Assembly (NCBI GenBank): GCA_000002445.1
Contig: CM000207.1
Span: forward strand, 672,001 to 736,000
Reading direction: 5' to 3'
Source of the DNA: Trypanosoma brucei
Taxonomy: Eukaryota
Length of the DNA stretch: 64,000 bases
The notes below the pieces were generated by a model that was not told the DNA's origin, ran no database searches, and was given only the letters and a program-made list of their open reading frames with translations. Position 1 is the first letter of the stretch. Each line of letters begins with the position of its first letter. Shown here piece by piece: positions 1 through 64,000 of this stretch. A program made the translations under genes and the position numbers.

Positions 1-170
1 CCAGGGCCAGAGAGTCTATGGAATCGCTTACTGGCCAAGAACCCCCGGGTTCCGCCGTTTCCGGAGCGTCACTGGCGCAGGCGGAAACCACCGCCAGTGC
101 TGGAGATTTGGCGAATAAGAACTTGAACAAATTCGCGGTTGCTAGTGACAGTGACAGTGATTCTGACTAG
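1..170 (+). CDS. 3' end of an upstream CDS continuing off the window edge; C-terminus is ...ASDSDSDSD* with stop TAG at 168-170
   Basis: Frame open from position 3 to the TAG at 168-170 with no stops. Same strand as the rest of the array. Confidence 0.3.
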   Translation, partial: RARESMESLTGQEPPGSAVSGASLAQAETTASAGDLANKNLNKFAVASDSDSDSD

Positions 171-584
171 GCGCTGACGCTTCACCTAGTTAGCTTTCAC
201 TCGAACATGCTAAGAAAAAACTTTCGTTCTTCTGAGGAAGGCTTTATATACATCCATATATATATATATGTACTTGCGTCCGTCTCTGGTATGGAAAATG
301 GCCAAAGGGCAGCAACATAGATTATTTTGTTTGTTGGTGAAGCTGTGTCTGCACCAAGATCCGCGGACCGGCACCCCAACGGTGTGGAATAAGAGAAAGT
401 ACGATTATATGCGATGAGTTTTACTTAAAATTAGGTAAATCCTTGCTTGACTAACTTGATTGTTCAAAAAGTTATCTTCCCATCGTCACATGTATAGATG
501 CGTCACTGTCACATGTCCTTCGCTTACTGTTTCTGCCCTTTTTCTGCCCATCGCTCTGCCTCATCTCAAGGTTACACACGCCTA

Positions 585-1139
585 ATGCGGCGACTGAGCG
601 GTTCGACGTGTCTTTTAACGGGAGTGACGCGCGCAGGGAGGTGGCTTCCCACGACAGCGCCATGTCTGTCACTCTGCTCCTTCTTCTTAACGGCTTCCCG
701 ACGAAAGCAAAGCACCTCCGGCATTGGTGGTGACGTGCGCGACATCGAAGAAACTCACCCCGACTTCCAGCCGCGTCTTGTCAGTGCAGACCTTGCGGAG
801 GACGAAATAGCAATGGTTAAGAAAGACATCGACGACACAATAAAATCGGAGGATGTTGTTACATTTATAAAGGGCCTACCCGAGGCCCCCATGTGTGCCT
901 ATTCGAAGCGTATGATTGATGTGTTGGAGGCACTCGGACTAGAGTACACGTCTTTCGATGTACTCGCCCATCCGGTTGTACGCAGTTATGTGAAGGAGGT
1001 GAGCGAGTGGCCGACCATACCGCAATTGTTTATAAAAGCTGAATTTGTGGGGGGCTTGGATATTGTCACGAAGATGCTGGAGAGCGGTGACCTTAAAAAG
1101 ATGCTGCGGGATAAGGGAATCACTTGTCGGGACCTGTAA
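585..1139 (+). CDS. 1-C-Grx1: Monothiol (1-Cys) glutaredoxin with CAYS active site, probably mitochondrial; ORF opens at ATG 498, and ATG 585 gives a 184-aa product with a basic N-terminal presequence
   Basis: C-terminal half has a Grx fold: KSEDVVTFIKGLPEAPMCAYSKRMIDVL...WPTIPQLFIKAEFVGGLDIV. CAYS is the active-site motif reported for trypanosome 1-C-Grx1. The N-terminus is Arg/Ser-rich. Confidence 0.7.
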   Translation: MRRLSGSTCLLTGVTRAGRWLPTTAPCLSLCSFFLTASRRKQSTSGIGGDVRDIEETHPDFQPRLVSADLAEDEIAMVKKDIDDTIKSEDVVTFIKGLPEAPMCAYSKRMIDVLEALGLEYTSFDVLAHPVVRSYVKEVSEWPTIPQLFIKAEFVGGLDIVTKMLESGDLKKMLRDKGITCRDL

Positions 1140-1523
1140 GCCGCAGCTGGGGCAGGGAAGCAAAGCAGTGTATTGAATTGGATCGGAAGAACTGAAGGGG
1201 AAAAATACGGAGACGAGCGTACGTGTAACAGTAGGAGAGGGAAATGAGGAAAAATGGGAGCGAATACACGCGGGGTGTGTAACAGAAAGCTACCCTTTCT
1301 GCATGGTATTATCAATACTTTTTCATCGGGATCCGTACATCTTCTCATCGTTGAAGGAACTGCCGTTTGCGCAGGCCTTGTTCGCGCTCCTCTCCATCAA
1401 CTCAGCCGTACTGGTGGGTTGAAGTAACCGCATATTTCTCACGTGTGTAGCAATGTGTTGAGTCTGTTCCCACTTTAATGCGTCACGTGGCATCACGGTG
1501 GTTTTCCTTTGTGTGTGTGTGGT

Positions 1524-1547
1524 TCTCTCTCTCTCTCTCTCTCGACC
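1524..1547. repeat. (CT)n microsatellite
   Basis: ttctctctctctctctctctcgacc. Confidence 0.9.
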
Positions 1548-1616
1548 TCCCCATCCGGTCTGAGCACTTGTACCCTCGGAGGGTTGCAGCAGAAAAGAGG
1601 AGCGCGGGAGGCAGTC

Positions 1617-2543
1617 ATGAGCAACAAGGCATTCCTAACAACTAATTTAGTTGGTGGACTTGGAAACCAGCTTTTTCTTGTTGCCAATCTATTAGCCACG
1701 GCCCGTCGAAACGGTCTGACAGCTGTACTGCCGCGGATGAGCTTTAGCAGTAGCAACGAGCAACCACGACCTGTGTACTGGCAATCAGTGTTTGCTAACC
1801 TTGAGTCGTACGGCGTAGGACATGATCTTCCAACAGGCGTCCCTGAAGTAATTGTGCCAGAGCAGCGGCCGGCTGCAGCCGTGACGCTTGATGCATCTAG
1901 GCAATGTGTGTATAACATGGTGGGTTTTTTTCAGTCAGAAACGTTCTTTGCCGATCATCCTGTCGTGAGCGAAGTGATATCTCCAGAGATGCGACGGACG
2001 TCGATGAGGCACATGTGGGAAAACTACAACAACGGGTACAAGGATCCTAGCCTAGCGCACTATGTTGGACTGCACATTCGGCGTGGAGATTATCTACGTT
2101 TGCGTGATGTGTTTGAAATTCTGGAAGTGGACTATTATGATGCTGCTGTGCGGCAGCTTCTGGGTTGCGCTCTGCACCAGCGGTCTCCGGGTCATCGTAG
2201 TACACATCTCCTTGTGTTCTGCGAGGAGGAAGAAAGACGGTACGGCGCTTCGGTTGTTGGATATTTCCGAAGCAAATACGAGGGGTTGGAGGTTTCTCTT
2301 GTTTCTCCCACCAAAGAGCATGTGAAGTTTCCTTGTGATGCTCAGATGCCCCGTGAGGTACTAGAGTTGTTGATGCTATCGAGTTGTGACGATGTTATCA
2401 TGGCAAATTCATCGTGGTCCTGGTGGGCAGCGTATTTGAATAGCAGACCGGTGCGGCGCGTGGTGGCACCGTCCCGTTGGTTTGTTCAGCACCCTTACCC
2501 CCAGTCAAACCATATGTACTGTAACGACTGGATCCTCCTGTAG
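1617..2543 (+). CDS. FUT1: GT11-family alpha-1,2-fucosyltransferase (FUT1-like)
   Basis: N-terminal GGLGNQLF motif, the GT11 donor-binding signature, and overall length about 308 aa. The track start at 1509 is TTG inside a (TG)n/(CT)n repeat; the first ATG is at 1617 (MSNKAF...). Confidence 0.65.
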   Translation: MSNKAFLTTNLVGGLGNQLFLVANLLATARRNGLTAVLPRMSFSSSNEQPRPVYWQSVFANLESYGVGHDLPTGVPEVIVPEQRPAAAVTLDASRQCVYNMVGFFQSETFFADHPVVSEVISPEMRRTSMRHMWENYNNGYKDPSLAHYVGLHIRRGDYLRLRDVFEILEVDYYDAAVRQLLGCALHQRSPGHRSTHLLVFCEEEERRYGASVVGYFRSKYEGLEVSLVSPTKEHVKFPCDAQMPREVLELLMLSSCDDVIMANSSWSWWAAYLNSRPVRRVVAPSRWFVQHPYPQSNHMYCNDWILL

Positions 2544-2740
2544 CGCTGCGTTTGTACGGCAGACACTAACAATACCACGCGGATGAGCAACGGAGGATAT
2601 CACGTGAGATGCTGCGTTTGCCAAGGGTCTGCTCGCCGGTAGAAAGTGGCTGAATTTGCATCAAGTTCGGTCTGCCTACATCCACGATTCATCGTGAGAT
2701 ACTTTGTGCGGGGAAACGTTTATGTGGTTCAGTAGTAAGA

Positions 2741-2775
2741 TAATGTGTGTGTGTGTGGGGGGGGGGTTGTGTGGC
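2741..2775. repeat. (TG)n followed by G homopolymer
   Basis: gtgtgtgtgtgtgtggggggggg. Confidence 0.9.
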
Positions 2776-2890
2776 CGTAACGATTCGCTCCTACATTAAC
2801 TTTGCCCCGTTTTGCAATTATTTTGTGGGGAAAAGATTGGACGGACGCAAATGGCCTTATACTTAGTGTGTATGCCGCAATTTGTTTTAC

Positions 2891-2916
2891 CTGTGTGTGT
2901 GTGTGTGTGTGTGTGT
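2891..2916. repeat. (TG)13 microsatellite
   Basis: ctgtgtgtgtgtgtgtgtgtgtgtgtac. Confidence 0.9.
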
Positions 2917-2989
2917 ACTGTTATTTGCCTGTATTACTCTTCTTCCCTTCAGTTGCCTTCGCTCGGCGCCTTCCTTAGATATAATTCCA

Positions 2990-3685
2990 ATGACACCTGC
3001 TGTAGTTTCGATGCGAGAGAAAAATAACGGCCTGCTCCTTTCCTTTGCGGTCACCGCGATGGGAGTCGCGTGTTTGGTAAAGCTCTACAAGCGCTGCTTT
3101 GTTCGTGTTCCTCCTCATTGTGTTACCGTGGTGTATGAGACTCGGAGGAACTCTATTCTCGCATCGTCCATGGAGGAAGCAAATAATGAGCTTCCGCAAG
3201 TGTCACACTTCCGTCCATTGATGTATATAGTGAGTTTGCTGCTCTACAGGAGCAAGAAGTTAGTTATTGTGCCACCTACATCCTTCTTTAGCACCTTCAC
3301 ACTCCCGTGTAGCGTTCTTGATGAGTCAGGTGATGGAGAGGTGGTAGACTGCACGGTGGAGGACATTCACGTGACCGATGGGTCCGTGCGCATGGTCATG
3401 ACAATTCGCTACTGCATTCCTATCAATGAGTTGGAACGCTACCTCGCTGCAGTAGGGCCAACGGCGCCAAATGAGCGCATAGCCCTAGCTGCCGCAGGTG
3501 CTGCAAGGGCCAGGGGGGCCGAACTCTCCGTTGGCTTGATCATTAACAAATCCAAGCGCGATACCGCATTTTTAGAGCCCTTTCGGGCGCACCTCTCGTC
3601 CAAGTTGATGTCCGAGTCGTGTGTGAAGGTGTTGGATGTCGTTGTAGAGGCTGCTGAGATCGCGGACCGGTCTTTGGGAGGATGA
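2990..3685 (+). CDS. Hypothetical protein (231 aa from first ATG)
   Basis: Long + strand ORF. The track start at 2882 is TTG inside a (TG)n microsatellite; the first ATG is at 2990. Confidence 0.4.
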   Translation: MTPAVVSMREKNNGLLLSFAVTAMGVACLVKLYKRCFVRVPPHCVTVVYETRRNSILASSMEEANNELPQVSHFRPLMYIVSLLLYRSKKLVIVPPTSFFSTFTLPCSVLDESGDGEVVDCTVEDIHVTDGSVRMVMTIRYCIPINELERYLAAVGPTAPNERIALAAAGAARARGAELSVGLIINKSKRDTAFLEPFRAHLSSKLMSESCVKVLDVVVEAAEIADRSLGG

Positions 3686-4272
3686 TATGCTTGAGGATGC
3701 CTTCCTTCCTTTTTTGTGCATTTGTGGCCAAATTTAAGCGCAGAAAGTGGGAAGGTGAAATATTTGTGAGTTGTTGCGTTGTGGATGTGCTTTTCTTGTC
3801 ATTCCAACTTATGTCATAACAAAGCCAATGCGCGCGCAAAGGGGAACATGGGGTTATGCGGACCGGGCAGGGCAGTGGCGACGCAATCGTCAGCCAATCA
3901 CAAACGATTTCGCATTTGGTGCAACGTGTTAGTTTGTGGGTAGGGAAATGCGTTAGCGATGACTCATACCGTACAAAATAGGGATGTTTTGCTTGGAGGG
4001 GAGAAACATATTGTCAGTTTTGCACCGTGTTACTTTGCTTACCGTTGATTCTCCTTCCACGAATACCCTGGCTTGTTCTCCCTCCGGGTGCACATTAACG
4101 CTCGCAGAGCCGGGAATTTCCTTAACTTGTAGGAGAGTGTTAATACTAGATTAATTAGTAACGGGAAGCTGTTTTCTACATCAGTGGCCACTGATATACC
4201 CCCCGAGCAGGCACGTACGGCGGTATACGCTATTAGGGTAGAAATACACACTCGTACGGTAGTCCGTTTGAG

Positions 4273-5934
4273 ATGGCCGCGTCGCAGGTAGAACTTGTTG
4301 CGAACCCCTCATCCGATGTCAGCACGTATCGCTGGGTCGTCGATACCGTTGGGCACCTCAACCGCAAGAATAAAATGACATCTCTCCCCTTCTGGATGCC
4401 GAACTACATAACGAAGGAGCACCAGTTCCGCCTCATACTTATTCGTGGCGTGGTTTTAAGGGAACATGCAAGGGACGACCCCATTGGGGTGATGCTCGAG
4501 CTAATCCCACCGCCCACCGGCACCGACGTCGCGTTCCCTGGTGGCTGTGTAGTGACCGCCAGTCTTGTGAATCGTGTGCATGATGATGGTACCCATAACA
4601 TAGAGGCGACGGAAACCGTTGAAATTGCCCCCGATAACCTGCAAGTGTTCTTTCCGGAGCTCATCCCCGCCTCCGCCCTACAAGACCCTGAATTCGCGGA
4701 AGGAGAAGGTCCTACATTGCTCATTGAAGTGACGATTCAAACGGGTGTTAACGTAACTTTCGAAAGGGTGAATCAAACAGTGACCTCGGTGTGGTCAAGG
4801 ATATCGAGTTCCGTGAGCAAACTGGTTGAGCGGGCGGCCCATGCCCTTGGTGAGACGCGGGAGGAATATGGTGTGTGTGAGGCAGCGCAGGGGCATCGCA
4901 AGTTACCCTGGGAAGATGTGCCAAAGGGATGGGAAGAAAAGGAGGATGAGTGGCGGCACCTTGTTACAAAGCTTATAGTTGAGGATGAAGGAACGTTTCG
5001 ATACGGGCCAAACAGAGGGTTTTCCAAGGACGAACAAGCGCTGCTGGTTCAGTGCGGTCTCAACCAACGCTCCATCGCAGATGCCCGTGCCATCTTTGAT
5101 TACAACCGTGATGTGCATGAAGGGCTTCTGGCTGTTCCGGAAATTCGACAACAGCGCTACAACCTCGTTCCGGGAAAGTTGAAAGATGAAGTTTTTTGGG
5201 CAAATTATTTTTGGAAGGTAGCTGTTCTCGGCTACTGCACCAATGACGAGCAGGTTCGACTCCTTCTCACAGTGCTAAACGCACCTCCAGCAGTTCAACC
5301 GCGCGATATATCTTCCATCCGTTTGGTTGACGAGGAAACCGTTCTATTCCACGTAAGTGACGCACAAGAGGCAGCTGACATGCTCGTTGAATATCTCACT
5401 GATGATGCACCAGACGGTGACATGTTGCTTGAGGCGGCGGCTGAAGCATGCGAGGGGCATGCAAGACAATTGGAAGGCTACTTTAAGCGAACTGACCTGT
5501 CGGAGTCGACGCTCAAAGTTATAGGTGTTTTGTTGAAGCGATTACGGGACCGGCTCACAGCCTACAGGGAGCGAAATGTCAACCGAGGCCTACTGGGGGA
5601 AAATGGTGTTATGTTGCCCACCCGTGACTTGAGCAGGGAAAATTATGACTGCCAGGTGTCGGTAAAAAGTATTCAGCCTCATGAAGAACATCTGGTAGCG
5701 CGGGCAAGCAGCCCCCTCAAGCAACCGCACAAGGAGGGTGAGGCCGACAAGCCCGAAGACATAGCTTCTTCCTCCATAGTTGAGTCGGTGGTTAAGGAGG
5801 CAGAAAGAATCGGTCATACTTTGGGTGTCAAGCAAACGGGTGCAACCATTGGTAACCAAAGTGGCGCCCGCGTAACCTCGGGACTGGAGTTTCCGAAAAT
5901 GCCCTGGGAGGAGGAAGACGAGGTCGATGAGTGA
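4273..5934 (+). CDS. Hypothetical protein with probable BSD domain, 553 aa
   Basis: ATG start. DEVFWANYFWKVAVLGY matches the FW..YF core of BSD domains. The C-terminus is acidic. Confidence 0.55.
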   Translation: MAASQVELVANPSSDVSTYRWVVDTVGHLNRKNKMTSLPFWMPNYITKEHQFRLILIRGVVLREHARDDPIGVMLELIPPPTGTDVAFPGGCVVTASLVNRVHDDGTHNIEATETVEIAPDNLQVFFPELIPASALQDPEFAEGEGPTLLIEVTIQTGVNVTFERVNQTVTSVWSRISSSVSKLVERAAHALGETREEYGVCEAAQGHRKLPWEDVPKGWEEKEDEWRHLVTKLIVEDEGTFRYGPNRGFSKDEQALLVQCGLNQRSIADARAIFDYNRDVHEGLLAVPEIRQQRYNLVPGKLKDEVFWANYFWKVAVLGYCTNDEQVRLLLTVLNAPPAVQPRDISSIRLVDEETVLFHVSDAQEAADMLVEYLTDDAPDGDMLLEAAAEACEGHARQLEGYFKRTDLSESTLKVIGVLLKRLRDRLTAYRERNVNRGLLGENGVMLPTRDLSRENYDCQVSVKSIQPHEEHLVARASSPLKQPHKEGEADKPEDIASSSIVESVVKEAERIGHTLGVKQTGATIGNQSGARVTSGLEFPKMPWEEEDEVDE

Positions 5935-6460
5935 AGCATGCGTGACGCATACCGGCTTGTGGACGCTGATCGATGGATCTAACGGTGGGAAGACGGGGTC
6001 ATCTTTACGTGTACCCGTCTATTCTTTTTTGCTTCCACAATGCTTGCATTCCATGGGTCTTTAGCGTGCCAATTTCTGCAAACCACTCAACAATATTTCC
6101 CAACGAGTGCTACGTATCATTCGTTTCGAATATGTTGGGTACGTCCAAGAGTATTCCCCCCTAGTTCTCCTATCCCCCACCCAATCCTGCGACTCTCAAC
6201 TTGATCATCACCGCAACTGTTAACACGTAGATCGTCCCACAGGTATTGGTTGTGATGATGGTGCTGGGAGAGTTGCAGCGAAGGAAGATGCAGAGAAACC
6301 TGCTCCGTCAAAAAGAAACAGGACTGACAGTTTGTGGCGAGTGTCCCTTGATCGTCTGTATCGCACTTAACACCATGCGCTCACGCTGCTCATTGCCCCT
6401 TTTCCAACACTTCCTTTGTTTCAATATAACTCAATTTCGCACGTGTGTGGTGGTAGAAGA

Positions 6461-7057
6461 ATGCGACGCCTGGGCGTGTTTTGCCGTGGGCAGCGGAACT
6501 CTCCATTGCTTACGCGCGGCATCGCTACAGGTGGGCGCGTGACTAATGAGGACCGGCGCTGGTGGCTTGTACACCTTGAATGTGCGCCCGATGTAACGCC
6601 TGGCACCTTCATCGCATGGCTTGACTGCTGTGGAACTCATACGTGCAAGAAGCTAATCGAGCGAAATATATGGACCATTGAGCAGGTCGCCGCACTAGAC
6701 TCTGATCAGGTCGATGAACTGAAGTATAGAGAAGGTTGCCTCAAAATGGATGTGGTGTGGGAGCACGCCCGTACAATTATTACACCGCTCCGACAACGCG
6801 AGGTTACTGGAGGTGTGGAATCGGAATTGCAGGGCCGAATCATGGAACTGCGCAAGAAGCGGGAGCTGGAGCGACGGCGAGAGGAGATTCTGAAGGAGCG
6901 TGCAAACGTCTCAGAGCAACGGGAAGAGACACTCAGGAAGTTGCGCGAGGCGATCGCAGCGAAGAAGGCTGCTATGCTGCAGAAAAAGCAGGCGGCGTCG
7001 GAGGCATATGGTGGAAGTAGCGACGGTGGCGCCAGGAAAGAGGGGGCTGAAGAGTAA
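6461..7057 (+). CDS. Hypothetical coiled-coil protein (198 aa from first ATG)
   Basis: Track start at 6416 is TTG; first ATG at 6461. The C-terminus is a charged heptad-like stretch (ELRKKRELERRREEILKERANVSEQREETLRKLREAIAAKKAAMLQKK). Confidence 0.35.
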   Translation: MRRLGVFCRGQRNSPLLTRGIATGGRVTNEDRRWWLVHLECAPDVTPGTFIAWLDCCGTHTCKKLIERNIWTIEQVAALDSDQVDELKYREGCLKMDVVWEHARTIITPLRQREVTGGVESELQGRIMELRKKRELERRREEILKERANVSEQREETLRKLREAIAAKKAAMLQKKQAASEAYGGSSDGGARKEGAEE

Positions 7058-7870
7058 CCACCCTGTTGCGCATGTTTGGAGTTTGTGAATGGCTGTAAAT
7101 TGTTATCTGTCGAAAGAGTACGCGTCTGGGTGTATCCTAATACACTTTCACAGTTTACAGCTGTGTGGAGTGGAGTGACCAGAAGAAGACTTTGCAAGAA
7201 TAATGATGAGATGAGTGGAGGTGGGGTGTGGCGTCGATGCCTACCCCGGGGCAAACGTGTGACTCAATAATCGTATTAACTGCGTGCTATCATCATACGA
7301 GAGTTTACCATTTGACTGGAAGTGTGGGAGTTGGCGATTCCACCGATGCTTTGGTACTACAGCAGGACTTGCATGATAAAATGTCCTTGAATCTGACGAA
7401 GCTAATGAACTATGTGAGGAATGACTATCACACCAAAGAAAACTAAGGCTGCGGGACACCGTAGGGGATTCAGGCGTTTCTTTTTTAAATAACAATCTGA
7501 GATTTTGCCTCGCGCCGCTTCCCTTCTATCCATGTGTCTGACACGTAACGGACCCTGTGGTGGATTTTTACTGTAATGCTTTAGTTCTTTTATTCTGTGG
7601 GCGGGTTCTATTGAGCGTTAGCATTTATGAAACACTTCGCTTGTTGGGTGTGAACAAATGGTTCAGCGTCGAAAGCGGGCTGCTTCGATATCTGACAGGT
7701 AAGGAGGGGAGAAGATGCTCGGCCCTCCGTTGGTTACATGGGATGTTGTTGCAGCAGTTTGGTGTTTAGAAATATATGTCGCAGTCTCAAAATAACAAGG
7801 ACATACACACATATATGTATATTTATACGCAGCTACTTCACTTGTTTTGATCTATAGGTAGTTGGAAAGG

Positions 7871-9946
7871 ATGGCGAAGTGGGAATTAAAGCTGGTGAGT
7901 TTGCTCGAGCAGCACTCGCTTGGGCACCTCGCCGGGAAGTTCATGGATTCCGGTATTACTTGTGAAGAGTTCGTAGCCCTGCAGCACGAGCAGTACGGTG
8001 CGTATGGTGTTAGTAGCGATGAGGATACGGTGAATTTGTATCACGCCATAAAGAAGCTGCGCGGGGAGCCGGCTGTCGGTTCGGACTCGTTACAATCGGA
8101 GGAAGAGTCGCTTCTTGTGCCGCCCATATTACCCAGCACCTCGCTTCCGCCTCCGATGGAAGCAGCAACGGCGACAGGCGCGGTTGGCGACTCAGATGAT
8201 ATTCTAGACGAGAAAGTGAAGGAGCGTCAGTACACAACACGTGGCACCACGCTTCTGATGCGAACAGATGACAGCCGGGAGGTTAAACGGCGTAAAAGCC
8301 GCATCGTGGTTGCTGTGCGCAAGCGGCCCATCAGCCAGTGCGAGCAGCAGCGCGGATTCACGGACGTCATGACGACAAACGACTGTGATGAGCTCGTGCT
8401 CGCGGAGACGCGGCAAAAAGTTGACCTCACGCGGTATACCCATGCACATCGGTTCTTCTTTGATGAGGTGTTCGCCGAAACGGCGAGCAATACTGACGTA
8501 TACAAACGCACGGCGGCAGCGCTTATTGACACGGTCTTCGAGGGTGGGTACGCAACGTGCTTTGCCTATGGGCAAACAGGTAGTGGAAAGACGCACACCA
8601 TGCTCGGTACCGGTGGCGAGCCTGGCATCTATGCTCTTGCAGCAAAGGAAATGTTGGCCCGTCTTGATCCCACGAAGCAGATGTTCGTGTCTTTCTACGA
8701 AATATACAGCGGGAAGTTGTATGACTTGCTTAACGGCCGGCAGCCACTGCGATGTCTGGAAGACGGGAAGCAAAACGTCAACATTTGCGGACTCACGGAA
8801 CACCCGCAGAGCAACGTGAAGAGCATCATGCGCCTCATTGAAGAGGGGACTCGTATCCGAAGTAGTGGGACCACAGGTGCCAACGATACCAGCTCCCGCT
8901 CGCACGCAATTCTTGAGGTGAAGTTGCGCAACCGGGGGGACAAGGAGCTCTTCGGTAAGTTTACTTTTATTGATCTCGCTGGGAGTGAGCGTGGGGCGGA
9001 CACGATGGACTGCGACAGACAAACACGGATTGAGGGAGCGCAGATCAACAAGAGCCTTCTAGCGCTCAAAGAATGTATTCGGTCCCTTGACTTGAACCAC
9101 AAACACGTGCCGTTTCGAGGCTCAAAGTTGACGGAGGTATTGCGCGATTCATTCGTCGGGAACTGCCGCACCGTGATGATTGGTGCTGTCTCACCGACGA
9201 GCAACAGCTGTGAACACACTCTCAATACGTTGCGGTACGCTGATCGTGTGAAGGAGTTAAAGAAAAGCCGTAGTGAAAGAAAGCCTCTAGAGGAAAATGA
9301 GCAATCTGAGTTCATTATGGAAAAGAAACAGACATCACCAGCTGCCCGTTTATCTTCGCATGGACGACTCTCCATTTCCCCGCAAGGTTCCTTGAACTTG
9401 GGATGTGTCTCTACTCATCAAAATACAAGCAACAAAGGCAATTCTGTCAATACAAGTTCCCCCAGCTTACCCAAGCGGCGTTCAGGTACCATGCGACCGA
9501 GTGGAATGTTGTGCGGGCGAAGCACCGAGCAGTTCATCAGCGAGAGTACATTCAAGCGATCACGCGAGGATGATGAAGGTAGGCAGAGCCAGCAACAACA
9601 GCAGCAGCAGGGGAAAGAAGAAGCTGGGCGAAAGAGCATTGACCTCGACCTTGGCAACCGGTATGATAAGGTAGTGGATGAGATTGTTCAGCTTGAACGT
9701 GAGTGCGTCAACACGCATCGTCTTTACCTTGATAAAGATATGGCACTGATAAAGGAGGAGTTCTCTCACATAATGTCGGTGGAGATGCCTGATTCTAACA
9801 TTGACACCTACGTGAATAATGTTCTAGATATACTTAGTGTGAAGCTGAAGGCAATTCATCACTTCCAGGGTCAAATGATGCGCCTGAGAGGATTACTTGA
9901 CGAAGAAGAGAAACTTTGTCAGCGTCTCGAGCAAAACGGGATTTAG
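7871..9946 (+). CDS. Kinesin-13 (MCAK-like microtubule depolymerase) with N-terminal SAM-like region and internal poly-Q
   Basis: Motor motifs are present: GQTGSGKTHTM P-loop, SSRSHAI switch I, DLAGSER switch II, and the kinesin-13 neck/KVDL motif (KVDLTRYTHAHRFFFDEVF). Track start at 7862 is TTG; first ATG at 7871. Confidence 0.85.
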   Translation: MAKWELKLVSLLEQHSLGHLAGKFMDSGITCEEFVALQHEQYGAYGVSSDEDTVNLYHAIKKLRGEPAVGSDSLQSEEESLLVPPILPSTSLPPPMEAATATGAVGDSDDILDEKVKERQYTTRGTTLLMRTDDSREVKRRKSRIVVAVRKRPISQCEQQRGFTDVMTTNDCDELVLAETRQKVDLTRYTHAHRFFFDEVFAETASNTDVYKRTAAALIDTVFEGGYATCFAYGQTGSGKTHTMLGTGGEPGIYALAAKEMLARLDPTKQMFVSFYEIYSGKLYDLLNGRQPLRCLEDGKQNVNICGLTEHPQSNVKSIMRLIEEGTRIRSSGTTGANDTSSRSHAILEVKLRNRGDKELFGKFTFIDLAGSERGADTMDCDRQTRIEGAQINKSLLALKECIRSLDLNHKHVPFRGSKLTEVLRDSFVGNCRTVMIGAVSPTSNSCEHTLNTLRYADRVKELKKSRSERKPLEENEQSEFIMEKKQTSPAARLSSHGRLSISPQGSLNLGCVSTHQNTSNKGNSVNTSSPSLPKRRSGTMRPSGMLCGRSTEQFISESTFKRSREDDEGRQSQQQQQQQGKEEAGRKSIDLDLGNRYDKVVDEIVQLERECVNTHRLYLDKDMALIKEEFSHIMSVEMPDSNIDTYVNNVLDILSVKLKAIHHFQGQMMRLRGLLDEEEKLCQRLEQNGI

Positions 9947-10481
9947 CACAGAAGCAGTGGGGGAGGGAAGAAAGGCAAACAAGAGAGGAACAGAAAATAA
10001 GAAAATACAGATATATTTATTTACTACTAGAGTCACAGCATGTCTCCCATGACCGTTTCTGCAGGAACTTAACTAAACTTGTGAGGGTCGACATTTGCCT
10101 GGAGGATGTGTGAGCGTTACGTTGCTTTGTTAGATTCACTCAACTTCTTTGCTTGGTGCAGTGTTGTTTTTTTTTGTACATCACTTCCTGCCTCTTCCGT
10201 TTCGCTCACAGAGGGAAACAAAAATAAGCATCGGCTCAGGTATAGTTGAGTATACCCTCGCGCATTCCCCTCTATTCTTTCTAACTGATCACTTCGCTAT
10301 TTTCCGTTTGAACGGCGTGCCGCGGCTTCCTCTTGACCTCTCCCTTTTTTGTCATCTCCCCCTTTTTTTGCGCGTGAGTGATTTGTTGACCGTGGTTTTT
10401 CCAACGGGGTGAGGGGAGGGAAATAATAAAGACGCCTTAGTGGTAAGGTAACAATAATTGTCGTGGTGGTATCATCGGCAA

Positions 10482-12077
10482 ATGCTTCGCATCAGCACCC
10501 CACGATTAGATGGCCCCATGGTAACGGGAGGCCCAGTTAAGGGTTTACAGGGTCGCATGCGTAGCCTAATTAAACCTAGCGTAGCGGAGCATGTTTTGCG
10601 GGACGTAGCGGTGGTACGTCAGCGTTTCGCAGAGTTGACAGACGCAGGCGTGGAGGATCCGGCTTCCACATACAAACCGTCGATTCCGCGTCCGTGGGTG
10701 AAGGCGCCTCTTTCTCGACTTTCCACCTCCGTTTCGAGGAGAGATTGGTTCCGCATCATGCAGTTCAACATCATGGCAGACGCTTGGAGTAACGGAGGCA
10801 CTACAGTGGAGAGAACGACGCCTGTACACGGTGTCCTGCCGTGGGTCCCCGGTTTCACGCGACGCGGAACGGACCCTTGTGGGTTCTACCCGTACGACCA
10901 TAGTGTGGATGAGGAGGTCCCGCCTTTTTTGCAAGAGGACATTAGGCGGGCCTACATTGTGAATGAGATTTGCTATTATGATCCCGATATTGTTTGCTTA
11001 CAGGAGGTCAACAGATCTTTTTTTAACGAAACCTTTTCTAAATACATTCGGTATCGTGGTTACGGCACGTTGTATCAATCAAGTCGCGGATATAAGGTGC
11101 GGGCCCTGCGTAGAGGCGATGACCCAACGCTGCTGCGCCACAAAGGAAAAATCGAAGAGAGGGAGGACATTGGAAATGTGATCCTTTTCCACAAGGGACG
11201 CTTCGTACCCATTTTGATGCCGGGTAAAGATCTTGTGCAGCATTTACACTTTGCTCACATTGTTGCCATGCGGGATAGGGTCACCAACATGACACTGAAT
11301 GTAGCATGCGCACAGTTTACCGCTGGAGATTCCGCTGAGGCATCGGAGATACGCCTGCACGAAGCAAGGCAGACAATGCAGATACTCGATGCTCTGAACC
11401 GAAACGACACAGATCGCTCACATATGAGTAATGTTATATGTGGGGACTTTAACAACGTTGAGGACGAAGAGCCGTGCGTGCAGTTTATGAGGGAGCGTTT
11501 GTTTTCCACATACGACGTGGTGGGCGGCCCGCGGTGGACCACCTGGTTTCATGAAGATGCCCAAAGTAATGCTCGGTATCAAAAGTATTATTCCTGCAAC
11601 CGTGCTGGATACTTCGCCACTAATGCAGCAAAGCGAGCTGAGCAGGAAGTAGCGAAGTTTACGTGGTTACGAAGTGGTGGTCTCAATGGTCGACGCCAAG
11701 ATGTCAGCGGCGGCGATTCCGCTCCACCCGGGACACGCAGTGCAACAATCTCATCACTCGATAAAGTGGTTGGTGCTAACGAACCTAACACTGCGGCGCG
11801 CACACTCGAGCGGGGTGGCACATGTGGAGATGTGTTGGTTGAACAAAAGCAGGCCCTGAAAGCAGATGGTATTATTAGGCGCACTCAAGACTTTGTGCTG
11901 TACGACCCCAAAACACTCGCACTTCACCAGGTTTTAGACGTTCCGGAGGATGAGCACATCGATAGTCAGCAGCTGCTTCCGTGCAGTGGCCATCCTTCGC
12001 ATCACCTTCATCTAGTCGTTGATGTCTCCTTCACAGATGTTTGCCCCGACGTGGGGGAAATATCTATAAAGGATTGA
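10482..12077 (+). CDS. Endonuclease/exonuclease/phosphatase (EEP) family protein, CCR4/nocturnin/PDE12-like
   Basis: IVCLQEVN and VICGDFNNV motifs are typical of Mg-dependent EEP nucleases/deadenylases. Track start at 10458 is TTG; first ATG at 10482. Confidence 0.6.
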   Translation: MLRISTPRLDGPMVTGGPVKGLQGRMRSLIKPSVAEHVLRDVAVVRQRFAELTDAGVEDPASTYKPSIPRPWVKAPLSRLSTSVSRRDWFRIMQFNIMADAWSNGGTTVERTTPVHGVLPWVPGFTRRGTDPCGFYPYDHSVDEEVPPFLQEDIRRAYIVNEICYYDPDIVCLQEVNRSFFNETFSKYIRYRGYGTLYQSSRGYKVRALRRGDDPTLLRHKGKIEEREDIGNVILFHKGRFVPILMPGKDLVQHLHFAHIVAMRDRVTNMTLNVACAQFTAGDSAEASEIRLHEARQTMQILDALNRNDTDRSHMSNVICGDFNNVEDEEPCVQFMRERLFSTYDVVGGPRWTTWFHEDAQSNARYQKYYSCNRAGYFATNAAKRAEQEVAKFTWLRSGGLNGRRQDVSGGDSAPPGTRSATISSLDKVVGANEPNTAARTLERGGTCGDVLVEQKQALKADGIIRRTQDFVLYDPKTLALHQVLDVPEDEHIDSQQLLPCSGHPSHHLHLVVDVSFTDVCPDVGEISIKD

Positions 12078-12499
12078 CGAAGCGAAGAAGGCAATGAGTC
12101 GTTGTTGAAGTTAGTGGAATGGAGGGGGCAGCTGCAGATGGAAGTGATAACGAAAAGCGTTCGCATGCCATAAGTCAGTTACATATGCATCAGTTTCAGT
12201 GCGGGGCTCGGGGGGGGCCACATTCACTGTTCATTTCGTTTTCATTACTGGTACTACCCACTCTCTTGGTGAAAAACGTTTCTCGTCCATACACCACCGA
12301 CGGTGGACAAAAATAAGACTGTCCTTTTACTCGCTACAACCCTTTTCACATCTTTAAGTGACCTAGGATAGGTACAAAGTGACCTAACAGCATAGTGATA
12401 ATTCAATTTGTGTTTGCTGTTGGAGGAAAAAAAAAATTTAAAGTGGAAAGGGGAAGGCACAGGCAAGGCAAGGCAAGCCTGAGGAGCTGCTGTCGAACA

Positions 12500-15400
12500 A
12501 TGGCCCAGTGCTTTGGAAGTGATTATGTACTCGGCAAGGCGAAACCCTCAGATGGGGAACGATGGAACCTTCTCGAGCGCGTATATGCAGACTATGAGGA
12601 GATGAATGCTCAGCAGCAGGAGATTGCAGCGCGCAAGCGTGAGCTGGATATGGAGTTCTATGACGGCAACATTGAAAAGATTGAAGAGGCGCTTCACTTC
12701 AACGAGAATCGCCGTGGCTCTCGTGAAGGGGACTGGGACACGTACGAAAAGGTGGAGCATATCGTCAAGAAGTTTGTGTACTGTCGTGCTGGAAGGGTGT
12801 TCAAAGCTAGTGAAGTCCAGGAAGTCTTGGAGGAGCGCATCCGCCTATTGGGCGATATTGAAGCTTCACAGAAGCAGCGCATCACTGCCTTGGAAACAAC
12901 GCTTAGCTCAGTTCAGAGCGAGTTGGCTGAGGTAACGCGACTTCTGTGCATGAGTGAGGCCCGAGCTAAGGCCCTCAAGGCGGAATGTGTGGCAAATACC
13001 ATGAAAGCTAGGCAGCTGCAGCGCGTGTGCGACGGCCTTAGAGGCAGTGGGAAAAAAGACGAGAGCGAGGTGTTCAGAGACATGCGCCTCCTCATTGAGG
13101 CAAACAGACAAATGGAGAAGGATTGCCAGAAACTACGCGTCGCGTTGAACATGGGCCCTGTGAGCGCGAAGAAACAGAAGACTGTGAAAGCAGCGCAAAG
13201 AGTCCGCGCGCGGCCTGTGGTCGCCCACTCGATGTCGAATTCTCGCAACGGAAGCATGGTGGAAACACTCCTAACTCACACGGAAAAGGTGGGGGAGTTG
13301 AAGTCAGAAGAAACTCTAGAGGCAAACATTGAATCTAAGGCGGATGTGGTAACTGATGCTTCACAGAAGCAAACCAAGACTCTTCCTCAGCTCACGGCAC
13401 TCACGGGAGATGCAGAGAAAAGTGTGTCAGCTGCCCAGTCCGCGGTGCGCGCAGACGACGGTGCCCCTGCTTCCGTGGAAAATAGTCTTGTTGTTTGCGG
13501 TGGTAATGGTCTTTGTGAAGTTTCGCTGGAAGGGAAGCCTGGCGACGAGACGCTTAAATTCATGTCTCAACCTAACATAACCGGGAGTTTTCCAGATCTT
13601 GATCAGTCGCAGCGGGATGTTTCCGTTTCCAGAACTATGAGCAGTAAGGCGATTTATAAACTTGAGCGTATTCAAGAGAGAGCGAGCACGTTGGCGGAGG
13701 AGGTACCTTTGTCTGATGCCCTCATGCGTGCGTTCATCAAATGTGAAAAGTTGCAGGAGCTAATGGAGTGGGAAGTTGGCAGGAGCATGGCAATGCTTGA
13801 CTATGATGCAAATGTGTCCCACAAGCACGTAAGTTTCCACAGTGCGTGTGTGGGTGCCAGCAAAAAATTCTCACAGGACGCTTCTTGTGGGGAAGAGAGG
13901 GATATGTCCATGGTTTTTAGTGGGAGAGAAGTTGCCGGAATGCCCGGAGAGTCCCTGAACACCTCCAATTCACACCTAAGCCCGGCTGCTGGCGCTTCCA
14001 GGACCGCCGTGTTGCAAGGCTCCGGAGTCTCTCCAATGAGCACCTTGATTGGTAACCAGACTTCCTTCTTTACTACTACGCAGGATGCTACGCGCACGCT
14101 TACCTCCCTGTCAGGTGATTTGGGGCACCCATTGCACTCTCTTATGGGGCAAGTTTTGCCTAATGGTCTGCTAACCGCGTCTCAGAATAGTGGGTATACG
14201 GAGATGTCCTCCGCTGCGGCGAGAGAACTAGCTGAAACGGGCGGCGGAAACGTTGACTTCAACGACCCTGGAATGCCAATACAAGGAATGGAAACTTCTT
14301 ACAAGAACGGGCTGTTGCCCCACCACGCTGCGGTTGTGTTGTCGACTCGTAAGAATTTAGCTGTTGAAGATGTCGGCGGTTTGTCCACCCGCATCAGGAC
14401 GGCAGCATTGAGTGGAAGTGATGTGAGCGGTGCGAGCGAAGGTGGGTGGAATCAGGTGGGAAGCCGCGAGGGATCTGAATGCTCCCAACTCGTGTATTCT
14501 TCTGAAGATGGTGATTCGGACAGCGAAACTCACCACCTCGGTCGCTGGGTGGATTCCCCCTCACAATTAAGTGATGAAGCTCCCTTCGAGGGAGTGGGAG
14601 TCGAAAACGCTAACACCAGGGCTAAAAAGTATTCAGCACGGGGAAGCGATAGGTCCAATATCTCTTTTGCGGGCTCCCGGAGAAGTGCCCACCGCAGCGC
14701 AGCTAGCCGCCTGACGAGTGCTGCTACCAAAGGGCGAACCCGTAATTCAACAGTCAGCTTGGCAACAGAGCAACGACTAAGCGCGAGGACCAAGAGGAGG
14801 GCTGCGAGGGGCGGGGTGAAGGTTAACAGTGCGTTTCGGGCCCTGAGTAAGGAGGTGTCCACGCTACGAGATGCATGCCATAATATGATCAACGAAATGA
14901 ACGAGATGTTTGACGTAATGGGGAAATGTGTTGATGCCCTCGAAAAGCACTCGGGCACTGGCCAGCAAGTGGCGGCAACCCGCACAAAGCAGGCCTTATC
15001 AGCTGTTGTCAAGGAGGTAGTGAAGGGGGTGGCGGAGCAAGAGGTGTTGGACCGTCTCGGGAAACAAGGCATTGTTTTGGAGCGTCACCCAGAGTCTCCT
15101 AACTTAACTGATGAGCAGTGGATGCAGAATCGGCTGTACGATGCCATTATGAAATCAACAAGTGAACACGTTGACAGGGCCCTCGTGCAAAAGGGTGAAC
15201 GCCCAAGCAAATCCCTTTGCGGTAGTCGTAGGTCATCCCTATCGGCACTCGACCAGAAGCAAGAAGGGCAGGAACGGCAACGGGAACGGGAACGGCAACG
15301 TTGGCAGAAACAAGAAGAACAGTGTCAAGGACAGGACCGCTTGTGGAAACAGGGACGAGAGCAATGGCAAAGAGAAGGGAGAGGAGGTGGAGGAGGACAG

Positions 15401-16600
15401 TGGTGGGAACGAGAAGAACACATGCACGCATCCGAGCCCGAGAATGTACAAAGGCGGTTAGCTGACTTGGGAAAAAGAAGGACTCCACGCCAGTCGGGCA
15501 CTAACCAGGGCGATTCGCACTTCTTCTCCTACCCATTTAGGGGCGATAATGAGTTGGAGGATGGATCGTACACTCTTTGGCCATCTGATCCCACTCCGCC
15601 CACAGGTGTGGACACGGGGGTGTGGGAAGAGCCACTGGAAGCAATGCGTCGAGAAATGTGGAGACTCGCTGGCCACCCCTGCGTGGACTCTGGCGATGGA
15701 AACACAGAGCAGAATCCTCGGCCACTTCATGCGCATATGAGCAAAGGGGGTGGTGGGGGTTGGAGGGAGAGGTTTTCAAGCTGGACGGTTGCTGGTGATG
15801 CGATGTTTTGTGCCCCACTTGCCGAGGAGGGTGATAGGAAGTACCAACCCCCTGTGCCGTACAAGACCGGCCCAGGATTCTTGGTTCCGCGCTTAAGGTT
15901 AGGATGTGCGAGGCTCGGGGCCACGCACGGCGCGGTAAGGAGCAACTCCTGTGAGGAGATTTTGGAGTATCTAAGACGGCTTCAGCCACCGGAGTACTCC
16001 AGGGACCTCGCGTGTCTGACACCCAGAGTCTTCAGATACGATTTTGGAAGCACAGTTTCTGACGCTAGACGGAACGTGCGGGAGGGCGTCTCTCAGGTCA
16101 AACACCATCTGCAAAGTGCGTTGTTTAATCAGGGGTTCTCCAGCGAAATACTACCGTACGCAACTGCTGCGAGGCGCTTGCAGCATGGGGGAGCCCTGCC
16201 CACGTGGATGCGTGAGGCGGTGGTGATGCTCCGAAGGGAGGAAAAGGACCGAAACCAAAAGATGGCCAAACTTATCTTCCAGAAGGTGGCAACAAATATC
16301 CGTACAAGAAGTATATTGAAGCGCGTGTGTCGGGGATCTGCTTTCGCCGCCTATCTGGTTGTTATGTGGGAGAAATGGATGGGAGGGTGGGAGAAACGCT
16401 GCGAGGCGTTACGGCATACACAGAAGGAAAGTTTGGGGCGCGTTATGGACATGGTGGTGAATGGTTTTAATGTAGTGCCACAGCAGCTCCGCGGGCCACT
16501 TGAGACACAGGAGTCTCCGTGGGTAGACGCGAGGAGGACACTCAAAGGCGCGAGCAGCTACCACTTCAGAGATGCACGGATCCCCTCGAAGGACAAATGA
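12500..16600 (+). CDS. Large hypothetical protein (about 1366 aa) with N-terminal coiled coil, Ser/Thr-rich middle and an ER/QR-rich low-complexity block
   Basis: 4.1-kb uninterrupted + strand ORF. Track start at 12395 is GTG; first ATG at 12500. A (GGAACG)n-type repeat near 15270-15330 encodes QERQRERERQR. Confidence 0.55.
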   Translation: MAQCFGSDYVLGKAKPSDGERWNLLERVYADYEEMNAQQQEIAARKRELDMEFYDGNIEKIEEALHFNENRRGSREGDWDTYEKVEHIVKKFVYCRAGRVFKASEVQEVLEERIRLLGDIEASQKQRITALETTLSSVQSELAEVTRLLCMSEARAKALKAECVANTMKARQLQRVCDGLRGSGKKDESEVFRDMRLLIEANRQMEKDCQKLRVALNMGPVSAKKQKTVKAAQRVRARPVVAHSMSNSRNGSMVETLLTHTEKVGELKSEETLEANIESKADVVTDASQKQTKTLPQLTALTGDAEKSVSAAQSAVRADDGAPASVENSLVVCGGNGLCEVSLEGKPGDETLKFMSQPNITGSFPDLDQSQRDVSVSRTMSSKAIYKLERIQERASTLAEEVPLSDALMRAFIKCEKLQELMEWEVGRSMAMLDYDANVSHKHVSFHSACVGASKKFSQDASCGEERDMSMVFSGREVAGMPGESLNTSNSHLSPAAGASRTAVLQGSGVSPMSTLIGNQTSFFTTTQDATRTLTSLSGDLGHPLHSLMGQVLPNGLLTASQNSGYTEMSSAAARELAETGGGNVDFNDPGMPIQGMETSYKNGLLPHHAAVVLSTRKNLAVEDVGGLSTRIRTAALSGSDVSGASEGGWNQVGSREGSECSQLVYSSEDGDSDSETHHLGRWVDSPSQLSDEAPFEGVGVENANTRAKKYSARGSDRSNISFAGSRRSAHRSAASRLTSAATKGRTRNSTVSLATEQRLSARTKRRAARGGVKVNSAFRALSKEVSTLRDACHNMINEMNEMFDVMGKCVDALEKHSGTGQQVAATRTKQALSAVVKEVVKGVAEQEVLDRLGKQGIVLERHPESPNLTDEQWMQNRLYDAIMKSTSEHVDRALVQKGERPSKSLCGSRRSSLSALDQKQEGQERQRERERQRWQKQEEQCQGQDRLWKQGREQWQREGRGGGGGQWWEREEHMHASEPENVQRRLADLGKRRTPRQSGTNQGDSHFFSYPFRGDNELEDGSYTLWPSDPTPPTGVDTGVWEEPLEAMRREMWRLAGHPCVDSGDGNTEQNPRPLHAHMSKGGGGGWRERFSSWTVAGDAMFCAPLAEEGDRKYQPPVPYKTGPGFLVPRLRLGCARLGATHGAVRSNSCEEILEYLRRLQPPEYSRDLACLTPRVFRYDFGSTVSDARRNVREGVSQVKHHLQSALFNQGFSSEILPYATAARRLQHGGALPTWMREAVVMLRREEKDRNQKMAKLIFQKVATNIRTRSILKRVCRGSAFAAYLVVMWEKWMGGWEKRCEALRHTQKESLGRVMDMVVNGFNVVPQQLRGPLETQESPWVDARRTLKGASSYHFRDARIPSKDK

Positions 16601-19099
16601 CGTGATTTGATGTGTACGCGTTTGCGGTGTGGACCTCAATCATGCGTCAGCAAACGTGCCCCGCCGGCGTTGGCAATATGTATTGGCTGCAACCCTCAGG
16701 TAGCATTCGCCAACTCACTCACCAACGTGAGTGTGCTTGTTTTTGTGTAACAAAAAGAGTATGTACATTTAGTTGAAGTTAGTAAACAGGAAGGGTGTGC
16801 GCGGAGTCTCATAGTGTAATTAGTAGTATGGCACACAAAAGCACTTTGGAAACGTGTGGGCGACGCACCCGTGTAAACAAGAAGTAACCGATTGCGGTTC
16901 CATGCGATGGCGGTAGGGTCGATATCATTATCAATACTATTTTTGTTTTTCGTTGTAGCTACGTCTATTCCCAATTTTCTGCTTCCCACCTTGTTTCCTC
17001 GCTGGTTTCTTTGCGCTTTGTGGTAGAGGGGAAAAGCTTCTCCCGGAGAATGGTTTTGCCACCCTTCCGCTATACGCTCACCTTACTACTTCCAGTTTCT
17101 TACTGTTATTGTGTGCGCACGTGCTCGGTACCTTTGTCCCCTTTTCCCCTGTGTATCTATCTTTAATCGGTGCACAGTTACGCCATCCCATCTTGTGGAA
17201 TTCCCTCCCCTTTGAATTAAATGCAAGATGACAGTTAGCCTTCCATTGCTCTGCTTGGTGACTGCTGCCTTTTCATACGGTGGAAGAGCTTCACCGACGA
17301 ATGAAGTTTTTCACCCCTTGGACTTACCCCTGGCCTTGTTGAAGGACTGCCAAGCACGTCCGTACGCCGTCAGGGCGTCGTCTGAAGCAGATTGCGTTAC
17401 CCGATAACAGTGAAGCTCCTGATCAACAGGGCTGCTGTGCACGGAGGGGAATGGCTATGCCGGATGATGTGGCACCTGTGCTTTAGTGTGGTGGCACTGC
17501 TCTTGCAGTTTCTGGAGCTCAGCCACTTGCGAGTTAAGAGCCAATGTCGCTAAAAAGGGGCAGGTGACAGTAGGGTGGTCGACGCTCAACTTGTTGATGG
17601 TTGTAGGAAACCAAAAGGGTGGCTTTGGCGGCCTAATGGAAGTCCGAAACGCTTCGATGGGACCCGAGTGAAATACGCATTGACAAGCGTCCAAGTTAGT
17701 GGGGAAGCCAAAACCGTCAACGAGGACATTGCACCCAACCCACCCACCCCCCCCCCGCGCTCTCCCACACAACCACACGTGCACGCATTGGGTGTCGCTC
17801 GTTTCGGATAGCAGCGCCCCTCTGTGTTTGATGGCGCGCGCTCTCGGGTGTTTGGGCGTCCTGGACAGTCACGCGCATACAAAGGATATGCACAATCCCC
17901 GACATTCCCATTGCGTTCTGAGGCGTTTTTCCAACTCGTTCCTTGTCCAACCCTTTCTACAGATTTTTTTCCCCGTCGCATGAGCAACCCACGTTAATCG
18001 TTGGAACGATACCGCATCACTGCCCGGGCGTATCACTGGGCGCCAAACGTTTATCCACCACGCGAGGTATGAGCTGTTCCGACTAAACTTCACATTATGT
18101 GTGTGTGTGTAGGGGGCGACGACTCCTCATGATTTGCTCTATTCTGCACCAACCGCGTCTCTCATTCGGTTGATGCAGTCGCTCAGCCATCCCAGATATC
18201 ATCCGAACCGTTTCGTTGCGCCAGAAGAAAAACCAAGCGGGAAATTTCTCTTGTCTCCGCGCCGCCTCCATATCTTTCCTAGCAGAAGGGGTATGAGAGA
18301 AAGCGTTGATACCGTGCGTGACGGCCCTCAAACTGCTGCGTTAAAATTGAAGTATTCACCGCTGATGCCTTTTGAATCGACAACTATATCACGGTATTAG
18401 TGCCGCACGGAGGGTGTTCCGGTTGTAGACCCGCCCCCGTAGCCGGGTAATTAGTTTCAATAAAAATTAGAGCAATAGAAAACATAATGCACTTATAGGG
18501 GCATATTCCTAACGAGCTGCACCGATCCCTTCTCCATATAGGGCGAAGGACGTTACCTTTTATACGTGTTGGTTCCGCCTTTAAAGAAAAGAGGGACGAT
18601 GCGAATTTGTTGAACGTCTCTAACCCGGACCCCACCCTTTGCCTTGTATGCCGTTTCTTTTAGAGGCCTTTCAAGCACAATCTTCATTGCAGCCCTCCCT
18701 CCTCGGAAGTCACGTGGCAGCTTACCGATCCTTCTGCGTAACTCAGCCGTCTTTCTGCCTTATCAAATATGAAAGTTTCTCCACCGCTCGGCATATCCAA
18801 TTCAGCAGAACCTTCTGTTCAGGTTTGGTGGTGGATGGCAACGGACACCTCTATTTTTCTCTTCGCACGGCGCATCTTCCCTCAGCCCACTCGAGGGATA
18901 GGGCCGTGCTTGCAACCCCGAAAACGATCCACACTAAGCTTTCCTTTTGCGGTAAGTCTTCCCCACTTTGTTACACTAACACTTGGCAGCATCCAATTCG
19001 TTATGCATAGGGTAGTCCAGAAGGTCCGGCTTTTCTTATGACTTCACTGAATGTTTAATCGACGGCTTCCCATTTCAGGTAACATTCCACTCCCCTCTT

Positions 19100-22000
19100 G
19101 CAAACTACACCCCTAACGATGATCAGCTGAGCCAACTCAACCGCATCTTCCCCGCTCTCTCCACCCGTCACGCCTGTGATCATGTTGGTTACTTGCCGTC
19201 GTGACCCCACCGCATTCTTCCAAAAAAATGAGGGAAAATGTGGCGGTGCTCGATTCCCTGCATGATCGTTTCCCTGCCGCTCCGAGTCGGGGTGTACGCA
19301 GTGCTCGGGCTATTGAATCCCACACTGTCGAGAAAGGAGTTCTCAATCTGAGGAGCGGGCGTGCTACACCTTTAAATTTCCTTTGAGGAAGCTTCGCTGT
19401 GGACACGAAAGTTTGACGGTTAAGCCCAGTGCTTTCGTTGTACATTTTTCTTTTACCTTGTTTTCAAATACCTTGACGCTCAGTGAGTATCGGGTTGCTG
19501 CCGCAAACAAATACTCTCTTTCCCTGTAAATTCCTCCGCGAAAAAAGGCTTTGTATGCTTCGAACCACTGGCAAGATGTTACTGAAGACGGGGCCTTAAT
19601 GAACGATGGTCAGCCCCCGGGTGCACCATTGTCAGGTTGGTCATGGGAAACTAATACTGGAAGTCCGGCATTCTTTTAATGCAACTGCTGTTCACCCACA
19701 GTTGTAATCATCGTAGTTGAACCGAACAGCAATCTCCGCGGAAACTCGCTTGATAGCGACTCTTCTCGATATCCAGTTGCTGCTGCCAATGCTCGCCGTC
19801 CTTTTGGGAGTGAACTGTTGACGGATACCGTTACGTAAGAGACAACTCCAAATACTTAAATTCGTGGGCGGCAGCATGTGATCCAGCGAATCCAAAGCAT
19901 GAGCTTGATGCACCAATGCGACTAGCACAAGCCGGCACTCCCCCAGCGCTTCGGGTTCCAAGCAGCTGCCGCAGGTGGCCGTTGTCTAAGGCTTTGGTTG
20001 TAGCCCATTTTCTTGCTCGCGTAGTTTGTTGTCTAAAAGGCAGTGGAGCCTTTGGCTGATAGTTCACTCCATCAACTTTCGCACCCGGTGGTGGTTGTTT
20101 CCGGCCAAAATTATGCTTTCTCAGTAGCTGGTGTGTTCACCATCAGAACTGGTATGACGATCCCACGTCCCTACTTTCCCCGAACTTTTCTACTCTGCAG
20201 ACACCGGCCGCCCAACTACCCTGGAGACCACAGCCCGCCAACCCCAACTGCGTCAGCCGCTCACAGTGTGTGCCGCCCTCTCCCGCCGGAAATCCTTTCA
20301 GCTCCTCCAAATACTGCAACCGTCCCGCTTGGTAGATGGGGATGTCCCCCGGCACTGGACACCTGAGTTTTCGGAACTTCACGAAGTGGTTGCGGGTTGA
20401 TAACATTGAGTAAGCAGGGGACGGTTACCAGCACACGCAGGTAGCTGCTTGAATGGGCAGAAACAAAGCAGTGACCGTTCTGCGCTCATGGCTCAGGCCG
20501 TCAGATTAGTAGACTGGCATATGATGGCGAAGGTGCATGCACCCAGACCGCTCAGAACTATGCCGATGCTTCGAGTGGATCAGGCCACCATCACGGATTG
20601 TGGACGAGCCGAGCACTTCGCTGACCTCTGCTCGATGCCGGAACTCTGACATCCTGACTCACACCCTCCAACGTCGACTAGGAAGAAAGCTAACGAATAC
20701 TAACTGACCGCGACGGCGGGGCCCAAGAGTGTCCCGAAACTGTCACCAAGCGACTCAGCAACCGGACCCGACTATGTGCACGACGAGGTACTGCAACAAC
20801 TCGGCAGAACAGCGCAGAATGTTGTTCTGAGGCTATTCAATGAGAGCCTACGAACGGGAGTCGTGCCGCCTGCATGGAAGACTGGTGTTATCATCCCCAT
20901 CCTGAAGGCCGGAAAAAAGGCGGAGGACCTCGATTCTTACAGGCCTGTGACGCTCACGAGCTGTCTCAGTAAAGTCATGGAGCGCATAATTGCCACGAGA
21001 CTTAGAGACACTGTTGAGTCCCAGCTGGCGCCGCAGCAATCAGGCTTTCGCCCCGGATGCTCAACGCTCGAACAACTCCTGCACGTCCGCGCTGCCCTCT
21101 GCCGTCCCACGCACCAATCTCGTACAGGTGCTGTATTCGTCGACCACGCTAAGGCATTCAATACAGTAGACCACGACAAAATTGCGAGGGAAATGCACAG
21201 AATGAAAGTATCACCCCACATTGTGAAGTGGTGTGTATCATTTCTGAGTAACCGAACTGGAAGAGTGAGATTCAAGGAGAAGCTTTCCAGAAGCAGAACA
21301 TTTGAGCGAGGAGTGCCACAAGGAACTGCCCTTGGCCCAATCATGTTCATTATTGTCATGAACTCGTTGAGCCAACGCCTTGCAGAAGTGCCGTTACTGC
21401 AGCACGGATTCTTTGCAGACGACCTGACGATACTTGCGAGGCACACAGAGAGGGATGTCATCAACCACACACTACAATGCGGCCTAAACGTGGCGTTACA
21501 GTGGTCAAAAGAGTACTTCATGTCTGTCAACGTAGCGAAAACAAAGTGCACACTCTTCGGGTGTATAGAGCGCCACCCCCTTACATTACAACTGGACGGC
21601 GAAAGAATAGGAGCTGACAGGACACCGAACCTTCTAGGAGTAACATTCCAGTGTCTGCAAGGGATGGCAACACATGCGGCCGAAACGAGACGCAAGATGG
21701 ACTTCCGACTACTGCAGATAGCAGCCATCTCAGCTTCTACATGGGGACCAAGACGACAAGTGTTGAGAGCTTTTTATCTAGCACTCGTACAGGCACACAC
21801 CATGTATGGCATTGAGGTATGGTACTGGGACGCTTCGGAACGAAGTCGCGACCTCCTTGCATCAGCACAACACAAAGCCAGTCGCATCACAGCCGGCATA
21901 CCGCATGGGACGCGCAAAGAGGACTCTCTGCTGGAAGCAAACCTCCTGCCGCTCAAGACGACCACTCTTGTGCGCAGCATGAAATTCATGCTGATGTGTG

Positions 22001-23400
22001 AGTCACGAGGCGGATGTTTGCGGCGTAGTGCTGAGGAAGTATACCGCAGCAAACACCCAGTCAGAGTCCTACATTCCCGCATCATGCGGTCCTACCCCCA
22101 CCTCCGCATTGAGCCACGCGAACACCCACTAGAGACATCGACGCTCCGCCACAGCTACCGACCGCTATTTCACACGCAGATAAAGCCTGTGTGCGCTGAT
22201 AACCCTGACGATATCAAAAAGGAAGCTTCCGAGAAATGGGCAGAAGGCGGTTCGTACAAGTGGGCGCGCACTATGAGGTGTGGGCCGGTGGGTTTGTGTT
22301 TGTTTGTGAGGAGTCTTTTGCAGCCGCGATATTAAACGCTGAAAAGAACTCATGTTTAGGACATGGAGGGGGAGAGGCTCGCTTGCGAACAGTTGCAGTA
22401 CGGTATCTCTCCCGCCTGAATTGCGCCCGTGGAAAGTGATAGAGATTTTCCCAAAGTGCAAGAGGACGCCGAGCAGACCGTCGATTTTTAGGGACCCTCC
22501 TTGTCCCTTTACCGTGCTAGAAAGAGACCCACTGATTATTATCAACACGCTCCTGCGAGAACTATGGCGGCTGAGCGCAAAAATGCGGGCGCAGGAGGGT
22601 GAGCATGGGGCTGCAGTTCGTATTTACCAACCGTGTCGTGACGCAGAATGGCGCGTGCGGCGAACTTTTGAACATCGATTACAATACGCCCACGCCGAGC
22701 GAGGAGTGGATTCCGGATATTGTGGTTTACGTGAAACGCCTGTTATTTTCTGAGGAGGGACATGCGGATGCGCCCCGGTGCTGGATCGCCGGAACGCAAC
22801 TCCTAAGAAAACTCGAGGGAGCGGTGACTCAAGAGGAAGAGACAGCGTTGTCGCGTTTCCGTGTTGGCGTTATCTCTTGGCATTATGGATGTTTGGTACC
22901 CGAAATAAACCCACAAGTGACTCCACAACGCCACAGGTGTGATCCACAGCTTCCCTTCAGACTATCCAATACTCCAGCCGCCAAATTGCCCACGGCTTCG
23001 AACCCATAAAGCATTTCGCACATGATTGGTCCTGTTAAGTACACTGAATGTGGCAGATTGTACCGGTGTCGGGTGAGCGGTTTTGCACACATGGTCAACA
23101 AGCGCAACTTTGTACGAACGGAAGGCCTCCAGAGGATAATATGCGGCGACGCCCCACAACTGGTGGATGCGCCTCTAAATTCCTCATTAACGGAAGTTTC
23201 ACTAACGACTGCAAACGCTTGACGACCCGCGACACGGAAAACGAAGGAAGTGAGGATGTTCCGTGCGACGTTTGTGAATTCCTACTCGCAGCTGGGGGCC
23301 GCCCGCCGCTCAGAAGGCAGCTGACACACGGCATAGGCGCTGGCAGCTGTGCGTGAAGAAGCGACGGGACGAGGACGAAGCACAAAGGGAAGGTAACCGT
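19100..23400 (+). mobile_element. Degenerate non-LTR (ingi/L1Tc-clade, DIRE-like) retroelement; boundaries approximate
   Basis: Central 1.6-kb RT ORF. Flanking it are frame-shifted short + strand ORFs in all three frames (22352-23356) and short ORF fragments upstream (19.2-20.7 kb). No long ORFs on either strand. Confidence 0.5.
20704..22335 (+). pseudogene. Reverse-transcriptase domain ORF of non-LTR retrotransposon, truncated and frame-disrupted
   Basis: RT motifs are present: YRPVTLTSCLSKVMERIIATRL, GFRPGCST, FVDHAKAFNTVDH, and the FADD box (GFFADDLTILA). The reported start at 20776 is GTG, with an in-frame TAA at 20701, so there is no ATG. No endonuclease domain lies in frame upstream. 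Confidence 0.7.
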
Positions 23401-23987
23401 GAGTCGGTCGACCGTGCTACGCGGCAGTGCGTTTGTGCTGTGAGTTTGCGGCGAGTTGTGTCCGACGCACTAGTTTCCCAGGACCTTGCGATCGTCCGTG
23501 GGAAATAGGAGAGGGTTGAAGTGTGTCCCTATGGGGAATGGTGGCGTCTGCTAGTTTTTGTCTTCCTTTTACTGCGTTATAGTGTCAGTCTGAGGTGGTG
23601 ACCATCCCCATCAGGCATCTGTTTGGTTACCGGTTGCACAGCCTTGGCACTAAGGGTGCTGCGGGGGTATTTCCATCTCTTTAATCTTACTTGTATGACT
23701 CGAGTCTTTGACTTCTTTCTTTTTGTCGTTTGATCTGTGATTGAATCTTTGCCGAGACAAAAGGTGCGTGTTCCAACGATCATCAACCACGGCGTTGCGC
23801 GGTGACTTGGTCAGTCGTTGTCCGGGAGGGGGGGGGGTGTCGGCGCGCGTGGTGTTGTGCTTTTGCACTTCTCCTTGCTGAGAGGACAAGACGTAGCTTT
23901 TGACCTATGTGCTCTGCACGTCAGTGGGTGGTTCTCTGATTTGACTGGGGGCATATTGGTGGTACTTCCCCTCATGAGGCGCTTCCG

Positions 23988-24345
23988 GAGAATATGAAGC
24001 ACCTATGGTTGTGAGATTGTTTAGTGGTAATAGTTATAATTTTCTTTTGTGTTCTTGTCACCGGTCAGTTCCGTTAGTGAGGAGTAGTTGCGCTCGTACA
24101 GACCCGTTGGTAATTGTTGTGAATTTGGTGCTCAGGGCTCCATGCGGCACTGGGGGCGAGGGCTCGTCATTCAGAGGATGTCGTATACTAAAGGGCAGGC
24201 AACGCTGTGCGAGATCACAATCGTTTTAGCGATTCTTGTTGGAAGTATTTATGGAGTCTTATGACACTGGGTATGGCTGGTATCATTCTGTGTTACCCTG
24301 TAGCCTACTGGTCGTTCATCATGGCCTACCTTGTTGCCGTAGGCA
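23988..24345. repeat. Copy A of a 358-bp perfect direct repeat
   Basis: Identical to 26827-27184 by direct comparison; divergence begins immediately outside both ends. Confidence 0.85.
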
Positions 24346-24886
24346 GCACTATAAAACGTGATCAAAAGGTTGCTGCTGCAGCTGGTTGTTTTATGTGGAC
24401 GGAGTGTGCCGCATAGTTTGAATAGCAACGTTTTATATCGCTTCGTTCAGCTTACACTCTTATTTTTTTCGATGACTGAAGAACGGTCTATCGGGGTATC
24501 CACTTAGTAGTTCATATATGTCGTACTACGCATATATTCATTTTTAAAATAAAAAACTGCGTCTAATATCGTTGAATTCCATGTTCTCTTTTAGTTCGTT
24601 GACTATATCGGGGAGAGTTTCACTTGTGGTTCGGTGCATGTGTGCCCCCTTAATAATTAGTAGTGATTTTTAAAAAATATTGACTCTGTCTCACTCTTCT
24701 TCTCTCTCTGTATGTGACCCTTTAATGTGTTTCTTGTCCCTGCATTTCCGGGTAGTTTTCATCATAGTTATTTAAACTTTATATTTTCGTTTCATTAATC
24801 TAATCAGCTGAAAATTAAACCTTTTTTTTTTTTAAAAGGGGTGTAGACAAATCAACTGTGAATTTATTCATTTATTGGGGCAACCG

Positions 24887-25372
24887 ATGCCTACTCCTCG
24901 GGAAACTGTCGTTGCCTTTTTGACACAGGCATGCTGTGGGACCATCGTGGCGCTTCACCGCATGGGCGGTATGGAGGTGATGTTGTATAAAGAGCAACTT
25001 GTTGTTATGCTTACGAGGTACTTTAATAGCTGCTGGAATTCTCTCCTTAGCGGAGATGATCCGTATGTTGTTGAGTCGTTTAATATGATGAAACATGATA
25101 ATCCTGGGTGCGTTATGAGGTATCTCTTTTCCGTCGGGACGTCCGTACTTCCCGACGAACCCCCCCAGGAAATAGCTCGCTATTCTCCCGAAGACACTGA
25201 CGACCTTGAAGCAGCGCGTGTGACAATTTCTGAGACGCTGCAACAGCTTCTCGCTGAACGGATAGCCGTCGATCCATTTCAACATTCCTGTGAGGGTTTA
25301 TCATTGAGTGCGGAGCGGACGGCGTGGAGTGAAAAAGGTTGTCCACCGCAAAATTTCTTTGAAATTTCGTGA
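24887..25372 (+). CDS. Hypothetical protein (161 aa)
   Basis: + strand ORF between the two repeat copies. Track start at 24875 is TTG; first ATG at 24887. Confidence 0.4.
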   Translation: MPTPRETVVAFLTQACCGTIVALHRMGGMEVMLYKEQLVVMLTRYFNSCWNSLLSGDDPYVVESFNMMKHDNPGCVMRYLFSVGTSVLPDEPPQEIARYSPEDTDDLEAARVTISETLQQLLAERIAVDPFQHSCEGLSLSAERTAWSEKGCPPQNFFEIS

Positions 25373-25759
25373 TGACGGGATTTCTCATCGTCGTTTCCTT
25401 TTTGCTACACTTCCTTTTGTTGGCGCTCTCGTATTTGTTTTCTTTGGGGAGGGGGGGGGGATGGATGACAGGTAAAAACGTATGTCGTGACAGCGAAGTT
25501 TTTTTTTTATTAATTGTTGAAGTGTATATTTTTCCTCTTGCTTTTCTCCAATGTTTAAAGCTACTTTTTTTTTTTTACTATGTCTCTTCAACTGTTCCTC
25601 AGGGTGTGGCGTAGGAGACCACCGTATGCGGGCGTCGTTTGGTTCTATTACTGTAGCCGAGCTGATCGCTGCGGTATATAGTTTACTGTGTTGTCGGCAC
25701 TTTTTACTACATTCGATTGGTTTTATTTAGGTAGAATAGAGGTAAGTCGACCAATCTGT

Positions 25760-26809
25760 ATGTTTCCGTTTTACTCATGCGACCAGGGTAAAGGTGCACA
25801 CGAGGTGCAAAGTCCACCAGGTGATACCATAAGCTCGATCCGTTTCTCCCCTGCAGGATGTCCGCTGTTGCTTGTAGGCGCAACATCATGGGACAAAAGT
25901 TGTCGTGTATGGCAGGTTGATAATTCGTCCAGAAGCGCAGCCATTAGTTCCAAACCGTTAAGCCTTGCAGAAAGTGGCGCCCCAATTTTGGATATGTCGT
26001 TTTCGGAAGATGGCAGGGTGTTCTTTGGTGGGTGTGACAAGAGCGCAACGATGTGGAATCTAACGACTGGTCAAAAAACCGTTGTCGCATCCCACGACCT
26101 TCCGATTAGTTGCCTGTCCTACGTGTTGTCACCAACCGGAGGTGACATGTTAATAACAGGAAGTTGGGATGGTAAGTTACGATACTGGGACATGAAGCAG
26201 CCGCGACCTGTTAAGGAGGATTTACTTGGTGAGCCGATATTTGCACTTGATGCGCAAAGATCGTTTCCTATGGCCGCATGCGTCACCGGACGCAAAGTGC
26301 ACGTTTTTAACATGCAGTTTATGTCGAAGGTGATGGAACTGGACCCCCCCAAAATGATGAAGTTCAGTTTACGATGTGTTGCTTGTTCACCTCAGCATGA
26401 TGGGGTTGCCGTTGGGAGCTCGGAGGGGAGGGTATCGTTCATTCCTTTGAGACAAGAAAGTGGCTGCACATTTAAAGCTCATGTCGTTGAAGAGAACAAT
26501 GTTTTCTATATGCACCAAACGAATTTCTGCTCGATAGATTCGAAGACCGGACGAATGATAACTGGTGGTGGGGATGGTCGCATTGCCGTCTGGGATTATA
26601 AAAAGAGGTGCAACGTATGCTATGAAAATGATCCGAAGTTGCCAAACAGGAATAACTCGATTTCTGCCGGAGACATTAGTGCCGACTGCTCTTTGCTTGC
26701 GTACGCACGTAGCTATGATTGGGCAATGGGAAAGACGCGCGCGATTACGAACGAGCCTCATACAATACACATAAGATCTGCTAATCCTACACAGCTGAAA
26801 GCAAGATAG
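25760..26809 (+). CDS. RAE1: Rae1/Gle2-family WD40 protein (poly(A)+ RNA export factor)
   Basis: Collinear matches to Rae1 blocks: EVQSPPGDTISSIRFSP, TSWDKSCRVWQV, CDKSATMWNL, TGSWDGKLRYWD, FKAH.., GGGDGRIAVWD, AYARSYDWAMG. Track start at 25688 is GTG; first ATG at 25760. Confidence 0.85.
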   Translation: MFPFYSCDQGKGAHEVQSPPGDTISSIRFSPAGCPLLLVGATSWDKSCRVWQVDNSSRSAAISSKPLSLAESGAPILDMSFSEDGRVFFGGCDKSATMWNLTTGQKTVVASHDLPISCLSYVLSPTGGDMLITGSWDGKLRYWDMKQPRPVKEDLLGEPIFALDAQRSFPMAACVTGRKVHVFNMQFMSKVMELDPPKMMKFSLRCVACSPQHDGVAVGSSEGRVSFIPLRQESGCTFKAHVVEENNVFYMHQTNFCSIDSKTGRMITGGGDGRIAVWDYKKRCNVCYENDPKLPNRNNSISAGDISADCSLLAYARSYDWAMGKTRAITNEPHTIHIRSANPTQLKAR

Positions 26810-26826
26810 TTATTCTATTTTTCGAA

Positions 26827-27184
26827 GAATATGAAGCACCTATGGTTGTGAGATTGTTTAGTGGTAATAGTTATAATTTTCTTTTGTGTTCTTGTCACCG
26901 GTCAGTTCCGTTAGTGAGGAGTAGTTGCGCTCGTACAGACCCGTTGGTAATTGTTGTGAATTTGGTGCTCAGGGCTCCATGCGGCACTGGGGGCGAGGGC
27001 TCGTCATTCAGAGGATGTCGTATACTAAAGGGCAGGCAACGCTGTGCGAGATCACAATCGTTTTAGCGATTCTTGTTGGAAGTATTTATGGAGTCTTATG
27101 ACACTGGGTATGGCTGGTATCATTCTGTGTTACCCTGTAGCCTACTGGTCGTTCATCATGGCCTACCTTGTTGCCGTAGGCAGT
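26827..27184. repeat. Copy B of the 358-bp perfect direct repeat, starting 18 bp after the RAE1 stop
   Basis: Identical to 23988-24345. Confidence 0.85.
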
Positions 27185-27436
27185 ACTAAATTTAAAAGAA
27201 TTCCTTCGGCTGATAATATACTGAATCTTTTTGCTGTTCAGTTTATTTTGCACTGTCTCTCATTTTGGTGCGGCGCGGCGTATGCTTCACTGTTATGAAT
27301 CATGTCTTTTCCTTTTTTTTTTTGCAATATTTTTCGACATCGTTTGTGCCGTTGTTGGGTACAGGTTTTAGGTGTTAATCCGTTGCTGAGTAAATTTGGT
27401 TCTTAAATTTCGATTACTACGACAAGTAGCTGAGCG

Positions 27437-28099
27437 ATGAGTGAGTCTAGTGCGACCAAAAAGCATGTATATGGATATGAACTTTACAGTAAAAATGTTC
27501 ACCAATATCCATCTATTACTGATGTTAAAACCGTAAAGGGTGCAATCGCAGGAAACATTCATGACTACCTCAATCATTTGGGTGCATTTGAAGGGAATGC
27601 GCGTCGAGAGCGTGGGGAGGTATTGGCGTATTCGCTTTTGGCTGGTGCCCTCTCTCTGGCCTGCGCGATATATTTCGCCAAAGACGTATTACTGCCTTAC
27701 AAGTTGCTTACATTATCTCTCATTGGGGTTACAGGTGCTGCCACCCTGTGTGCTTACGTTTGTGACTGCAGACAGAAATCGGACAATATTGCCTTCCTGG
27801 CCACGTGCTCAGCTTCTACCGAGGCGAAGGACTACCTTCGTACCTTAAAAGGGCATCGGGTTTGCATTCGCTTGGGTGAGGTACCCAACTCGTCAGCGCT
27901 TACCATGGAAGCGCAGGTGGTTGGGCCTCCTTGTTTCTTCGGCGCTCCAGAAGTGCACTCATCATCGTCGAAGGTGGTGCCATACGGACGTTACTTCACT
28001 AAAAGCGGGTACTTTTTCCCTCCTCCGCTCATGAATGACGTGGATAATCTTCTAAGCTCATTAAAGACCTCGACCTCAAAAAAGAAACGGCAATCCTAA
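27437..28099 (+). CDS. Hypothetical protein, 220 aa, with two predicted TM helices
   Basis: ATG start. Hydrophobic segments VLAYSLLAGALSLACAIYFA and LLTLSLIGVTGAATLCAYV. Confidence 0.4.
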   Translation: MSESSATKKHVYGYELYSKNVHQYPSITDVKTVKGAIAGNIHDYLNHLGAFEGNARRERGEVLAYSLLAGALSLACAIYFAKDVLLPYKLLTLSLIGVTGAATLCAYVCDCRQKSDNIAFLATCSASTEAKDYLRTLKGHRVCIRLGEVPNSSALTMEAQVVGPPCFFGAPEVHSSSSKVVPYGRYFTKSGYFFPPPLMNDVDNLLSSLKTSTSKKKRQS

Positions 28100-28353
28100 C
28101 ACCGCAGATGCCTTCTAAACAATACAAAAACCGACTGCATCATATCTACGTTCCTTCTAATTTCTTGTGTTGTTTTTCTCTGCTTGGGATGCGGCGCGAG
28201 TCAAGAAGCTAGCGCCCGTGCACCCCTCTCCTACCCAACAATGCACATATCGTGTACCCCATTCATTTCACTAGCTCAACAAACTACAAGGGAGGTGCTT
28301 AGGGCATAAACAAAACTCTACTACGCAAGAGCGCGGAGAAGCTGATCAGGAAA

Positions 28354-28614
28354 ATGGTGTCTGCAACGGCAGTTCGTCGTTTTGGTTACGTTGGTGCGGC
28401 AGCAAACTGGCTTATACCCCTTGCTGCCATTGTTAATCTTCCTACGCGCAAACCCAGTGAGATTGACCCTCTGATGACCGGTGTTTTGGGAACGTACAGC
28501 GCAGTGTTTGTTCGATGGTCGATAGCCATCTCGCCACCAAATTATCCCTTGTTTTTATGTCACGCGACGAACTGCGTGGTGCAGGCCGCAACCCTTGTCC
28601 GAAAGGCAGTGTGA
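28354..28614 (+). CDS. MPC: Mitochondrial pyruvate carrier (MPC/UPF0041 family) subunit, 86 aa
   Basis: ATG start. NWLIPLAAIVNLPTRKPSEIDPLMTGVLGTYSAVFVRWSIAISPPNYPLFLCHATNCVVQAATLVRK matches the MPC family pattern (W.iP...i.D...P..iS..mt.aL..Ys..F.R.......P.NY.L..cH..N...Q..Q..R). Confidence 0.7.
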   Translation: MVSATAVRRFGYVGAAANWLIPLAAIVNLPTRKPSEIDPLMTGVLGTYSAVFVRWSIAISPPNYPLFLCHATNCVVQAATLVRKAV

Positions 28615-29837
28615 ATATAGGGTGTGCTGACTTGCGTAGTGAACACCGACGGTTCTTTCACTATATAAACCTCTAGGAATATAAGTTATCGTTTACATCC
28701 CTTTGTTGGGGCGACTCCCCCGTGAGAGGCAAAAGAGTGCATAAAGTCAGGAGACAGTGTGACGAATATTGAGTGAGATGAGTGTCTATATCCGACTTTC
28801 AGTGTTCCCTACCCATGCATGATTAAGACCGTAGCATCTGAGCATCTACCGTTATTAACTATGTGAAGATGGTTTGACGTATCCTTTGAGTGAAGCAAAA
28901 AGAAAAAAAAGAATCCCCCTTCTTACTTTAATGGCGGTGGCCTGCTCCAGCCGAGTGACTGGCTGTTCTCGGTTGAGTTACCTTTAAATGTTGTTTCCCC
29001 CCTCTATGCTAGTTGAAGTTGTGTACCGCAGATTTTTTGTAACTCACTGAAGGCTAAGGGAGTGACAACCGGGGAAACAGGTAAATATTCAACGTTGTCG
29101 GGTGGGGCTCCTGTATTATGTTACTGTCTGTAAGGACACTGGCGAAGATGCTTGTTTCATGAAATGGGTGGTGATATTGCAACGATCGGATGTTAGGCCG
29201 CTGAAGAGATTTGTCATTGCCGGAGGAGGGCGGCCTGGAAATTTTGTGCATGACATTTTTTGTGAGTTACCCTGACATTTTGTCGCTAATGTGACGTGTG
29301 ATTGTGCATTCCAGCGTGTAAATGTCAACGTGTATTTAGTCGCCGCTCGTTTTGCTAGACGCCAGCGCTGCATAGCTGCTTGCGCCAACGTCGAACATAT
29401 TCCCATTTGAAGGTAGTTTGCGGTGTCGAAGAGAAAAGTGTCCCTACCACTGGATCTGCTTTCGCCACGTGTGTTTGTGAATAATGAACGCGGCACTCTT
29501 CAGAAAGAAAAGTATTAAGCTGCTTCTACGTTCTGTTGTTTTTGACCCTGTTTGTTCGGAGGGGTGAAGTATGGGGCATACGGAGTGATGATTGGCTGTT
29601 ATGCAACGTTTTGTGAACTGTTGAGAGGGCATGTTCCTGTTACTTGGACTTTTCTTTAGCACTTTATCCTTGGGAGGGGTTTGCCAACCGCGTGCCTGTG
29701 GTCTTCAGCCGTGCATTTCTTTCCTCTTTCTTCAGCCTCATCGTTGTAGGGCGCTGACCAGGCAATATACAACTTTTAGGGAATTTTGCTCCAAGTAAAG
29801 ATTGAATATTGTGGAAAGAGGTTTTAACTGACCCACA

Positions 29838-31634
29838 ATGACCTGCGTAAAAGAGTTGTTGCAGCTTCCAACGGACGAGGTGCGCGCTTGTGTGTTTCCC
29901 CTTTCTGATGTAGAGGTTACTTTAGTCCTCTGTGAATTGGGAAAACTTCTGCAGAGATGGCTTTACGCCACGCGCTACAAGTTGGTTTCCTCATTCGAGG
30001 TATTTCTTCATTTATTTGTGCACGTAGCGGACAGAGAACCGAAAAGGATAGCCAACGCTTTCCTCGGTTCATGTAAAGAGGGCCAGCACCTGTCGTTGCT
30101 GGCAGATGTATGTGAAACCCTCTTCTCACCATCCCGGATTTCCCTTCTTGCTGAAGTGGACGTAGAGCTTTTCTTAACATTCTTAAAGTTCCTCTGTGAC
30201 ATTCCTGTATTGAAGGATCGGCTCGGTAATGTTCTGGTGAAGATTCTCCTGGAATTCCTCTCCGCTGCGGTGGAGCGCGATGGGGACTACCGTCAACCCC
30301 GAGCATGTGCAAGCGTGCTCATCACCCTCACACGTGGGTCAAAGGCAAACAAAGATCGTATGAAGGTGGAGTGCGACCGTTTGGGGGAGACCCTTGAAAA
30401 AACAACTGATGTCTATCTGCGACTTCAGTGTGTTGAGTTGCTGTTTCGACTTCACGTACACGACGGAACAATTTTAGCTACTTCCTCATTGTGTGGGCTA
30501 CTGAAGAGGGGTGTGCCAAAGCTTCCAAACGATGAGCATTTATTAACAAACATGCTGGTCTTGCTAGAGTCCTACGACGCTGACCGAGAGGTCCCACGAA
30601 TTCTGCAGTTTACAACAATCCTTGTTGAAGTGGACAGCATACAGGTATGTGGGCCCACGAAAATTTATTTTTCCCTATCTATGCTAGTAATTATGATGCC
30701 GGGGTACACCGGGGACAACATTACAATTCCATATGAGCATATCCGTTCTATGAAGCTAACTAGGGAACGTAAACTGGGACTTCGTTTGCACGTTGTTCCA
30801 CCGCAGCTGTCGGGTATCATGTCGTTTGAGGCGTTGAAGGACACGTTAACAGTTTCGTTAACGCAGGCGACGGTCGATGCCTTTCGCGCATCAGGTATTC
30901 GGGATTGGGTTGCTGCTAGAAAGAACTTTGCTCCTCTTGGAAGCGCTCGGGAGGTGAGGGACACTTCCACTAAGCTGTATGCGCTGTCGGTTCCAGAGAC
31001 GGAGAAACGTGGGAACACCGAAGGATACAATGCTGGTGAAGGGCGGGCTGCAAAACGGGACGAATTGGGGATGCCTTTCTTGGAAATCAAAGAGGAGGGG
31101 CACCCATCTGGTGGGGGAAGGGGGAACGGAGACATGGGGATGTTTCACGATCTTAATGAGGTCGCCACCAGCAAGGTTACGCGAATGCGCCAAGACTGCC
31201 GCCGGGAGCTTCAATCTGTGTTTCACTTCGCGGAGGAGGAGATAGAGAAGATGCGGCGAACAAACGCATCCGAACGTGATGCTTTCAACACTTCGTTGAA
31301 GGAAGACTTGATAATGATACGGCGCGTGGGGGCTCAAGTGAAAGCGAAAACTGCGGAGTGTGTCGAGTCACTTAACCAGGAGTTGACTGAGACTCAGGCT
31401 CTCGGTGAGCTTCTCAGGGATGAGCTGGGCAAGCTACAAGACAGCCTCACATCAGCGCTGCACAGCTCTGAGGAAGCTGAAGTGGGGCACCTTATTGAGC
31501 TAAAAACGTTGGTTGACGCAGAAATGAAATCTATTAAAGACAAGTTGATGAGGCTAGTTTCTTTAGCAGGGCCATTCCGGACGTTGGGAAACCACACTTT
31601 GCAGCGGGAGCCGGTGGCTGGTGCTAGCACATAG
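29838..31634 (+). CDS. Hypothetical protein, 598 aa, C-terminal coiled coil
   Basis: ATG start; long + strand ORF; no recognised domain. Confidence 0.5.
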   Translation: MTCVKELLQLPTDEVRACVFPLSDVEVTLVLCELGKLLQRWLYATRYKLVSSFEVFLHLFVHVADREPKRIANAFLGSCKEGQHLSLLADVCETLFSPSRISLLAEVDVELFLTFLKFLCDIPVLKDRLGNVLVKILLEFLSAAVERDGDYRQPRACASVLITLTRGSKANKDRMKVECDRLGETLEKTTDVYLRLQCVELLFRLHVHDGTILATSSLCGLLKRGVPKLPNDEHLLTNMLVLLESYDADREVPRILQFTTILVEVDSIQVCGPTKIYFSLSMLVIMMPGYTGDNITIPYEHIRSMKLTRERKLGLRLHVVPPQLSGIMSFEALKDTLTVSLTQATVDAFRASGIRDWVAARKNFAPLGSAREVRDTSTKLYALSVPETEKRGNTEGYNAGEGRAAKRDELGMPFLEIKEEGHPSGGGRGNGDMGMFHDLNEVATSKVTRMRQDCRRELQSVFHFAEEEIEKMRRTNASERDAFNTSLKEDLIMIRRVGAQVKAKTAECVESLNQELTETQALGELLRDELGKLQDSLTSALHSSEEAEVGHLIELKTLVDAEMKSIKDKLMRLVSLAGPFRTLGNHTLQREPVAGAST

Positions 31635-32040
31635 AGAAGCGGCCTACAAGGCGGTCACGGAAGTCCCAACGCAGCTGTAACCGCCTTTCCTGTTAGAGGG
31701 AAAGTGTTATACCGCGTCCGGAATACAGGTAAGGCTTTTTTTGTTCATATTTTTATGCATATAAATGTGCTTATTTTACGCAAATGACTTGTTTCTCCGC
31801 GTCAGTATGGGCAGTTGCGTGCGTAAAGTGTCTCGCAGCGCTATTTCCTTTCTGCACGTGTTGCGGCGACATGTTTCCTACGACTTTCTTGTCTCCCGCT
31901 TTTTTTTCTTGCAAATAACGACGATGATTATGGTTGCTACTGTTGATGCTGTTTTTTCCCCTACGGCGCTTACTTCGTAACCACACACAAAGGGGCAAAG
32001 GTGAGAAAAAGCGAAGTAGCGGATAGACGCTAAAGAGACA

Positions 32041-32895
32041 ATGTCGGATGTAAAAGGGGCGCTTACACGCCTGGAGCGCCTGCACGAGGCGTGCGGCGGT
32101 GCCGGTCTTTCAACCGTGGGAGCGTTACCGGCTGACGGTGGGGCAAATATGAGTGTCAACGAAGTGGGTTCCTACGAGAAAGGCCAATACCATGTCGCCT
32201 GCTTGATGAAGAGAGCAAGAGAGAGTATGACTATCCTGGCGGAGACTGGGGAATCCATGGACATAGCGCGGAGAGCCGAGATATCAAATTCGATCCGGCG
32301 GGATATGAGTGCTGTTAAGAAAGAGTGCACAGCCTTGAATCGGGTGGCAATGAAGGAGGGGAAGCGTGGTGACTACATGCAACTTCTTTCTTTTGTTAAT
32401 AAGACCGAGCAATTTCAACGCCGTCTCCATAATGGCCCAGTGTTGGGCGAGGCTTCAGGAGCAATAGGTGATGGGAGCACACACGTCGGTGGAACTACTC
32501 CAGGGGTGCCGGAAGCTAATGCGGTCACTGCCGATTCAGAAAACCGCGAAGTCGGCTCGTTTATTTCGGCCAGTGAAGTTGAAGGGTTTCTCCAGTTTTT
32601 TGAGGAAACGAGGAAGCGTGACGCTGAAATAGATCAGGTATTGGAGAGAATCAGCGCCGGCGTTACGCGTTTACAAGAAAACGCGTTGACACTTCGTTCC
32701 GAACTGTGTACACAACAGCGTCTTCTCGACGATACGGAAGAAAAGGTCGATGGTATACACGCAAAGTTGGACTCCTTGAATATCAAACTTCGTCGCACAC
32801 TAGAGCAGGTGGATAAGGATCGCATGTCCGTGTATATCCTTTGCTGTTTGCTTCTCCTTGGCATCTATGGGGCGATATACAACATGTCTAGGTGA
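32041..32895 (+). CDS. Tail-anchored Q-SNARE (syntaxin-like)
   Basis: ATG start. SNARE heptad region with central Gln (LRSELCTQQRLLDDTEEKVDGIHAKLDSLNIKLRRTLEQV), followed by a C-terminal TM anchor (VYILCCLLLLGIYGAIYNM). Confidence 0.6.
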   Translation: MSDVKGALTRLERLHEACGGAGLSTVGALPADGGANMSVNEVGSYEKGQYHVACLMKRARESMTILAETGESMDIARRAEISNSIRRDMSAVKKECTALNRVAMKEGKRGDYMQLLSFVNKTEQFQRRLHNGPVLGEASGAIGDGSTHVGGTTPGVPEANAVTADSENREVGSFISASEVEGFLQFFEETRKRDAEIDQVLERISAGVTRLQENALTLRSELCTQQRLLDDTEEKVDGIHAKLDSLNIKLRRTLEQVDKDRMSVYILCCLLLLGIYGAIYNMSR

Positions 32896-33398
32896 GGCAT
32901 TTTATAAATTACCTGCACAACATAATGAAAGGGAGGTGCTTCGATCCTGAAGCTGCAGGGATCCAACAAGGAGAGTATTACCAGTTAGTTAAATTTGCGC
33001 TGAAGTTATGGGGAGCTAACAGGGAGGGGGCATTCATGCTCTTTCTTCAAACTTACCCATTTCCATCCATCTCTTTGCTCTTTTGCATACTTTCTACTGC
33101 GTGTCTGCCCGTGTTTGTTAGGTTGGGCACAAACTTCACTTTGCTTTTGATACTATGTGATGGGGGTTTGTTGTTGCGCCCTCCAGGGGCGTCGGATGAA
33201 ATCCGTGAGGTATGATCCTCGGTTTGTGTCTTTATTTTTCATCCCCGTTCCTTTAACTTTTAGTAGCAGCTTTGCCCCTCTGCGGTGGCGTCTACCGACT
33301 TCTGGTCACAGGTTGCGGACACACACACACAAAAAAAAACTGTAGTGCCATCAAAGGGAGGAAGTGAAGGATTGCATCCCTCGGTTCCAACACGACGA

Positions 33399-33752
33399 AT
33401 GCAACGCCGAGTGCAGCTGCGTATCTCTCTTACTGCAGCCTCTAGTTTTTTCTTCTGGCAGCATCGCTCCTATTATGACAAAGTGCGCAGGGAGCGTGAG
33501 AAAAGCGATGACACTCCCTGTGCAATGTTTGACGAGTTTCCCAAGAATCCTCATGCGAGTAGTGTCCCCAACCAATTTCGTACACCGAATGCGGATGCCG
33601 TGAAAGATGCTGAATTGTTACAGCGCGGGTTCCTTTTGTCACTTGTAGTCATGCTGTTTGCACTTTTTTACAGTGGATTCTTGGATCCCTTCAATGAGGG
33701 GTATCGGCGCCCAGACGGATATGGTATGCCGGCTGTGGAGAAGAGCGTATGA
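33399..33752 (+). CDS. Possible small membrane protein (117 aa from first ATG); weak
   Basis: Track start at 33285 is GTG inside a (CA)n tract. The C-terminus has a hydrophobic helix (GFLLSLVVMLFALFYSGFL). It lies in the expected intergenic space. Confidence 0.15.
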   Translation: MQRRVQLRISLTAASSFFFWQHRSYYDKVRREREKSDDTPCAMFDEFPKNPHASSVPNQFRTPNADAVKDAELLQRGFLLSLVVMLFALFYSGFLDPFNEGYRRPDGYGMPAVEKSV

Positions 33753-33962
33753 TATCTGTGAATGGGGGTGGTGGAAGGTGCGTGTGGTCTGTTGGTGGCA
33801 TCGGTAATACACACCAAGAAGGAAATGCACTTTCTATGTTGGTCCAAATATCTGCATACCGGTAAACGTCGTTAGGCAGTTATTGGAGGCGGTTACCTCA
33901 CTGCTTTTTTCTTCCAACCTCTTACTTACAGCCCCGTTGGGAAAGAATTACGTAGATTAAGC

Positions 33963-34493
33963 ATGGCCAAGGATACGGCGAAGAAGAACATGCGTGGGAA
34001 TGCTGTCCGCATGCAGGTGTTTTCTCTGATAACACTCACTGTTAACGTGATCTGCTTTCTCGTATCCTTTTGGCGCCAAAGTTCTTTCCCAGGTTTTGGT
34101 AGCTTGGCCGCGCTAGCATTTTGGGCGGGGCAGGAGTACGCGTCGCTCGCGCTCTTGAAGCATTTCGCAAGACCCGTGTTCAACGCGGAGGGTGAGTTAT
34201 TGGATTGCCCGGACGCTTCAGATCCAAAGGAGCTGGGATATTATTCCCTTGCGCAGGACGTCCTTTGGGTGTGCTGGGTGGTTCAGGTACTGTGTTTTCT
34301 GTTTCATTGGGGGTTCATGGTGCTGTATCTTCCTGTCCCTGTCATGGGTCTCTACAAGCTGTGGGGAATCATAGGGCCCTTGCTCACGCCCGCTCAGCCT
34401 GCGGCTGGTGAGGGGTGTGGATTTGCCCCCGGGGGGTTGAGCCGAGCGGAGCGGAGAAAGATGGAATTGCAACAGCGCAAGAAGAGAGTGTAA
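33963..34493 (+). CDS. Small multi-pass membrane protein, TMEM208/DUF788-like, 176 aa
   Basis: ATG start. Three hydrophobic helices, the conserved LGYYSLAQDVLWVCW block and a basic C-terminal tail. Family assignment is tentative. Confidence 0.4.
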   Translation: MAKDTAKKNMRGNAVRMQVFSLITLTVNVICFLVSFWRQSSFPGFGSLAALAFWAGQEYASLALLKHFARPVFNAEGELLDCPDASDPKELGYYSLAQDVLWVCWVVQVLCFLFHWGFMVLYLPVPVMGLYKLWGIIGPLLTPAQPAAGEGCGFAPGGLSRAERRKMELQQRKKRV

Positions 34494-35234
34494 GAACAAA
34501 AGCGATTTCGGTTGCGGGGGTCAGGGACCGGGGCGAGTGTGGGGGGAGGTGGAGGATAAAAGATGAAAGACTCCAGTGTACGGCTAGTGGGTCGGTTCGT
34601 CTCTTTGCACTGTCTGTTTCCTACTGTACACCACGGAGTCATCCGTGGGAGTCTGAAAAATGTAGAGTAGTGGCATTGTAGTGCGGTGGAGCCGGGGGAT
34701 GGAGACCCACAGCAGGCACTTTCGGTCTTCTTGGTTGATTAACCGCTGTCGCAGAAGGGAGTTATCTTACCCTTACTACCTCTAGTTTATTGTCATTCAC
34801 GCGTTCGCCTCGCAGTCACGCTCTTCTTCGAGGCTGTGGTAGACGTGGATGAGTGTCTTGCTATTCCCTTGTTCAAACTGAGGCATTTTTTTTTTTGCAC
34901 TATGGGGTATTTTCTGCCCTCCAGCTCTTTCTTGTTTCGGTCCTTCGTCCAAATACATGTTTCTTGTAATGGCATAGGGGGAGGTTCGGTGGACAAGAGC
35001 TGAGCAAGTGCGTGTGCTATGAGGTGCTACACCGCATTCTAATTGCTTTTAGGTAATGTACGTCATAATAATAAGCAGAGAGTAAGTGCAGGAGATACTT
35101 CCGAGTAAGGTTATGCAGATACACTTTGCACTTCCTGTCACTTTACCCTTAATTATTCTTCGGGTGTTTCTCACCCTTCTATCTGTACTTTCTGCGTCCA
35201 TTCTCACCCTCTTGCGTAGTATATCCGCGTGTAA

Positions 35235-37433
35235 ATGGGAGGGACGTCTACGAAGGAGTCACTTTTGTACTTCATGGATGTGGCGCGTGGTGTTTCCCCT
35301 CCGGATGAGAAGGACTTTTCCAGCCACTTGGGACGCTGTAGGAAGGAGCTCTGTTCGGGTGCTGAACTCTACAGGACGTTATTACCAATTATGCAGACCT
35401 TAATGCCTGCCAATGCCCAAGCATCTCAGGTTCAGTGGGTTGTGAGGTTCTGCTTAAAACAAGTTGAACATGCTTCCTGTAACTACAGTCAAGGCGTTAG
35501 TGACATCTTTCTTACCACAGTACGTGCTGTGCAGTTTGTGGTGCGTCACGCATGCGAAACTTCCCGTGGGGATGCCTCCCGCTTGCTGTGGACAATCGGT
35601 GAAGATCTAGGGGAGAGTGTACATGGTGCCTTGCGGGTCAGCACCACTGGTGATAGTGACACTGTATTCATGAATAGGTGGCTGTCCACCGGTATAGGTA
35701 AGCTGTGTATTGCGCTGGAAAAGTTTATTGTTTTTGTGCCTTTGACGGTGTCGACAGTGGAGGCACATGGTGAGGTCGTAAGCCTTCTTCTTTGCATGTG
35801 CTCTACTGCACTTTATCATTCGACTGCGTGCGACACGAACTTTACAGACCCCTTTACAAGACTTATTTTGGCGTCAGGCGACCTACATGCGCTTGTGCTG
35901 GTGCTGCTGCAACGACTTATGGACTGGGGTGAAGGTCGGCTCCCAAAGACACCAGTGTTATACCGCTGTGCCCAGTATTCGTCGTTGTGGACGCTTTACA
36001 ATATGTTCGCTGGTGGGACTGAAAATGAATCTATCACCTGCGGGAATCACCTTGGGCGGCACTGCGCACAGCTGTTGTCCGTTCTTGTATCGTATGGGAA
36101 AGGCTACAGACCGAATGAGGCACTACATTACATCGCAAGCTTAGGGGACTCCTCCCAGATTCAGGTCAAGGCCCTGTTAGTAACGTTTAACCGTCACGTA
36201 TTGCGATGCCCTGCCCTTTGCATTTTGCTGTACACCCTACTTCACGATAATCCGACATTTATCCACACCGTCATGACTGCCTACCCTGATGAATTTTTGG
36301 GGGTTATTCAGGGAGTGCTTCGTCTGAGCTATACGGCGTCATCAGAGGCTTGGGCTTCCGGTTTTAATTCAAGTGATGATGATATAGATGGTGGCCAATG
36401 CGCCATTCCTATCGTTGAAGATGCGATTACACCTGAAGCTGTTGCCAGTATTGTGCGTAGGATGACAGCATTTTCTTACCCGTTTATCAGCTTCATGACG
36501 GGAACATTGGTGCTCGTGTGTTCGCAAGATCAAGTAATTAACAAGCGTATGAGTAATACCATAGCTGAGACCACATTCAAGGTTGGCCGTCTGGTAGGTA
36601 GGTGCCCGGTGATTGCCGTTTGCATTGTGATCATCGTACACAGCATTGCCAGAGCGCTAAACGACGGAAACGAAGCACTGGCGGCTGTTTTTATTCCATG
36701 TCTAGCGAACTTTGCCCCATTCGTTCATGATATTGACGTGTACACTTCTCAGCGTTTGGTCGGGTTGCTTTTGTTAACGTTGCGGAAGGTACAGCGGACT
36801 GCGGAACATGCGCGCTCCGGGGCAGGAGATTGTTTGGGCACGTTAGAAGGTACAACTCCGGCTGGGGGTTGCAGTAGCGCTGATACATCAATTCAAATGT
36901 TTCTTCGTCAACTTCTTGCATTAACGGAGGCGGTTGGAGGGCTGTTGCAAGGTGATTGCCGAAACAATTATTCCTTCATATACGAACTGGTCTACCAACG
37001 CTCTCACTTGGAGGAAGGGGCGAAATTGCTGAGCACAGTTAGTTGTCATAGCTCTGAAGCCCAAACGGCTCTCCAGTCACTTCTTAGCGTTGCGAAATTC
37101 TACGATGAAGAAATAGCAAACTCTACCGCGACCGACTCGTACGGCGGCGCATTGGCCGTCATTCGGCAGGTGTCCCAAAACAAAGTTGTACCGACGGGGC
37201 CCTCGTCGCGGTTATCCGTGCGAACGGGAACATATGCGGCAACCGCAAGCGCAGATGTTGAATACTGCACCTCCCTGGAGATGGGCGAAATTCCTTTTCT
37301 GTATGAAGAGTCGACGTGCAGCTATGATTTCTTTGGGCCCTTCCTGTGGTCCACACTGTTGAGTGATGCTGCGTATCCAGGAGGCATATTGTGGGCGACG
37401 GATCTGTCTACGTTGGGGATATTCCCTCACTAA
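35235..37433 (+). CDS. Hypothetical protein, 732 aa, with possible N-myristoylation signal (MGGTSTK)
   Basis: ATG start. Gly2 and Thr6 fit the N-myristoylation consensus. No recognised domain. Confidence 0.5.
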   Translation: MGGTSTKESLLYFMDVARGVSPPDEKDFSSHLGRCRKELCSGAELYRTLLPIMQTLMPANAQASQVQWVVRFCLKQVEHASCNYSQGVSDIFLTTVRAVQFVVRHACETSRGDASRLLWTIGEDLGESVHGALRVSTTGDSDTVFMNRWLSTGIGKLCIALEKFIVFVPLTVSTVEAHGEVVSLLLCMCSTALYHSTACDTNFTDPFTRLILASGDLHALVLVLLQRLMDWGEGRLPKTPVLYRCAQYSSLWTLYNMFAGGTENESITCGNHLGRHCAQLLSVLVSYGKGYRPNEALHYIASLGDSSQIQVKALLVTFNRHVLRCPALCILLYTLLHDNPTFIHTVMTAYPDEFLGVIQGVLRLSYTASSEAWASGFNSSDDDIDGGQCAIPIVEDAITPEAVASIVRRMTAFSYPFISFMTGTLVLVCSQDQVINKRMSNTIAETTFKVGRLVGRCPVIAVCIVIIVHSIARALNDGNEALAAVFIPCLANFAPFVHDIDVYTSQRLVGLLLLTLRKVQRTAEHARSGAGDCLGTLEGTTPAGGCSSADTSIQMFLRQLLALTEAVGGLLQGDCRNNYSFIYELVYQRSHLEEGAKLLSTVSCHSSEAQTALQSLLSVAKFYDEEIANSTATDSYGGALAVIRQVSQNKVVPTGPSSRLSVRTGTYAATASADVEYCTSLEMGEIPFLYEESTCSYDFFGPFLWSTLLSDAAYPGGILWATDLSTLGIFPH

Positions 37434-38025
37434 ACTACCCGCGCGGAGCGATCGGAACATTCACCTCTGGTCTTCCCTCCGCCTTGTCCACATATCTTGT
37501 CTGTGTTACTGCTGGTCCCAGTCCTGGTTTTGCATTTGTGAGGTGTACAGGTGTGTGTAAAGTAGGTTGGAATTTACGGACGGGGCTCCAAAAGGTAAAT
37601 TGGAAGGTGGTGCCACGTTAGGGGTTTGTTGGAGTGGTGGGCAGGGCGCACGGACTTTCCTTCTTGCCCCCATTTCGACATCATCGTGTTGTTGATTTGA
37701 AGTCACTGCTTGAGGTGCCGGCAAAAAGAACCTTCAAGGGAGCTTGGGTTTACAGGCAGTTAGGCCAGTACCGCGTCTGAGCAGTGTCTTAAAGTGGTGA
37801 CTGTCTTGGATGTGGAATCAGGTTTGGTACTTGATAATTTAAAAAAAAAGGTCTTGTCGCTGTTGGCTTATTCCCCTGCATTGCGATGATTCATCCCAGT
37901 CGTGTTGATCATGAAGGGATGAGGTACGCGAAAGAGGGAGGTGATCAATCTCATCAACACAAATTCTGGTCATTTTTTTAAAAAAAAGATATTTATATCG
38001 GATAACAAAGGTAATTATTAGAAAA

Positions 38026-40140
38026 ATGAAAAAGAGGAGGCCAATACCCAATCCTACAAAGATCAGTTCCTACTTTTTCCAGCAGCTGGTAAGCCCAGGT
38101 GCAACAACTCCGGATGATAGGAAGGAGCGTGCCCAGTCCGAGCAAACGAAGCGGGCTGCCGCGTCGGTGCTAAGTGAGTCGTTTACACCAGAGGGCGTCG
38201 CTGCTTTCCTTCAGAGTAGGTCAGAAATTGAGCGACAGCACAGTGAAGCGCTAGAGGATGTGCTTGATGCTTGTTGGAAGCGTGTTGAGGACATAATCGA
38301 GCGAAATAAGGAGCGCCGTCGGGTTATAGAGGAGGACATTCCCCAAGTTGTTGCTCCCACAGGCACGTTCACCTTTTGGACACCCGAGGGCGTTGAACAA
38401 TACTACAGCCTGAAAACTTTGCCCGTTTTTGCCAGTGATGAGGAAGGCGTCAGAAGCGACAGCAATGGCTTCGGTACCGACAATAGCAACGCAATGAAAA
38501 GTGATAGAAATGGCCCTGCTGCCGCTGACCATGCAGTAATTTCGCCTCAGGGTCGCTCAGCGGAGGACAAAGTTGACGGAAACGCAGCGGCAGAGGGGGA
38601 CGGGAGGACTGATCCGGTTGCTGAATTTTCATCCCAAAGGGCATGTGGCAGGGCGCCCATTGTGTCGGGAGCCCACCATACGAAGGGGCGGAAATTGACG
38701 GACAAAGAACTTCTTGATGAATCGAAGGTCCCCCATTGTCTGCGTCGGTTGTTCGCCTCACTTCTTAGGCGTCGCAACGAATTTCCCAAATCAACAACAC
38801 TTCTATTTGATGCAATCCAGCGAACGCAGTCGGAGAGATTTCCTGAAATTGAAGCGGTGATCGAAGATGTACCCTTTTCAATGCCTCTTCATCGACCATT
38901 TAGATGCATCGCTGCCTTCGTGGCCCGGTCTTTCGCAGAGAACCCCAAGGGTGAAGCACCTGAGCAGGCATTTGCTGCGACTTTCAAAACGGTGAGCAAA
39001 GATTTGAAGACGGCATACGAGAAACTGCATGAACTAAAGGGTTATGTGCACCCTGTGGGTGAACGAACAGATCGGGCGGAAGTCATCTACAAAACCCTTT
39101 TGGGTGAGTTGCAGGGTCGGAAGAGTCTTCATGAAACCTACGGTATTGATATAGAAGCCATAATGAAAGCATCGGCAGTGGAGCTGAGCGTGATGGAGGG
39201 GGCTCTTAAAGAGTGTAATGAAACATCCCGGAGGTTGCTTGCCACCATTGAGGATCAGACCGCACAGTTCATAGCTGACGTGCACACCAGCCTTGATCGA
39301 CGAGAGGAGGCTATAGAGGAAATTGCCTCGTTCTACAAGCGGGATCGTGATCGCCTGCAGTCGTCATTGCAGAGGAAGATTTATCGTGCGAAGAAGAGTG
39401 AGGAACTTCAAGAAAAGTGCGCTCGACGTATTCGGGAGGTTACGAAGGAGCTTTACATTGAGCAGGTCAATTACGAGGAGCTGCTGCAGGAAATATTGGC
39501 AGAGAGTTTGCTGCTACAGCAGCTGGACAGCAGCTACACGCAGTTGTCAAGTTCGCTTAATAACGCAGCTTCCGTTCATCAGGAATCAAAGATAAGCTCT
39601 ATTAGGGAGGCGCTTCAGCGGTCGGAAGATGTTCGTGTGCATCTCATTGAACAATGTCAGTTCCACATAAACCGACTTAAAAAGGACGAGCACTATCGGC
39701 TCTGCCGCTTAGCCACAAACGCCAAGGATAATGCATTGTGCTGGTCTCGCTGCCTGAACGACCTTTCAACAATATATGAGACTCACTTTAACTCCCTAAA
39801 TGAGAAGTGCAGGGTCTCCACGCAAATGCGTTACCTTCTTTCGTACGAGAAAGATTGCGTTTCTCGTGACCTGAACCAAGTTCAAAAGGAAATGGAACAG
39901 TTAGATAGCAAATGGCACGAAATTTCCACTCTCCTGGAGGAACTCGGTGAACCAGTTCCACCACTTTCATTACTTGAAAAGGACCCCTCGTGTGGAGAGC
40001 TCCGCCACGCTTTGACCGCACTGGCATTAACTCGCCTTGTGCATGGAGAGTCTTCCCACCTTGTGCGCCCCGAACAGTGGAGAGAGCGAACTGTTGTGGC
40101 CACCGGTGACGGCAGTGCGACTGCGAATGATATGTCGTAG
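38026..40140 (+). CDS. Hypothetical coiled-coil protein, 704 aa
   Basis: ATG start; extended heptad-like regions in the C-terminal half. Confidence 0.5.
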   Translation: MKKRRPIPNPTKISSYFFQQLVSPGATTPDDRKERAQSEQTKRAAASVLSESFTPEGVAAFLQSRSEIERQHSEALEDVLDACWKRVEDIIERNKERRRVIEEDIPQVVAPTGTFTFWTPEGVEQYYSLKTLPVFASDEEGVRSDSNGFGTDNSNAMKSDRNGPAAADHAVISPQGRSAEDKVDGNAAAEGDGRTDPVAEFSSQRACGRAPIVSGAHHTKGRKLTDKELLDESKVPHCLRRLFASLLRRRNEFPKSTTLLFDAIQRTQSERFPEIEAVIEDVPFSMPLHRPFRCIAAFVARSFAENPKGEAPEQAFAATFKTVSKDLKTAYEKLHELKGYVHPVGERTDRAEVIYKTLLGELQGRKSLHETYGIDIEAIMKASAVELSVMEGALKECNETSRRLLATIEDQTAQFIADVHTSLDRREEAIEEIASFYKRDRDRLQSSLQRKIYRAKKSEELQEKCARRIREVTKELYIEQVNYEELLQEILAESLLLQQLDSSYTQLSSSLNNAASVHQESKISSIREALQRSEDVRVHLIEQCQFHINRLKKDEHYRLCRLATNAKDNALCWSRCLNDLSTIYETHFNSLNEKCRVSTQMRYLLSYEKDCVSRDLNQVQKEMEQLDSKWHEISTLLEELGEPVPPLSLLEKDPSCGELRHALTALALTRLVHGESSHLVRPEQWRERTVVATGDGSATANDMS

Positions 40141-40596
40141 ATCACTCATTTTGTTTGCTCACCCCCCTTTCCTTCACGTTTCCCCTGTTTCAGCTGTACA
40201 TCATATGTAAGCATTAGAGCATTATGGGATGCAGAGTGAGAAATTGGCAAAGGCTGCACAGCGGATGGATGTGTAAGTCAATGAACTTTCTCATGTTGCT
40301 TTTCTCGCTCACATCAACGCGTCGTTTCCCTCCTCCCTATCACAAATGTTTACTAATGGGATCACGTTGACGTTGGTTAACTGATGTCGCGCATTCATCG
40401 AAGCACTTCTCAATGGTGCACCATTCAACAAATGCTTTTGCTGTCGTGTTTGCTATTTTTGCTTGAGCCTTCTTGTTCCTTTCGTTAATCTCACTCTGTA
40501 AAACCCTTAAGTTGGACTCACGTTAAACAGGCAGTGATCTGAGCTATTGCTCCACGTAAGGGGAGAAGAATAAATCCCCCTTTTCACGCTGAATAC

Positions 40597-41553
40597 ATGG
40601 CTCCAGTAGTGTGGCCGTGCGCCCTTAACCCATCAAATCACATACTGGTGCAAGAGTTGCTGCTACACGCGTCATTAGGTCGTCACCGCCATTCCCTGAG
40701 GGACAGAAAGGACTTTTTTCACCTTGCTAGGCACATTTCCTGCCTCAAAGAACCTTGCAAATACCTCGTTTCTGCGCCACCAACCTCTCGTGGACCACTG
40801 TGGGCTCCTTGGCGAAGCACAGTCCCCCGGCAAATAGTTTTCAATCGTATACTCCGTCAGTGCACCGATACTTATACGCAATCATCCCATAAAGAAGACA
40901 AAGAAGACGAGGAGGGGAGACGCGTACCAGTGTTTTATGATGATGCCATTGCTCATTTGAACAGAATAGCAGAAGAACTGGGGCCACACGGATACAAAGT
41001 AACTCTGGTCGGAGCACTGCGACGCGGGTGCCCCGTTGCTTCCCGAGCTGAGTTCCTTTTGACGTACGATGATGACGATAGAATCAGGAAACATCGTGAC
41101 AACGACACCACTGTGTCCCACAGTGTTCATTTTGAGCGAGCGATACAGGGACTAAGGGCTTCCGGATACATCAAGCATCATAGGACAAAAAGAAAGATTG
41201 ATATTCACACAAAACAGTACATAACACTTGCTTCTAGGTCCCATTCACATCCAGAAACCCTCTCCACATCACGAGAGGAAAGACAGGTTTTGTCTATTAC
41301 CTGGTCAAAACCACAACAGTTTCACACGCGGCAGCTGTTCCTCACGGGCCCGAACCCATTCGTGGTGCACCTTGTGCTGCTGGCCCATGCGAAGGGCCTG
41401 GGACTGGATCCTTGCGGGTTGTACAAATCCCAATTAGGGTTTCGGGAGTCTGTGGCACTTGAATGTGAAAGGGACATCTTCGCTGCGTTGCAGTTGCCGT
41501 ACGTTGAGCCCATTCACCGCCATGCATACTGCCGCGTTCACAACCTGTTTTGA
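40597..41553 (+). CDS. DNA polymerase X family (pol beta-like) protein, 318 aa, with non-canonical catalytic residues
   Basis: ATG start. The C-terminus (ERDIFAALQLPYVEPIHRHA) matches pol beta [28 protein letters not shown]...AHAKGLGLD matches FTGS..F...RAHALEKGF, RKIDIH matches RRIDIR (Asp256), and ALRRG matches SFRRG. The GDMD carboxylates are replaced by SRAE. Confidence 0.65.
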   Translation: MAPVVWPCALNPSNHILVQELLLHASLGRHRHSLRDRKDFFHLARHISCLKEPCKYLVSAPPTSRGPLWAPWRSTVPRQIVFNRILRQCTDTYTQSSHKEDKEDEEGRRVPVFYDDAIAHLNRIAEELGPHGYKVTLVGALRRGCPVASRAEFLLTYDDDDRIRKHRDNDTTVSHSVHFERAIQGLRASGYIKHHRTKRKIDIHTKQYITLASRSHSHPETLSTSREERQVLSITWSKPQQFHTRQLFLTGPNPFVVHLVLLAHAKGLGLDPCGLYKSQLGFRESVALECERDIFAALQLPYVEPIHRHAYCRVHNLF

Positions 41554-41815
41554 GAGCGCCCGCGCCTTCCTTTTATTTGTTCTCCATGGGATATTGCTGT
41601 TCTTTAACTTCCTAACTGTATGGTTTTCTGTCGCATGTGTCGTCACAGACGCGCATCACTTTTTATACGACTAGATATGCCGCGTTACAGAGACCTATCG
41701 ATTGCCTGATTAAGTACTCTTGCAGGTGTTGCTTTGTCTTCTCCGCACTATTACTCATTCCCTTTTTCTTTACTGATTTTTTCTGGTATGAAGGCACTTC
41801 TATACACTAAGGGTG

Positions 41816-42424
41816 ATGTCCGCACAACCGCACCTCCGCAAGCTGCGTAAGCTCAAGCGCGCCAACCCGTCTCAGGAGGAGGAGGGCGTCGCGAGGGTGC
41901 TCTTTGAATTGGAAGGCTCCCACAAGACTCTCCGCGCGCAGTTGCCCCGCTTCCATATAAACACTGTTCGCACGTCGTCGAGTCCCCGTCACAAGAAGAC
42001 AGCTATGATCATTTTGTACCCGTTGCGTTTTATCATGCTTGTACGCAAGATTCAGCGAACGCTTACGGCAGAGCTCGAGAAGCGCTTCCCCGGAAACATT
42101 GTTGTGCTTGTTGCGCAGCGCAAGATAACGAAGCGACCGAATGATGTGTACAAGCTTCAGCAGGTGCAACGTTCCCGTACGAGCGTAGCGGTGTTTGAGA
42201 ATATCTTGAATGATCTTATATATCCGTGTGACGTGGTGGGCCGCCGTTGGCGTTACCGTACGGATGGGAGTAAGCTGATGAAAGTGTTCTTGGACGCCCG
42301 TGACCGCAAGAGGGTGGAGTCGAGACTTCCCCTTCTTGCCCACGTCTACAAGTTGTTGACGCACCGAACTGTCACCTTCGGGTTCATGTGGAACCCTAAG
42401 TTGCAGCAAGTGTCCTCCCGGTAG
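41816..42424 (+). CDS. RPS7: 40S ribosomal protein S7e, copy 1
   Basis: Full-length eukaryotic S7e-like sequence (NIVVLVAQRKI..., ...VFLDARDRKRVESRL...). Track start at 41813 is GTG immediately before ATG 41816. Confidence 0.85.
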   Translation: MSAQPHLRKLRKLKRANPSQEEEGVARVLFELEGSHKTLRAQLPRFHINTVRTSSSPRHKKTAMIILYPLRFIMLVRKIQRTLTAELEKRFPGNIVVLVAQRKITKRPNDVYKLQQVQRSRTSVAVFENILNDLIYPCDVVGRRWRYRTDGSKLMKVFLDARDRKRVESRLPLLAHVYKLLTHRTVTFGFMWNPKLQQVSSR

Positions 42425-42978
42425 ATGAGTTTCGCCCAGCTACTTTGAAGGTGCCATTATCAGTTTTTTGTTTTGATTTATTTTCACTACGCTGCCATCC
42501 TCGGTTGTGTAGTGCTAGAAAATGAAATGACACATGTCAGTACTGAAACTAGTGTAAGTTACAACCTCGAAGCTGCCTGTGTTTCCATGTTAGTCACCCC
42601 TTTGACATTTTCTTACCTTTTTGCTCATTAGTATTTTATGCTGGTGATAGACGCCCACTTTGGTGGTTCCTATGTGATGCAGCGAGTGAGATGAGGTGGC
42701 ATGCTATACTTCACTTCCGTGAGCTGCGTCACCACAGGTTCACCAACCCCTTCTCCACTGCGTGAGGATCGCGTGGTAAAAGCGTTTTCCGTGTTGGTGT
42801 CTTGTAGTAGAGTCATCCGAATGTGCCTCTCGCGGATAATGTGATTTATGTTTCCCACTGTTGCAGGCGGCTGCGAGTAGTCGGGTGCATCACAGATCAG
42901 CTTAGATTTCGCACAAGATCTGAGGCCCCGGAAGGTGTTTTCAAGCCTCTTCCTTATCGTCTTGGCGCTACGTTGTGG

Positions 42979-43143
42979 TTACTCCAATCGCATACCAACC
43001 AAGGCCTGAATGCCAGGATATCGAGCTTAGGAGCGAATATCGACAAGGCCAGACAGCGTGGCGAACAGCAGGTTGCGTTAAAGGAAGAGGAGTTAAGGGA
43101 TCTGCAGGGGAGACTTGAGAGTTTGATGAGGGATTTGGAGTGA
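42979..43143 (+). pseudogene. 3' fragment of the BRAP2-like gene, last 54 codons plus stop, copy 1
   Basis: Identical to 56268-56432, the C-terminus of the full BRAP2-like gene (LLQSHTNQGLNARISSLGANIDKARQRGEQQVALKEEELRDLQGRLESLMRDLE*). The upstream ORF extension starts with GTG at 42823 and has no ATG. Confidence 0.75.
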
Positions 43144-43543
43144 TGGTTTTCGGCGTCGTCTTGTCATCCCATCCCGCCTCCCTTCCGTATCATGCTGCGT
43201 CATTCCCCTTCGCCACTTATCAACACAGTCGTGTGCACTCCTACTGTTCTCACATCAGTCAGTGCAGCTTAGTTACCTCGTTTGGCTTACTTTGACTTAA
43301 GTACCTTTTTTTGTGCTCATTGCGGTTGCTGTATGACTGCCAGCTCTCAGATGTCTGGACTTTCCATTCTCTTTATGTTGACCCTACACACCTGCCCCAC
43401 ACTGCATTTCCCCCCACCGTTCCCTGTTTGCACCTTCCTGCTGTATGGGTGGTGTAAAATACCCATTAGCATTATAGCAGTTGGTGGCTTGTTAATAACT
43501 GAAGTTCGGATTACCGTGGCGAGTAAAGGTTTCCGGTGATATT

Positions 43544-44629
43544 ATGGTCGTCAAACGCCGTGGAAATGGCCGGTTAGGCAAACCTCCGACAGATACTGGA
43601 GTGAGTGAGAACTCTACCGGTGGAACCCCACCCCCGGAGTCTGCTTCTCAACGTGGCGGGGCGAAACAAACTACGGTTGCTTCCGCGATCAAGCAGCCCG
43701 CTTCGATGCCCGACGGCTCGTTGTCGCAGGATCGACGAAAGCGCCGCCGTAGGTTATCGGTGCCAGAGGAGGTGGCCCATGCCGTTGTGGAGGGGGAAGA
43801 AGCTACAGGTGCTGTAAGGGATGAAAGACTACCCGAAAATACTCGAGTTGTTGAACCTCAATTGAATGATCATGATGGTAAAGAGAGATACCCTCTGGGC
43901 GTTGTCCAGTTCCCAGAGGAGCAGCGCCCGTGGAGGAGCGCAAGGCGTAAAGCTGGGGTAGCTGAGGGAGGTAGTGACGAGGTTAACGCCGCACAGCTTC
44001 CTCCGACGGGCAACGCTGTGCCGCAGAAACCAACTAGGCGTTTAGGTAGAGCATCTGCCCCTCCGATACCACCTGTCGGTACTGTTGAACATGATTTGCA
44101 GACAACTGGTGGAACGTGTACGAGTGCTCCTATTGCGGGTGACCGCGCTTCCCGAACGTTTCAGGCGGCGGCGAGCCCCTCCGAAGATATTAAACAAAGG
44201 CCGCATAGAATTCCATTGATAATAGATAAGGGGCGTTTCAGTAAGCAAAAAGTCGAGGCTCCTCCCGGGACCGCAACCGTGGTGCCCATGGACACTGGAG
44301 AAAACCAGGCTGGCGTTTGTGAAGCAAACTCCGCACCACCAACTTCCTGTTCCCACCGTGGCGCCCAGCGCTTGGGGCATGGCCAACCTGCTGATGGCAC
44401 AAGTGGTGCTGTTGATAGTATAGAGGAGGGGCCCGGGCGCGGAATTGAGGAAGCCTCCGTGGACGCGCGACGTAGGAGGTTTATGCAGGTGCCGGTGAGC
44501 AGAATCTCGTTGTATACACGGCTTGCCGAGGGGGGTTTGGATGCTGCCGACCGCCCATTTGTCACATGTGTGGTAAAACATGCCCAATCGTCTGTTTCCG
44601 CATGGGTATCCGGGTTCTTGTCGCCTTGA
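43544..44629 (+). CDS. Hypothetical basic, low-complexity protein, 361 aa, copy 1
   Basis: ATG start. Rich in R/K/P/S/G. Duplicated at 50031-51116 with three amino-acid differences. Confidence 0.5.
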   Translation: MVVKRRGNGRLGKPPTDTGVSENSTGGTPPPESASQRGGAKQTTVASAIKQPASMPDGSLSQDRRKRRRRLSVPEEVAHAVVEGEEATGAVRDERLPENTRVVEPQLNDHDGKERYPLGVVQFPEEQRPWRSARRKAGVAEGGSDEVNAAQLPPTGNAVPQKPTRRLGRASAPPIPPVGTVEHDLQTTGGTCTSAPIAGDRASRTFQAAASPSEDIKQRPHRIPLIIDKGRFSKQKVEAPPGTATVVPMDTGENQAGVCEANSAPPTSCSHRGAQRLGHGQPADGTSGAVDSIEEGPGRGIEEASVDARRRRFMQVPVSRISLYTRLAEGGLDAADRPFVTCVVKHAQSSVSAWVSGFLSP

Positions 44630-45920
44630 TGTGAGTGATGCTTTTATTTTTTCTTTGGAGGTGTGCGAATTTCTGTTTCTTGAAACAGATACTGACCGAT
44701 GGAGGGTCGTTGTTTTTCTTAGTTGGCTGTGCTGCTGGTGAAAGCACATTGTGAATGGGATAAATGGGTGTGAGGGTTTTCTTTCTAAATTTCTGCTGGC
44801 GGTTTATCCCTCATATTGTTTGCCTGAACTGGAGTGAATACAGTTCTCTTTTTGATACGGCTTCCTTTGCCGGTTGAACGGGGACACGCCTTCTTATTGG
44901 TTCTGTCGTGTACGCTTTTTCAGTGTAGTATTGGAGGGACTAACAGTGTGAGGAGCGGTGCCGAACCCAGTTGAACGCCTGTCATTGTGTGTGATGCCTG
45001 TACAACCGTGTTTCGGTTGCTTTGATTGCTCGATTGGCTGTGCGGCAGCCGTTGTGAAGGTGATGTAATCCCTTCAGTTGATGTGGCTTCTGCAGGTTGT
45101 TTCTTCCGGTGCGCGGGAACGGCAGACATAAGTGGTATATGTTTGGCTAGATACCGGCACTACTCTATAGGTTTACTTTTACTCTACTTTTTTTTTGTGT
45201 GTGTGCTTCCACTCACTTTGGTGTTCTGTTGCTGAGGCGGTGTTGCAACTGTGTCAGTGAACAGTACGCCATCTACGGATAGCACTACCGGCAGTCGGTT
45301 GCCGCTGGCGGTTGCTCATGAGGAGGTTTGTATTTACCTGCCGGTGGGTTGGCTTCTTGATGGGAGGTTAACAGGCGTGGGTGCCTTGTATGGTATCAGA
45401 TATTTCTCTAGGATGAAGGTTATGCACCATTACCATACCGTGGAGTTCGCCGTAATAAGGTGAAGTCATTTGAGCAGTAGTTCCTTTTGCTGTCATCTCT
45501 TGGTATATTATTGCCAAAAATACCTGTGCTATTGCTGCTACGTTGTAACCATGTCCTCTTTTGTGTTCAGTAACGGGGGTAGTGACTGTGACGACATATT
45601 CCGAGGCCGCATCGAGTTGTGTTTGACATTTGCCCTCCGTGTCGTAGCTTATACAACCTTCGTGGGTGGTGGTGCACATGTTTGTGTGCCCTGCAACGTC
45701 GCCGTTCACTACTTCAATTTTTTTGTACCCACTTGCGGATGAAACTTTTAGTCGGTATGTTCCCTTCTGGAATGACAGAGGGGAAGGACTGGTGATGTGC
45801 CGGTCGTCCCTCATTGTTGGTCTTTTCTCTTCTTGAACACGTAAATGCAAGCAGTGTCATAGCTATATTTTGGGGTGAAGAAAGGGCGAGGTTCACCTTC
45901 ATTTGGTTGGATTGCTGGGT

Positions 45921-46535
45921 ATGTCTACATCCCGCATTACGTTGTCGTCACAGCACGATGCACTGATAATTGTGGATATGCAGAATGATTTCGTGCTTCC
46001 CGACGGTGCGCTCTCCGTAACTGGTGCCACTGAGATCATACCGATAATTAATCGCGTTGTCGGAGATCACCAGTTTCGTGCCGTTGTCGCATCGATGGAC
46101 TGGCACCCTCCTGGACACATGTCGTTCCGAAATGAAGATGGGACAGGGGGTCCATGGCCTCCCCATTGCGTACGGTCAACGACTGGTGCCCAACTTCATT
46201 CAGAGATGAAACAAGGAGAGATAACCCACCTTATTCACAAGGCGACATCTCTGGATTCTGAAAGTTACTCCGCCTTCAGCGATGACAGCGGTAAGACAAC
46301 CGGTCTGGCTGCAATGCTGCGCGCCATGGACGTGAGAAGGGTTTTTATGTGTGGCGTAGCTTCCGATTACTGTGTATACTTTACCTCACTACACGCTATC
46401 CAAGAGGAATTTACCGTTGTTGTGTTGGAGGACGCCGTTCGCCCCGTCGACCCTGTTGCCATGGAGAAGAAGCGAGCACACCTGGAAAAGGAGGGCGTAA
46501 TCTTTGCGCGAAGCACAGACCTTTCCAGCTTCTGA
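45921..46535 (+). CDS. PNC1: Nicotinamidase/pyrazinamidase (isochorismatase family), copy 1
   Basis: IIVDMQNDF catalytic Asp motif, CGVASDYCV nucleophile Cys motif, and length about 204 aa. Track start at 45903 is TTG; first ATG at 45921. Confidence 0.8.
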   Translation: MSTSRITLSSQHDALIIVDMQNDFVLPDGALSVTGATEIIPIINRVVGDHQFRAVVASMDWHPPGHMSFRNEDGTGGPWPPHCVRSTTGAQLHSEMKQGEITHLIHKATSLDSESYSAFSDDSGKTTGLAAMLRAMDVRRVFMCGVASDYCVYFTSLHAIQEEFTVVVLEDAVRPVDPVAMEKKRAHLEKEGVIFARSTDLSSF

Positions 46536-47806
46536 GTCGGAGGTGGCTTCTTCTAGTGGTTCCTCCAGAAGTGTGGGACCGCGTAGGTGTGCCTAAGTGA
46601 TGAACGACAGGATGGAATGTAATGTGCTAATAATATGGGGCTGGGTGGCGGTGGTGGTGGTGAGCATGTCAAGGCGTACAGTGAGGGCTAGGTATATGCA
46701 ATCACCACCGTTATCATTGATTCTCAAGTGCATATTCCCAATAGGGCCACACATGCGCTCATGTACGGTCTCCTAAGGTGTATGTATGTGTGCGTTAGGT
46801 GTGTATGAAGCGAGCAAAGAAGAGAGGGGGGTCGAAATGGATGGCTCGGCAAACGGGTCTGCCAACTATTTTCTTCCCTCTCCCTTGGTTCTATTGCCTT
46901 GGTCGTTTTGCCATTTGAAAGACCTCTTCTTTGTTTTTTCTTCCATTGCACCGCGCCCGTCCCCGACGCCACCGGGTTCCCATTTTTTTTGTAACTGAAA
47001 AGAGGGACGGTACTGACACTTGGGGCGAATAACGGACACTAAGCGAACCTCACCCCTGAGTCTTCCCCACAAGGTGTTGGTTGCCGCGCAACAGAAGAAA
47101 TGGCGGGGTAGTAAGTGATGTGCGCGCGTACATGCACGATCCTGCGCGGCATCCGAAATTAATGGGCGGCGAGCTTTTGCTTACGGTTGGCCCTTGACAT
47201 GTGCGTTCAAATGGTGATGCCCTTCCATCATTTGCCGCAGTAACTTTTTTCCAGTGCAAACTCACAAGACATGCATTTGGAACATATTGGCGCTGGGGAT
47301 GTCAGGTGCCAACAGGGGTACTCTGTTTAATTGACGGTCAATAGCAGACAGCGTTTGTGTGATCTCCCTTTACCAGGCTGCAGATCCGTAGGGGTTGCCG
47401 AGTGGGAAGCCATCCGTTACGTTCCTGTCCCATTCCTCTCTTCCTCACACATGATGGTCGCAGCCGCCTGTAGGTATAATGTATTACCTATGGGTACAGT
47501 GAGCATTTGTTTGGAATAAAATGCCTTTTGCGACCATACAACAACCTACGCGTAATCGGCTACACTTATGCCTGAGCTGGTCGTGCGTAGGTCGCGTGTC
47601 TTGAAGGATGGTGCCGGGTTGACATGGGCTTCGGACTCTCATGAAGAGTGTCGATTCTTGTGGTATGCGCTGGTGCTATTTATATTGGAGTGATGTCTAC
47701 TGTGTGGAATCACAGCATGATGGCTTTGTGTGACGATTACCCGCCATTGGATTGAAATGTACTGCTTTGAACAGGTTGTGTGGCTGTGCCCACTGTCATT
47801 AATCGT

Positions 47807-48040
47807 ATTTACACGCGGCAGCTGTTCTTCACGGGCCCGAACCCATTCGTGATGCACCTTGTGCTGCTAACCCATGCGAAGGGCCTGGGACTGGATCCTT
47901 GAGGGTTGTACAAATCCCAATTAGGGTTTCGGGAGTCTGTGGCACTTGAATGTGAAAGGGACATCTTCGCTGCGTTGCAGTTGCCGTACGTTGAGCCCAT
48001 TCACCGCCATGCATACTGCCGCGTTCACAACCTGTTTTGA
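47807..48040 (+). pseudogene. 3' fragment of the Pol X-like gene (last about 78 codons) at the unit 1/unit 2 junction; carries an in-frame TGA
   Basis: Matches 41320-41553. Where copy 1 reads ggatccttgcgggttg, copy 2 reads ggatccttgagggttg near 47880, introducing a stop. There is no ATG. Confidence 0.75.
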
Positions 48041-48302
48041 GAGCGCCCGCGCCTTCCTTTTATTTGTTCTCCATGGGATATTGCTGTTCTTTAACTTCCT
48101 AACTGTATGGTTTTCTGTCGCATGTGTCGTCACAGACGCGCATCATTTTTTATACGACTAGATATGCCGCGTTACAGAGACCTATCGATTGCCTGATTAA
48201 GTACTCTTGCAGGTGTTGCTTTGTCTTCTCCGCACTATTACTCATTCCCTTTTTCTTTACTGATTTTTTCTGGTATGAAGGCACTTCTATACACTAAGGG
48301 TG

Positions 48303-48911
48303 ATGTCCGCACAACCGCACCTCCGCAAGCTGCGTAAGCTCAAGCGCGCCAACCCGTCTCAGGAGGAGGAGAGCGTCGCGAGGGTGCTCTTTGAATTGGA
48401 AGGCTCCCACAAGACTCTCCGCGCGCAGTTGCCCCGCTTCCATATAAACACTGTTCGCACGTCGTCGAGTCCCCGTCACAAGAAGACAGCTATGATCATT
48501 TTGTACCCGTTGCGTTTTATCATGCTTGTACGCAAGATTCAGCGAACGCTTACGGCAGAGCTCGAGAAGCGCTTCCCCGGAAACATTGTTGTGCTTGTTG
48601 CGCAGCGCAAGATAACGAAGCGACCGAATGATGTGTACAAGCTTCAGCAGGTGCAACGTTCCCGTACGAGCGTAGCGGTGTTTGAGAATATCTTGAATGA
48701 TCTTATATATCCGTGTGACGTGGTGGGCCGCCGTTGGCGTTACCGTACGGATGGGAGTAAGCTGATGAAAGTGTTCTTGGACGCCCGTGACCGCAAGAGG
48801 GTGGAGTCGAGACTTCCCCTTCTTGCCCACGTCTACAAGTTGTTGACGCACCGAACTGTCACCTTCGGGTTCATGTGGAACCCTAAGTTGCAGCAAGTGT
48901 CCTCCCGGTAG
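48303..48911 (+). CDS. RPS7: 40S ribosomal protein S7e, copy 2
   Basis: Identical to copy 1 except one codon (EEEGVARV versus EEESVARV). Confidence 0.85.
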   Translation: MSAQPHLRKLRKLKRANPSQEEESVARVLFELEGSHKTLRAQLPRFHINTVRTSSSPRHKKTAMIILYPLRFIMLVRKIQRTLTAELEKRFPGNIVVLVAQRKITKRPNDVYKLQQVQRSRTSVAVFENILNDLIYPCDVVGRRWRYRTDGSKLMKVFLDARDRKRVESRLPLLAHVYKLLTHRTVTFGFMWNPKLQQVSSR

Positions 48912-49465
48912 ATGAGTTTCGCCCAGCTACTTTGAAGGTGCCATTATCAGTTTTTTGTTTTGATTTATTTTCACTACGCTGCCATCCTCGGTTGTGTAGT
49001 GCTAGAAAATGAAATGACGCATGTCAGTACTGAAACTAGTGTAAGTTACAACCTCGAAGCTGCCTGTGTTTCCATGTTAGTCACCCCTTTGACATTTTCT
49101 TACCTTTTTGCTCATTAGTATTTTATGCTGGTGATAGACGCCCACTTTGGTGGTTCCTATGTGATGCAGCGAGTGAGATGAGGTGGCATGCTATACTTCA
49201 CTTCCGTGAGCTGCGTCACCACAGGTTCACCAACCCCTTCTCCACTGCGTGAGGATCGCGTGGTAAAAGCGTTTTCCGTGTTGGTGTCTTGTAGTAGAGT
49301 CATCCGAATGTGCCTCTCGCGGATAATGTGATTTATGTTTCCCACTGTTGCAGGCGGCTGCGAGTAGTCGGGTGCATCACAGATCAGCTTAGATTTCGCA
49401 CAAGATCTGAGGCCCCGGAAGGTGTTTTCAAGCCTCTTCCTTATCGTCTTGGCGCTACGTTGTGG

Positions 49466-49630
49466 TTACTCCAATCGCATACCAACCAAGGCCTGAATGC
49501 CAGGATATCGAGCTTAGGAGCGAATATCGACAAGGCCAGACAGCGTGGCGAACAGCAGGTTGCGTTAAAGGAAGAGGAGTTAAGGGATCTGCAGGGGAGA
49601 CTTGAGAGTTTGATGAGGGATTTGGAGTGA
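49466..49630 (+). pseudogene. 3' fragment of the BRAP2-like gene, copy 2
   Basis: Same as 42979-43143, offset by 6,487 bp. Confidence 0.75.
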
Positions 49631-50030
49631 TGTTTTTCGGCGTCGTCTTGTCATCCCATCCCGCCTCCCTTCCGTATCATGCTGCGTCATTCCCCTTCGC
49701 CACTTATCAACACAGTCGTGTGCACTCCTACTGTTCTCACATCAGTCAGTGCAGCTTAGTTACCTCGTTTGGCTTACTTTGACTTAAGTACCTTTTTTTG
49801 TGCTCATTGCGGTTGCTGTATGACTGCCAGCTCTCAGATGTCTGGACTTTCCATTCTCTTTATGTTGACCCTACACACCTGCCCCACACTGCATTTCCCC
49901 CCACCGTTCCCTGTTTGCACCTTCCTGCTGTATGGGTGGTGTAAAATACCCATTAGCATTATAGCAGTTGGTGGCTTGTTAATAACTGAAGTTCGGATTA
50001 CCGTGGCGAGTAAAGGTTTCCGGTGATATT

Positions 50031-51116
50031 ATGGTCGTCAAACGCCGTGGAAATGGCCGGTTAGGCAAACCTCCGACAGATACTGGAGTGAGTGAGAACT
50101 CTACCGGTGGAACCCCACCCCCGGAGTCTGCTTCTCAACGTGGCGGGGCGAAACAAACTACGGTTGCTTCCGCGATCAAGCAGCCCGCTTCGATGCCCGA
50201 CGGCTCGTTGTCGCAGGATCGACGAAAGCGCCGCCGTAGGTTATCGGTGCCAGAGGAGGTGGCCCATGCCGTTGTGGAGGGGGAAGAAGCTACAGGTGCT
50301 GTAAGGGATGAAAGACTACCCGAAAATACTCAAGTTGTTGAACCTCAATTGAATGATCATGATGGTAAAGAGAGATACCCTCTGGGCGTTGTCCAGTTCC
50401 CAGAGGAGCAGCGCCCGTGGAGGAGCGCAAGGCGTAAAGCTGGGGTAGCTGAGGGAGGTAGTGACGAGGTTAACGCCGCACAGCTTCCTCCGACGGGCAA
50501 CGCTGTGCCGCAGAAACCAACTAGGCGTTTAGGTAGAGCATCTGCCCCTCCGATACCACCTGTCAGTACTGTTGAACATGATTTGCAGACAACTGGTGGA
50601 ACGTGTACGAGTGCTCCTATTGCGGGTGACCGCGCTTCCCGAACGTTTCAGGCGGCGGCGAGCCCCTCCGAAGATATTAAACAAAGGCCGCATAGAATTC
50701 CATTGATAATAGATAAGGGGCGTTTCAGTAAGCAAAAAGTCGAGGCTCCTCCCGGGACCGCAACCGTGGTGCCCATGGACACTGGAGAAAACCAGACTGG
50801 CGTTTGTGAAGCAAACTCCGCACCACCAACTTCCTGTTCCCACCGTGGCGCCCAGCGCTTGGGGCATGGCCAACCTGCTGATGGCACAAGTGGTGCTGTT
50901 GATAGTATAGAGGAGGGGCCCGGGCGCGGAATTGAGGAAGCCTCCGTGGACGCGCGACGTAGGAGGTTTATGCAGGTGCCGGTGAGCAGAATCTCGTTGT
51001 ATACACGGCTTGCCGAGGGGGGTTTGGATGCTGCCGACCGCCCATTTGTCACATGTGTGGTAAAACATGCCCAATCGTCTGTTTCCGCCTGGGTATCCGG
51101 GTTCTTGTCGCCTTGA
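50031..51116 (+). CDS. Hypothetical basic low-complexity protein, 361 aa, copy 2
   Basis: Offset by 6,487 bp from copy 1. Differs by R/Q, G/S and A/T substitutions. Confidence 0.5.
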   Translation: MVVKRRGNGRLGKPPTDTGVSENSTGGTPPPESASQRGGAKQTTVASAIKQPASMPDGSLSQDRRKRRRRLSVPEEVAHAVVEGEEATGAVRDERLPENTQVVEPQLNDHDGKERYPLGVVQFPEEQRPWRSARRKAGVAEGGSDEVNAAQLPPTGNAVPQKPTRRLGRASAPPIPPVSTVEHDLQTTGGTCTSAPIAGDRASRTFQAAASPSEDIKQRPHRIPLIIDKGRFSKQKVEAPPGTATVVPMDTGENQTGVCEANSAPPTSCSHRGAQRLGHGQPADGTSGAVDSIEEGPGRGIEEASVDARRRRFMQVPVSRISLYTRLAEGGLDAADRPFVTCVVKHAQSSVSAWVSGFLSP

Positions 51117-52407
51117 TGTGAGTGATGCTTTTATTTTTTCTTTGGAGGTGTGCGAATTTCTGTTTCTTGAAACAGATACTGACCGATGGAGGGTCGTTGT
51201 TTTTCTTAGTTGGCTGTGCTGCTGGTGAAAGCACATTGTGAATGGGATAAATGGGTGTGAGGGTTTTCTTTCTAAATTTCTGCTGGCGGTTTATCCCTCA
51301 TATTGTTTGCCTGAACTGGAGTGAATACAGTTCTCTTTTTGATACGGCTTTCTTTGCCGGTTGAACGGGGACACGCCTTCTTATTGGTTCTGTCGTGTAC
51401 GCTTTTTCAGTGTAGTATTGGAGGGACTAACAGTGTGAGGAGCGGTGCCGAACCCAGTTGAACGCCTGTCATTGTGTGTGATGCCTGTACAACCGTGTTT
51501 CGGTTGCTTTGATTGCTCGATTGGCTGTGCGGCAGCCGTTGTGAAGGTGATGTAATCCCTTCAGTTGATGTGGCTTCTGCAGGTTGTTTCTTCCGGTGCG
51601 CGGGAACGGCAGACATAAGTGGTATATGTTTGGCTAGATACCGGCACTACTCTATAGGTTTACTTTTACTCTACTTTTTTTTTGTGTGTGTGCTTCCACT
51701 CACTTTGGTGTTCTGTTGCTGAGGCGGTGTTGCAACTGTGTCAGTGAACAGTACGCCATCTACGGATAGCACTACCGGCAGTCGGTTGCCGCTGGCGGTT
51801 GCTCATGAGGAGGTTTGTATTTACCTGCCGGTGGGTTGGCTTCTTGATGGGAGGTTAACAGGCGTGGGTGCCTTGTATGGTATCAGATATTTCTCTAGGA
51901 TGAAGGTTATGCACCATTACCATACCGTGGAGTTCGCCGTAATAAGGTGAAGTCATTTGAGCAGTAGTTCCTTTTGCTGTCATCTCTTGGTATATTATTG
52001 CCAAAAATACCTGTGCTATTGCTGCTACGTTGTAACCATGTCCTCTTTTGTGTTCAGTAACGGGGGTAGTGACTGTGACGACATATTCCGAGGCCGCATC
52101 CAGTTGTGTTTGACATTTGCCCTCCGTGTCGTAGCTTATACAACCTTCGTGGGTGGTGGTGCACATGTTTGTGTGCCCTGCAACGTCGCCGTTCACTACT
52201 TCAATTTTTTTGTACCCACTTGCGGATGAAACTTTTAGTCGGTATGTTCCCTTCTGGAATGACAGAGGGGAAGGACTGGTGATGTGCCGGTCGTCCCTCA
52301 TTGTTGGTCTTTTCTCTTCTTGAACACGTAAATGCAAGCAGTGTCATAGCTATATTTTGGGGTGAAGAAAGGGCGAGGTTCACCTTCATTTGGTTGGATT
52401 GCTGGGT

Positions 52408-53022
52408 ATGTCTACATCCCGCATTACGTTGTCGTCACAGCACGATGCACTGATAATTGTGGATATGCAGAATGATTTCGTGCTTCCCGACGGTGCGCTC
52501 TCCGTAACTGGTGCCACTGAGATCATACCGATAATTAATCGCGTTGTCGGAGATCACCAGTTTCGTGCCGTTGTCGCATCGATGGACTGGCACCCTCCTG
52601 GACACATGTCGTTCCGAAATGAAGATGGGACAGGGGGTCCATGGCCTCCCCATTGCGTACGGTCAACGACTGGTGCCCAACTTCATTCAGAGATGAAACA
52701 AGGAGAGATAACCCACCTTATTCACAAGGCGACATCTCTGGATTCTGAAAGTTACTCCGCCTTCAGCGATGACAGCGGTAAGACAACCGGTCTGGCTGCA
52801 ATGCTGCGCGCCATGGACGTGAGAAGGGTTTTTATGTGTGGCGTAGCTTCCGATTACTGTGTATACTTTACCTCACTACACGCTATCCAAGAGGAATTTA
52901 CCGTTGTTGTGTTGGAGGACGCCGTTCGCCCCGTCGACCCTGTTGCCATGGAGAAGAAGCGAGCACACCTGGAAAAGGAGGGCGTAATCTTTGCGCGAAG
53001 CACAGACCTTTCCAGCTTCTGA
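52408..53022 (+). CDS. PNC1: Nicotinamidase/pyrazinamidase, copy 2
   Basis: Protein identical to copy 1. Confidence 0.8.
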   Translation: MSTSRITLSSQHDALIIVDMQNDFVLPDGALSVTGATEIIPIINRVVGDHQFRAVVASMDWHPPGHMSFRNEDGTGGPWPPHCVRSTTGAQLHSEMKQGEITHLIHKATSLDSESYSAFSDDSGKTTGLAAMLRAMDVRRVFMCGVASDYCVYFTSLHAIQEEFTVVVLEDAVRPVDPVAMEKKRAHLEKEGVIFARSTDLSSF

Positions 53023-54293
53023 GTCGGAGGTGGCTTCTTCTAGTGGTTCCTCCAGAAGTGTGGGACCGCGTAGGTGTGCCTAAGTGATGAACGACAGGAT
53101 GGAATGTAATGTGCTAATAATATGGGGCTGGGTGGCGGTGGTGGTGGTGAGCATGTCAAGGCGTACAGTGAGGGCTAGGTATATGCAATCGCCACCGTTA
53201 TCATTGATTCTCAAGTGCATATTCCCAATAGGGCCACACATGTGCTCATGTACGGTCTCCTAAGGTGTATGTATGTGTGCGTTAGGTGTGTATGAAGCGA
53301 GCAAAGAAGAGAGGGGGGTCGAAATGGATGGCTCGGCAAACGGGTCTGCCAACTATTTTCTTCCCTCTCCCTTGGTTCTATTGCCTTGGTCGTTTTGCCA
53401 TTTGAAAGACCTCTTCTTTGTTTTTTCTTCCATTGCACCGCACCCGTCCCCGACGCCACCGGGTTCCCATTTTTTTTGTAACTGAAAAGAGGGACGGTAC
53501 TGACACTTGGGGCGAATAACGGACACTAAGCGAACCTCACCCCTGAGTCTTCCCCACAAGGTGTTGGTTGCCGCGCAACAGAAGAAATGGCGGGGTAGTA
53601 AGTGATGTGCGCGCGTACATGCACGATCCTGCGCGGCATCCGAAATTAATGGGCGGCGAGCTTTTGCTTACGGTTGGCCCTTGACATGTGCGTTCAAATG
53701 GTGATGCCCTTCCATCATTTGCCGCAGTAACTTTTTTCCAGTGCAAACTCACAAGACATGCATTTGGAACATATTGGCGCTGGGGATGTCAGGTGCCAAC
53801 AGGGGTACTCTGTTTAATTGACGGTCAATAGCAGACAGCGTTTGTGTGATCTCCCTTTACCAGGCTGCAGATCCGTAGGGGTTGCCGAGTGGGAAGCCAT
53901 CCGTTACGTTCCTGTCCCATTCCTCTCTTCCTCACACATGATGGTCGCAGCCGCCTGTAGGTATAATGTATTACCTATGGGTACAGTGAGCATTTGTTTG
54001 GAATAAAATGCCTTTTGCGACCATACAACAACCTACGCGTAATCGGCTACACTTATGCCTGAGCTGGTCGTGCGTAGGTCGCGTGTCTTGAAGGATGGTG
54101 CCGGGTTGACATGGGCTTCGGACTCTCATGAAGAGTGTCGATTCTTGTGGTATGCGCTGGTGCTATTTATATTGGAGTGATGTCTACTGTGTGGAATCAC
54201 AGCATGATGGCTTTGTGTGACGATTACCCGCCATTGGATTGAAATGTACTGCTTTGAACAGGTTGTGTGGCTGTGCCCACTGTCATTAATCGT

Positions 54294-54527
54294 ATTTACA
54301 CGCGGCAGCTGTTCTTCACGGGCCCGAACCCATTCGTGATGCACCTTGTGCTGCTAACCCATGCGAAGGGCCTGGGACTGGATCCTTGCGGGTTGTACAA
54401 ATCCCAATTAGGGTTTCGGGAGTCTGTGGCACTTGAATGTGAAAGGGACATCTTCGCTGCGTTGCAGTTGCCGTACGTTGAGCCCATTCACCGCCATGCA
54501 TACTGCCGCGTTCACAACCTGTTTTGA
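54294..54527 (+). pseudogene. 3' fragment of the Pol X-like gene, copy 3; reading frame intact but GTG-initiated only
   Basis: Track ORF 54267-54527 starts with GTG; the C-terminal 78 codons are identical to the Pol X-like gene. Confidence 0.7.
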
Positions 54528-54752
54528 GAGCGCCCGCGCCTTCCTTTTATTTGTTCTCCATGGGATATTGCTGTTCTTTAACTTCCTAACTGTATGGTTT
54601 TCTGTCGCATGTGTCGTCACAGACGCGCATCATTTTTTATACGACTAGATATGCCGCGTTACAGAGACCTATCGATTGCCTGATTAAGTACTCTTGCAGG
54701 TGTTGCTTTGTCTTCTCCGCACTATTACTCATTCCCTTTTTCTTTACTGATT
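54294..54752. repeat. Partial third repeat unit, 5' part (Pol X 3' fragment plus downstream 225 bp)
   Basis: Identical to 41320-41778 and 47807-48265. Sequence diverges from the RPS7-containing units at 54753. Confidence 0.85.
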
Positions 54753-54776
54753 GGTGTTGATAGTATATTTTTTGAA

Positions 54777-56432
54777 ATGAGTGTCACCGGCTTCGGTGAT
54801 GTTGTTGTATCTTTTGATGCGGAAGGTGTTGTAGTTGTTGGGCTAACTTATGAGCGTTCAAATGCGACACAGTGGTTGCTGCTCCCGGAAATTCCCGTTG
54901 AAGTCCCTCTTGTTAAGGTTCTTCGTGATCTTGAGGAATCTGGTGCTTCTCGACAACGGTCACCTGGTCGAATGAGGGGAGAAGGAGTTAAAGGAGATGT
55001 TTGTTTGCCAGACAGTGAAGTTGGATCACCTTGTAACGCGTGCGGTGTTAATAACATTCGTAGTGATTGTTGCATTTCTGTTGCTCGTGTGGGGCACATT
55101 CCGGAACGAAATCGCGCATACTGTTTGCTTTTGGAGTTGTCATCTTCTTCTGATGCCGCTGATGTGCAAAGAGATCTGCTGCACGTCGAGTGGGCTAATG
55201 GGCCCTTGTGTGCACCGCAGTTTTTGCAGTCCGTCGGCCGTATAATGAGGGTGGAGCATGAAGGGCGTGATGCCGCATGCGTGAGCAACTGCGCGGGTTG
55301 GCGGACACAAGTGTCTACGGACAATGCGGAAGATGTTTGCCTACGTGTCCTTTGCAGTGTGTCGTGCGGTGTTGATGGGGCGTCATCTCGGCGGCAGTTG
55401 GAAAGTGAAAAGGAGATATCTAGCGTTGCGCTCCGGAGAGACGCTCCTCTAGCACCGATAGAAGAGTTTTGCCCCATCTGCCGTGAGGAAATCGCATCTG
55501 GAAGAACGTGCGTTGTTACTATGTGCACCCACGTCTTCCACCTTGTTTGCCTCATGAAGCACTTAGAAGATGTTAGTTCATATTGCCCTCTTTGTCGTTT
55601 TTCGATGTCGTCTCTTGAAACTAAGTGCAACGCGTGTGGAACGTGCCAGGACTTGTGGAGTTGTTTAGTTTGCGGTTGGGTGGGATGTGGTAAGGGGCGG
55701 CACGGACATAGCATACGGCACTTCCACAGCACAGGGCACTCGTGTGCCGTGCAGAATAGCACTTCACGCATATGGAACTATCGCGCCAGCACATTTCTCC
55801 ACCACCAACTAGCTATGGAATTGGGTTACGAAGACGACGCAAGGGCGGAGCGTGCTGCAGCGCAGGAGGAGGGCAGGTCGGCCCTCTCTGTTCGTCACAG
55901 CGGGGAAAAACCCAGGGTCAGTGCTTCATCCTATTGGCGCAGTAGGTGGTGGTGGGACGAAAAGGAAGAGGAAGCTGCACAAGAGCTCAATGGCGACTAT
56001 GTGCGGGAGTATTATCTCCGTGTAATGGAGGAACTCATGCAGGAACAGGCGGACTATTTTGAGGGGCGTACAATGGTGGAGGGAGAGAATGCGGCTGTAC
56101 CCATCGGGACATGGAAGAAGCTGCAAAGCGCAGAACGGCGTCAACGGCGTAGTCTTGCTTCGAGGTACATTGCTGGTTTGCGCCGTATTGCGCTACACAG
56201 CCAGATGGCCGTCAACAATTTTGTGAAGCAGGAGGTCTTATGGAGGGATTCGTTGCGTGAAGAGTTATTACTCCAATCGCATACCAACCAAGGCCTGAAT
56301 GCCAGGATATCGAGCTTAGGAGCGAATATCGACAAGGCCAGACAGCGTGGCGAACAGCAGGTTGCGTTAAAGGAAGAGGAGTTAAGGGATCTGCAGGGGA
56401 GACTTGAGAGTTTGATGAGGGATTTGGAGTGA
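54777..56432 (+). CDS. BRAP2/ETP1-like E3 ligase: RING-H2 + ZnF-UBP + C-terminal coiled coil
   Basis: RING-H2 region: CPICREEIASGRTCVVTMCTHVFHLVCLMKHLEDVSSYCPLCRF. ZnF-UBP region: CNACGTCQDLWSCLVCGWVGCGKGRHGHSIRHFHSTGHSCAV. Track start at 54708 is TTG inside the shared repeat; the first ATG is at 54777, after the repeat boundary. Confidence 0.75.
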   Translation: MSVTGFGDVVVSFDAEGVVVVGLTYERSNATQWLLLPEIPVEVPLVKVLRDLEESGASRQRSPGRMRGEGVKGDVCLPDSEVGSPCNACGVNNIRSDCCISVARVGHIPERNRAYCLLLELSSSSDAADVQRDLLHVEWANGPLCAPQFLQSVGRIMRVEHEGRDAACVSNCAGWRTQVSTDNAEDVCLRVLCSVSCGVDGASSRRQLESEKEISSVALRRDAPLAPIEEFCPICREEIASGRTCVVTMCTHVFHLVCLMKHLEDVSSYCPLCRFSMSSLETKCNACGTCQDLWSCLVCGWVGCGKGRHGHSIRHFHSTGHSCAVQNSTSRIWNYRASTFLHHQLAMELGYEDDARAERAAAQEEGRSALSVRHSGEKPRVSASSYWRSRWWWDEKEEEAAQELNGDYVREYYLRVMEELMQEQADYFEGRTMVEGENAAVPIGTWKKLQSAERRQRRSLASRYIAGLRRIALHSQMAVNNFVKQEVLWRDSLREELLLQSHTNQGLNARISSLGANIDKARQRGEQQVALKEEELRDLQGRLESLMRDLE

Positions 56433-56978
56433 TGTTTTTCGGCGTCGTCTTGTCATCCCATCCCGCCCCCCTTCCGTATCATGCTGCGTCATTCCCCTTC
56501 GCCACTTATCAACACAGTCGTGTGCACTCCTACTGTTCTCACATCAGTCAGTGCAGCTTAGTTACCTCGTTTGGCTTACTTTGACTTAAGTACCTTTTTT
56601 TGTGCTCATTGCGGTTGCTGTATGACTGCCAGCTCTCAGATGTCTGGACTTTCCATTCTCTTTATGTTGACCCTACACACCTGCCCCACACTGCATTTCC
56701 CCCCACCGCTCCCTGTTTGCACCTTCCTGCTGTATGGGTGGTGTAAAATACCCATTAGCATTATAGCAGTTGGTGGCTTGTTAATAACTGAAGTTCGGAT
56801 TACCGTGGCGAGTAAAGGTTTCCGGTGATATTATGGTCGTCAAACGCCGTGGAAATGGCCGGTTAGGCAAACCTCCGACAGATACTGGAGTGAGTGAGAA
56901 CTCTACCGGTGGAACCCCACCCCCGGAGTCTGCTTCTCAACGTGGCGGGGCGAAACAAACTACGGTTGCTTCCGCGAT
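56268..56978. repeat. Partial third repeat unit, 3' part (BRAP2 3' end through the first 49 codons of the 361-aa gene)
   Basis: Identical to 42979-43689 and 49466-50176. Homology ends at 56978. Confidence 0.85.
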
Positions 56979-57018
56979 GGAGGTGCTTCCGTTTGTTTTC
57001 CTTTGGTGCCTTGATTAA
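56833..57018 (+). pseudogene. Truncated third copy of the 361-aa gene (first 49 codons, then unrelated sequence and stop)
   Basis: MVVKRRGNGRLGKPPTDTGVSENSTGGTPPPESASQRGGAKQTTVASA is identical to copies 1 and 2; it then diverges (MEVLPFVFLWCLD*). Confidence 0.7.
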
Positions 57019-58060
57019 GTGGGAACAGAAGGGCACATGCTGGTCGTCAGTATTTTTTTGTGAGGCCAAATTAAATTTAGTGTTTTTGTTCAGTGCTTTT
57101 TTTTTTGACTTGGAAGGTATTCAAAATTATGCTGGGGAGGTGCTTTTGTCCCTCTGCAGGAAAGGAGGGTGCTGACGCTTTTTGTATATTATGCGCTTGC
57201 TTGCTTTTGCCCACGTGGCTTGTGTTGGGTGAATAAATTGAATATCAATATTTGTGGCGTAATATCAACGTTTATGTGCCCTTTTTTATTGTTTTGTGAA
57301 GGAGCATATGACTCATTCCCCCCTCGCGTCTCCCCACCGTTGCATTGCCTTTCCAGTGTGTCGGTGACTGAAGCGGAGGTTTTGTCCTGTCTTTTATAAA
57401 GTTATTCCTGGTGAGGACTGGGTGGATTTCCGGTGCCTGTGTGCAATACCTATTTTCTGATGCGGGGTAGTGGATGAGGTTTCCACGCCAGCGGGCAGTT
57501 TGACTTTTCTTTTGCAATGTGTATCGATTGGTTATTGATGTGTTTTGCCTTGGTTGTTTTCTAGTTCTGAGAGCGTTATGCATTTTCCATACTTTTCGTT
57601 TCCTGAGGTGTGCACTTGCTGACCTATTGTGGCAACATGCGAAGCATCATGTTGAAAAGGTGTCATCGTTGAGCGTCGTATTTATTCGGTTCCCACCTGG
57701 AGCAAGATGACGAGTGCCCTCGTGGACTTACGGTGTGACAGAAGTGGTTGTTGCCGCGTGAGAAATACTTTGTGTGGAAATTGGTGTGAAGGTTGCCCTC
57801 GTAATGCTTAAATTGGCGTTTTGGGAAGATGGTAGTATCAATTTGTTTGTGTTATCTGTTAATGCCATTTTTTCTTTTTTGTGCGTCAAAGGTATCCGTT
57901 AGCGTCCCAACTGCCCCTTTTTTGTTAGCGATTTCCCCGCAGCAGGCTGTATGAAGATGGTTGGAAGCAACTGTTCCCCGTTCGTTGTTTTGGTCAACCT
58001 CTGCTCCTTTTATTTTTCTTCTTTAAACAAGTTGTTACGTGGTAGAATACGTGCACTGAT

Positions 58061-61000
58061 ATGGCATCGGAGGCAGCGTTATCGCTTCCTGCTGATGATG
58101 AAAAGGTGCAGGCGGATGCTGCTACTAATCACGGTACCACAACGCCCCCCTCTTCAGTAGAGACAGCACCAAGTACGGCCACTGGTGCTGTTGCACCGAC
58201 GGGTTCCAGCGAACGGGAAAGCAACGTAGTAATGCCCGCGGTTGCTGTTGTGCCCGCATTGGAAGCAAGTGAATGTCAGGTGCAAACAGAGCCGGGAGGG
58301 AACGACCCTATTACGTCTGGGGAGCTTTCGCTCGTTAATGACCATACGGCACCGCAAAAGCTGAATGCTGATGTGAAGTTGTTCTCGGGTGACAACCGGC
58401 CTTCAAAGTCGTTGGCTGCACCTTTCAGGGGCCCTAGTAATCGACCACAAGGAATTCCCCCTGGCGGCGGCACCCCTTTATGGCCCCCCAATGCTCCTCT
58501 TGGCCAAACTGTGATGTCGCTTCCGCATCCACCCATGCCTCCTCATCAACTTTATCAACCTCCTTTGATGATTCCAACACTGGTGCCGAATATGCATCCA
58601 CTGATGGCACCGTTCATCTCAGGCATGGCCCACGCCCCACAGCCGCCCCCGCCCCCCCCACCGCCGCCAGGGTTTGGACCCCCACCGGGTTCGTTTGGGC
58701 CACTGCCGTTTCCCGCAGCATTGAATGGACCTCTTGGCGCACCGCCTCCGCCCCTCATGATGCCCAATCCACCCGATTTGGCAGTTTTTCAACCGCGGTT
58801 CCCTGGTGACAAGATGGCGGCGTCGCAGTCATCCCAGGGTCCGGCGCTTTCGAAGCAAAAATCACATGTGTTGTCGGCTTCATCACCAAGTGCGAAGATA
58901 ATTGTTGGTAATGCTTCCCTTGCCGCACATGTGTCAAATGATCCGCCTAAATTCTCGTGCGTATTGCTTTCTGGAATATCAGCAGTTGGCAAAACAACAA
59001 TGGGAAGGGAGTTAGTTAACGAACTACAGGCAGATGGTTTAGGCTGGGTATTTTTTTCTGGTGCTGATTTCATTTCAGCTCCTACAACGAGGCGGGCCGT
59101 GTGGGAGACCACAAAGGAGGTATTTGATGCCCTGGAGAAGCAGCTGGAGAGGCTTCTTGACCAACAGAAGGAAAAGCGAGACTTGAAGGGTCTTGTCATC
59201 GACAAAAATGTGAAGAACGTAGAGGACATTTTTTATTTGGCGGCGCTGCTAAGATCGAAGCAGATCCCATTTGTTGGAATTGTAGGCATGGAAGCTGATG
59301 ATGATGAGGTGCTTCTGCAGCGCATGGGTGGCGAGCGGGAACTTCATGAAAAGCTAAAGTACCACCGTGTTATTCATTATAGGATCCGTAATTTAGCCAG
59401 GAAAGCGGCTATGTACCGAGAGATTGACGCCAACAAGCCGAGGCAAGAGGTTCTCAACGCATTGCGCACTAAGGTGCTGGGTTGTTGCGCCCAACCACCG
59501 CAGAATGGTATACTTTCTGATCTATACGTGAAATCGGCTTCCATTTCAATGGTTGATGACTATGCCGAATACTACACGGTTGTGACACAACTTTTCGACT
59601 TAATTAAACCATTGAATGGCTCTGCACACTTCCCCGGAACAACGAACTACGTTCCCTTGTCAACCCGTGATATGGCCGACAAGAATCGTGTGAGTGCAAT
59701 CAAGGAATCCTACGGTGCCCGTCGATTTAACAAAGGCACCCGCTACCTGCTCATGTATGATAAGGGGAAATTGTACCTGATTTCGACTCATCTTAGGGCG
59801 GTATTACGCCTGTCTCCCAAAGCGCTGTTAGGAGATAAGATGGCTTCGGTAACGTGCGCCGTGTTTGAGGGTGATTTAGTGAGAATAAGGGAGGACCCGC
59901 AGACCGAAATATTTCTTGTTTTTGACGTTCTCTTTTGGAATAATGCAGCGGATCCGGAGGGCAATGAGGTGACACAGATGAGTATGGAACAGCGTCATGC
60001 CCTTCTGAGCGCCCACCTATGCAGTGAAAGCAGTGCCTTCTCCCCTACGGGTACTGACTGCGTTGTGGCCTACCGAGCCACGGTAAAGCTTGAGGAGATT
60101 CCAAAACTTCTGGAGCCATGCGGTTTCCCAGGTGAGGGCATAATATTCCAACCCACTTCTTCGGTACACAATCTGAACAAAGTGTATTTGTGGCGACCCG
60201 CGAGCAGTATTTCAGTAGATTTTCGCATTGGTGCGTTGAGGGGGACACGAGAAGAGAGTGCTGTTTCGGAGAGCGGTGAATTGTGTGCGGATGCGGGCTC
60301 CCCAACGCTGAATGATTCTGCTAATCCCGGTGCCACCGCTGGCCAATCTCAGTCCCAACTGTCAAATAGTAGTAACCCGGCAGGGCAGAGCGCTGTGGGC
60401 TCCGGAGGGTCTAGCCATGTGCGTTGTAATGAAGGCGGTCCCACGCGTACCTTTGAGCTTGAAGTCTATGACAAGCAAGAAAAGGAATACACACAATTCG
60501 AAGACTGTACAGTGGATGTGAGGCACCCAGACGTGGTAGAGGGTTGCATATGCACTTGTGCGCTCGCGGACGAAAAGGGCCGTAAGTGGAGTTTCCAGAA
60601 TATCTGCTACGATGCGGTTCGTCCTGCATACAAGCGAGATGTAAGTTCACTGCTCGAGCACTCTATCATTCCAAAGTCCAAACTTCTTCAGTGGCTCGCT
60701 AGCGAAAAGATTACACCACCACTTCCAAGTGGTACAGTGCCACAAGCGGCGACTTCGAGTGCCCCACAGCAACAATTCTGGGAGGCGGTTTCGAATTCCA
60801 TTCGACAACCTCCACCGCATGCACCCCCGGCGTACGCCAGCGCCGTCCTCATGCAGCATGCTATGCCCCGACCAAACCCATCAGGGGCCCACGGCGGCGG
60901 CACAAACCTTGCAGCACTTGCAGAGGTAGTTGCCCCAACTGAAATTTCAAAGGGACACCAACCGGTGCTAACATCAACCTCTAGCGCGGGTGTGGGCTCT

Positions 61001-62005
61001 CCTCCCCGGGGGCTGTCAATTGGTCAACCACCAAGCTACAAGATGCATGGGCTTTTGCAGCAGGGGCTATCGACGTCACCGGGAACAAAGAAGGTTGTGG
61101 GAGTGGCACCCGACAACACTGTGGCTGCTGTTGGTGGCTCTTCCGCGGCGGGCGGCAGCGCAACGAACACGTATGTGGTGCAGTTGTTAACGTCAATGGT
61201 TCGCTCCGTACGCACTGTTCGTAAGGATGGGGTGGGCGACGAGTGCCAAAGTACAGCGGGTGCGACTCGACAGGAACAGCACCCTTCATGTGTCGATCGG
61301 TCAGACGGCGATCAGCACAGACGAGGGCACACTCGTTTTGATGATGTGAAGGATAGGAGGGAGCGGGGTCACGGGAAAATGCGGCGGGCCACCAGTGGTA
61401 CACCTGGTCGCTGTATGGGGTGTGGCAAGGACAAGCCAGCGGAGGAACTTCGCTTCCGCCCAAAGGACAATTTGTACTGCTATGACTGCTGGGCAGCGAA
61501 GGGTTGGGAAACATGCCGTGAGTGTGGAGAGTTTAGTAGGGGCTACCACGAACGCACGCGTGAGTGTGTGGGTGAGTTTTACTGCAACAACTGTTGGGAG
61601 AAGTTCAAGGAAGGAGACAACCAAAAAAAGGAAGGGAGGAAAGAAGATACCGAAAACCAACAAGGGGAGAGGAGGCGGCGAAGACCCAAGCGGCAAATTC
61701 AAACAGTAGAAGTGAAGGATGAAGGGGAGAGCAAAACTGCAAGCGATTTTACAGCGGAGGCAGCGGGGAGAGACGGTGCGGCGAAGCGGCGGGCGCGGCG
61801 TGGACAGAAGAACGACACCAAAGACCGTGCAGCTGTTGATATTCATGTTGGATGTGAGGAAGTTAGCGAAGGGAGGACCGCCGCGAACGACACGAATGCC
61901 GCGGAACAGGCACAGGAGGACGGCACGAAGTCAAATAAGAGGCATGGAGTTGAGAGTAGATCCAACAAAAGGCATAGGCGGAAGGAGGCAGTTAGGGGCG
62001 AATAA
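58061..62005 (+). CDS. Large multidomain protein: Pro-rich N-terminus, P-loop NTPase/kinase-like domain, capping-enzyme-like covalent nucleotidyltransferase domain with OB region, C-terminal Cys-rich zinc-binding module and basic tail
   Basis: ATG start. Walker A (LLSGISAVGKTTMG) at about aa 303-314. NTase-like motifs: FNKGTRYLLMYDKGKLYLI (motif I-like), AVFEGDLV...IFLVFDVLFW (motif III), EGIIFQP (motif IV), VYLWRP...VDFRI (motif V-like). Cys-rich tail: CMGCGKDK...YCYDCW...CRECGEF...YCNNCW at aa 1118-1179. Confidence 0.7.
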   Translation: MASEAALSLPADDEKVQADAATNHGTTTPPSSVETAPSTATGAVAPTGSSERESNVVMPAVAVVPALEASECQVQTEPGGNDPITSGELSLVNDHTAPQKLNADVKLFSGDNRPSKSLAAPFRGPSNRPQGIPPGGGTPLWPPNAPLGQTVMSLPHPPMPPHQLYQPPLMIPTLVPNMHPLMAPFISGMAHAPQPPPPPPPPPGFGPPPGSFGPLPFPAALNGPLGAPPPPLMMPNPPDLAVFQPRFPGDKMAASQSSQGPALSKQKSHVLSASSPSAKIIVGNASLAAHVSNDPPKFSCVLLSGISAVGKTTMGRELVNELQADGLGWVFFSGADFISAPTTRRAVWETTKEVFDALEKQLERLLDQQKEKRDLKGLVIDKNVKNVEDIFYLAALLRSKQIPFVGIVGMEADDDEVLLQRMGGERELHEKLKYHRVIHYRIRNLARKAAMYREIDANKPRQEVLNALRTKVLGCCAQPPQNGILSDLYVKSASISMVDDYAEYYTVVTQLFDLIKPLNGSAHFPGTTNYVPLSTRDMADKNRVSAIKESYGARRFNKGTRYLLMYDKGKLYLISTHLRAVLRLSPKALLGDKMASVTCAVFEGDLVRIREDPQTEIFLVFDVLFWNNAADPEGNEVTQMSMEQRHALLSAHLCSESSAFSPTGTDCVVAYRATVKLEEIPKLLEPCGFPGEGIIFQPTSSVHNLNKVYLWRPASSISVDFRIGALRGTREESAVSESGELCADAGSPTLNDSANPGATAGQSQSQLSNSSNPAGQSAVGSGGSSHVRCNEGGPTRTFELEVYDKQEKEYTQFEDCTVDVRHPDVVEGCICTCALADEKGRKWSFQNICYDAVRPAYKRDVSSLLEHSIIPKSKLLQWLASEKITPPLPSGTVPQAATSSAPQQQFWEAVSNSIRQPPPHAPPAYASAVLMQHAMPRPNPSGAHGGGTNLAALAEVVAPTEISKGHQPVLTSTSSAGVGSPPRGLSIGQPPSYKMHGLLQQGLSTSPGTKKVVGVAPDNTVAAVGGSSAAGGSATNTYVVQLLTSMVRSVRTVRKDGVGDECQSTAGATRQEQHPSCVDRSDGDQHRRGHTRFDDVKDRRERGHGKMRRATSGTPGRCMGCGKDKPAEELRFRPKDNLYCYDCWAAKGWETCRECGEFSRGYHERTRECVGEFYCNNCWEKFKEGDNQKKEGRKEDTENQQGERRRRRPKRQIQTVEVKDEGESKTASDFTAEAAGRDGAAKRRARRGQKNDTKDRAAVDIHVGCEEVSEGRTAANDTNAAEQAQEDGTKSNKRHGVESRSNKRHRRKEAVRGE

Positions 62006-64000
62006 ACAAAAAGGTAGGGGTTCCACACTTAACTGTCACGGTTATGTGGCAGGTTTATGCAGCAAGCGGTGACATTTGCCAATTTGTAGTGTGTTTCCCT
62101 CCCCCTCCCCCTGCTGAGGGGGGAAGGGGGAGGGATCCGCACGTTTTTTTGCGCGCATAATACTTCCCTTATTTCTGTTAGTGGACGAATGTCGTTTGCT
62201 TTTCGTGTTTTCTCAACCTGCAGGAGGTGGTGTGAAAAAAAAGAATTTCATGAAAGAAGCCATGGGGTAGCCCGTTATGAAACTTCTCGGCCGCCTAAGG
62301 GGAAGACAAGGGGGAAGAGAGCTTGAGGAGGGAGGGATTTAGGATGAAAAATGTGTACCATTTATTGTACAGGGTGCATCTAAATGATTGACGCCGTTGT
62401 GCGTTAACTCATTACAACAGTTGTTATCTTTTCATTCCCCCCCCTCCCCACTGCATCTTCTTTTGTTTTCCTCGAAAGGGGGAGTTTTCTTTCTTTCTTT
62501 CTTTTCATTCAACTCTTCCGTGACTGCCGTTACTTTTGGACCGCGCATGTCTCCCTCTACATACTGGAGTAGCGAGCGATGTTTCCGTTCCATATTTCCT
62601 CAACCGAAGGATGAAAAAAAATAAAAATAAAAAGAAATGGGCGAAACGATGGTGTGGAATCGATCCTTGATGCGGAGGGGGAAAGTGTGTGTTTGTGTTT
62701 TTGTTTGTGTGGAAGGTAAGATCGAAGCAGAAAAAAGAATAAGAAGGATAAGAAGAAAAGGAAAAAAAAAAGGATTAACAACCGTGCAAGGGGAACGATG
62801 ACATCTGCTTTTTTTTTTTTTTTTAATTTTCTTCTTACGCATTTCATTTCATTTCATTTCACTTCTGTTGTTTTTTTTTGTTTTTTGTTGTTGTCGCTCC
62901 TGTTAGACATCATTCCTAAAATTGCGCGGTGAAGTTCTTACGGTGTGCCGGGAAGTATGAAGGAGGGAGAACGGAACAGAAAGCGAGCGATAAAGCGAGT
63001 GTTAAGGGAGTAAGAACAAAGGGAAAGGAAGAGAAACAGAGAAATGTATGGGAACAAATAAAATAAGAGAAAAGAAAGGAAAAACAAACAAACAAACAGA
63101 GAGATGAAAGGATGCAGAGGAAAAGGAGGGGGAAAAGTGTTCCCGTTGTTGCCTACTTCCTTTCCACAATCCTCTTCTCTTTCTTCCTTTCCTACGTGTA
63201 CTATTTTCCCAGTGATTCACTATCATTTTTTCTTTTTCTTTTTTTTTTTTAATGGTTATTTGTTTTTTGTTCATTCACAAGAAAAAAATCATTTTCTTGT
63301 TTTTTTTTCCGATGTTGTTGCTGTTGTTATTGTTATTGTTATTGTTATTGTTGTTGTTTTGTTTTCGAGACAATCCCTACGGAGAATTATCACACCTCTT
63401 TTTTTTCTTTTTTTTTTTGTATCATTTTTTTTGTTTTTACAACCTAAATTATTAAAGGAGTGTGTGTGTGTGTGTGTGTGGAAGGAGGAGAGGAGGAGAG
63501 GGGGAGAAAGAAATAAATAGAATGAAATGAAAAAGTGAAAAAGGGGTTTAATAACCTCTTGTTCTTCTTCGTTTTGTTTTTTTTTTTTACAGTTCATCTT
63601 TACAAGGCTGCAGGCAGGGGAGATGAAAAGAGGATGGGATGAAACCCCCTCCTCCAAAAAACAACGACAAAAACAACAACAAAGACAATAATAATAATAA
63701 TAACAATATCAGTAACAGTATCCAAAAGATGAAAAGTAAACAAAAAATAATAAGAATAATAAATGAAGCATCAAGAGGGGGAAAGAGCTACCGTGCGGTA
63801 AAGTATGGAATACGGTGTACGTTTCATGCAGGCGCGCACATGTACTTATATGTGTGTATATTTTTCCTCATCTTGTTTTTTTTGTTTGTTTTCCATTATC
63901 TTTTTTTTCTTTTTCTTTTTCTGTCTTTTTTCTGTTTTTTTTTTCTGTTTTTATGTTTATATTTGCGTTACTTTTTTTTTTCCCTCCTCCTCTTTTAGTT
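62006..64000. other. Gene-free low-complexity region rich in T-tracts, A/G-tracts and several microsatellites; possible end of transcription unit
   Basis: No ORF longer than about 140 aa, and those present are repeat-encoded. Microsatellites: (GTTATT)n near 63311-63350, (TG)n at 63463-63480, (AAT)n at 63686-63706, (CATTT)n at 62836-62860. Confidence 0.5.

What the first reader, a model, noticed from the sequence alone, without database searches (positions are those of the whole stretch)
58061..62005. 1314-aa protein with capping-enzyme-like architecture (P-loop domain + GTase-like NTase/OB) but degenerate catalytic motifs, plus Pro-rich N-terminus and Cys-rich C-terminal module
A Walker-A domain followed by a covalent-nucleotidyltransferase domain recalls the trypanosomatid capping enzyme Ce1 (P-loop domain + guanylyltransferase). 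Motifs III (FEGDLV...FLVFDVLFW) and IV (EGIIF) are clear. Motif I reads NKGTRY (a KxDG-like motif without the Asp, compared with KADGTRYMML). Motif V reads YLWRP (the LKWKP lysines are changed), and the motif VI region lacks the conserved lysine. Flanking these are a 150-aa proline-rich low-complexity region and a C-terminal cluster of 16 Cys/His (aa 1118-1179) before a highly basic tail. This combination suggests either a divergent or inactive capping-enzyme paralogue with nucleic-acid-binding additions, or a ligase-like enzyme.
Basis: partly seen in the sequence, partly recalled or inferred. Interest (0 to 1): 0.65.

Follow-up and report, generated by a model that had tools for sequence, protein, structure and literature searches.

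The report
HYP2: a dead capping-enzyme paralogue
This ORF is the Trypanosoma brucei quorum-sensing gene HYP2 (Tb927.9.4080), and its core is a full-length copy of the parasite's cytoplasmic capping enzyme (kinase-like P-loop domain plus guanylyltransferase) that has lost the catalytic residues for capping, so it most likely acts as an mRNA-bound adaptor, not an enzyme that adds caps.

Summary
Window 58061-62005(+) is one 1314-aa ORF, Tb927.9.4080 (HYP2), on T. brucei chromosome 9. HYP2 is already known to be required for stumpy formation, to activate expression when tethered to mRNA, and to partner with DRBD3 and MKT1.

The core (aa ~282-885) is collinear with the Ce1 cytoplasmic capping-enzyme family across the P-loop, NTase and OB domains (hhalign 99.85%, E=7.7e-31). 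The family profile hits human and mouse guanylyltransferase (E=4.6e-9). The top structural matches are Cgt1, Pce1 and human GTase.

Leishmaniinae and most bodonids keep RRKxDG, whereas all four named Trypanosoma species have F or L there. The lysines of motifs V and VI are absent from every aligned orthologue. The P-loop domain is the best conserved part, with the Walker A lysine intact.

Additions are an ancestral N-terminal PAM2-like motif (degenerate in T. brucei), two Cys4 zinc sites (8 invariant Cys) and a basic tail.

Best reading: a pseudo-guanylyltransferase mRNP adaptor with a possibly active nucleotide-binding P-loop. The gene is known. Within the searchable papers, the capping-enzyme pseudoenzyme reading is not.

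The parts
58061..62005 (+). Whole ORF, 1314 aa = Tb927.9.4080 (TbHYP2)
   Evidence: PMC3493610
58361..58390 (+). Degenerate PAM2-like motif LNADVKLFSG (aa 101-110). The ancestral form is LNANAKSF[TV]P.
   Evidence: The strict pattern LNxxAxx[FWY]xP is present near the N-terminus in 17/33 orthologues, against 0.03 expected by shuffling; alignment
58391..58840 (+). Proline-rich low-complexity region (aa 111-260, 31% Pro)
   Evidence: poorly conserved (3% invariant columns)
58904..59500 (+). P-loop NMP-kinase-like domain (aa 282-480). Walker A is G305..G310-K311-T312-T313 (nt 58973-58999). Also D381-K382, R421, K431/K433 and R436.
   Evidence: Pfam AAA_18/AAA_17. Foldseek hits adenylate, UMP-CMP and thymidylate kinases. 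Most conserved part, 32% invariant columns. Walker A Lys kept in 30 of the 31 orthologues that cover this region. Aligned to the Ce1 P-loop.
59696..60238 (+). Guanylyltransferase-like NTase domain (aa 546-726). Motif I remnant R554-R-F556-N-K558-G559-T-R561 (nt 59720-59743). Motif III E603-G-D605, IIIa F618..W626, IV E692-G693. Motif V remnant Y709-L-W-R-P713 (nt 60185-60199).
60239..60451 (+). Ser/Gly/Ala-rich disordered insert between NTase and OB (aa 727-797)
   Evidence: pLDDT 25-28; no invariant columns; variable length in orthologues
60452..60715 (+). OB domain plus two following helices (aa 798-885). Motif VI remnant W843-SFQNICY-D851-A852-VRP855-A856 (nt 60587-60628). It lacks the DK..PN lysine, and in T. 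brucei also both Arg of RxR.
   Evidence: (mRNA_cap_C in 4/9 orthologues)
60824..60835 (+). Conserved [PL]PxY motif (PPAY, aa 922-925) in the otherwise variable spacer. A second PPSY is at aa 990-993.
   Evidence: P923 and Y925 nearly invariant
61412..61597 (+). Tandem Cys4 zinc module (aa 1118-1179): C1118-x2-C1121...Y-C1140-x2-C1143-W and C1152-x2-C1155...FY-C1175-x2-C1178-W
61616..62002 (+). Charged, net-basic tail (aa 1186-1314; 26% K+R, pI 9.8; RRRRR at 1204)
   Evidence: not conserved in sequence

Best explanation
The ORF encodes TbHYP2, a paralogue of the kinetoplastid cytoplasmic capping enzyme Ce1 (N-terminal NMP-kinase-like P-loop domain fused to a guanylyltransferase NTase-OB module).

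Shown:
- Homology to Ce1 is collinear over both domains.
- The guanylyltransferase active site is not intact. The motif I nucleophile Lys is Phe556. The motif V lysines are Leu710 and Arg712. The motif VI Lys is Ala852.
- Motifs V and VI are degenerate in every orthologue back to bodonids. The motif I Lys was lost later, in Trypanosoma and a few other lineages.
- The P-loop domain is the most conserved part and keeps its Walker A Lys/Thr, Asp381 and lid basic residues.

Inferred:
- HYP2 cannot form the Lys-GMP intermediate and is a pseudo-guanylyltransferase.
- The NTase-OB module is kept as a binding surface. Candidate ligands are a nucleotide, the cap or 5' end of mRNA, or a protein partner. 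Snurportin-1 is a precedent, since it uses the same fold to bind a cap.
- The P-loop domain still binds, and perhaps hydrolyses or transfers from, ATP.

Together with the PAM2-like motif, the two Cys4 zinc sites and the basic tail, the protein would sit on cytoplasmic mRNPs. There it would raise the stability or translation of bound mRNAs through its published partners DRBD3 and MKT1 (the MKT1-PBP1-PABP axis). That would account for its activator phenotype in tethering assays and its requirement for slender-to-stumpy differentiation.
For: Identity with HYP2.

Homology to capping enzymes:
- Profile against PDB: human and mouse GTase, E=4.6e-9.
- Pfam mRNA_cap_enzyme in 5/9 orthologues and mRNA_cap_C in 4/9.
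- Foldseek: Cgt1 3.8e-10, Pce1 5.1e-10, human GTase 5.3e-9; NMP kinases for the N-terminal domain.
- hhalign to the Ce1 family: Prob 99.85, E=7.7e-31, 488 columns. BLASTP to T. cruzi cytoplasmic capping enzyme: E=3e-9, with F556 aligned to the KADG lysine.

Motif states across 33 orthologues and 17 paralogues. Ce1-like and diplonemid paralogues keep KxDG, KWKP and RxDKxxPN, so the alignment register is sound.

Conservation by domain: P-loop 32% invariant columns, NTase 14%. The NTase/P-loop identity ratio is similar whether or not the Lys is kept. This argues that the constraint on the NTase domain is not catalytic.

Non-catalytic precedent: snurportin-1 appears among the Foldseek hits (2e-5), and paralogue P0036 hits Pfam SPN1_m3Gcap_bd.

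Published function:
- Required for stumpy formation (PMC6842576; PMC10589647).
- Up-regulator when tethered; interacts with DRBD3 and MKT1 (PMC4055773; PMC3985637). The DRBD3 association is RNase-resistant (PMC3493610).
- In the mRNA-bound proteome and in cytoplasmic puncta (PMC6299225).
- Detected in PABP proteomics.

PAM2-like motif ancestral.
Against: - No biochemical test exists for any step of the mechanism.
- Most bodonid and Leishmaniinae orthologues keep the motif I Lys, motif III and motif IV. Some nucleotide chemistry may therefore survive in those lineages, and the family may not be simply 'dead'.
- The AF2 core model has only moderate confidence (pLDDT 63).
- Cap or 5'-end binding by the NTase-OB module is pure analogy.
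- The T. brucei PAM2-like motif departs from consensus at two positions. PABP association in the DRBD3 complex was RNase-sensitive, so a direct PABP contact in T. brucei is doubtful.
- HYP2 has no MKT1-binding H(N/D)PY motif.
Confidence: 0.6

Rival explanations
1. HYP2 is still an active covalent nucleotidyltransferase (an RNA ligase or unconventional capping enzyme). It would use a non-canonical nucleophile such as K558, or a different mechanism. This echoes the published annotation 'ATP-dependent polynucleotide ligase'.
For: - The NTase-OB fold is intact, and motifs III and IV are kept.
- DNA ligases appear among the Foldseek hits at about 1e-6.
- One orthologue hits Pfam DNA_ligase_A_M at 8.7e-5.
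- The review PMC4403954 lists 'adenylation domain / ATP-dependent polynucleotide ligase'.
- Many orthologues keep the KxDG lysine.
Against: - K558 is not conserved even within Trypanosoma (S, D, S).
- The lysines of motifs V and VI, which contact the nucleotide phosphates in this superfamily (established knowledge from Ceg1 and PBCV-1 mutagenesis), are absent in all aligned orthologues.
- T. brucei has additionally lost both Arg of motif VI.
- GTases outrank ligases by sequence and by structure.
Confidence: 0.07
2. The folded core is an inert relic. HYP2 would work only through its disordered Pro/Gln/Met-rich regions, zinc fingers and basic tail, as a granule or condensate scaffold with no nucleotide binding.
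For: - More than half of the protein is low-complexity.
- It localises to cytoplasmic puncta (PMC6299225).
- It has many protein partners.
Against: The P-loop domain is the most conserved segment: 32% invariant columns, 84% mean majority frequency, and the Walker A Lys in 30 of the 31 orthologues that cover it. The low-complexity regions have 0-3% invariant columns. Purifying selection of that strength on a nucleotide-binding signature is hard to explain for an inert relic.
Confidence: 0.15
3. HYP2 is an RNA 5'-kinase that has lost its own transferase. The P-loop domain would phosphorylate 5'-monophosphate RNA to ppRNA, as the Ce1 N-terminal domain does. The dead GTase would hold the RNA 5' end and hand it to Ce1 or protect it.
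For: - The P-loop domain is homologous and collinear with that of Ce1. The Ce1 N-terminal domain has RNA kinase activity (PMC11417388, abstract).
- Walker A, D381 and the lid residues are conserved.
Against: - The Ce1-invariant D-R-F is D-K-N in HYP2, and other Ce1-invariant P-loop residues differ.
- There is no evidence linking HYP2 to recapping.
- The phenotype is developmental, not a general effect on mRNA stability.
Confidence: 0.15

Closest known systems
TbCe1 / kinetoplastid cytoplasmic (re)capping enzyme (P-loop RNA kinase + guanylyltransferase)
   Same: Same two-domain order and fold, collinear over 488 profile columns. The Walker A P-loop is shared, as are NTase motifs III, IIIa and IV and the OB domain. 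Both are cytoplasmic. Some Ce1-family members also carry N-terminal PAM2-like motifs (P0090).
   Different: Ce1 keeps KADG, KWKP and RxDKxxPN and is a proven enzyme. HYP2 has F556, LWRP and D-A. HYP2 is about twice as long, with a Pro-rich N-terminus, a disordered insert between NTase and OB, a zinc module and a basic tail.
TbG5-IP (Tb927.11.14590) and TbG1-IP (Tb927.11.6720), capping-enzyme homologues bound to EIF4E6/EIF4G5 and EIF4E5/EIF4G1
   Same: These are cytoplasmic capping-enzyme-like proteins (NTPase + GTase, or GTase + MTase) attached to mRNA-regulatory complexes. Both G5-IP and HYP2 localise to cytoplasmic puncta (PMC5750579; PMC6299225). A cap-binding role for the G5-IP GTase domain has been proposed (PMC10810786).
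   Different: I could not obtain the T. brucei G5-IP or G1-IP sequences, so the relationship is untested here. The nearest non-orthologous relatives found were prokinetoplastid proteins P0037/P0040 (E 1e-42 to 1e-36). They share the lysine-less motifs V and VI and one zinc unit, but could not be tied to G5-IP. HYP2 is not reported in eIF4F-like complexes.
Snurportin-1 m3G-cap-binding domain
   Same: A guanylyltransferase-fold NTase domain without catalytic residues, used as a binding module. It appears among the structural hits (3gjx, E=2e-5). The Pfam SPN1_m3Gcap_bd model is hit by paralogue P0036.
   Different: It has no P-loop domain and no OB-domain homology was shown. It is a nuclear import adaptor. 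Cap binding by HYP2 is not demonstrated.
Canonical mRNA guanylyltransferases (human RNGTT GTase, Cgt1, Pce1, Ceg1)
   Same: NTase + OB fold. Profile E=4.6e-9 to 3s24. Best Foldseek hits.
   Different: The nucleophile Lys and the lysines of motifs V and VI are missing. The T. brucei protein itself does not reach Pfam thresholds.

Membership tests
Tb927.9.4080 / TbHYP2 (identity of the gene) | Chromosome 9, + strand, 3945-nt CDS, 1314 aa, 142.1 kDa | tested here: met
   Supplement row 'Tb927_09_v5.1:781021-784965(+) length=1314'. 142.1 kDa in PMC3493610.
mRNA guanylyltransferase / covalent nucleotidyltransferase superfamily | NTase + OB fold, significant sequence or profile similarity | tested here: met
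   Family profile E=4.6e-9 to 3s24/3rtx. Foldseek 3.8e-10 to 1p16. Pfam PF01331 in 5/9 and PF03919 in 4/9 orthologues. The T. brucei sequence alone is sub-threshold.
mRNA guanylyltransferase / covalent nucleotidyltransferase superfamily | Motif I KxDG with the nucleophile lysine | tested here: not met
   T. brucei has R-R-F556-N-K558-G559. The position is L in T. cruzi, T. theileri and T. vivax, and K is retained in Leishmaniinae and most bodonids.
mRNA guanylyltransferase / covalent nucleotidyltransferase superfamily | Motifs III, IIIa and IV (acidic and aromatic nucleotide-contact residues) | tested here: met
   E603-G-D605, F618/D622/W626, E692-G693. D605 varies (A/V/I) in three orthologues.
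mRNA guanylyltransferase / covalent nucleotidyltransferase superfamily | Motif V K-x-K and motif VI RxDKxxPN | tested here: not met
   T. brucei has L710-W-R712-P and D851-A852. No lysines are present in any aligned orthologue, whereas the Ce1-like paralogues keep them.
mRNA guanylyltransferase / covalent nucleotidyltransferase superfamily | Formation of a covalent enzyme-GMP (or AMP) intermediate | not testable with these tools
   Needs recombinant protein and [alpha-32P]NTP labelling.
Ce1-type bifunctional architecture (P-loop kinase + GTase) | N-terminal NMP-kinase-like P-loop domain collinear with a C-terminal GTase domain | tested here: met
   hhalign Prob 99.85, E=7.7e-31 from Walker A to the post-OB helices. 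The Ce1 identity of the comparison set comes from 'RNA capping enzyme, cytoplasmic [T. cruzi]'.
Ce1-type bifunctional architecture (P-loop kinase + GTase) | RNA 5'-kinase and guanylyltransferase activities | not testable with these tools
   Walker A is intact, but the GTase motifs are degenerate.
PAM2-motif PABP (MLLE) ligands | PAM2 consensus xxLNxxAxxFxP | tested here: inconclusive
   17/33 orthologues match strictly, against 0.03 expected. T. brucei reads LNADVKLFSG (Ala to Val, Pro to Gly). Pfam PAM2 gives only a weak hit, E=0.065, in one orthologue. MLLE binding was not tested.
DksA/TraR C4 zinc finger (annotation used in the literature for HYP2) | Similarity to DksA-type zinc finger by profile or fold | tested here: not met
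LIM domain | Two contiguous zinc fingers with a 2-residue spacer and the C2HC-C4 (or C2HC-C2CH/D) ligand pattern | tested here: not met
   All eight ligands are Cys. There are 8 residues between the fingers (C1143 to C1152). phmmer gives E=0.13 to LMO4, and the best Foldseek hit is LMO2 at E=0.016, TM 0.27.

The most novel reading that the evidence does not exclude
HYP2 would be a nucleotide- or cap-sensing switch on mRNPs.

(a) Its dead guanylyltransferase domain could read the cap-4 or 5' end of selected mRNAs as an eIF4E-independent cap reader, recruiting MKT1-PBP1-PABP.

(b) Its adenylate-kinase-like P-loop domain could bind AMP, ATP or AMP analogues directly. The screen that found HYP2 was described as an RNAi screen for the AMP/cAMP response. 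From my own knowledge of Mony et al. 2014, not checked here, the selection was for resistance to a cell-permeable cAMP/AMP analogue.

Either way, the quorum-sensing or energy signal would be coupled straight to mRNA fate.
Probability: 0.15. Interest if true: 0.78.

Novelty: new member of a known kind. Interest (0 to 1): 0.45.

Why it matters
HYP2 is one of the few validated effectors of trypanosome quorum sensing. It is used routinely as a tool to block stumpy formation, yet the papers I could read assign it no molecular mechanism. They call it a 'hypothetical' with 'truncated AAA+/adenylation domains' or a 'DksA zinc finger'.

Placing it firmly as a Ce1-derived pseudo-guanylyltransferase with a conserved kinase-like P-loop domain turns it into a testable object, through K311A, NTase-OB deletion, zinc-site and PAM2 mutants, cap and nucleotide binding assays.

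It also puts HYP2 beside the capping-enzyme homologues G5-IP and G1-IP that decorate trypanosome eIF4F-like complexes. This suggests that kinetoplastids have repeatedly recycled capping-enzyme folds as mRNP regulators.

The catalytic lysine is lost in all four named Trypanosoma species in the set but kept in Leishmania. This gives a natural comparison for asking whether any chemistry is left.

Tried and rejected
- Ligase reading. Rejected as the primary reading, because GTases rank above ligases by profile and by fold, and the OB domain matches mRNA_cap_C.
- K558 as a shifted nucleophile. Rejected, because it is not conserved in other Trypanosoma.
- Link to G5-IP. I tried to tie the nearest paralogues (P0037/P0040) to TbG5-IP by a homologue search. 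It returned only prokinetoplastid sequences, so that link is unverified.
- Papers not held. Freire et al. 2014 (PMC4135740) and Mony et al. 2014 (Nature) could not be read.
- The afdb50 fold library was not available.
- Literature search. Searches for the UniProt or GenBank accession found nothing. The PAM2 + guanylyltransferase + trypanosome search found nothing. No held paper applies 'capping enzyme' or 'guanylyltransferase' to HYP2 itself.
- Short linear motifs. There is no MKT1-binding H(N/D)PY motif. The two YxxxxL-hydrophobic matches are not conserved as eIF4E-binding motifs.
- The EIF4E3/4 interactome supplements do not list the protein.

Full report
**What is there**

Window 58061-62005(+) is a single uninterrupted ORF of 1314 aa. 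It is 100% identical to T. brucei TREU927 EAN76489.1/XP_803708.1 (UniProt Q38FD1), annotated 'hypothetical protein, conserved'. A published MaxQuant table carries the header 'Tb927.9.4080 ... location=Tb927_09_v5.1:781021-784965(+) | length=1314'. That is the same strand, the same 3945-nt length and the same protein length. The computed mass of 142,126 Da equals the 142.1 kDa listed for Tb927.9.4080 in PMC3493610. The ORF is therefore Tb927.9.4080, known as TbHYP2.

**What is already published on HYP2**

- HYP2 RNAi gives 'inducible monomorphism' in mice (PMC6842576) and delays commitment to stumpy forms (PMC10589647).
- It raises reporter expression when tethered to an mRNA (PMC4055773).
- It interacts with DRBD3 in an RNase-resistant way (PMC3493610).
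- It interacts with MKT1 by yeast two-hybrid and TAP, although it has no HNPY motif (PMC3985637).
- It is in the mRNA-bound proteome and localises to cytoplasmic puncta (PMC6299225).
- It is needed for normal BARP expression during RBP6-driven development (PMC7952579).
- In the searchable library, no paper applies 'capping enzyme' or 'guanylyltransferase' to HYP2 itself.

**Check of the architecture**

The T. brucei sequence alone gives only sub-threshold P-loop hits in Pfam (AAA_18, 28.6 bits against a cut-off of 29.4). It also gives a weak phmmer hit to human guanylyltransferase 3s24 (E=0.21, aa 555-727). Family evidence settles the question:

- Seventeen trypanosomatid orthologues were found and aligned.
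- A 9-sequence profile of aa 275-885 (A3) hits human and mouse capping-enzyme GTase at E=4.6e-9 to 5.3e-9.
- 5/9 members hit Pfam mRNA_cap_enzyme (best 6.7e-10) and 4/9 hit mRNA_cap_C.
- An AF2 model of aa 275-885 (pLDDT 63, with the folded parts mostly 65-88) retrieves Candida Cgt1 (3.8e-10), S. pombe Pce1 (5.1e-10) and human GTase (5.3e-9) as top PDB matches.
- For the N-terminal domain, the same model retrieves adenylate, UMP-CMP and thymidylate kinases.

**Relationship to Ce1**

A profile search of 1.84 billion representatives gave three groups:

- 31 hits below 1e-30. These are orthologues across trypanosomatids and bodonids, for example Neobodo designis.
- Two-domain P-loop+GTase relatives in Prokinetoplastina (Papus).
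- Two-domain P-loop+GTase relatives in diplonemids (Diplonema, Namystynia, Flectonema).

One group (P0047, P0059, P0063, P0077, P0090, P0142) is the Ce1 family. P0047 retrieves 'RNA capping enzyme, cytoplasmic [Trypanosoma cruzi]' at E=1e-112. hhalign of the HYP2 core against this group gives probability 99.85%, E=7.7e-31. The 488 aligned columns run from Walker A through NTase and OB to the following helices. Direct BLASTP of the T. brucei core against T. cruzi Ce1 gives 23% identity over 485 aa, E=3e-9.

**State of the catalytic motifs**

- Motif I in T. brucei is R554-R-F556-N-K558-G559-T-R561. In every alignment the nucleophile lysine of KxDG aligns with F556, and K558 aligns with the Asp.
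- T. cruzi, T. theileri and T. vivax have Leu at the nucleophile position, and S, D or S where T. brucei has K558.
- Leishmania, Leptomonas, Angomonas, Phytomonas and most bodonid-type orthologues keep RRK-x-[DESN]-G.
- The Lys is also replaced in an unnamed clade (P0023/29/32/33: I or L). It is Arg in Neobodo (P0025) and in P0014.
- Motif III ([ED]-G-[DE]-L), motif IIIa and motif IV ([DE]-G) are mostly retained.
- Motif V is [x]-W-[RQ]-x-P, with no lysines, in all aligned orthologues (Ce1: K-W-K-P).
- Motif VI is R-x-R-x-D-[VAL], with no D-K..P-N lysine, in all aligned orthologues. T. brucei alone has also replaced both arginines (N847, C849).
- The Ce1-like and diplonemid methyltransferase-fused paralogues in the same alignment keep all canonical motifs. 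The degeneracy is therefore real and not an alignment artefact.

From established mutagenesis of Ceg1 and PBCV-1 capping enzymes (my own knowledge), the motif I Lys is the GMP acceptor, and the lysines of motifs V and VI contact the phosphates. On that basis I infer that T. brucei HYP2 cannot make the covalent intermediate.

**What is conserved instead**

Fractions of invariant columns among the 17 trypanosomatid orthologues:

| Segment | Invariant columns |
|---|---|
| P-loop domain | 32% |
| Zinc module | 23% |
| OB domain | 16% |
| NTase domain | 14% |
| Low-complexity regions | 0-3% |

The Walker A Lys is present in 30 of the 31 orthologues whose sequence covers it. D381, R421, K431/K433 and R436 are invariant or nearly so, and they align with Ce1-invariant residues. 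The ratio of NTase to P-loop identity is about the same in pairs that have lost the Lys as in pairs that keep it. For example, T. theileri/T. cruzi is 66/86, and L. infantum/Angomonas is 57/80. The NTase domain therefore appears constrained for something other than catalysis in both groups.

**Additions to the core**

(i) PAM2-like motif. A strict PAM2-like motif, LNxxAxx[FWY]xP (typically LNANAKSF[TV]P), lies near the N-terminus of 17/33 orthologues, against 0.03 expected by shuffling. Many of the orthologues without it look N-terminally truncated in the alignment. The T. brucei copy is degenerate (LNADVKLFSG, aa 101-110), and T. vivax has none. Similar motifs occur in Ce1-like and diplonemid paralogues.

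(ii) Proline-rich region. A 31%-Pro low-complexity region spans aa 111-260.

(iv) Tail. The C-terminal tail is net-basic and poorly conserved.

**Interpretation**

Shown: HYP2 is a Ce1-type paralogue, and its guanylyltransferase active site is degenerate. The degeneration was stepwise. Motifs V and VI were lost before bodonids and trypanosomatids diverged. The motif I Lys was lost later in Trypanosoma, with further loss in T. brucei. The P-loop domain is under the strongest constraint.

Inferred: the NTase-OB module serves as a binding platform. Snurportin-1 provides a precedent, since its cap-binding domain has this fold. It appears among the structural hits, and its Pfam model is hit by paralogue P0036. 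A cap-binding role has also been proposed for the GTase domain of G5-IP (PMC10810786). The P-loop domain probably still binds nucleotide. Combined with the published DRBD3 and MKT1 interactions and the tethering phenotype, the most economical model is a cytoplasmic mRNP adaptor that stabilises or activates a subset of mRNAs needed for stumpy development. I put this at about 0.6.

**Rivals**

- A still-active non-canonical transferase or ligase (0.07).
- An inert core with function only in the disordered and zinc regions (0.15). The conservation of the P-loop domain contradicts this.
- An RNA 5'-kinase that has lost its transferase (0.15). This overlaps with the main model.

**Limits**

- Nothing here is biochemical.
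- Several key papers were not held.
- The organism names for many orthologues are unknown.

**Verdict**

The gene is the already-named HYP2, so this is not a new gene. The reading as a capping-enzyme pseudoenzyme gives a concrete and apparently unpublished handle on the mechanism of a known quorum-sensing factor. That reading rests on the lineage-specific loss of the lysine, the ancestral PAM2-like motif and the corrected description of the zinc module. Interest is moderate (0.45). I class it as a new member of a known kind, namely the capping-enzyme homologues used as mRNP regulators in kinetoplastids.

Noticed in passing
orthologues of the ORF (P0005-P0009, P0012-P0016, P0029, P0032, P0033), C-termini: 13/33 orthologues end in a CaaX-like C-x-x-Q (for example ...EEKRSGGGCRQQ in Leishmania), which suggests prenylation. 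The motif is absent from T. brucei (ends ...AVRGE), from the other named Trypanosoma species and from the bodonid-type sequences.
   Followed up: partly
window 60824-60835 (aa 922-925) and 61028-61039 (aa 990-993): A [PL]PxY motif directly after the OB domain is nearly invariant in trypanosomatid orthologues (PPAY in T. brucei), and T. brucei has a second PPSY. It could be a WW-domain ligand. Not examined further.
   Followed up: no
window 43544-44629 and 50031-51116 (+): Two 361-aa ORFs about 6.5 kb apart are 99% identical (358/361). They have no Pfam match, so this looks like a recent segmental duplication of a gene of unknown function.
   Followed up: partly
window 20776-22335 (+): An ORF with a strong reverse-transcriptase domain (RVT_1, E=4.8e-43). 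It is presumably a retroelement, possibly of the ingi/RIME type, inserted in the gene array.
   Followed up: no
window 54708-56432 (+): The upstream neighbour encodes a RING-H2 + zf-UBP protein with a C-terminal coiled-coil-like region, a BRAP2/IMP-like architecture.
   Followed up: no
window 12395-16600 (+), 38026-40140 (+): Large ORFs (1401 aa and 704 aa) with no Pfam family at E<=0.001. Other neighbours are dymeclin (35235-37433), a kinetoplastid PH-like domain protein (29838-31634), a DNA_pol_B_thumb domain protein (40597-41553) and a WD40 protein (25688-26809).
   Followed up: no
window 62006-64000: The downstream intergenic region drops to 38% GC. It has a (TGTTAT)n array at 63313-63363 and T-rich repeats at 63862-63952.
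   Followed up: no
paralogues P0036 (Papus ankaliazontas), P0043/P0046 (P0043 = Diplonema japonicum; P0046 unnamed): Some euglenozoan relatives fuse the P-loop domain, the GTase and a cap guanine-N7 methyltransferase in one chain. P0036 also has two of the HYP2-type zinc units. The diplonemid 660-aa proteins (P0051, P0070, P0120) have lost the Walker A lysine but mostly keep KxDG, which is the reverse of HYP2.
   Followed up: partly
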